Positions 1-26,222 of a stretch of DNA of 26,222 bases are shown here, one piece after another. This DNA comes from Candidatus Aerophobota bacterium (GTDB taxonomy: Bacteria; Aerophobota; Aerophobia; Aerophobales; AE-B3A): contig SOJT01000095.1 of assembly GCA_004376485.1 (NCBI GenBank), positions 1 through 26,222 on the forward strand, given 5' to 3'. The notes beneath the pieces were generated by a model that made no database searches, was not told the origin of the DNA, and saw only the letters and a program-made list of their open reading frames with translations. Position numbers and translations under genes: made by a program. Numbering within the stretch: position 1 is the first letter of the stretch; each line of letters opens with the position of its first letter.

Positions 1-2
1 AT

Positions 3-65
3 CAAGGTTATGTTCTTGACGGTAAAGAGAGTTTAAAAATTACCGTCTCATCAGAAATTTCTTGA
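3..65 (+). CDS. 3' end of an upstream gene (partial; ...QGYVLDGKESLKITVSSEIS*), possibly a Zn-dependent MDR alcohol dehydrogenase
   Basis: Open frame from the window edge to TGA at 63-65, directly followed by an RBS. KESLKITV resembles MDR C-termini (e.g. REALKVIL), but 20 residues are too few to be sure. Confidence 0.4.
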   Translation, partial: QGYVLDGKESLKITVSSEIS

Positions 66-86
66 AGAAAAGGAGGAGAAAATGCC
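53..86 (+). repeat. 34-bp direct repeat, copy 1 (AGAAATTTCTTGAAGAAAAGGAGGAGAAAATGCC)
   Basis: 33/34 identical to 9295-9328; spans a stop codon (GAA ATT TCT TGA), an SD (AGGAGG) and ATG CC. Confidence 0.9.
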
Positions 87-123
87 ATGTGCGTATTGGA
101 TGCATAAAGGAAAAGAGGATTAA
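82..123 (+). pseudogene. 13-codon stub ORF MPCAYWMHKGKED* behind a strong RBS; possible remnant of a deleted gene
   Basis: ATG at 82 preceded by AGGAGG; RBS and first codons (ATG CC) match the start of the AOR gene; TAA at 121-123, 2 nt before the ATPase ATG. Confidence 0.35.
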
Positions 124-125
124 TA

Positions 126-1220
126 ATGGCTGAAGTTGTTCTTAAAGAAGTTTGTAAGAATTATGGTAAAGTTGAAGCAGTCAAAAACGTTAATCTAAAA
201 TGCGAGGATGGACAGTTTATGTGTCTTCTGGGGCCTTCGGGATGTGGAAAATCATCAACTTTAAGAATGATTGCGGGATTAGAACAAATAACTAAGGGGG
301 AGATATATATAGGAGATGGCTTAGTTAACGCTATACCTCCAAAGGATAGAAATATAGCTATGGTGTTTGAAACTTATGCTCTTTATCCTCATCTTTCGGT
401 ATATGGCAACATAGCTTTTCCTTTAAAAATACGAAATTTTTCCAAGTCACAAATTGATAAAAAGGTAAAAGAAGTTGCTGAAATGCTGGACATGAACGAT
501 TTTCTCTCAAAGAGAGTAAGAGGTCTGGGTGATGGACAAAAGCAAAGAGTATCTATTGCAAGGGCCCTAGTGAGGGAACCAGAGGTATTTTTGATGGACG
601 AGCCAATTTCTCACCTGGATGCAAAACTAAGAACCCGAATGAGAGGGGAGCTTAAAAGATTACAGAAAGAAACGGGGATTACCTGTGTTTATGTAACTCA
701 TGATCAGATAGAAGCTATGGCTTTAGGAGATAAAATTGCAGTCATGAATTTTGGGGTTCTCCAACAAGTTGGAACTCCTCAGGAAGTATATGACCACCCC
801 GTAACTGAGTCTGTAGCCGGTTTTATTGGTGAGCCTCCCATGAATTTTTTGGACTGCGCTGTTGCAAGAGAAAAAGGGGATTTACTCTTATTATCACCAT
901 CATTCAAGATATATTTACCCAATAAGATAAAAAAGACTATAGAACAAAAAGGTGTACCTTCTGAGGTTCTTATGGGGGTGAGGCCAACAGATATAGAAGT
1001 ATCGAGAGAAAAATCCGACCCTGAGTCTATTAGAGCAGAGGTCTATACTATCGAGCCAAGAGGAGATGGATTAGTTCTAACTGTCAAACTCGGCAAAAAC
1101 CTTGTTAGGGTGGAGTGTGCAGAGGAGTTTAAGTCAAGAACAGGAGATACAATCTGGTTGAATCCAGAAAAAGAGAGAATTCATCTCTTTGATAAATCTA
1201 CTGGGGTAAGTCTTATTTGA
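126..1220 (+). CDS. Carbohydrate ABC transporter ATP-binding protein (MalK/UgpC-like), importer 1 subunit A; degenerate signature LGDGQ
   Basis: Walker A GPSGCGKS, Walker B/D-loop VFLMDEPISHLD, H-loop YVTHDQ, GFIGEPPMN, C-terminal TOBE-like region. Confidence 0.95.
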   Translation: MAEVVLKEVCKNYGKVEAVKNVNLKCEDGQFMCLLGPSGCGKSSTLRMIAGLEQITKGEIYIGDGLVNAIPPKDRNIAMVFETYALYPHLSVYGNIAFPLKIRNFSKSQIDKKVKEVAEMLDMNDFLSKRVRGLGDGQKQRVSIARALVREPEVFLMDEPISHLDAKLRTRMRGELKRLQKETGITCVYVTHDQIEAMALGDKIAVMNFGVLQQVGTPQEVYDHPVTESVAGFIGEPPMNFLDCAVAREKGDLLLLSPSFKIYLPNKIKKTIEQKGVPSEVLMGVRPTDIEVSREKSDPESIRAEVYTIEPRGDGLVLTVKLGKNLVRVECAEEFKSRTGDTIWLNPEKERIHLFDKSTGVSLI

Positions 1221-1226
1221 GGAGAT

Positions 1227-2342
1227 TTGCAATTGCCAGGAGTTAGTTTAAAAAACATATGGAAGAAATACGGTGGCGTAGAAGCAGTAAAAGGAGTAAG
1301 TTTTGATTGCCAAAAGGGGCAATTTTTTTGTCTGTTAGGTCCTTCAGGGGCAGGCAAAACTTCTATTTTGAAAATGACCGCCGGCGTGGAAGAAGTTACT
1401 TCGGGAGAAATTTATATAGAGGACCGTCTTGTGAATGATGTTAAACCACAGGAGCGGGATATAGCTATGATGTTTGAGAATTATGCTCTTTATCCCCACC
1501 TTACCGTATTTGGAAATATGGCTTCTCCTTTGAGCTCACATATCAGAAAAGCTAAGTATTCCTCAAATGAAATTGGAAAGATTATCAGAGAAACAGCGAG
1601 ATTGCTTTCCATAGAAGAACTCTTGGACCGGTATCCCAGACAGCTATCAGGTGGCCAAAAGCAGCGAGCAGCCCTAGGTAGAGCATTGGTTAGAAAACCC
1701 TCGGTATTTTTACTAGACGAACCTATCTCTCACCTTGATGCTAAATTAAGGCACAATATGAGAACAGAGCTCAAGAAAATTCACGAAGAAGTGGGAGTTT
1801 CCCTCATTTATGCAACTCCCGATCAACTTGAAGCTATATCTATGGCAGATGTCATCGCGGTTATCAATAAGGGAGAAATCCAACAGATAGGAACTCCCGA
1901 GGAGGTATTTGACCACCCTGCAAATGAATTTGTAGCTGGTTTTATTGGTGAACCTCCCATGAACTTATTTAGCTGTTCGTTACGGAAAAAGACTGGAGAG
2001 TTATTTCTGAGAATAGGGGACTTTGAGCTTATGCTTTCCCAAGAAGTGAAGAAAAAATTGGAAGAGCAAATGGTGTCTGATGAAATAAAGGCAGGTATAA
2101 GACCGACCAATTTGCATGTAACAAAAAGGAAAAAAGACAAAAATTCTATCGGTACGGAGATTTATGTTTTTGAACCGCTGGGAAGATACAGCATTGCTAC
2201 AGCAAGAGTTAATAACATACTCTTAAAAATCAAAATAAGGGGACATTTCGAAGCCACAGAAGGTGAACAGGTGTGGTTGAATTTTGACACAAATAAGTTT
2301 CACTTCTTTGAGACAAAATCAGGTTCTGCCATAGTTACCTGA
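1227..2342 (+). CDS. Carbohydrate ABC transporter ATP-binding protein, importer 1 subunit B; H-loop His replaced by Pro
   Basis: TTG start after GGAG; Walker A GPSGAGKT, signature LSGGQ, VFLLDEPISHLD, YATPDQ in place of YVTHDQ. Confidence 0.93.
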   Translation: MQLPGVSLKNIWKKYGGVEAVKGVSFDCQKGQFFCLLGPSGAGKTSILKMTAGVEEVTSGEIYIEDRLVNDVKPQERDIAMMFENYALYPHLTVFGNMASPLSSHIRKAKYSSNEIGKIIRETARLLSIEELLDRYPRQLSGGQKQRAALGRALVRKPSVFLLDEPISHLDAKLRHNMRTELKKIHEEVGVSLIYATPDQLEAISMADVIAVINKGEIQQIGTPEEVFDHPANEFVAGFIGEPPMNLFSCSLRKKTGELFLRIGDFELMLSQEVKKKLEEQMVSDEIKAGIRPTNLHVTKRKKDKNSIGTEIYVFEPLGRYSIATARVNNILLKIKIRGHFEATEGEQVWLNFDTNKFHFFETKSGSAIVT

Positions 2343-2364
2343 TAATATGCCGATTCAACGTGTA

Positions 2365-2393
2365 CTAGTTTCTCCTGAGAAGGAGAGGTCTAG
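2365..2393 (+). other. Intercistronic stem-loop with GAGA tetraloop
   Basis: TCTCCT-GAGA-AGGAGA (2371-2386), extendable through G-U pairs and a 1-nt bulge to CTAG/CTAG. Confidence 0.45.
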
Positions 2394-2410
2394 ATATGGA
2401 AGAGAAGTGA

Positions 2411-2420
2411 AAGGAGGTGA
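2411..2420 (+). promoter_or_regulatory. Orphan Shine-Dalgarno AAGGAGGTGA upstream of binding-protein gene 1
   Basis: Full anti-SD complement with no ATG/GTG/TTG at usable spacing; the gene's own RBS (AAAGGAG) lies ~40 nt downstream. Confidence 0.5.
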
Positions 2421-2468
2421 GGTAGGCAAAGTTAAGAGAAAAAGGCGAACGAAAGGAGATAAACTCTC

Positions 2469-3935
2469 ATGAAAAAAAGCACGATAGTTTACCTGATGGT
2501 AGTTTCGTTAGCTGTGGCACTGGCTTTTGGTACCTTCACCGCACATGCCTGGACTCCCGATGAGCAGGCTCTTCTTGACAAAGCTAAGGAAATCGCTTCA
2601 GACAATGCTGGTGTGTGGTCTCTCGAAGAAGCCGCAAAGCCTTACAGAGGGGTAACCCTGAAAATACTGGCCGACGCTGCAACAGAAGCCGATGCTCCAC
2701 AAAACTATGATTCTGAGTTCATCAAAATGACCGGAATTAAGGTGCTATGGGAACAGAATCCCTGGGATGAGCACAGGTCAAAAATGTTTATGGATTTTGC
2801 AGCGGGGACAGGAATCTACGATCTGGTATGGGTACCTTTTGATGATATGGCCAGTGTCACGGGAAAAGGATACGTACAGCCCGTTGATAAATTTATGCTC
2901 AACCCTAAGCTTCTTGACCCCAACATCAACCTGGATGACTACTCAGAGGCTCTGTGGAAATATACCAGCTGGTACGGAAAACCCGCCAAGCCGTATGGAT
3001 TTCCCTGCGAGAATCCCACTATGATTCTGTGGTACAGGAAGGACCTGTTCGACAACCCTACAGAGAAAGCCAATTTCAAGAAGACCTACAGATACGAGCT
3101 TCAGGTACCGAAGAATTTTGAACAGTACAACCACATTGCTGAGTTCTTTACCCGGAAAAAGGGAGAACGATTGGCGGGTGAGGTTCTTGACCGAGATTTC
3201 TACGGAGTCGGCCAGTCTGGCAAAAGACACTGGGCATCAGTCTGCGAGTGGATGAATCTTGCCTCCACCTGGGGGGGTCCTACCTGGGGTGGAACTCTGG
3301 ATGAGAACGACGATGTAGTAATTAATCGCCCGGAGAATGTGGAGGCTTTAGAGTACTGGATATCCCTTTTCAGGTTTTCCCCTCCTGGTTCTGTGGACTG
3401 GTACTGGGATCTAAAAAGTACAGCTTTCCAGAAGAATATAGTGGCTATGGCTTTAGCTTGGAATGATCAATCTTATGAGATAGAGGATCCTGAAAAGTCT
3501 GAAGTTGCCGGAAAGATGGGCTACGATTTGATTCCCATCCAAAAATACCCGGTGAGTCACTTTGGTTCGTGGAGCTGGACTATACCCACTAAAGCTAAGA
3601 ATCCCGACGCTGCGTGGCTATATCTACAATGGGTAAACTCCAGAGACATTGCGCTCAAGTGTGCTTTGGAAGGAGCTATGCCCTCGAGAAAGTATGTTTT
3701 TGACAGCCCGGAAATTTCTGCTATTCCGTTTATGCCAGCTACCAAAAAGGCTTTGGACCACGCTTTTCCAAGACCCGTGCACAGGCCCGAATGGGGCGAA
3801 ATGGGTGAGATACTTGCACTTTATCTGACCAAGGCACACCGAATGGAAATGACAGCACAGGAAGCTCTGGACAAAGTAGCCGTAGAATGGCAAAGGCTTC
3901 TGGGGACAAGCATAGTTCATCCACCAAAGACATAG
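2469..3935 (+). CDS. Extracellular solute-binding protein, family 1 (sugar/polyol), importer 1
   Basis: Sec signal peptide ending AHA; motifs TGIKV, YDLVWV, LWYRKDLF, P..AWLYLQW typical of CUT1 binding proteins; RBS AAAGGAG. Confidence 0.92.
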   Translation: MKKSTIVYLMVVSLAVALAFGTFTAHAWTPDEQALLDKAKEIASDNAGVWSLEEAAKPYRGVTLKILADAATEADAPQNYDSEFIKMTGIKVLWEQNPWDEHRSKMFMDFAAGTGIYDLVWVPFDDMASVTGKGYVQPVDKFMLNPKLLDPNINLDDYSEALWKYTSWYGKPAKPYGFPCENPTMILWYRKDLFDNPTEKANFKKTYRYELQVPKNFEQYNHIAEFFTRKKGERLAGEVLDRDFYGVGQSGKRHWASVCEWMNLASTWGGPTWGGTLDENDDVVINRPENVEALEYWISLFRFSPPGSVDWYWDLKSTAFQKNIVAMALAWNDQSYEIEDPEKSEVAGKMGYDLIPIQKYPVSHFGSWSWTIPTKAKNPDAAWLYLQWVNSRDIALKCALEGAMPSRKYVFDSPEISAIPFMPATKKALDHAFPRPVHRPEWGEMGEILALYLTKAHRMEMTAQEALDKVAVEWQRLLGTSIVHPPKT

Positions 3936-3950
3936 TAAAGAAGGTAATAC

Positions 3951-3988
3951 CCGGAAGATGGGGTGGGTTTACTCATCCCGTCTTTCGG
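3951..3988 (+). terminator. 17-bp RNA hairpin (4 G-U pairs) after binding-protein gene 1; stabiliser/attenuator rather than a classical terminator
   Basis: CCGGAAGATGGGGTGGG-TTTA-CTCATCCCGTCTTTCGG pairs fully when G-U is allowed; no U-tract follows. Confidence 0.65.
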
Positions 3989-4007
3989 TCAAGATAAGGA
4001 GAAGACC

Positions 4008-4892
4008 GTGCTAAAACGGAAGTATACTGGATATCTCTTACTCCTTCCAACTTTGGCTTTGTTGGCGTTTCTCAGTCTAGTTCCTTTTATTTATGCTTTT
4101 AACTTGAGCCTGCGTGACTTGAATCTGAGAATCCCTCGGTTAGCAGGACAGTTTGTTGGCGTGGATAATTTCAGGTATCTAATGAGAGAGGATTCTGAAT
4201 TCTGGCATTCCATGGGGATCACCGTGCTTTTTTTGGTAGTGGTGGTAAGCATAGAGTTTGTAGCGGGGTTTGCTTTGGCTCTACTCTTAAATCGAGAGTT
4301 TAAGGGGAAAAGGATCGTGGTCTCTTTAGCCGTAATTCCTATGATGATAGCTCCTGTCGCAGTGGGACTGATGTGGAGGGTTGCCCTCAACTACGAACTG
4401 GGCATAGTAACTTACCTCTTGAAAAGTATAGGTATACCTATGAAAGAGGCATTATTGGGAACCTCTGCTACTGCACTAGCCACACTTATGGTTATTGATA
4501 TATGGCAATGGACTCCCTTCATATTTCTCATAATACTAGCTGGGCTTCACAGTTTGCCCAAAGAACCGTATGAGGCTGCTCAGGTGGACGGCGCTTCTAA
4601 ATGGAAAATATTCCGTCTGGTAACTCTTCCCTTGCTAAAACCTTTGATAATCATTGCTTTACTTTTAAGGGTAATAGACGCCTTCAAAACTTTCGATCAG
4701 GTTTATATTCTCACCGGAGGCGGACCAGGAAATGCCACTGATTTGGTCTGCATGTTTGCTTACAGGACTAATTTCAAGATATGGAATCTGGGGTATGGAG
4801 CGGCTGTAGTGCTGGTCATTTTTCTCGTGATCCTTATAGTAACCGCTTTCTTTTATGCTGTTACTCAGAAAAAAGAGGAGGAGGTAGTATAA
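4008..4892 (+). CDS. Carbohydrate ABC transporter permease (MalF/UgpA-like), importer 1
   Basis: EAA loop YEAAQVDGASKWKIFRLVTLPLL, FVGVDNF, DIWQWTPF. Start moved from 3963 to GTG 4008, which follows AAGGAG and avoids the hairpin. Confidence 0.92.
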   Translation: MLKRKYTGYLLLLPTLALLAFLSLVPFIYAFNLSLRDLNLRIPRLAGQFVGVDNFRYLMREDSEFWHSMGITVLFLVVVVSIEFVAGFALALLLNREFKGKRIVVSLAVIPMMIAPVAVGLMWRVALNYELGIVTYLLKSIGIPMKEALLGTSATALATLMVIDIWQWTPFIFLIILAGLHSLPKEPYEAAQVDGASKWKIFRLVTLPLLKPLIIIALLLRVIDAFKTFDQVYILTGGGPGNATDLVCMFAYRTNFKIWNLGYGAAVVLVIFLVILIVTAFFYAVTQKKEEEVV

Positions 4893-4893
4893 G

Positions 4894-5739
4894 TTGAAAA
4901 AAACAAAAGTCCTTACTTCGAGAAGACAGTTCATAGAGATAGGGCTTCTATCCGTGGCTGCTTTCATCGTATTTCTGGAAGTTGCCCCTTTTTTGTGGAT
5001 AGTATTAATGTCTTTTAAGAGCAGACTGGATATTTTTGAGATTCCACCTAAGTTAATATTCAATCCTATTCTGGACAACTATTATAATGCTTTTGTGGAA
5101 GGCCCTTTTAGCAAGTATCTGATTAATTCCTTGATTATCGACTCCTCAAGTACGGCTCTGGCAATTCTGATTGGAACTCTGGCTGCCTATGCTTTTTCCA
5201 GATTTAAAATATGGGGTGGAAAACAAATTTTCTTTTACATTCTTACTACCAGGATGTGTCCTCCCGTTGTGGTTGCTCTTCCCTTGTTTATGATTTATTC
5301 AAAGCTAAAGTTATATGATACCCATATTGGAGTAATTCTGATACATACTATTTTTAATTTAGCTCTGGTTATATGGTTGATGAGAGGTTTCTTTGATGAG
5401 ATTCCTCAAGAAATAGACCAGGCAGCTATGATTGATGGTCATAGTGAGTGGACTATTTTCAGAAAGTTTATCTTTCCTTTAGTTCTCCCCGGAATTGTAG
5501 TTAGCGCTATGTTCTGTCTGGTATTCTCCTGGAATGAATTTTTATTTGCCTTGATCCTAACCCAATTTGACGCAACCACTCTACCCGTTGGAGTTCCTCA
5601 ACTCGTGACTTCCAGAGGGACATACTGGGGACAAGTTGCCGCAGTGGGAGTGGTTATTACCCTACCGGTATTAATTTTTGCTGTGACTTTCCACAGGTAT
5701 CTGATAAGAGGGCTCACTTTCGGTGCTATCAAAACATAG
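4894..5739 (+). CDS. Carbohydrate ABC transporter permease (MalG/UgpE-like), importer 1
   Basis: TTG start after GAGGAGG; AAYAFSRF, EIDQAAMIDG, FSWNEFLFAL, RGLTFGAIK. Confidence 0.93.
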   Translation: MKKTKVLTSRRQFIEIGLLSVAAFIVFLEVAPFLWIVLMSFKSRLDIFEIPPKLIFNPILDNYYNAFVEGPFSKYLINSLIIDSSSTALAILIGTLAAYAFSRFKIWGGKQIFFYILTTRMCPPVVVALPLFMIYSKLKLYDTHIGVILIHTIFNLALVIWLMRGFFDEIPQEIDQAAMIDGHSEWTIFRKFIFPLVLPGIVVSAMFCLVFSWNEFLFALILTQFDATTLPVGVPQLVTSRGTYWGQVAAVGVVITLPVLIFAVTFHRYLIRGLTFGAIKT

Positions 5740-5766
5740 TGATCATACATCTCGAGGCGATCTAAT

Positions 5767-5928
5767 ATGTCAATAGGAGACCGTATATTCTGGTCGATGA
5801 TTTGTTTCTTTGTAATTTCTCTCTTATGGTTGAAATTTGTAGAACCGTTTGTGCCTCTGTGGGGTTCTTTGTTTGTATCAGGAGTAGTGGCAGTTGTAAT
5901 TGCTACCCATAAACTGAAAAAGAAATAA
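5767..5928 (+). CDS. 53-aa membrane protein, GlpU/DUF2160-like accessory subunit (MSIGDRIFWSMICFFVISLLWLKFVEPFVPLWGSLFVSGVVAVVIATHKLKKK)
   Basis: Translated by hand (below the ORF-track cutoff). GAGG RBS, two hydrophobic segments, GDR(I/L)F motif; ungapped paralog at 15243-15410 in the same position after the second permease. Confidence 0.8.
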   Translation: MSIGDRIFWSMICFFVISLLWLKFVEPFVPLWGSLFVSGVVAVVIATHKLKKK

Positions 5929-6013
5929 TTCTCAAAAAAACTAAACCTACCTGTAAAAATATTGCGGCTGAGAAGTTCAAAATATTTCGAGAAAGCCTAG
6001 TTTTTGCGCCCAT

Positions 6014-6041
6014 TTGAAACCTCCTCTTTTCTTATTATACT
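6014..6041 (+). promoter_or_regulatory. Putative sigma70-type promoter TTGAAA-N16-TATACT
   Basis: Near-consensus hexamers ~80 nt upstream of the 6121 start in an AT-rich intergenic region. Confidence 0.4.
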
Positions 6042-6120
6042 TACTTTTGAGGACATCTCAAGTCAAAGTCATAACAAATTAGTTTCTTTTTGAGTCCCAT
6101 AAGGTCTGAGACATTTCAAG

Positions 6121-9015
6121 ATGAAGAGTAAAGTTATAAGTGAGCGGACAATCAATAGTCTTTATGGAATAATTCTAATACTATTTTTCTTTTCTGGAGT
6201 TAGTGCCCTAACCTACCAGATAATATGGGTGAAAACGCTGGGCTTGGTGTTTGGAGTTGCTACTTTTGCAGTAAGTGCGGTCTTAAGTTCCTTTATGGCC
6301 GGGTTGACATTGGGGAGTTTGTGCTTTGGGAGAGTCGTAGATAAGCACAGGGCTCCTCTAAAAATATTTGCCTTCCTGGAGCTGGGAATCGGAGTATTTG
6401 CTTTATTATTCCCTTTTCTCCTTTCCAAAATAACCCATAGTTATATTTACACGTATTGGCATTTTCACACCAGTTTTTACTTGTTTAGCTTACTTCGTTT
6501 CTTAATGATCTTTTCTCTGCTGTTGGTTCCTACTTTTTTGATGGGAGGTACCTTACCGGTTTTAAGCAAGCTTTGTGTTAGGAACCTGAAAATTTTGGGT
6601 CAGAAAGTAGGAACCCTTTATTCAGTTAATAATTTAGGTGCAGCTTTTGGCTGTTTCCTTACCGGTTTCTTTTTGGTCCGTTTAATCGGACTTACTAACA
6701 GTATTTATCTTGCTGCTGCAATAAACATTTCAATAGCAATAAGTAGTCTTATTTTAAGTAGGTCTTCCTTTACGTTTCCGGAAAATCCTACCCCCAAGGG
6801 AGCTAGTTCCCGGATGATAAACCCGAGACCAGTTCCCAAAAAAGAGAAGAAAGCTGAACACTCCAGTACTTTCTTGATTTACCTTTTGCTGATAATTTTC
6901 ACTATAAGCGGGTTTATCTCCCTGGCATACGAGGTCATCTGGACCCGAATTCTTTCTGCTTCAGTACTTGCTAACTCTGTTTACTCTTTTAGCACAGTAG
7001 TAATTACTGTTATAGTGGGTCTGGCTGTGGGGAGTTTTATTTGTGCCAGATTTATAGATAAAAAACAAGATGTATTAACTTTGTTTGGTATTGTTGAAGC
7101 AGGTATTGGAGTATCTGCCTTTTTGCTATTGCCAGCTTTTAACAGAATACCTTTTATAATTGGAAGTATATCCCCGGCTCTTTTTGGTTCCGCACCCTCC
7201 TGGAGTATGTCTGTAGCCTCAGAATTTTTTCCCGCCTTTTTATTAATGATTATTCCTACTACTCTTATGGGAATGACCTTTCCTTTAATGAGTAAGATTT
7301 ACACAAGGAGTTTGCGTAAATTGGGAAGTAAGATTGGGGAAGTTAACAGTCTTGATACAGCAGGAGCTGTTTTTGGTTCTTTTGCTGCAGGTTTTTTATT
7401 TATTCCTTGGCTTGGCATGCAAAAAAGCATTGTGGCACTTTCTCTGTTGAGCATAGGAATGGGTGGTATAGTTATTTATTTCAATCCCCACACTAGAAAA
7501 ATGCTAAAATGGGCACTTATTTCTCTTCTGGTGGTGATAGTAATGGCAAGTATTGCCTTTATCCCGCGTGATTTTGATTTTTGGAGAAAAGGTAGGGTAC
7601 CTGGAGAAAGACTGCTGTATTACAGGGAAGATGCTGCAGCCACAGTTGTAGTGCGGGAATATCCCCAAGGTGGTCGATTAAACCGCGTTTTGGAGGTTGA
7701 CGGTACAGATGTTGCGGGAACAGATTATATGCTTAAGAGCACTCAAAAACTCCAAGGTCATCTCCCTCTACTGATCCATAAAGCTCCTGAAAAAGTCCTC
7801 ATTGTTGGATTCGGGAGTGGAGGAACCACCTGGGCAGTATCCCGGCATAATGTGAAAAGGATAGATACCGTTGAGCTTGTTCCCAGCGTAATAGAAGCTG
7901 CTGCCAGACATTTTACCGAAGTTAATCATGGGGTAATAAACGATCCTCGAGTCAATATCAAAGTTGGTGATGGTAGAAATTTTGTTCTAACCACTCAGGA
8001 AAAGTATGATGTAATACTAACCGAGTCAATTCATCCCATATATGCTGGTAATGGCAATTTATACAGTCGGGAGTATTTTAACTTATGCAAGGAGAAATTG
8101 ACGGAGAATGGAATTATGAGTGTATGGATTCCTCTATGGGCTTTGCCTGAGCAGCATTTCAAGATGATTATAGAAACATTCCGTCAGGTATTTCCTCATT
8201 CTACACTCTGGTATGTAGCAAACTGTTTAAATCGGCAGGTATATCTAATAGGCAGTAGAGATAAGCTGAAAATCGACTTCAAATCCTTGCAAATCCGGAT
8301 GTCTATGGAAAACGTTGCCCAGGATCTGGAAGAGATTGGGATGAACAATCCATTTCTTCTGTTAAGTTCATTTATGATGAAAGAGGTTTCTCTCAAAAGA
8401 TACGCAAAAGGAGCAAAAATAAACAGCGATGATCATCCTCTTCTGGAATATTTTGATTACCCCTATTTAGAATTCTTTCCCTCTGAGAGCTTCCATGTAA
8501 GAACTGTATATGAGAATCTTTCCGCCATTGAGGACTACAAAGAGGAGGTAACGCCCTTTTTGATTAATCTTGGAGATGATAAAGAAGAAGTTGAAGAAGT
8601 AAAGCAAATGTTGTCAATATATTCTAAATCTACAAAGCACACCACCAAGGGTATAATTTATTCTTTAAGGGGGAGACTGAAACAGGCTATTCAGGAGTAT
8701 GGGAGAGCTTTGGAGACAAATCCTCAGGATAAATCGGCTCAACGGTTACTAACTCACTTACTCGAGCATATTTATGTGAACAGAGGCAATGAGCTGCAGT
8801 ATAAAGGGGATATCGAGGGGGCAATTGCCTCTTACAAAAAGGCGCTGGAAGTGAATCCTAATTCTACTATCGCCCGTTATAACTTAGCTCTAACTTATTT
8901 AAGGAAAGGAATGAGAGAAGAGGCAAAGATTGAATTAAAGAAAGCTTTACAGATAGACCCAGAAATGAAAGCTGCCCAGAGACTGCTGGGTCAGTTGGAA
9001 AATTTTGAATACTAA
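6121..9015 (+). CDS. Fused multi-TM membrane domain / spermidine-synthase-like SAM-binding domain / TPR protein
   Basis: Two tandem membrane repeats (SGVSALTYQIIW...FLMGGTLP and SGFISLAYEVIW...TLMGMTFP); VLIVGFGSGGT, VELVPSV, GDGRNF, YDVILTESIHP; C-terminal TPR-like helices (AIASYKKALEVNP, ARYNLALTY). Confidence 0.88.
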   Translation: MKSKVISERTINSLYGIILILFFFSGVSALTYQIIWVKTLGLVFGVATFAVSAVLSSFMAGLTLGSLCFGRVVDKHRAPLKIFAFLELGIGVFALLFPFLLSKITHSYIYTYWHFHTSFYLFSLLRFLMIFSLLLVPTFLMGGTLPVLSKLCVRNLKILGQKVGTLYSVNNLGAAFGCFLTGFFLVRLIGLTNSIYLAAAINISIAISSLILSRSSFTFPENPTPKGASSRMINPRPVPKKEKKAEHSSTFLIYLLLIIFTISGFISLAYEVIWTRILSASVLANSVYSFSTVVITVIVGLAVGSFICARFIDKKQDVLTLFGIVEAGIGVSAFLLLPAFNRIPFIIGSISPALFGSAPSWSMSVASEFFPAFLLMIIPTTLMGMTFPLMSKIYTRSLRKLGSKIGEVNSLDTAGAVFGSFAAGFLFIPWLGMQKSIVALSLLSIGMGGIVIYFNPHTRKMLKWALISLLVVIVMASIAFIPRDFDFWRKGRVPGERLLYYREDAAATVVVREYPQGGRLNRVLEVDGTDVAGTDYMLKSTQKLQGHLPLLIHKAPEKVLIVGFGSGGTTWAVSRHNVKRIDTVELVPSVIEAAARHFTEVNHGVINDPRVNIKVGDGRNFVLTTQEKYDVILTESIHPIYAGNGNLYSREYFNLCKEKLTENGIMSVWIPLWALPEQHFKMIIETFRQVFPHSTLWYVANCLNRQVYLIGSRDKLKIDFKSLQIRMSMENVAQDLEEIGMNNPFLLLSSFMMKEVSLKRYAKGAKINSDDHPLLEYFDYPYLEFFPSESFHVRTVYENLSAIEDYKEEVTPFLINLGDDKEEVEEVKQMLSIYSKSTKHTTKGIIYSLRGRLKQAIQEYGRALETNPQDKSAQRLLTHLLEHIYVNRGNELQYKGDIEGAIASYKKALEVNPNSTIARYNLALTYLRKGMREEAKIELKKALQIDPEMKAAQRLLGQLENFEY

Positions 9016-9097
9016 ATGGTACTCTTACAGGAGGGCTCCCTTTTTGTAGTGATTTTATTGATAATTAGAAAGTACTTAATTAGAGGAATGACTCTGG

Positions 9098-9160
9098 GAA
9101 TTACAAAATGATAGTGATATTTAAATAGATGGGGCTTCATTTTTCAGAAATTTGTAATTC
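9098..9160. repeat. 10-bp perfect inverted repeat GAATTACAAA (9098-9107) / TTTGTAATTC (9151-9160)
   Basis: Exact reverse complements with a 43-bp spacer; the right arm ends 6 bp upstream of the -35 box of the AOR promoter. Confidence 0.5.
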
Positions 9161-9166
9161 GAGCTA

Positions 9167-9196
9167 TTGACAAAATTTTCGAATATGGTATTTAAT
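9167..9196 (+). promoter_or_regulatory. Putative sigma70-type promoter for the aor operon
   Basis: Perfect TTGACA (9167-9172) followed by TG-G-TATTTA (16-bp spacer) or TTTAAT (18-bp spacer). Confidence 0.55.
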
Positions 9197-9214
9197 ATTC
9201 AAAGACAATTATTT

Positions 9215-9307
9215 GTAGGCGAGGTTTCCCTTAATCCCTTTACCCATATCTGCAACAAAAATGTAAGTCTTCAGGGTTCCTGGGGAGGAGAAGTAGAAAT
9301 TTCTTGA
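9215..9307 (+). pseudogene. Remnant resembling a Zn-dependent MDR dehydrogenase (VGEVSLNPFTHICNKNVSLQGSWGGEVEIS*)
   Basis: Open frame 9185-9307. GEVSLNP...K...GSWG resembles the late strand/helix region of TM0436-like MDR enzymes, and it ends EIS* exactly as the gene at 3-65 does. Confidence 0.45.
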
Positions 9308-9328
9308 AGAAAGGGAGGAGAAAATGCC
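9295..9328 (+). repeat. 34-bp direct repeat, copy 2 (contains the aor RBS and start)
   Basis: AGAAATTTCTTGAAGAAAGGGAGGAGAAAATGCC, one mismatch to 53-86. Confidence 0.9.
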
Positions 9329-11243
9329 GTTTGGATACAATGGAAAAATTCTGCGGGTTGATCTATCTAAAGGAGAAATAAAGGTTGAGGAGCCGGATGA
9401 GCACTTTTACCGAACCTATGGGGGAGGATCCTCTCTTGGAGCCTACTATCTTTTAAAGGAGATGTCTCCTGGGGTTGATCCCTTTAGTCCTGATAATATT
9501 ATTGTTTTTGCCGGTAGTGTGGTGAGCGGTGCACCTGTGCCAGGATTTGCTCGCTCTGGCATAGTATTCAAATCTCCCCTCACCGGTGCTATAGCAGATA
9601 CCCAGGCAGCAGGCTACTTTGGCCCGGAGCTTAAGTTTGCCGGCTTTGATGCTATCATTGTCAAGGGAAAATCGGAGAAGCCGGTCTACCTTTGGATACA
9701 GGATGGTGAAGTTGAGATAAAAGATGCTTCCCACATCTGGGGCAAAACTACCGGTGAGGCACAGGATACTATTCGCACCGAACTTGGTGATGAGCGAATT
9801 ATTGTTGCCGGTATCGGACAGGCAGGAGAAAATCTTGTAAGGTACGCCTGTGTGCTTAACAACTTAAAACATGCCTGGGGGAGATTAGGGGCTGGGGCGG
9901 TTATGGGTTCCAAGAACCTGAAAGCTATAGCAGTTAGAGGTCACAGGAAGCTGGAGATGAAGGATAGAGAAACCGTTCTTTCCATAGCAAGACACTTCTC
10001 CAGCAACTTTATGAAAGAAAGCCCTGATAATAGGGGTCTGCACGACCTTGGAACTGCCCAGTATGTTATGGGTCAAAATGAAGATGGTCAGCTTCCTACC
10101 CGTAACTTTCAAACAGGATATTTCGAGAAAGCAGAGAATATCTCCGGGGAAAGAATGAGAGATACTGTCCTGACTAAAAGAGAGGGCTGCTATGCCTGTT
10201 CGGTAAGGTGCAAAAGGGTAGTTAAAGCTGATTCATCTTACAAGGTTGATCCTGCCTACGGCGGACCGGAGTATGAAACCATAGGTATGTTAGGTTCAGA
10301 TTGCGGCGTTGATGATCTTGTTGCAGTTTGCAAGGCTAATGAGCTTTGCAACAAATACGGCCTTGATACCATTTCCACCGGTGCGAGTATTGCTTTTGCT
10401 ATGGAGGCCTATGAGAAGGGGATTATTAGCAAAGGGGATACAGGGGGAATAGATTTGAGATTTGGCAATGCCGATGCTATGGTAAAGATGGTGGAGGTGA
10501 TTGCCAGAAGGGAGGGAATTGGCGATGTCCTGGCAGAAGGGGTAAAAAGAGCAGCAGAGAAATTGGGCAAGGGAGCAGAAAAGTTTTCCCTCCATGTTAA
10601 AGGAGAGGAGCTTCCCGCCCATGATGCCCGAGTTAAGGGGCACCTTGCCCTGATGTATGCTCTCTCTCCCATGGGAGCAGACCATGTCCAGGCAGAGCAT
10701 GATGGTGCTTTTACTCCTGGAGCAGATTCCTTCTTCGCCGATAGGGTAGAACCTCTGGGTATTCTTGAACCTCTTGAGCTTAGCAGTATAGACCATAAAA
10801 AGGTGAGAAGGTTCTTTTATTTCCAGAATGTTTTCGGCATGGTGGATACCTTAACCTTATGTCTTTTCGCCTTTGCCCCCTGCCGTTACTTTACCTTCAA
10901 AGAATTAGTAGATCTGGTTAGAGCTATCACTGGATGGGAGATGAGTTTATGGGAGCTAATTAAATTAGGAGAGCGAAAGGTAGCTATGTTTAGAGCCTTT
11001 AATGTGAGGGAAGGATTTACCAAAGAGGATGATTGGTTGCCTGAGAGAATGTTTGAAGGTATTCTTACGGGACCCCGCAAAGGACAAAAGGTGGATAAGG
11101 ATAAACTACGAGAGGCAATAGATCTTTACTATGAGATGGTGGGATGGAATGAAGACGGTGTTCCCACCAAGGGAAGGCTTGCTGAGCTTGATCTATTCTG
11201 GGTAGCTGAGGAGCTTGAGAGACAGGCTAAATATAAGAAATAA
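9324..11243 (+). CDS. aor: Aldehyde:ferredoxin oxidoreductase family (tungsto-/molybdopterin) enzyme
   Basis: GYNGKILRVDLS, KSPLTG, ELKFAGFDAII, GRLGAGAVMGSKNLKAI, 4Fe-4S motif CYACSVRC, GPEYET, CNKYGLDTIST, YYEMVGW. Confidence 0.93.
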   Translation: MPFGYNGKILRVDLSKGEIKVEEPDEHFYRTYGGGSSLGAYYLLKEMSPGVDPFSPDNIIVFAGSVVSGAPVPGFARSGIVFKSPLTGAIADTQAAGYFGPELKFAGFDAIIVKGKSEKPVYLWIQDGEVEIKDASHIWGKTTGEAQDTIRTELGDERIIVAGIGQAGENLVRYACVLNNLKHAWGRLGAGAVMGSKNLKAIAVRGHRKLEMKDRETVLSIARHFSSNFMKESPDNRGLHDLGTAQYVMGQNEDGQLPTRNFQTGYFEKAENISGERMRDTVLTKREGCYACSVRCKRVVKADSSYKVDPAYGGPEYETIGMLGSDCGVDDLVAVCKANELCNKYGLDTISTGASIAFAMEAYEKGIISKGDTGGIDLRFGNADAMVKMVEVIARREGIGDVLAEGVKRAAEKLGKGAEKFSLHVKGEELPAHDARVKGHLALMYALSPMGADHVQAEHDGAFTPGADSFFADRVEPLGILEPLELSSIDHKKVRRFFYFQNVFGMVDTLTLCLFAFAPCRYFTFKELVDLVRAITGWEMSLWELIKLGERKVAMFRAFNVREGFTKEDDWLPERMFEGILTGPRKGQKVDKDKLREAIDLYYEMVGWNEDGVPTKGRLAELDLFWVAEELERQAKYKK

Positions 11244-11255
11244 TTGAGGCTATAA

Positions 11256-11510
11256 ATGGAAGTAAAGGTAAACTTGAGACTTCTAAAAATAGAGGATGAG
11301 CGGGAGGTAGAGCTTAAAGAGGGCTCCACAGTAAAGTCTTTGCTGGAGAGACTGACCTCAATTTACGGTGAGGACTTGAAAAGATTGATTGGGGATGCCG
11401 AGAAAGGCTTCAGGGTAATAGTAATGGCTAATGCAGAAATGGTAAAATATGATCAGAGGTTAAAAGATAAGGATGAGCTTTCTCTGATTTTGCCCGTTGC
11501 AGGTGGGTGA
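11256..11510 (+). CDS. moaD: MoaD/ThiS-family ubiquitin-like sulfur carrier
   Basis: 84 aa, beta-grasp pattern, LKDKDELSLILPVAGG with C-terminal GG; directly after aor. Confidence 0.85.
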   Translation: MEVKVNLRLLKIEDEREVELKEGSTVKSLLERLTSIYGEDLKRLIGDAEKGFRVIVMANAEMVKYDQRLKDKDELSLILPVAGG

Positions 11511-11603
11511 TTAGATAAAAAGGTGTAAGTGCTGGTAATTTTAAAAGCTAATACTGCTGCGGGTATCAAAACTTAAACAGGAAAAAGTCAGGAGTAAGGC
11601 CTG

Positions 11604-11613
11604 AAGGAGGTGA
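11604..11613 (+). promoter_or_regulatory. Orphan Shine-Dalgarno AAGGAGGTGA upstream of binding-protein gene 2
   Basis: Same decamer as 2411-2420. The nearest standard start (TTG 11636) is 22 nt away, and the likely true start at 11699 has its own GAGGAGG. Confidence 0.5.
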
Positions 11614-11698
11614 GAGAGGAAAGGCTGCCCTGACTTTGGGGGGAAAGAAAGACTCTTCTCAGAAAGAGAATAGAGTATTTAAAAGAGGAGGAATACTG

Positions 11699-13153
11699 AT
11701 GGGAAAAAGAAGTATTAAACGTCTAGAGTGGGCCCTAGTCGTCATAGCTCTGGTTGTCCTAGTGGGGGGTCAGGCTCTTGGTGCCGAAAAGAAATTCAGT
11801 TTAGCTGATGTCCCCGAGATAAAGAATAAGAGACCAATCCATGTGACTTTGGAGGCAGGGGGTTCAGCGGACTTGATAATCCCGTATCTTCAAAAGTTTG
11901 CAGAACACACCGGGGTCAAGGTTACTTCAGAGTCGATGGTATTTGCCTCCTTATATTCCAAGGTTATCGTGGAGCTCATAGCAAAAACTGGAGCATACGA
12001 TATTGTTGTTACTGAGACTTCCTGGTCAAATGAGTGGGAGGATTACCTTTACCCCATGCAGGATCTGGCTAAAGAGTATGACCCCGAAGGCGTGGAAGGT
12101 CTGGAAAGATATCTGGCAGGTCACGATCCAGGCCTACTCCGCATGTGCTCCACCGTGGACGGGAAACTCATGGGAATACCGTACTACACCTATACCCTGA
12201 TATACATCTATCGTGAGGATGTGTTCAACCACCCCGCGGAGAAGGCAAACTTCAGGAAAAGATACGGATACGAGCTGGCTCCAGCTCAAACCTGGGCACA
12301 GCTGCGCGATCAGGGTGAGTTTTTTACCAGGAAAAAAGGCGAGAAGTTAAAGGGTGAGGTTCTTGAGAAGGATGTCTATGGTTTAAGTATGATGGCCGGT
12401 AGATACCCTCATGTTCAGGATGAGGTGGGTGCAAGGGTGTGGAGCAGAGGTGGACATTGGGCTTCGCCGGTCAGGGACGAGGCAGGTAAACTCATAGGCT
12501 TTAAAATAACCGAAAAGGATAAAAGAATACTCCAGTGGGCTTTCGAGGACTATGTAAGGGACCTTGCCTTTGCCCCCCCTGGGACTTTGTCCGGTTACTG
12601 GGATTTCGCCACAGCACAGTTTGCGGCTGGAAATGCCATCATCATACCTCACATATACGACTCCTTATGGAACTGGGCTTCCTCAGTTGAAGATGAAATC
12701 CCTGGTGCTAAGGCTGCTGCTGCTCTCACTCCGGGTAACAGACCATACACCGGTGCCTTCCATTTCTCTCCCAGCCGAGATAGCCAAAATCCGGAGGCAG
12801 CTTACTGGCTCCTGAAGTATATTGGCTCCTATCAAAATCAAAAGGAAATGGCCGAAGGGGGATGGGTCTCTGTAAGAAGGGACGTTCTGGAAGATCCTCA
12901 ATATACGGATCCTAAGTGGCATCGCCAATTTGGATGGGCACGTGCTTCACTTGATACATGGGATGAGCAGTTTGAAGATGTGGAAGACTACCTGCACTTC
13001 AACAGTGCGGCATTCGGTAAGCTTTATGAGATGATGACCATTATATGTCATGAGAATGCGATTCAGCAAAGAACACCAGCAGAGGGTGTGCAGGAGTGGG
13101 TGAAGGTCTTCACCGATTTACAGACAAAACATGGGAAACTGCCAGTCCTGTAA
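11699..13153 (+). CDS. Extracellular solute-binding protein, family 1, importer 2
   Basis: Start moved from 11636 to ATG 11699 (GAGGAGG RBS; signal peptide MGKRSIKR...GQALG); TGVKV, YDIVV, IYIYREDVF, PEAAYWLLKY. Confidence 0.9.
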   Translation: MGKRSIKRLEWALVVIALVVLVGGQALGAEKKFSLADVPEIKNKRPIHVTLEAGGSADLIIPYLQKFAEHTGVKVTSESMVFASLYSKVIVELIAKTGAYDIVVTETSWSNEWEDYLYPMQDLAKEYDPEGVEGLERYLAGHDPGLLRMCSTVDGKLMGIPYYTYTLIYIYREDVFNHPAEKANFRKRYGYELAPAQTWAQLRDQGEFFTRKKGEKLKGEVLEKDVYGLSMMAGRYPHVQDEVGARVWSRGGHWASPVRDEAGKLIGFKITEKDKRILQWAFEDYVRDLAFAPPGTLSGYWDFATAQFAAGNAIIIPHIYDSLWNWASSVEDEIPGAKAAAALTPGNRPYTGAFHFSPSRDSQNPEAAYWLLKYIGSYQNQKEMAEGGWVSVRRDVLEDPQYTDPKWHRQFGWARASLDTWDEQFEDVEDYLHFNSAAFGKLYEMMTIICHENAIQQRTPAEGVQEWVKVFTDLQTKHGKLPVL

Positions 13154-13168
13154 CGAGGAATAGGCTAG

Positions 13169-13208
13169 GGGTACCCCTGGAGTAAAATATAATATCTCCG
13201 GGGGTACC
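13169..13208 (+). terminator. 13-bp GC-rich hairpin after binding-protein gene 2 (stabiliser/attenuator)
   Basis: GGTACCCCTGGAG / CTCCGGGGGTACC with one G-U pair; outer GAATAG/CTATTC can extend it; no U-tract. Confidence 0.65.
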
Positions 13209-13388
13209 TGTCCTCTATTCGAAGCTAGGGGTTGCTCAAGGAAGAGGTAGCACCGAAACAGAACTGGTAGCGGTGTTGGCTCAGTAGACTGAATAAAGAG
13301 TGAGACGGAAAGCAGCAGAACAGGTCATGGCGAAGAGGTAATATCAATGTTGAGGAAAAGACCTATTTTACCTTAGGGAGACAGAACT

Positions 13389-14309
13389 ATGAGAGAGGCG
13401 GTACTTGGGGAGTCTCTGGAAACAAGAAGAACATTCTGGCAGATCCTCGCCGCTGATAGGTATATTAAATGGTTTCTCATACTCCCCCTATTGGTGGTGC
13501 TGTTATGCTTCATGTTCTATCCGCTATTCTACTGCTTGTACATGTCTTTTCACGAGTATGTCCTGCGAGCCCCTCCTCTTTTTATTGGAGCAGAAAACTA
13601 TCGAGTGGTACTGCACGATATGGTGTTCTGGCAGGCTATTGGCCGTACTTTTTACGTATTAGTTGTGTGTATAGCTGTGGAACTTAGTCTCGGCATGGGG
13701 ATTGCACTTTTGCTGAACCGGGAATTTAAGGGACAAAACACCATACGGGGACTTTGTCTTTTGCCTCTTCTAATCTCACCACTTGCCATGTCATTAATGT
13801 GGAATTACATGCTGCACGTTCAATTTGGCATAGTAAATCAAGTTTTGGTGTGGCTTAGGCTTGGGGCGGTTGAGTGGATCTCAAATCCAAAAATTGCAAT
13901 ATATAGCATCATGTTTATTTCCATCTGGCAATGGACCCCTTTCTCCATCTTCGTTCTCCTTGCCGGTTTGAGAGGCCTGCCCAAAGATGCACTTGAAGCG
14001 GCAAGAGTTGACGGGGCTTCCCGTTGGTTTACCTTCCGCAGATTAACCTTGCGAATGTTGACGCCACTCATAATCATCATCATCTTACTCCGGACCATGT
14101 GGTTGATAAGGATATTTGACCCGCTCTATGGAACTACGCGAGGTGGTGTGGGAACAGAGTCGCTGGATTGGTTTATGTACAGAATTTCATTCGTTTTCTT
14201 TGACGTGGGGAAAGGATCGGCACTGGCACTGTTCTCTCTCTATGTGACCATTGTTCTCTGTGCCATTCTGTACCGACAGTTGATAAAGGCCCTGGGAGCA
14301 GCAAGATAG
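13389..14309 (+). CDS. Carbohydrate ABC transporter permease (MalF/UgpA-like), importer 2
   Basis: FIGAENY, ALLLNREFKG, IWQWTPF, EAA loop LEAARVDGASRW; GGGAG RBS. Confidence 0.93.
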   Translation: MREAVLGESLETRRTFWQILAADRYIKWFLILPLLVVLLCFMFYPLFYCLYMSFHEYVLRAPPLFIGAENYRVVLHDMVFWQAIGRTFYVLVVCIAVELSLGMGIALLLNREFKGQNTIRGLCLLPLLISPLAMSLMWNYMLHVQFGIVNQVLVWLRLGAVEWISNPKIAIYSIMFISIWQWTPFSIFVLLAGLRGLPKDALEAARVDGASRWFTFRRLTLRMLTPLIIIIILLRTMWLIRIFDPLYGTTRGGVGTESLDWFMYRISFVFFDVGKGSALALFSLYVTIVLCAILYRQLIKALGAAR

Positions 14310-14326
14310 ATCAGGAGGTGAAGAAA

Positions 14327-15130
14327 ATGAGACGGGTGATGTTTTGGGTAGCCATAGTCATTATCCTATTGGTATTTCTTCTCCCAATAGCATGGGTATA
14401 TGTGACCTCGTTAAAGTCACCTGCGGATATTTTCAGACCCGAGAAATTAGCTTTTGCCCCCACTTTTTATAACTATAAGTATATAGCTACGGTTAGGCCA
14501 TCTTTGATGGAATTCAGGAATGCTCTGATCGTAAGCGTCGTCAGCACAGCTCTGGTGATGGCTGTCTCGCTGCCTGCTGCTTACAGCTTTGCTCGATTCA
14601 ACACCGGTGGGGGACATCTACTTTTTATCACTATTTCAACAAGGATGTTTCCTCCCGTAGTAGCGGCAGTACCTTTCTTTTTTCTTTTTAGAGATTTGGG
14701 ACTTCTGGATACACACCTTGGACTAATTCTACTATATTTGTACTTTAATATGTCCTTTGCCACGTTTTTGTTATATGGATTTTTCAGAGAAATCCCGGAG
14801 GAGCTTGAGCATTCTGCTATGGTAGACGGCTATGGGCGGTTAAGTATCTTTCGCAAGATCATATTTCCTTTGATCAAACCGGGAGCAGCAATTACAACTG
14901 TATTTTGTCTTATATTCGCATGGAATGAGTTCTTCTTTGCCTTTCTCTTTACCCGTAGACTCGCCAGGACAGTGGCGGTAGGACTAGCAGTGTTCTGGGG
15001 TTCTATAGAAATCCAGTGGGGGCCTATGGCTGCATTGATGGCTCTTGCCATCCTGCCAACCTTAGCTGCTGCCTGGTTCATGCAAAGATTTATAATCCGG
15101 GGATTAACATTTGGAGCTGTTAAGGGATGA
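14327..15130 (+). CDS. Carbohydrate ABC transporter permease (MalG/UgpE-like), importer 2
   Basis: AAYSFARF, ELEHSAMVDG, FAWNEFFFA, RGLTFGAVK; ATG 14327 preferred over GTG 14318, which lies inside the SD GGAGGTG. Confidence 0.93.
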   Translation: MRRVMFWVAIVIILLVFLLPIAWVYVTSLKSPADIFRPEKLAFAPTFYNYKYIATVRPSLMEFRNALIVSVVSTALVMAVSLPAAYSFARFNTGGGHLLFITISTRMFPPVVAAVPFFFLFRDLGLLDTHLGLILLYLYFNMSFATFLLYGFFREIPEELEHSAMVDGYGRLSIFRKIIFPLIKPGAAITTVFCLIFAWNEFFFAFLFTRRLARTVAVGLAVFWGSIEIQWGPMAALMALAILPTLAAAWFMQRFIIRGLTFGAVKG

Positions 15131-15242
15131 CAAGATAGACTTTTGTTTTTTGAAGCATAAGACAGTCTTTGCTTTGGGATGAGTTTTTGGGCACCGGTGG
15201 TAGGCTTGACAGATGAAACCGCAGAATGCGAGGTGAGTGGGA

Positions 15243-15410
15243 ATGGCTTGGGGAGATAGGCTCTTTTGGGGAATTGTAATTCTTATCGGGATTCTTTTCC
15301 TCTGGCTCGGACTTCTGGAAAAATTTGTTCCTATCTGGGTTGGAGTAGTATTGGGATTTTTTGCCTTGTTCGTGATGCTAAAATATGGGCCGCGCCCGAA
15401 AGAAAGATAA
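15243..15410 (+). CDS. 55-aa membrane protein, GlpU/DUF2160-like (MAWGDRLFWGIVILIGILFLWLGLLEKFVPIWVGVVLGFFALFVMLKYGPRPKER)
   Basis: Translated by hand. GAGGTG RBS, GDRLF motif, two hydrophobic segments, basic tail; 15 of the first 32 residues are identical to 5767-5928. Confidence 0.82.
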   Translation: MAWGDRLFWGIVILIGILFLWLGLLEKFVPIWVGVVLGFFALFVMLKYGPRPKER

Positions 15411-15432
15411 GAAGGAAAGGGAACTTAAAGTT

Positions 15433-16554
15433 ATGGCAGAGGTGAAAGTTGAAAATTTAACAAAAAAGTATGGAAGACTAATAGCAGTTAATAATGTTAG
15501 CTTTAGTTGCAAGGATGGGGAGTTTTTCAGTATCTTAGGTCCCTCAGGTGCTGGCAAGACCACGACTCTTGAGCTGATAGCAGGAATAAAAAAGCCTGAT
15601 TCAGGTGATATATATATTGGTAGCTCTCTTGTTAACGATCTTTCCCCTCAGCAAAGAGATGTGGCTATGGCTTTTGAGAAATACAGTCTTTATCCTCATT
15701 TTTCCGTATATGAAAATATAGCTTTTCCTCTTAGAGCCCCCACCAGGAAAGAAAAACTTTCCCCCAAAGAGGAAAGAAAAAAAGTTGAGGAGATGGCCAA
15801 TCTTTTAGGAATTGGGGAACTCTTGGAGAGAAGACCCCAGCACTTAAGTGGAGGTCAAAGACAAAGAGTCTCACTTGCCAGGGCAATGGTTCGAAGACCA
15901 AAGGTCTATCTTCTTGATGAGCCCATAGCTCACCTTGATGCTAAGTTGAAGGTATCAGCAAGGACAACACTCAAAAGACTTGCCGATAAGCTGGGAATTA
16001 CTATTATTTATGTAACCCATGACTATAAGGAGGCTCTGGCACTCTCTGACCGTATCCTGATTCTAAGAGAGGGTATAATTGAGCAAGTTGGTACACCTGA
16101 GGAGGTTTATCTTTATCCTTCCAGTGATTTTGTGGGAAGGATTATAGGAGATCTTCCCATAAATTTGATAGACAGTGAAGTTATCAAAAAAGATGGAAAA
16201 ACTTTTCTTAAAGTCGAAGAAGAGTTTTCTATTCAGATTCCCCAGGATTTAGTCGGCTTGGCGGAAAAGGTAGCCCGGGAGGAGGATGGCAGACGCAGGA
16301 TCCGCATTGGAATAAGGCCTATTTATGTTAAGGTGTCCAAAGAAAAGTTATCCAATGCTTCCTTTGAACTACCTGTATATGCAGTTGAACATAAAGCTGA
16401 TAGCAGCATAGTTAGCTTTGAATTAAAGGATACATTTCTCATAGCAAGAACGGAAGAGAGGGTTAACTGGCGTATGTCGGAAAAAGTTTGGCTTGACTTT
16501 GAGCAGAAGCATCTCCACTTTTTCAAGAAAACTGTGGATGTATCCAAAAAGTAA
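15433..16554 (+). CDS. Carbohydrate ABC transporter ATP-binding protein, importer 2 (GAGKT type)
   Basis: GPSGAGKT, LSGGQ, LLDEPIAHLD, YVTHDY. Start moved from 15385 to 15433 (MAEVKVENL, cf. MAEVVLKEV), removing the overlap with the small membrane gene. Confidence 0.93.
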   Translation: MAEVKVENLTKKYGRLIAVNNVSFSCKDGEFFSILGPSGAGKTTTLELIAGIKKPDSGDIYIGSSLVNDLSPQQRDVAMAFEKYSLYPHFSVYENIAFPLRAPTRKEKLSPKEERKKVEEMANLLGIGELLERRPQHLSGGQRQRVSLARAMVRRPKVYLLDEPIAHLDAKLKVSARTTLKRLADKLGITIIYVTHDYKEALALSDRILILREGIIEQVGTPEEVYLYPSSDFVGRIIGDLPINLIDSEVIKKDGKTFLKVEEEFSIQIPQDLVGLAEKVAREEDGRRRIRIGIRPIYVKVSKEKLSNASFELPVYAVEHKADSSIVSFELKDTFLIARTEERVNWRMSEKVWLDFEQKHLHFFKKTVDVSKK

Positions 16555-16565
16555 GGTGATGACAA

Positions 16566-17675
16566 ATGAGTAGAGTTGATGCTAAACACATGTGGAAAAT
16601 TTATGAAGGGGGCGTAGAGGCAGTTAAAGACGCTAATTTTTACTGTGAGGATGGCGGGTTCGTGGCAATTCTTGGCCCCTCAGGGTGTGGAAAATCATCC
16701 ACCTTGCGGATGATTGCGGGATTAGAGGAGATTACCAGAGGTGAGCTTTTATTTGACGGCAAACTGGTTAATCATTTAGGTCCTCGCCAGAGAAATATTG
16801 CTCTTGCTTTTGAGACCTATGCACTTTATGCTCCCTTAACCATTTATGAGAATATTGCTTTTCCCTTAAAGGCAGGGGGATTAAAAAAATCCGAGGTAGA
16901 TAAAAAAGTTAAACAAATTGCCGATATGCTTAATTTAACCGATGTTTTGAGGAGAAAGCCGGCCCATTTAAGTGGCGGTCAGCAACAAAGAGTATCACTA
17001 GCTCGAGCCCTGGTTAGAGATCCAAATGTGTTCCTCCTTGATGAACCTCTCTCTCATATGGACCAGCGTGTGCGTGTTGTGCTCAGGGCAAGAATTAGAA
17101 GGATTCATGATGAGCTTGGAAGCACTACAATTTATGTTACTCACGATCAGGAAGAGGCTATCTCTCTTGCCGATAGCATAATTGTTATGAATGTGGGTGT
17201 TATTCAGCAAATTGGGACAGTGGATGAGCTGTGGAATCACCCTGTGAATAAGTTTGTGGCAGGTTTTCTGGGTGAGCCAGCCATGAACTTTCTTGAAGGG
17301 AAGATTGAGAAACCTCAGGAAGTCTCCATAGCTGGTGGAGAAGGAGAGGCTACTTTCCAGCTCAGCGGGGAGGTTGAGGAGAGATATGTTGGCGGTGAGG
17401 TTACTGTTGGTATCAGGCCCCAGAAAGTTATAGTTTCTCCCAATAAAAAAGGAGATAAACTCGTCCCTTCCCTTATTGAGGTTATAGAACCTCTGGGAGA
17501 AAGTAAGATCTTAACGGCCAAACTGGATGATGTTGAGCTTAAGATCGTTACCTCCTATGAGGTAGAAGCTCGGGTAGGACAGATAATCTGGCTGGAGTTT
17601 AAACCCGAGGATATCCACATTTTTGATAAAGAAACAGAAAACGCTTTGATCGAGAAACTGAGCAGAAACGGATAA
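16566..17675 (+). CDS. Carbohydrate ABC transporter ATP-binding protein, importer 2 (GCGKS type)
   Basis: GPSGCGKS, LSGGQ, FLLDEPLSHMD, YVTHDQ, GFLGEPAMN. Confidence 0.95.
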   Translation: MSRVDAKHMWKIYEGGVEAVKDANFYCEDGGFVAILGPSGCGKSSTLRMIAGLEEITRGELLFDGKLVNHLGPRQRNIALAFETYALYAPLTIYENIAFPLKAGGLKKSEVDKKVKQIADMLNLTDVLRRKPAHLSGGQQQRVSLARALVRDPNVFLLDEPLSHMDQRVRVVLRARIRRIHDELGSTTIYVTHDQEEAISLADSIIVMNVGVIQQIGTVDELWNHPVNKFVAGFLGEPAMNFLEGKIEKPQEVSIAGGEGEATFQLSGEVEERYVGGEVTVGIRPQKVIVSPNKKGDKLVPSLIEVIEPLGESKILTAKLDDVELKIVTSYEVEARVGQIIWLEFKPEDIHIFDKETENALIEKLSRNG

Positions 17676-17745
17676 ATATCCGGGCAGTTACTTGGGGTAA
17701 AAGTAGCCCTGAACAAGAATCTTAAGAAAAAAAGGAGGCTTTGCC

Positions 17746-18471
17746 ATGCTAAAAGTTAAGGAATGGGGGTATAGTAATCCAGTCATTTCACCTCTTTATC
17801 CTTCTCCACCTCTGTATTGGATAGATTTTCAGGTGCAGTTGGTTGTTTACGAGACAGATATTTCCAATGTGGAAAAGCTTCTTCCCTATCCTTTAGAGCC
17901 TAACGGTAATAAGGTGATTACCTGGATTTCTGATGAACCTTTCACCAATCAGGGTAGTGGTAAAGAAGCAGCAATCTATGTGCAGGCAAGGTACAAGGAC
18001 TATGTGGGTGTTTATGAACCGTTTTTGTATGTAAACTCAGAAATTCCTCTTTGTGGAGGGCGAGAAATTTGGGGGTATTGCAAAAAGATAGCTAATATTT
18101 CCTTGCATTTTGAAAAGGAACAGGTAAGGGGGGAAGTAGAAAGAGTACGTACCAAGATAATGAAGTGTCTTTGTATTCGTGAGGTACCAGCAAAGTTAGA
18201 AGAGCTACCTTTCGGCCCTATATTCTCGGTGAAAGTGATCCCTGGTGCTGCAGAAGATGAGCCCCCTCTGAGACAACTGGTCCTTACGGAAGGTGAAATG
18301 ACAGCCAAAGAGGGTATGTTCTACAAAGGTAAAGGCTCAGTAGACTATGAAAGATCAGAGATAGATCCTACCTACATTCTGGAAGTCAAGAGAGTTATTG
18401 CTGGTTATTACGGGATACTCAGTTTTGTGTTGCCCCATGGGAAGATTATTTACCGCTACGAAGATGTGTGA
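17746..18471 (+). CDS. Acetoacetate decarboxylase (ADC)-like superfamily protein
   Basis: P.SPLYP.PP N-terminus, LLPYPLEP, GGREIWGYCKK (family motif GRExWGxPKK with the Schiff-base Lys); AGGAGG RBS. Confidence 0.82.
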   Translation: MLKVKEWGYSNPVISPLYPSPPLYWIDFQVQLVVYETDISNVEKLLPYPLEPNGNKVITWISDEPFTNQGSGKEAAIYVQARYKDYVGVYEPFLYVNSEIPLCGGREIWGYCKKIANISLHFEKEQVRGEVERVRTKIMKCLCIREVPAKLEELPFGPIFSVKVIPGAAEDEPPLRQLVLTEGEMTAKEGMFYKGKGSVDYERSEIDPTYILEVKRVIAGYYGILSFVLPHGKIIYRYEDV

Positions 18472-18502
18472 GGACTGGCCGAGGAGTTTTAAAATAGCAC
18501 AG

Positions 18503-19606
18503 ATGAGCTTGATTACTGGTAATCCGTCTAAGTACATACAAGGAGTCGGAGCTGTCAAGGAGATCGGAAAGTATACCTCCGTATTGGGAAACAAAGCTCT
18601 GGTGACGGGAGGGCGCACAGCTTTATCTGTCTCACAGGAGGCGATTGGGGAGAGCTTTCGGGCCCACAAGGTAGAATATGTAGTAGAACGATTCCGGGGA
18701 GAGAGCACAAGGACTGAAATTGACCGACTGGTGAATATTGGGAGGGAAAATAAGGTCAATGTTGTAATTGGGGTGGGGGGAGGAAAGGCACTAGATGCAG
18801 CAAAAGTGGTCTCCTTTTATCTGGAAACACCGCTGGCCCTAGTTCCTACTATTGCCGCTACAGATGCGGCGTGTAGTGCCCAGGCTCCGATATACACGGA
18901 TGAGCATACCTTTGAAAAGCTCATTATTCGCCCAAAAAATCCGGATTTGGTTCTGGTAAGTACAGACGTAATAGTCAAAGCCCCGGTGAGATTCCTTGTT
19001 GCTGGAATGGGAGACGCTATATGCACAAAGTTTGAGGCTGAGGCCTGTCGCAAATCATCTATCATAAATTTTCACGGAGGCAGTGCCGGTGAGTCAGCTC
19101 TTTGGCTGGCTCGATGGTGTAGCGATACTGTACTAGAGTATGGGGTGGAGGCAAAGAAGTCCGCCGAGCAAGGGGTGGTGGACGAGGTTCTGGAGAAGGT
19201 AGTAGAAGCTTGCGTTTATGCAAGTAGTGTCTCTTTTGAGAACTGCGGGCTTTCCCTAGCGCACGGATATTTGGTTGGATTTACCGGCTTGAAGGAGACT
19301 CAACAATATCTTCACGGGGAAATCGTTGGTTTCTCTACCCTTGCCCATATTGTTCTGGAAGAGCACCCGAAGGAAGTAGTGGACAAGGTATTTAGATTTT
19401 GCTATTCGGTGGGTTTGCCAGTGAGGCTGGCTGATATCGGCTTGAAGGATGCATCCCGGGAGTTGCTGATGAAGGCAATTGAGGATTCGCGCAGCAAGAT
19501 TGAATGGCTTCACAATGAGCCATTTCCTGTTACCAGCGAGATGCTCTATGAGGCGCTCATTACTGCAGATAGAATGGGTTCAGAGCTCCTGAGCCGACAG
19601 CATTAG
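18503..19606 (+). CDS. Glycerol dehydrogenase family (GldA-like, family III metal-dependent polyol dehydrogenase)
   Basis: PSKYIQG, GVGGGKALDAAK, PTIAATDAACS, metal ligands in AGMGDA, LAHG and LHGEIV with the GldA His-His spacing. Start moved from 18398 to ATG 18503. gldA not assigned because the substrate is unproven. Confidence 0.88.
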   Translation: MSLITGNPSKYIQGVGAVKEIGKYTSVLGNKALVTGGRTALSVSQEAIGESFRAHKVEYVVERFRGESTRTEIDRLVNIGRENKVNVVIGVGGGKALDAAKVVSFYLETPLALVPTIAATDAACSAQAPIYTDEHTFEKLIIRPKNPDLVLVSTDVIVKAPVRFLVAGMGDAICTKFEAEACRKSSIINFHGGSAGESALWLARWCSDTVLEYGVEAKKSAEQGVVDEVLEKVVEACVYASSVSFENCGLSLAHGYLVGFTGLKETQQYLHGEIVGFSTLAHIVLEEHPKEVVDKVFRFCYSVGLPVRLADIGLKDASRELLMKAIEDSRSKIEWLHNEPFPVTSEMLYEALITADRMGSELLSRQH

Positions 19607-19661
19607 TGAAGTAATAGGCAGGAGCTTTCCTCTCACTTCCAGCGGGTAAGGTAGATCTCTA

Positions 19662-19931
19662 AGATCTCTGTCTCCCCTAAGTCTTATAGCGAACCTAAGT
19701 TCTCTTACCAAAACGCCCTTAAAGATGATCCCTCTATCTCCACCTCTGTCTAAACTCCATATTCCCTTTTTTCCAATAACCTCTCTTACAAGGTCTATAG
19801 CGGTGAGGATTTGTTTATTTTCGCTTTGGAAGCCATCAGCTCTTTGGGAGTGAAGCTCTCCATAAAGAGGAACCACCTTATCTCCTTGGAGGATCAGCAC
19901 CTAAGATTTCTAAGGTCCAATATCCCTTTCT
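19662..19931 (-). mobile_element. Frameshifted, truncated DDE transposase remnant (IS4-like)
   Basis: Minus strand reads KGYWTLEILGAD, then after a 1-nt shift near 19892 LQGDKVVPLYGELHSQ...FQSENKQIL...KGIWSLDRGGDR...LRFAIRLRGDRDL. The DRG motif and F.IRL pattern are typical of DDE_Tnp_1-clan enzymes. No terminal repeats seen. Confidence 0.7.
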
Positions 19932-19990
19932 TATTTGGAGTTCCCCCAAAATTTCATACAGTTTTTCCCGAAGTCTCGACAATCGTTTGC

Positions 19991-20019
19991 TTGACTTTTT
20001 GTAGGGGTTAAAATAGAAT
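19991..20019 (+). promoter_or_regulatory. Putative sigma70-type promoter TTGACT-N17-TAGAAT for the murB operon
   Basis: 5/6 matches at both hexamers, 17-bp spacer, 47 nt upstream of murB. Confidence 0.65.
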
Positions 20020-20066
20020 TATAAAACTACCCTGGACAGGATCGCTAATAAAGGAGACACGAGATT

Positions 20067-20963
20067 ATGCAGATTAAAGAGATGGAGAGGCTGAAAATCA
20101 GAGGCAGAGTGGTTGCTAACCAATCCATGAAAGAGTTGACTTCTCTAAGAATAGGGGGGCAGGCTGATCTCTTTGTGGTTCCCGAGGATCTGGAAGATCT
20201 TAAGACAGTTATTTCCTTTTGCAAGGAGAGAGGGGTTTCCTTCCTGGTGATAGGTAACGGGAGCAAACTGTTAATAAGGGACGAAGGATTTAAGGGAGTG
20301 GTGGCTAAGTTAGGCACCTCCTTTACCAAGATAGAGAACGAAGGAGAGGAGATAACGGTAGGTGCAGGACTGGATTTATCCACCCTTATTGATTTTGTAG
20401 CTGGGAAGGGACTCTGGGGTCTGGAGTTGTTGGCAGGGATTCCTGGAACCGTGGGGGGAGCCATAGCCAGAAATGCTAGTGCCTTTGGACAGGATCTTGG
20501 ACAAAGGGTGATATCGGTGAGGGCACTGAACAACAATAATGGTAATCTTACTATCCACAAAGAGGATATTCTCTTTGGCTATCGAACAAGTATTTTTCTG
20601 GGGAAGAGAGACTGGATAATAACAGAAGTGAAATTAGCTCTCTCTCCTGGAAAAAAGGAGGACGTTCTTTCTCGCCTCCGGGAAGCCAGAGATAAAAAAA
20701 TGAGGGCTCAGCCTATTTCTTGTCCTTCGGCTGGCTGCATATTCAAAAATCCAGCTTCTTCTTCGGCTGGCCTACTTATTCAAAGAGCAGGATGTTCAGG
20801 ACTGAGAGTAGGAGATGCTCAGGTTTCCCTACAACATGCAAATTTCATCATTAACAAGGGAAATGCTAGAGCCAGGGACATAATAGAACTCATAGATATG
20901 GTAAGAGAAAAGGTTAAGATGAACTCTGGCATTACCCTGGAGCCTGAGTTGGAGATTATTTGA
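20067..20963 (+). CDS. murB: UDP-N-acetylenolpyruvoylglucosamine reductase
   Basis: RIGGQAD, GIPGTVGGA, FGYRTS, SAGCIFKNP, HANFIIN, LEPELEII; upstream of ddl. Confidence 0.93.
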   Translation: MQIKEMERLKIRGRVVANQSMKELTSLRIGGQADLFVVPEDLEDLKTVISFCKERGVSFLVIGNGSKLLIRDEGFKGVVAKLGTSFTKIENEGEEITVGAGLDLSTLIDFVAGKGLWGLELLAGIPGTVGGAIARNASAFGQDLGQRVISVRALNNNNGNLTIHKEDILFGYRTSIFLGKRDWIITEVKLALSPGKKEDVLSRLREARDKKMRAQPISCPSAGCIFKNPASSSAGLLIQRAGCSGLRVGDAQVSLQHANFIINKGNARARDIIELIDMVREKVKMNSGITLEPELEII

Positions 20964-20964
20964 A

Positions 20965-21894
20965 TTGCAAACCAAAATATGTGTCCTCAAAGGAGGAATT
21001 TCTCCAGAGAGAGAGGTTTCTCTGAAGAGTGGAGAAGCTGTAGAGGAAGGATTGAAGGAAGCAGGTTATGCTGTCTTCAATCTGGATACTGCCAATGGTA
21101 ATTTCTTTCGCCAGCTAGCCAAAGAGAAGCCCGATGTGGTTTTCATTGCTCTCCATGGATCTTATGGAGAGGATGGTACTATCCAGGGATGGTTAGAGTT
21201 AGTGGGGATTCCCTACACCGGTTCAGGAGTATTGGCCAGTGCTCTAGCCATGGATAAAATAAGTTCCAAAAGAATATTCTCATCTCAAAATCTGTCTCTA
21301 CCACACTTTCAGGGGATCACCCGAAATGAAGGTTACTCGTTAAACTCCCATCTTTCTTTTCCCCTGGTAGTCAAACCAGCCCGATCCGGATCCACTTTAG
21401 GAGTGAGTTTGCTTAGGGATGGGAATGAATTAGAGCTAGAAAGAGCCCTAGAGAGAGCTTTTCAATACGATAGATCCTTTGCCATATTGGAAGAATATAT
21501 TGAAGGTAAGGAAATTACTGTAGGGATAATAGATGATCCAGAGCCGAGATCTTTGCCCATTATACAGATCATACCCAAGAATGAGCTTTTTAACTACCAG
21601 GCCAAATATACCAAAGGATTTTGTGAATATATTGTTCCTGCACCTATCAGCCAAGAGGAATCTGTCAGAGTAAAAGAAGCAGCTCTCAAAGCCTATGAGT
21701 CCCTGGGGTGTCGCGACTTCGCCCGCGTAGATATGATACTAAAGGAGGGGGTAGCTCATATTTTGGAGCTCAACACCATACCGGGTATGACAAAGAAGAG
21801 TCTCTTACCTATGGCAGCCCATGCCGAGGGATTAAGCTTCCCTAAGTTGGTGGATAAAATAGTTAAGTCGGCCTTTAGAAGAACAAAGAAATAA
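20965..21894 (+). CDS. ddl: D-alanine--D-alanine ligase (short DdlB type)
   Basis: GGISPEREVSLKSG, ALHGSYGEDGTIQG, LAMDK, VVKP, AKY omega loop, ARVD, ELNTIPGMT. Confidence 0.95.
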   Translation: MQTKICVLKGGISPEREVSLKSGEAVEEGLKEAGYAVFNLDTANGNFFRQLAKEKPDVVFIALHGSYGEDGTIQGWLELVGIPYTGSGVLASALAMDKISSKRIFSSQNLSLPHFQGITRNEGYSLNSHLSFPLVVKPARSGSTLGVSLLRDGNELELERALERAFQYDRSFAILEEYIEGKEITVGIIDDPEPRSLPIIQIIPKNELFNYQAKYTKGFCEYIVPAPISQEESVRVKEAALKAYESLGCRDFARVDMILKEGVAHILELNTIPGMTKKSLLPMAAHAEGLSFPKLVDKIVKSAFRRTKK

Positions 21895-21899
21895 TCAGG

Positions 21900-22631
21900 A
21901 TGAGGTTAGCCAAAAGAAAGGTTTTGATATCTCACCGAAGAAAAGACCGACGAGGAATAAAATATCTCACCTTACTAATTCTTCTAACTAGTGTGGGAGT
22001 AGTCATCGCATGGTTCGTTTTGACCATTCCTTACTTTTGCATTACCAGGGTTGAGGTCAGGGGTGAAGAGAGATTATCCAAAGAGGTCATACTGAAGTGG
22101 GCTGCTATTCCGAGACAAAGCTCCATCTTCCGGGTAAATCTCAAAGATGTCTCTGAGAGAATAATTCTAGCATCCAAGATCAAAAAAGCAGAGATAAGAA
22201 GGGTTTTTCCTTCTACTCTCCTCATCCTAATTCAGGAAAGGTCGCCCTTCGCCTATTTGCGAAAGGGATCTCGTTTCTGGGAGATCGATGAGGAGGGAGT
22301 AGTTATAGGAGAAGCTGTCGAGAAACAGCATCTACCTCTGATCACGGGAGCCGGTGTCTCGCCTGATAAAGCGCAGAGAATTGAAATGGGAGTCAAGATT
22401 CTGGCTAATTTTCAAAAATCGGGACTACCTCTATCCCGGATTGATATTATTAATAGAAACTATCTAGTGGGTTATTTAGAGAAAGGTCCCAGGGTTTATC
22501 TGGGAGAGGATCATCATTTAGGTTATCTTTCCTACCTTCCTCTCATTCTACAAGATGCCAAAAGGGTGGACAGAAGAGTCAAGTACTTGGATCTTCGCTT
22601 TGACAAGCAAGTTGTGGTAGGTTATGAATAG
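21900..22631 (+). CDS. ftsQ: Cell division protein FtsQ/DivIB
   Basis: Basic N-terminus, single TM helix, POTRA-like segment (ITRVEVRG...RVFPSTLLILIQER), C-terminal YLDLRF; between ddl and ftsA. Confidence 0.88.
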   Translation: MRLAKRKVLISHRRKDRRGIKYLTLLILLTSVGVVIAWFVLTIPYFCITRVEVRGEERLSKEVILKWAAIPRQSSIFRVNLKDVSERIILASKIKKAEIRRVFPSTLLILIQERSPFAYLRKGSRFWEIDEEGVVIGEAVEKQHLPLITGAGVSPDKAQRIEMGVKILANFQKSGLPLSRIDIINRNYLVGYLEKGPRVYLGEDHHLGYLSYLPLILQDAKRVDRRVKYLDLRFDKQVVVGYE

Positions 22632-22649
22632 GGTCATTGAGGGTCTAGA

Positions 22650-23852
22650 TTGAAGGATAATTTGGTTGTGGGACTGGATATCGGGACCACAAAAATATGT
22701 GCTCTGGTGGCTCGGCTGAGTGAGGAGGGGCACCTTAAGATCCTTAGTGTGGGAAAATGTTCTTCCCGAGGTGTCAGGAAGGGTATGGTTACCGATATCG
22801 AAGCCACGTCACAGGCGGTCAAAGAGGCCGTGACATCGGCCGAACTCAGTGCTGGTTTGAAAGTGAAGGGGGTATGGGTAAGTATCGCCGGGGATCACAT
22901 TCTAGCTCAGGATAACCGTGGCTTTGTGAAAGCCACCGGAGAGGATCGAACCATAACAGCTAAAGACGTGGAGGCAGTGATGGAGGAGGCTTCCCAGCTC
23001 GTCCTTCCCCCTGACAGGGAAATTATTCATGTTCTACCCCAGCAGTTCACTATTGACGGGCAGAATCTGGTGAAACAGCCCGTGGGTATGAAAGGGACTC
23101 ATCTGGGAGTGGGGGTTCATGTAGTTACTGCTTCCTCGGCCTGGCGAGGGAATATTGAGAATTGTGTGAGACGAGCAGGGTACGAATCGGAAGGAGTGGT
23201 TCTTCAGTCCCTAGCCTCAGCCATGGCCACGGTACATCCCGAAGAAGAAGATCTAGGGGTGGCCCTGGTAGATATAGGCGGAGGAACTACTGATTTAGCC
23301 ATATTCTTAAGGGAGGGCTTAAGATTCAGCCGGGTCATACCAGTAGGAGGAAGCCATATTACTAGCGATATTGCCGTAGGTCTTCATACTACCAGAGAGA
23401 AGGCGGAGGAGATTAAGCTAAAATATGGTTTCCTCTCCCAGGCCACCATGAGGAGAAAAGAGAAAATAAGGGTGGAAAAAATAGCGGGGCGGGGAAGCTA
23501 TACTGTAGAAAGCAAAGATCTGGTTAGAATCATTCAGCCCCGTGTGGAAGAAATACTTGAGCTTGTAGAAAAGGAACTTACCAGAAGCGGATACAGGGAA
23601 CTCCTCTCCGCGGGTATGGTTCTTACCGGAGGAACTTCGCTTCTCAGAGGTATTAGAGAGCTGGCGGAAGATCAACTGGGCCTTCCCACCAAGATCGGCC
23701 AGGCCCATCTAGAAGAGTTCCAGGAGCTGACCAGTCCCATTTATGCAACAGTGGTGGGGCTGGTTCTCTACGGGATAAAGCGGAGCGAGGAACTTACCTC
23801 TAAGGAGCGGTTAGGAGTGAGGATTAAGGAGTGGCTGAAGGAGTTCTTTTGA
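22650..23852 (+). CDS. ftsA: Cell division protein FtsA
   Basis: GLDIGTTKI, DIGGGTTD, GGSHITSDIA, VLTGGTS, C-terminal amphipathic helix RIKEWLKEFF. Confidence 0.96.
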   Translation: MKDNLVVGLDIGTTKICALVARLSEEGHLKILSVGKCSSRGVRKGMVTDIEATSQAVKEAVTSAELSAGLKVKGVWVSIAGDHILAQDNRGFVKATGEDRTITAKDVEAVMEEASQLVLPPDREIIHVLPQQFTIDGQNLVKQPVGMKGTHLGVGVHVVTASSAWRGNIENCVRRAGYESEGVVLQSLASAMATVHPEEEDLGVALVDIGGGTTDLAIFLREGLRFSRVIPVGGSHITSDIAVGLHTTREKAEEIKLKYGFLSQATMRRKEKIRVEKIAGRGSYTVESKDLVRIIQPRVEEILELVEKELTRSGYRELLSAGMVLTGGTSLLRGIRELAEDQLGLPTKIGQAHLEEFQELTSPIYATVVGLVLYGIKRSEELTSKERLGVRIKEWLKEFF

Positions 23853-23855
23853 TAA

Positions 23856-24107
23856 GTTCTCGATCTTCACAATCTTGATCTTAAGAGTCTGGTAAGGGGG
23901 AAAGTGAGCAGGGTGACGGGACAAGCTGCCTTTGAATATATCTCGGAAGCGGTAAGATTAGCTTTGGCCGGTGATATCCAGGCAGTAGTTACCGCTCCAA
24001 TTCATATCTCCCTCAGAGAGGTGAGTAAGCTTATAACTAGATCCAGAATACTTAAGGTTATTGAGCTGGCCCACCAGAGCCATCCGTCTGGCCGTCAGGT
24101 TAGCTAA
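23856..24107 (+). pseudogene. pdxA: PdxA-family dehydrogenase remnant (5'- and 3'-truncated, apparent internal in-frame deletion)
   Basis: Frame open from 23856: VLDLHNLDL...GKVSRVTGQAAFEYISEAVRLALAGDIQAVVTAPI joined directly to HISLREV...RILKVIELAH; lacks the GHTE and GLNPHAG motifs. Confidence 0.8.
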
Positions 24108-24142
24108 ATAAGAGAATTTCATTTTAATTTGAGAGGTGTCCT

Positions 24143-25396
24143 ATGTCTCATATCAAAGAAGAAGCTCTTGCCTCTCGGGGTGAGGGTAGGATTGAGTGGG
24201 CATATTCTATGATGCCGGTAGTAAGAGGGATTGGGAAAAGATTCTCCCGGGAGAAGCCCTTAAAGGGGGTAAGGATCGCTGCCTGTCTTCATGTTACCTC
24301 GGAAACAGCCAATCTTATGAGAGCATTGAAAGAAGGAGGGGCTGATATCCGCCTCTGCGCTTCTAATCCCCTCTCTACTCAGGATGAAGTGGCAGCTTGT
24401 CTGGTTCGGGACTGCGGCATCGAGGTTTTTGCCATCTGGGGAGAAGATAGGAAGACCTATTATCAGCACATTCAAAGTACCTTAGAGATAAATCCTCATC
24501 TGACCATGGATGATGGGGCAGATCTAATCTTTACCATACATTCAGAAAGATCCGATCTGGCTTCAAACGTAGTGGGAGGAACGGAGGAGACAACAACCGG
24601 AGTCATGAGACTGCGCAGTATGGCTGATGAAAATGTTCTGAGATACCCCGTTATTGCTGTGAATGACGCCGCTACCAAACATTTGTTTGACAACCGATAC
24701 GGAACCGGGCAATCCACCATTGATGGTATCCTTCGGGCTACCAATATTCTTTTGGCCGGCTCTTCTTTTGTTGTTTGCGGCTACGGCTGGTGTGGAAGGG
24801 GAATAGCCATGAGAGCCAGGGGTATGGGGGCTAAGGTGGTGGTGTGCGAAGTAGATCCCTTAAGGGCTCTGGAAGCTACTATGGATGGTTATCCAGTTAT
24901 GCCCTTATCAGAAATCTTATCACAGGGGGATGTTTTTGTTACCAGCACTGGTGACAGATGGGTGATTGACAGGCAGCATTTTGAGTTGATGAAGGATGGA
25001 GCTATTCTGGCTAATGCCGGCCATTTCAATGTGGAAATCAACCTCGAAGGACTAGAGGCACTCGCCGCTAAAAAAAGAAAGATAAGGGAGAATATAGAAG
25101 AATATACTCTTGAGGATGGCCGGCGGATTAACCTTCTCGGGGAAGGAAGGCTGGTTAATCTGGCCGCCGCTGAAGGGCATCCTTCCATGGTTATGGATAT
25201 GAGTTTTGCCAATCAAGCTCTATCGTGTGAGTATCTGGTTAGAGAAGGGAAAACACTAGAGAACAAGGTTTACCGGGTTCCTCAGAATATCGACCAAAAA
25301 ATTGCCGAGCTTAAACTCCGTAGCATGGGAATCAAAATAGATAAACTCACTCCAGAGCAGAGAAAATATCTTTCCTCTTGGAAGATGGGGACTTAA
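24143..25396 (+). CDS. ahcY: Adenosylhomocysteinase (SAH hydrolase)
   Basis: [61 protein letters not shown]...GHP...MDMSFANQ. Confidence 0.97.
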
Positions 25397-25407
25397 AGGA
25401 GAGTAAA

Positions 25408-25749
25408 ATGATGGCTGTGATAGAAACAGGAGGTAAGCAGTACGAAGTTATTCCAGGATCCATAATAGAAGTAGAAAAACTTACTGCCAAGGAAGGCGAG
25501 GAGCTCATACTGGATAAAGTTTTGATGGTAGATGAGGACGGCAAGACTCATTTTGGCAGGCCCTGGGTGAGGGGGGCACAGGTGGTTGCTGAAGTCCTGG
25601 GACAGGACAAAGCTGATAAGATCGTGGTCTATAAATTCAAGCGCCGCAAGGGATACCATCGCAGGTACGGTCATCGCCAACTCATAACCAGGGTCAAAAT
25701 AAAGGAAATTCAGCTCCAGAAACCTTCCAAACCCCAAAAAGTTTCTTGA
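25408..25749 (+). CDS. rplU: 50S ribosomal protein L21
   Basis: AVIETGGKQY, GRPWV.GA.V, KIVVYKFKRRKGYHRRYGHRQ; start moved from 25378 to ATG 25408 after AAGGAG. Confidence 0.96.
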   Translation: MMAVIETGGKQYEVIPGSIIEVEKLTAKEGEELILDKVLMVDEDGKTHFGRPWVRGAQVVAEVLGQDKADKIVVYKFKRRKGYHRRYGHRQLITRVKIKEIQLQKPSKPQKVS

Positions 25750-25763
25750 TCCTCCATTAATTC

Positions 25764-25856
25764 GGAGAGGTGGCTGAGTGGTCTAAAGCGGTTGATTCGA
25801 AATCAACTGAGTGCCTTAGCGGTGCTCCGTGGGTTCAAATCCCACCCTCTCCGCCA
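25764..25856 (+). tRNA. tRNA-Ser(CGA)
   Basis: Acceptor GGAGAGG/CCTCTCC, discriminator G, encoded CCA; anticodon arm GTTGA-TTCGAAA-TCAAC (CGA at 25798-25800); long variable arm; T-arm GTGGG-TTCAAAT-CCCAC. Confidence 0.97.
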
Positions 25857-25895
25857 GTGCAACCAATTTGAACTTTTGTACCTATCATCATCCAA

Positions 25896-25982
25896 CAAAA
25901 AAACATCTCTCGGTACGAAACCGGGGCATCGCTACCATCCATACGAACTCTAATCAAAATCGCCAAAGCTCTCAAAAAACCT
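25896..25982 (+). pseudogene. 5'-truncated XRE/Cro-C1 (HTH_3) regulator fragment QKNISRYETGASLPSIRTLIKIAKALKKP
   Basis: Matches the XRE pattern ISxYExG...PS...L.KIA.AL; in-frame stop at 25869-25871 and no start codon upstream of it. Confidence 0.7.
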
Positions 25983-25990
25983 ACTAAAGT

Positions 25991-26050
25991 GCCGAACCAA
26001 GCAAATGCAGCCGACGCAGTAAACTACCCGGCTGATTTGCGGCGTTATCT
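25991..26050 (+). mobile_element. Integron attC-like recombination site (60 bp)
   Basis: R'' GCCGAAC (25991-25997) and R' GTTATCT (26044-26050); arms GCAAAT[G]CAGCCG / CGGCTGATTTGC pair perfectly except one extrahelical G (26007); unpaired spacer CAA/GGC next to AAC/GTT. Confidence 0.75.
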
Positions 26051-26082
26051 TCACAGACGTATCAAATACGCGAAAAATGTAC

Positions 26083-26111
26083 TTGACAAATATGTATTAA
26101 TGATGCATAAT
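26083..26111 (+). promoter_or_regulatory. sigma70-type promoter TTGACA-N17-CATAAT for the antitoxin gene
   Basis: Perfect -35, 5/6 -10, 17-bp spacer, 38 nt upstream of the ATG. Confidence 0.75.
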
Positions 26112-26118
26112 GATGCAT
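26099..26118. repeat. Tandem 10-bp direct repeat (AATGATGCAT)x2 over the -10 box; probable operator
   Basis: Two perfect copies, each ending in the palindrome ATGCAT; a further TGCAT at 26126-26130. Confidence 0.65.
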
Positions 26119-26149
26119 GTATTATTGCATATATTTGGAGGTGTGGACC

Positions 26150-26222
26150 ATGAGAACAACCTTGAACATTGAAGACAAACTGATTGATAAAGCTTCGAAG
26201 TTGACGGGTGTCAAAGAGAAGA
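26150..26222 (+). CDS. vapB: Type II toxin-antitoxin VapB-family (RHH) antitoxin, 5' part only
   Basis: GGAGGT RBS; MRTTLNIEDKLIDKASKLTGVKEK fits the MRTTL.IDD.L...A..LTG..EK antitoxin pattern; cut by the window end. Confidence 0.8.
   Translation, partial: MRTTLNIEDKLIDKASKLTGVKEK

Follow-up and report, generated by a model that had tools for sequence, protein, structure and literature searches.

Organisation of the locus

The window analysed here is the whole 26,222-nucleotide stretch of contig SOJT01000095.1, from a Candidatus Aerophobota bacterium. Ten co-oriented genes occupy positions 9324–19606 of its forward strand and encode, in order, a tungsten-type aldehyde oxidoreductase (AOR), a ThiS/MoaD-like protein, a solute-binding protein (SBP), permease A, permease B, a 55-aa membrane protein, ATPase 1, ATPase 2, an acetoacetate decarboxylase-like (ADC-like) enzyme, and a GldA-like dehydrogenase. 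The unit is real and intact: all nine genes tested are uninterrupted and under purifying selection (dN/dS 0.02–0.32). Ribosome-binding sites and comparison with relatives led to revised starts for the genes of the SBP (11699), permease B (14327), the small membrane protein (15243), ATPase 1 (15433), and the GldA-like enzyme (18503). As the first-pass annotation had stated, the unit contains neither a kinase nor a ferredoxin gene, and an intergenic scan found no classical U-tract terminator between its genes. A strong hairpin lacking a U-tract lies 3' of the SBP gene, and a terminator-like hairpin at 9025–9049 closes the upstream gene.

A sigma70-like promoter is located at 9167–9196 on the same strand, with TTGACA (9167–9172) and TTTAAT (9191–9196) separated by 18 nt. 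It can still be called clear, as it was before, because its -35 region is conserved in two relatives (92% identity in G013 and 85% in G014), but the consensus scanner gives no support, the site being absent from its list. That scan returned 21 sites against 24.1 in shuffled sequences, which is no excess, and the promoter and terminator scan counts, being at chance level, were dropped as evidence.

In relatives, the operon opens with a GntR gene, which the promoter precedes, giving the order promoter, GntR, Zn-alcohol dehydrogenase (Zn-ADH), AOR. Here, the promoter is followed by an 84-nt internal remnant of the Zn-ADH gene (9214–9297, forward strand), which is 96% identical to the G013 gene in DNA and matches it at 28 of 28 residues. 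Judged from these alignments, the unit is a deletion derivative that has lost GntR and most of Zn-ADH behind its promoter, a feature overlooked in the earlier reading. The enzymes listed in that reading are all present, but the list omitted the core Zn-ADH, and GldA is therefore not necessarily the entry oxidase. A Zn-ADH copy is represented at the contig edge (3–65, forward strand) by its final 20 codons and stop, one residue off the G014 C-terminus; these may belong to an intact gene in unassembled DNA. On the available assembly, the Zn-ADH of this genome is either broken or located past the contig edge. An unrelated insert (19617–19931, reverse strand), which is single copy and has no Pfam match, replaces the second SBP-permease cassette of G013; the resulting break in the DNA alignment sets the 3' limit of the unit.

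The loss of GntR and most of Zn-ADH, together with replacement of the 3' cassette, could indicate that the genes are co-regulated without forming one pathway here, either as a scavenging cassette whose aldehyde and alcohol enzymes have broad ranges, or as a remnant decaying after loss of its regulator and Zn-ADH. This seems improbable, given the intact, constrained genes and the Zn-ADH 3' end with its intact stop at the contig edge.

The importer

Six genes encode an ABC importer. The SBP (484 aa, 11699–13153, SBP_bac_1/8) is a CUT1 carbohydrate-binding protein that shares only 17–19% identity with solved sugar and polyol binders. Its best profile matches include a protein deposited as sorbitol-binding, and its fold prediction indicated no ligand. 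Permeases A (13389–14309) and B (14327–15130) both match PF00528, and ATPases 1 (15433–16554) and 2 (16566–17675) are MalK/UgpC-like by domain and family profile matches. Between permease B and ATPase 1 lies the 55-aa membrane protein (15243–15410), whose GlpU/DUF2160-like match (PF09928, E=6.6e-4, 20.4 bits) falls under the cut-off of 28, and which keeps the same position in related loci.

The Rhizobium GlpSTPQUV glycerol importer (pRL9) likewise combines a pair of ATPases and a pair of permeases with a small DUF2160-type membrane protein and a single binding protein; the importer found here has this six-gene layout, with the DUF2160 match below cut-off. It differs in gene order, in the absence of glpK and glpD from the unit, and in its subunits, which are 26–37% identical to those of Rhizobium. 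The SBP aligns to GlpV at 24.5% over 163 of 574 aa and is not its orthologue. A plain Rhizobium-type glycerol operon is thus ruled out, there being no GlpV orthologue, glpK or glpD.

The AOR-type oxidoreductase and its ThiS/MoaD-like neighbour

The first gene of the unit (9324–11243) encodes a 639-aa AOR/WOR large subunit of the Class I type, with AFOR_N and AFOR_C domains. Its best solved relative is P. furiosus AOR (461 bits, about 40% identity), and the four cluster cysteines, Glu318, and His454 are all present (dN/dS 0.09). It is followed by a ThiS/MoaD-like, WorX-like sulfur carrier with GG at its C-terminal end (11256–11510, PF02597). Both AFOR domains, the cysteines, the active-site Glu and His, a ThiS-like neighbour, and no small subunit are found here, as in the definition of Class I WOR/AOR enzymes (PMC13328260). 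The single large subunit, ThiS-like neighbour, and cofactor motifs are shared with members such as P. furiosus AOR; the difference, beyond sequence divergence, is that the present gene sits inside an uptake and catabolism unit. Such a placement points to a dedicated substrate and away from a role in detoxification.

A defined catabolic role has been assigned to only 5 of 92 tungsten oxidoreductase clades (PMC13328260), and the same study notes that aldehyde detoxification is the role often given to Class I WORs, which would favour a scavenging cassette. So would the abundance of AOR paralogues across the phylum, and one distant locus in which AOR is reduced to a 52-aa stub. Against this, the AORs that recur with the ADC clade described below are not random paralogues but belong to one and the same clade. 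Contig C31 of the genome carries a TupABC-like transporter, named by resemblance only, and a simple motif scan of this incomplete genome returned no small ferredoxin.

The ADC-like enzyme

The gene at 17746–18471 encodes a 241-aa Schiff-base enzyme of the ADC fold, under strong constraint (dN/dS 0.02–0.05). It scores 136.7 bits against PF06314 (cut-off 29.8), and its predicted model (pLDDT 90) superposes on ADC with a TM score of 0.87. When aligned to 3BH2, Lys113, Lys114, and Glu74 correspond to ADC Lys115, Lys116, and Glu76, and are invariant in 192 sequences. The fold (TM 0.72–0.87) and the catalytic Lys and Glu are shared with ADC (3BH2, 3BGT, 3C8W), MppR, Sbi00515, and Swit_4259, while identity is only 16–26% and the gene neighbours are of sugar and polyol metabolism. 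Phe28 and Trp60 take the places of ADC Arg29, a carboxylate-binding residue, and Glu61. Both positions are replaced in every member of the family, and position 28 is Arg in 0 of 192 sequences. Ser62, Gln69, and Glu91 are conserved in the family and specific to it. In MppR/Sbi00515-type enzymes, the alpha-keto acid is bound by an Arg and a Gln that probably precede the Lys by 8 and 4 residues. Counted by the same spacing from Lys113, the corresponding positions in the present family would be Gly105 and Trp109, both invariant.

The protein is, by its sequence relationships, a member of a compact, uncharacterised family present in many phyla, with representatives in Chloroflexota, Desulfobacterota, Bacillota, Actinomycetota, Bathyarchaeia, and Aerophobetes. 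Identity to characterised relatives is 22–26%, none of them close, and the other enzymes and the SBP are similarly without close characterised kin at the identities given above. A true acetoacetate decarboxylase forming acetone was rejected: the score against the ADC family PRK02265 is 76.5 bits, below the cut-off of 150, and Arg29 is gone.

A related alternative is that the enzyme decarboxylates a beta-keto acid. In that scheme, AOR would act earlier to form a sugar acid, a dehydrogenase would oxidise it at C3, and loss of CO2 would leave a shorter ketose, to be phosphorylated in those loci that have a kinase. The nearest solved structures are indeed true ADCs (TM 0.87, against 0.72–0.81 for MppR, Sbi00515, and Swit_4259). 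However, the sub-threshold family score and the family-wide replacement of the Arg29 and Glu61 positions make this improbable, and decarboxylation, which the first-pass annotation had entertained, is disfavoured because of that replacement. A hydroxy-acid, also suggested there as the substrate, is a weaker candidate than a neutral polyol or a sugar.

A neutral pocket would suit retro-aldol cleavage, and suits equally well a Schiff-base eliminase or isomerase whose product is oxidised by AOR. An eliminase would take off water or an alkoxy group adjacent to the carbonyl, forming methylglyoxal from glyceraldehyde or one of its 3-O-alkyl derivatives, or a 3-deoxyosone from an aldose; an isomerase would interconvert ketose and aldose. 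Taken jointly, we consider these two forms unlikely. The importer is laid out like a glycerol transporter, which favours them, but its SBP is not a GlpV orthologue. Moreover, isomerising a triose need not involve an ADC-like enzyme, since two alcohol dehydrogenases could do it, and methylglyoxal would be toxic as a main intermediate.

The GldA-like dehydrogenase

The last gene (18503–19606) encodes a 367-aa dehydrogenase of the GldA subfamily (PRK09423, 400.7 bits; cut-off 336). The metal ligands Asp171, His254, and His271 and the substrate-binding Asp121 are invariant. Scores fall below the cut-offs for both the canonical GldA equivalog (346 against 700) and haloarchaeal glycolaldehyde reductase (318.7 against 550). 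The residues of the canonical pocket (Leu127-Ser-Val, Tyr140, His257-Asn258) are changed: Tyr140 and His257-Asn258 are missing in 19 members of the GldA-like subfamily and kept in 5 canonical ones. This divergent subfamily is also found without an ADC-like gene.

Conservation of the module

In a quick tree, nine ADC-like sequences form a clade (SH-aLRT 98), and GldA is nearby in eight of the nine loci, although three of these eight were found via GldA and most of the eight are Aerophobetes kin. Outside the clade, among 49 loci of at least 12 kb, GldA occurs in none and an FGGY kinase in 35. No ADC-like gene was found near canonical GldA at 79 loci; a metagenome scan with a GldA alignment, which yielded canonical GldA for the most part, was used as a control only. 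Clade loci share the divergent GldA, orthologous AOR (75–95%), the same six-gene importer, and Zn-ADH (75–87%), usually without a kinase. The synteny proposed earlier thus holds, the module recurring in several lineages, and 'kinase-free' is a trait of the ADC clade, not an accident of the window. Local loss of a kinase is overturned by its usual absence from the clade and by the kinase of the single hybrid locus, which has no orthologue in four genomes of the source genus. The genome itself (82.6% complete) encodes three FGGY kinases, which are non-orthologous, and yields no Dak1 match.

The kinase-type loci, of which the cultured Lawsonibacter has one, bear on the reaction. DeoC or Eda is present in 29 of the 49, whereas the module has no other aldolase. 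Because kinase-type loci often own an aldolase, cleavage may not be what the ADC-like family does; an eliminase or isomerase would account for the enzyme being kept beside these aldolases and KDG-type genes. The genes that accompany the core are not constant and include a UroD-like methyltransferase, IolN, and SDRs. Three loci have a UroD-like methyltransferase gene between those of ADC and GldA, and in a Dehalococcoidales locus the ADC-like gene adjoins genes for corrinoid methyl transfer; these hint at O-methyl substrates, as an eliminase might use. Lactonase-like, gluconokinase-like, and xylulokinase genes in kinase-type loci, and IolN with a mannonate oxidoreductase (both above cut-offs) in one Aerophobetes locus, speak for a decarboxylase, but its ketose product would be left without a next step in the kinase-free clade. 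A Thermotoga-type inositol pathway was rejected as the core, since IolN occurs in that locus only and Zn-ADH scores 154 bits against 450 for IolM.

Literature searches returned nothing relevant on the gene combination, on ADC with FGGY kinases, or on Aerophobetes with AOR, and plasmid and ESM Atlas searches gave distant, generic matches only.

A putative kinase-free pathway

The genes probably form a single module, kinase-free and directed at a small polyhydroxy compound. Its substrate is most likely small and neutral, a sugar alcohol or a ketose derived from one, and the module's role most likely the anaerobic breakdown of an imported small sugar alcohol without prior phosphorylation. With somewhat less than even confidence, we read the unit as a reduced copy of a catabolic module comprising polyol import, oxidation, retro-aldol cleavage, and AOR and GldA steps; assignment of the retro-aldol step to the ADC-like enzyme is likewise tentative, and a shade more so.

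In this scheme, the importer, whose family is clear, would take up the substrate, and Zn-ADH, together with an SDR in some relatives, would oxidise it to a carbonyl. The ADC-fold enzyme, which has the residues required, would hold the neutral carbonyl as a Schiff base on Lys113, and might cleave it to a ketol (e.g., dihydroxyacetone) and a hydroxyaldehyde (e.g., glyceraldehyde or glycolaldehyde). By its family chemistry, AOR would convert the aldehyde to an acid while reducing ferredoxin, a plausible end step. The GldA-like enzyme may interconvert the ketol and a diol or triol, serving as an NADH sink or re-routing material through Zn-ADH.

In fucose and rhamnose fermentation and the non-phosphorylative Entner-Doudoroff route, aldol cleavage is followed by oxidation and reduction of the small fragments, and glyceraldehyde is converted to glycerate by an aldehyde oxidoreductase. 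The module would share cleavage followed by small-fragment redox, but it lacks a kinase, class II aldolase, and KDG aldolase, other families filling the steps.

The arrangement also resembles E. coli ptsA-fsaB-gldA, where fsaB, encoding a Schiff-base aldolase that uses dihydroxyacetone, shares an operon with gldA (PMC6643234). Both place a Schiff-base enzyme gene beside gldA, with a tie to anaerobic dihydroxyacetone metabolism. FsaB, however, has a transaldolase fold and a sugar-phosphate substrate fed by the PTS, in contrast to the ADC fold, ABC uptake, and included AOR found here.

More broadly, it is conceivable, if rather speculative, that the ADC-like proteins are class I aldolases (or eliminases) of a new kind, which act on unphosphorylated sugars through a decarboxylase fold and are common to anaerobes of sediments, digesters, and guts and to archaea. 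In the GldA-linked clade, the enzyme would feed a dedicated tungsten AOR in an undescribed polyol pathway that yields reduced ferredoxin and spends no ATP on phosphorylation. If true, this would give a function to a compact family labelled acetoacetate decarboxylase in databases despite having no Arg29, and would tie a tungsten oxidoreductase to a definite catabolic role; a kinase-free route would suit energy-limited anaerobes. The comparison yields a short testable list, made up of four enzymes and the binding protein. The route could end with a dihydroxy-acid dehydratase and a pyruvate-type oxidoreductase: one distant locus runs on into IlvD (above cut-off) and a PorA-type oxidoreductase, and the source genome has two IlvD genes.

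A conserved, kinase-free gene unit

Judged from its sequence, the unit at 9324–19606 is a real, conserved, kinase-free module built around an uncharacterised Schiff-base enzyme, with a putative substrate and reaction. It lies on contig C139, the whole of which forms the window, in a 0.95-Mb genome (82.6% complete), and among named genomes the closest matches to its acetoacetate-decarboxylase-fold (ADC-like) protein are Candidatus Aerophobetes records. Its ten genes encode an aldehyde/tungsten oxidoreductase (AOR), a ThiS/MoaD-like protein, a CUT1 binding protein (SBP), two permeases, a 55-aa membrane protein, two ATPases, the ADC-like protein, and a GldA-like dehydrogenase. The first-pass annotation had described ten co-oriented genes with no kinase, ferredoxin gene, or U-tract terminator, and this description was borne out: all ten are intact and on the + strand, neither gene type was found within 9324–19606, and no intergenic U-tract terminator occurs within the unit. 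Its ‘clear promoter’ rests on conservation: a promoter-like site (TTGACA-18-TTTAAT, 9167–9196) is conserved in two relatives, but promoter scanner counts were at chance level. A strong hairpin without a U-tract (13154–13210), directly 3′ of the SBP stop, possibly stabilises the mRNA.

The ADC-like family is compact (50%-cluster representatives score 422 bits at best, 306 for a partial sequence, and 210 for the next full-length one) and was found at 64 loci in many phyla. A quick tree places the window among nine rows that form one clade (SH-aLRT 98). A GldA-family gene lies just downstream of the ADC gene in eight of these rows (three of the eight were reached via GldA, and most loci are kin), and the ninth contig breaks off shortly past that gene. 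GldA is absent from all 49 loci outside the clade that span at least 12 kb; 35 of them carry an FGGY kinase, and DeoC or Eda is present in 29. No ADC-like gene neighbours any of 79 canonical GldA loci, and the GldA subfamily is also found in places where the ADC-like gene is missing. Clade loci share AOR orthologues (75–95%), Zn-ADH orthologues (75–87%), and the same importer; among these loci are three from metagenomes that are probably from other phyla, since their binding proteins look like lipoproteins. This recurrence shows that the genes are co-conserved. The kinase-free character likewise holds for the clade: one hybrid locus, G023, has a DeoR–cupin–ALDH–xylulokinase block, but its xylulokinase has no orthologue in four genomes of the window's genus (79–87% complete), so kinase absence is a clade trait.

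Enzymes, importer, and proposed route

The ADC fold was confirmed (TM 0.87 to ADC), and the Schiff-base residues Lys113, Lys114, and Glu74 are invariant. Membership of the acetoacetate decarboxylase family was rejected; the protein's score of 76.5 falls short of the family cut-off, 150. Phe and Trp occupy the positions of Arg29 and Glu61 of ADC, and none of 192 sequences has Arg at position 28. In ADC, Arg29 binds the substrate carboxylate, and because it is replaced, a neutral carbonyl substrate is likelier. Decarboxylation is thus improbable; Arg29 is also absent from many other uncharacterised superfamily members.

The GldA-like enzyme passes its subfamily cut-off and keeps its metal ligands. 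With changed pocket residues, it makes up a separate group and falls below both equivalog cut-offs, so that glycerol is not assured as its substrate. The AOR is a Class I WOR (as defined in PMC13328260) with intact cofactor motifs, and a TupABC-like transporter is encoded elsewhere in the genome. The importer has the GlpSTPQUV layout, with no GlpV orthologue in it, and its SBP matches solved sugar and polyol binders, one deposited as sorbitol-binding, at only 17–19%. Membership of the glycerol Glp system was rejected for the unit.

Our tentative reading, which we hold at a little under even odds, is that a polyol would be imported and oxidised to a ketose, which the ADC-fold enzyme would split by retro-aldol cleavage; AOR would oxidise the hydroxyaldehyde with ferredoxin, and the GldA-like enzyme would take the ketol fragment. 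The fsaB–gldA operon of E. coli is a precedent for such pairing (PMC6643234). Elimination or isomerisation at the ADC-fold step, to which a neutral carbonyl could also lend itself, is a lesser, rather unlikely possibility. One distant locus continues with dihydroxy-acid dehydratase and pyruvate-type oxidoreductase genes, whose products would convert glycerate to acetyl-CoA; the window's genome has two IlvD genes. The logic of the retro-aldol route resembles that of aldol-cleavage fermentations, and every part falls in a known superfamily. A literature search covering few subscription papers found no published pathway with the same gene combination.

A reduced copy

Sequence comparison indicates that the window's unit is a reduced copy of the one in its relatives. 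Relatives have the 5′ order promoter–GntR–ZnADH–AOR; in the window, an 84-nt internal piece is all that remains of the Zn-ADH between the promoter and the AOR ribosome-binding site. Another Zn-ADH 3′ end, its stop codon intact, occupies bases 3–65; the complete gene may thus lie past the contig edge. Where the relative G013 has a second SBP–permease cassette, the 3′ end of the window's unit has an unrelated insert instead. Despite these losses, it is quite unlikely that the genes are unlinked or decaying, with dN/dS against G013 at 0.02–0.32 in the nine genes tested and lowest in the ADC-like gene.

The insert (19580–19931) is single-copy and has a 106-aa minus-strand frame, without a Pfam match, whose DRG motif recalls DDE transposases. 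A 34-nt direct repeat (53–86 and 9295–9328, 33/34 identical) corresponds to the ZnADH–AOR junction and flanks the first ABC cassette and an aminopropyltransferase gene. This junction is single in relatives, consistent with duplication and reciprocal loss. A second GlpSTPQUV-like importer lies at 126–5739; its SBP matches Rhizobium GlpV at 23% over 480 aa, a longer alignment than that of the operon SBP. The gene at 6121–9015 encodes a 964-aa fusion in which membrane helices are joined to a spermidine-synthase domain and TPR repeats; it passes the MFS_SpdSyn family cut-off.

Variation among related loci

Additional genes occur in some relatives: an SDR gene 3′ of AOR or MoaD, a gene for a UroD-like methyltransferase that separates ADC from GldA, or genes for IolN and a mannonate oxidoreductase. 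Two G023 contigs share a ~56-nt overlap (L197 end, L009 start) that links GntR–ZnADH to the AOR cluster, and two copies of the ATPase pair are present there. Another Aerophobetes genome has a broken ADC-like fragment with in-frame stops (L005, G008:C11:4005–4217). A Dehalococcoidales locus (L014:2–5405) carries a UroD-like, RACo, and pterin-binding methyl-transfer set and then the ADC-like gene. In an Olavius delta-1 symbiont (L028:10758–17812), NuoF-like and xanthine-dehydrogenase-family molybdoenzyme genes follow the ADC-like gene, replacing AOR.

A widespread uncharacterised cluster (L011–L074) that may merit separate study combines ADC-like, six-gene ABC, FGGY kinase, D-2-hydroxyacid dehydrogenase, DeoC or Eda aldolase, PGI-type cupin, and lactonase-like genes. 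Hosts of such kinase-type clusters include Anaerolineae, Desulfobacterales, gut Bacillota, Bifidobacteriaceae, and Bathyarchaeia. A protein family without a Pfam or NCBIfam match, represented by a 316-aa member at L074:3396–4346 (minus strand), is present in 11 of the 49 kinase-type loci.

Follow-up and report, generated by a model that had tools for sequence, protein, structure and literature searches.

A decayed attC-like hairpin joined to a vapBC cassette beside tRNA-Ser in Candidatus Aerophobota, the probable start of an integrase-less array

The window, by which we mean the whole stretch of DNA analyzed here, is an entire contig of 26,222 bp from the metagenome-assembled genome (MAG) of an uncultured marine-sediment bacterium belonging to Candidatus Aerophobetes/Aerophobota. 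The MAG comprises 949 kb in 220 contigs and is 82.6% complete; the estimated genome size, about 1.1 Mb, is very small. At the right end of the contig, an intact tRNA-Ser(CGA) gene is followed by the remnant of an XRE-family gene, a 60-bp imperfect palindrome and the first codons of a vapBC toxin-antitoxin (TA) module (Table 1). A DNA search of related genomes, together with a pattern scan of metagenome contigs, resolves this tail into a mosaic of three segments (A, B and C), with separate relatives for each. Because the window is the whole contig, the sequence downstream of segment C is unreadable here. An Rfam scan of the window returned the tRNA only and no attC match; Rfam is not expected to contain an attC family. 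The initial annotation had observed that a tRNA gene sits where the intI and attI of an integron would be expected, and the upstream side of the hairpin is indeed taken by tRNA-Ser, rplU and ahcY. Its hint at a tRNA-linked hotspot holds as well, in that relatives likewise have a variable island 3' of tRNA-Ser and XRE.

Table 1. Features at the right end of the window, with positions, strand and the basis for each assignment
Feature	Positions	Strand	Basis or remark
tRNA-Ser(CGA), intact	25764-25856	+	ARAGORN; Rfam RF00005, 62.3 bits; left landmark of the variable region
Segment A	25857-25979	+	XRE remnant
Predicted XRE-family (HTH_3) pseudogene	25857-25979	+	Partial Pfam HTH_3 match; intact copies in relatives
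Segment B	25980-26043	+	Hairpin without its GTT
Segment B leader (CCTACTAAAGT)	25980-25990	+	Same left end in window/L042, G007:C101 and L043/L045
Putative attC site, decayed	25991-26050	+	Fold, L044 homolog, R2 match, breakpoints
R'' GCCGAAC	25991-25997	+	Sequence and fold
Spacer CAA	25998-26000	+	Sequence and fold
L''	26001-26013	+	Stem GCAAAT 26001-26006, extrahelical G 26007, stem CAGCCG 26008-26013
Loop, 15 nt	26014-26028	+	Sequence and fold
L'	26029-26040	+	CGGCTG 26029-26034, ATTTGC 26035-26040
Spacer GGC	26041-26043	+	Sequence and fold
R' GTTATCT	26044-26050	+	Sequence and fold
Segment C	26044 onward	+	vapBC unit
Putative vapBC toxin-antitoxin gene cassette, 5' part	26045-26222	+	Starts TTATCT; cut by the contig end; homologous in G010 and L053
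Predicted sigma-70-type promoter TTGACA-17-CATAAT	26083-26111	+	11/12 consensus matches; conserved in G010, G007 and L058
ATGCAT-containing repeats, overlapping the -10 box	26096-26135	+	Read from sequence; position conserved in relatives, with changes
vapB, first 24 codons	26150-26222	+	RBS GGAGG 26137-26141; full protein of L042 matches PF09957

When aligned with intact copies in relatives, the XRE gene of segment A is judged to be a pseudogene: it has lost its promoter and about 25 N-terminal codons to a deletion, contains an in-frame TGA at 25869-25871 and has no start codon, and the 3' end (the last ~8 codons, which encode AGYFLDE and the stop) is replaced by segment B after CTCAAAAAACC. 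Pfam HTH_3 matches the frame 25872-26150 at 27.9 bits over profile positions 23-51 of 55 only, which agrees with the XRE fragment that had been noted before the palindrome; the window copy does not encode the whole five-helix HTH_3 domain, nor does its frame have a start codon. Intact copies encode 71 aa in G009:C45 and 51 aa in G007:C85, both at the orthologous position after rplU and tRNA-Ser. XRE copies follow tRNA-Ser(CGA), tRNA-Ser(GCT) or tRNA 3' fragments in several genomes, beside fragments of an HTH protein. At the junction between segments A and B, AAAAAACC abuts TACTAAAG: the array starts within the 3' end of the XRE pseudogene, at a junction without GTT, and not at an attI, and upstream of the hairpin the window has neither a cassette ORF nor a GTT junction. 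The left end of segment B, CTACTAAAG, is common to three unrelated contexts, again without GTT, and the leader travels with the hairpin.

The palindrome at 25991-26050 shows the layout of an integron attC site, much as the initial annotation had described it from its AAC and GTT ends, single extra G and unpaired spacer. The inverse cores AAC and GTT lie on the same strand as vapB, and between them L'' and L' form 12 bp, from which G26007 bulges out on the 5' arm; each arm has an unpaired spacer of 3 nt. That R'' (GCCGAAC) deviates from RYYYAAC had already been recognized; a correction is due for R' (GTTATCT), which is off GTTRRRY too. Pairing between R'' and R' is limited to AAC/GTT. The extra G is on the top-strand 5' arm, which is the correct one, but the bulged base on the bottom strand would be a C and not the usual G. 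Hairpins of relatives carry a second bulge (A) 6 bp further in, past which G007, L043 and L044 form an inner stem, CGCAG/CTGCG. This stem is broken in the window (CGCAG/CTACC), which, set against the relatives, points to the right architecture in a degraded copy.

Structure alone proves nothing here. By fold energy the hairpin is unremarkable (-11.3 kcal/mol, z = -1.7; 10 of 200 shuffles fold as well), and in an MFE scan constrained to AAC...GTT it ranks 5th to 7th among the 446 pairs of the window. Fold energy was also discarded as a discriminator in general, because over wider length ranges the folds it picks are for the most part long and spurious, and this is so for true arrays as well. 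We also searched the 0.95-Mb MAG strictly for the geometry of an attC (AAC, 2-10 nt, a stem of 12 bp or more with bulges confined to the 5' arm, then GTT) and obtained 5 sites, where 20 shuffles gave 1.95 on average; from these counts, the chance of a match inside this 366 bp is about 1 in 1000, and the genome as a whole is not enriched in attC-like geometry. Neither the hairpin nor the attC repeats of relatives nor any array cassette was found elsewhere in the MAG. Other readings of the palindrome were rejected: in the reverse orientation, with cassettes on the minus strand, the crossover would fall 14 nt inside a conserved segment, and a transcription terminator is disfavored by the lack of a T-tract and of any terminator-like site.

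We then scored the site with two home-made covariance models, the hairpin's family being left out of both: R1, made from eight attC-like sites in the arrays of L044, L043, G007 and G010, and R2, made from the R1 sites and three class 1 sites. R1 finds the class 1 attC of aadA16 (35.9 bits, E 9e-7), which shows independently that the array repeats of the relatives are attC sites. The window site is not reached by R1 at E <=10, a miss that says little since the model also misses or barely sees three of the four class 1 attCs. R2 recovers it at full length, at exactly 25991-26050 on the plus strand and as the best match in the window, with 15.6 bits (E 0.32), a score that gives weak support and no proof. 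For comparison, R2 gives 18.5 bits (E 0.067) to the held-out class 1 attC of arr-3 and 33.9 bits (E 1.2e-5) to the L044 homolog of the window site. R2 found no other attC in the window's MAG; across 31 Aerophobota genomes it has matches in 10, often clustered.

The closest relative of the window hairpin is an attC of a complete integron. This integron lies on the metagenome contig L044 and encodes a 333-aa IntI that scores 480 bits on TIGR02249 (integron-integrase cut-off: 265 bits) and is 51.6% identical to IntI1. Leading away from IntI are three cassettes, with a DUF1254/DUF1214 gene, hicAB and higBA, each of which starts with the complement of its own R'' (7/7, 6/7 and 8/8 bases). The same complementarity holds in three of three cases in the class 1 integron of NZ_CP126340.1 (aac(6')-Ib, arr-3, dfrA27, aadA16), which served as control. 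It is the attC of the first L044 cassette (AGCTAAC AAGCAAATGCAGCCGACGCAGTAAACTGCGCGGCTG...GCGTTGCGT) that matches the window hairpin, over 39 bp at 95%, and a similar site is the first attC beside an intI remnant in G020. LysX of L044 has no close match in the 31 Aerophobota genomes, so L044 is probably from another phylum.

Comparison with the class 1 attCs of arr-3, aadA16 and aac(6')-Ib (NZ_CP126340.1) gives a similar picture. Shared features are the AAC...GTT cores with a short unpaired spacer, 5'-arm bulges ~9-10 nt after AAC, and 6 bp between two bulges. With the arr-3 site the likeness extends to three unpaired nt per arm followed by 5-6 bp and then a top-strand 5'-arm bulge, and with that of aadA16 to the core AGCCGACGC and to two bulges set 6 bp apart. 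Unlike in class 1 sites, the first bulge of the window site is one base further from AAC and is a top-strand G rather than C, R'' is off consensus, and the inner stem is broken.

Evidence of another kind comes from where homology stops. Breakpoints fall at 26043/26044/26045, in three contexts: G007:C101, L043, L045 and a Logan contig match segment B up to exactly 26043; segment C is 94% identical to G010:C73 starting exactly at 26044, directly after tatD there; and one Logan contig joins tatD-side sequence directly to 26045, while another has segment B alone. Homologies in the relatives thus break at G/TT (the slash marks the junction), the crossover point of integron integrases, which in the window would lie between 26044 and 26045. 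The arrangement of the three segments is not an assembly chimera, since the order A-B-C recurs in L042 and L046 (JGI), in L047 (ENA) and in a 10.5-kb contig of run X3, and is bridged by Logan contigs of runs X1, X2 and X15, all across separate studies. Every assembly stops inside vapB or vapC: a look-up with the VapB protein of L042 returned two contigs, both also ending inside vapC, and exact-protein look-ups for L21, VapB of G010 and IntI of L044 gave no match. The hairpin does not mark a cassette boundary in every case: the copies in G007, L043 and L045 are without GTT/R' and fused to a HEPN/AbiU2 gene.

Segment C has the makings of a self-expressed cassette. The self-promoted vapB gene proposed in the initial annotation is corroborated by the promoter, by the GGAGG motif, and by L042, a metagenome contig 98.3% identical to the window, whose full 64-aa VapB matches PF09957 (VapB_antitoxin) at 61.5 bits; the ATG, previously given as 26151, is at 26150. 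A PIN-domain VapC comes next in L042, and the VapC homolog encoded by the 94% identical cassette of G010 has a PIN domain at 30.9 bits. The window itself holds 24 codons of vapB, and it is through L042 and G010 that the unit is recognized as a type II VapBC module, with VapB followed by an overlapping PIN toxin gene. The ATGCAT-containing repeats are probably the VapB(C) operator.

The boundaries of this unit in relatives are those of a gene cassette. In G010 the cassette starts with GTTATCT and the R'' of its own attC is AGATAAC, the reverse complement at 7/7 bases, as expected of a cassette that begins at G/TT with first bases complementary to its own R''; the corresponding attC of the window cassette would lie beyond the contig end. 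In L053, vapBC-2 is 95% identical to the window cassette and lies between two strong attCs. The module also behaves as a movable unit: in G010 it is the first one after tatD, in L053 and G007 the second, in L058 and L059 it comes after DUF3795, and in the window after the hairpin. With the L044 homolog, the G/TT breakpoints, the start/R'' complementarity and a cassette placed between strong attCs in relatives, the original reading of the locus as an attC and a cassette is well borne out.

Arrays of this kind recur in the relatives. Co-oriented modules follow tatD in G007:C101 and G010:C73 and occur in another setting in L043; they comprise vapBC-1, vapBC-2, hicAB, relE-phd, a GNAT gene and the HEPN/AbiU2 gene, in differing order. 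The smallest array (L053-L057) reads tatD, attC, vapBC-1, attC, vapBC-2, attC and then housekeeping genes, and its three attCs in L053 score 34-50 bits with R2, those flanking vapBC at E 1e-8 to 1e-10. R2 further reports four attCs on the 3.2-kb contig G020:C126 and three on G001:C315, from the same genus as the window. In G009, two attCs lie 3' of the orthologous rplU/tRNA-Ser/XRE locus, after a restriction-modification gene. Not every junction in these relatives falls at GTT, and truncated or fused attCs occur, as expected if the arrays are no longer maintained.

Searches for an integrase gave no intact candidate in the phylum. In the window contig and the MAG, no TIGR02249 match exceeds the cut-off, the best being two Xer-like genes at ~80 bits, and tblastn with IntI of L044 on the MAG returns those two genes only, in line with the absence of an integrase from the expected position. 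The MAG being 82.6% complete, an integrase could have remained unassembled. No intact intI was found in the 31 Aerophobota genomes, eight of which are at least 90% complete; as a control, the same search detected IntI at 402 bits in G037, a genome from another phylum, where a direct-repeat search showed no obvious array at the IntI loci. At the start of contig G020:C126 is the N-terminal part of an intI gene (88 bits with the IntI model, no Xer match), a remnant that has lost its start codon, contains one in-frame TGA and faces away from the four attCs, the first of which resembles the window hairpin. In L059, the order is an intact XRE gene, a 56-aa remnant of the C-terminus of a tyrosine recombinase, and then cassettes including vapBC-2; this remnant scores 71 bits as IntI and 69.4 bits as XerD and is not assignable between the two. 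The phylum must therefore once have had integrons; in the genomes examined, arrays now stand without a working integrase. The initial annotation had supposed a lineage with little integron description: our literature search found no paper linking Aerophobetes/Aerophobota with integrons or attC sites, which fits, but the lineage is not integron-free, as the G020 remnant attests.

Clusters of attC sites lacking an integron integrase are known as CALINs (Cury et al., 2016, PMC4889954), and are common in MAGs (Ghaly et al., 2022, PMC9668308). The window has no nearby integron integrase, either on the 26-kb contig or in the MAG. It is not a complete integron with intI and attI beside the array, tRNA-Ser, rplU and ahcY being found upstream instead. 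CALINs are called from at least two attCs less than 4 kb apart; the window has one, followed by 172 bp up to the contig end. Judging from the homologous cassettes of G010 and L053, a second attC should come ~0.65 kb further on; it is absent from the assembled window, from L042 and from L047. The earlier proposal of a CALIN start thus stands for the attC, the cassette and the missing intI, and since only one attC is on the contig, we infer the formal CALIN status.

The explanation we favor, and consider likely, is that a decayed attC at 25991-26050 was joined at G/TT to a vapBC cassette and forms the visible start of an integrase-less (CALIN-type) array, a reading derived from comparison of sequences. 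An integron integrase would once have joined the vapBC cassette to the attC by a crossover at 26044/26045, and the array, in the variable region 3' of tRNA-Ser(CGA), would have overwritten the 3' end of the resident XRE gene. In such a reaction, the bottom strand (the minus strand of the window) would fold into the hairpin, IntI monomers would bind the R and L boxes, bottom-strand bulged bases (opposite 26007 and, in relatives, also 26014) would select the strand, and cleavage between A and C of the bottom-strand AAC would yield the G/TT junction; strand folding, IntI binding, strand choice by bulges and AAC cleavage are reportedly established by work of Bouvier, MacDonald and Nivina. The array is probably static at present. 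Several independent metagenomes have the same junctions. We propose that the vapBC cassette has been kept because its own autoregulated promoter expresses it and because its loss is penalized. An integrase supplied in trans could still mobilize it.

An alternative is that the locus belongs to a working integron, with an intact intI beyond the contig end or on an unbinned contig and cassettes that are still shuffled in cis. The incompleteness of the MAG and its split into 220 contigs leave room for this, and all assemblies break in vapB or vapC, as expected where strains vary; the vapBC cassette also appears in at least two contexts among the Logan contigs of one run. G020 can be read both ways, as it shows an intI of the phylum on a tiny array contig cut by its end, yet this only intI seen beside an array is a remnant with a lost start and an in-frame TGA. 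We consider a working integron unlikely given the lack of an intact intI in the 31 genomes, the degenerate attC of the window, the tRNA-Ser and housekeeping genes on the usual intI side, and the same junctions fixed across 98.3%-identical strains and several studies. A broader proposal, to which we would assign a slightly smaller chance, is that Aerophobota, a candidate phylum of sediment bacteria with small genomes, maintain and exchange attC-bounded TA and defense cassettes at fixed chromosomal hotspots (after tRNA-Ser/XRE and tatD) despite the lack of any intact integron integrase found in the phylum, by means of an IntI borrowed from other phyla or of a non-IntI recombinase that acts on attC-like hairpins; borrowing is suggested by the nearest relative of the hairpin, which lies in a foreign complete integron (L044).

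It is also conceivable, if very unlikely, that no integron was involved and that the locus is an ordinary TA island at a tRNA-linked hotspot, in which the hairpin arose by chance or from another element and vapBC moved by general or illegitimate recombination. The XRE repeat family does adjoin tRNA-Ser genes and tRNA 3' fragments, as is typical of tRNA-gene islands; the left junction falls elsewhere than at GTT, as do several of those in relatives, and neither energy nor model score makes the hairpin significant. Against this stand the homology of the hairpin to an attC of the complete integron L044, exact G/TT breakpoints and a 7/7 start/R'' complementarity that general recombination would not be expected to produce, the same cassette flanked in L053 by attCs at E 1e-8 to 1e-10, and the recognition of a class 1 attC by a model built from these very arrays. 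Least probable of all, in our estimation, is that the cassettes were carried in by a mobile island that inserts at tRNA-Ser and is regulated by XRE, so that the tRNA neighborhood reflects the integrase of the island. The attC features and the G/TT junction would then be left unexplained. This proposal draws on the XRE copies that follow tRNA-Ser(CGA), tRNA-Ser(GCT) and tRNA 3' fragments in several genomes, on the restriction-modification gene and attC-bearing cassettes 3' of the same locus in G009, and on L059, with its intact XRE, recombinase remnant and cassettes; however, that remnant scores for IntI at least as well as for XerD, and L058 suggests that, in a relative, the array ends in housekeeping genes without a second tRNA-Ser 3' end. 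Since the island addresses only the placement of the array, it can coexist with our favored explanation of a decayed attC joined to a vapBC cassette.

Placed among known systems, the putative array most resembles CALINs in its attC-bounded cassette, its lack of a nearby intI, a genome without detectable intI and cassettes unrelated to resistance genes, and the relatives add small arrays of 2-4 attCs and one intI pseudogene beside an array. Such pseudogenes accompany 15 of 279 CALINs, and integrons are rare in very small genomes (Cury et al., PMC4889954). Unlike a typical CALIN, the window has a single and degenerate attC on its contig and comes from a genome of ~1.1 Mb. The locus is also reminiscent of the TA cassettes of sedentary chromosomal integrons such as the Vibrio cholerae superintegron (Richard et al., 2024, PMC13108822), for which roles in array stabilization and in the regulation of excision have been proposed: here too a type II TA pair has a promoter of its own, is linked to an attC and behaves like a cassette, and the arrays of relatives are dominated by TA pairs (vapBC, hicAB, relE-phd, higBA). 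The locus differs from the superintegron in having no large array and no active integrase. As in tRNA-gene islands and defense hotspots, the array comes directly after a tRNA gene, and this stretch differs from one relative to another and holds restriction-modification, AbiU2 and TA pairs in them; unlike in such islands, the unit boundaries are marked by the hallmarks of attC and not by a direct repeat of the tRNA 3' end, and there is no island integrase.

CALINs, self-promoted TA cassettes and the presence of attCs across taxa have already been described (PMC4889954; PMC13108822; PMC9668308), cross-taxon sharing of attCs by Ghaly et al. (2022, PMC9668308). The case is an ordinary one of cassettes left without an integrase, and it leaves the picture of integrons as it stands. 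Our analysis adds Candidatus Aerophobetes/Aerophobota to the lineages with integron cassette arrays, documents that these genomes and a complete integron of another lineage have a near-identical attC core in common, and offers a worked example of what would be integron decay, with an integrase remnant, fused cassettes, a degenerate attC and surviving self-expressed TA cassettes. For annotation, it accounts for the assembly breaks of this population at this spot. As a separate observation on sequence divergence between the window and L042, 17 of 121 positions differ in segment A and 1 of 245 in segments B and C.

Integron decay is recorded within an Aerophobota genome, where the 3.2-kb contig L051 (G020:C126) carries a decaying integron. 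Its integrase gene survives as an N-terminal remnant that has lost its start codon, is interrupted by one in-frame TGA and points away from the four attC sites of the contig. On L059, a C-terminal tyrosine recombinase remnant lies directly behind an intact XRE gene and ahead of cassettes, and scores 71 bits with the integron-integrase profile (IntI model, TIGR02249) versus 69.4 with the XerD model.

A complete integron is found on the metagenome contig Ga0164320_10003138 (L044), with GTTAGCT on its attI side and three cassettes that each have an attC and hold, respectively, a DUF1254/DUF1214 gene, hicAB and higBA. The integron neighbors lysW/lysX/argC and, because no close match to this LysX was found in Aerophobota, its host probably belongs to another phylum.

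Integron-related features and tRNA-Ser-associated units
Feature	Contig	Coordinates	Strand	Details
Decaying integron	L051 (G020:C126)	1-3185
intI remnant, N-terminal	L051	1-252	minus	IntI model, 88 bits
attC sites	L051	486, 1660, 2421, 3013
Recombinase remnant, C-terminal	L059	441-707		reads ...IYTFV...SPLDTI
Complete integron	L044	1775-6189
intI	L044	2779..1775		480 bits; 51.6% identity to IntI1
GTTAGCT	L044	near 3046
Defense and cassette region	L049 (G009:C45)	1800-8200
Hairpin segment + HEPN_AbiU2	L014 (G007:C101)	4384-5147
Hairpin segment + HEPN_AbiU2	L043	2157-2922
Hairpin segment + HEPN_AbiU2	L045
HTH/tRNA-Ser/XRE units	L015 (G007:C46)	800-9100
HTH/tRNA-Ser/XRE units	L017 (G009:C25)	9900-11200
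HTH/tRNA-Ser/XRE units	L059	1-270
XRE remnant	window	25857-25977
XRE remnant	L042	8189-8309
Open XRE-derived frame	window	25989-26153

The rplU/tRNA-Ser/XRE hotspot of another genus also holds defense genes together with cassettes: on L049 the orthologous locus is followed downstream by a methyltransferase/restriction-like gene of 1033 aa, by another gene of 438 aa, and by small ORFs with an attC site on either side (scores of 37.5 and 34 bits with our home-made covariance model). On three further contigs the hairpin segment, lacking its GTT, is fused to a HEPN_AbiU2 abortive infection gene (226/228 aa), and the two move as a pair through differing contexts. This unit may be either a fused cassette or a hairpin reused as a 5′ leader.

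Repeated three-part units combine part of a small HTH protein in antisense orientation (...QPIRT...YGQIARSL...) with the degenerate 3′ end of a tRNA-Ser and with an XRE gene, complete or fragmentary. These units resemble relics of elements accumulated at tRNA-Ser genes. The window and L042, a contig from another strain, are 98.3% identical overall; 17 of the 121 positions in the XRE remnant differ between them, against 1 of 245 in the adjacent hairpin plus vapB. In L042 the XRE frame is open from the tRNA to a TAA stop just 5′ of the hairpin segment.

In the window, the XRE-derived frame stays open across the entire hairpin, and its TGA stop overlaps the vapB start codon (ATGA). An overlap of the same type precedes the AbiU2 gene of G007:C101; the arrangement is probably coincidental, though conserved.
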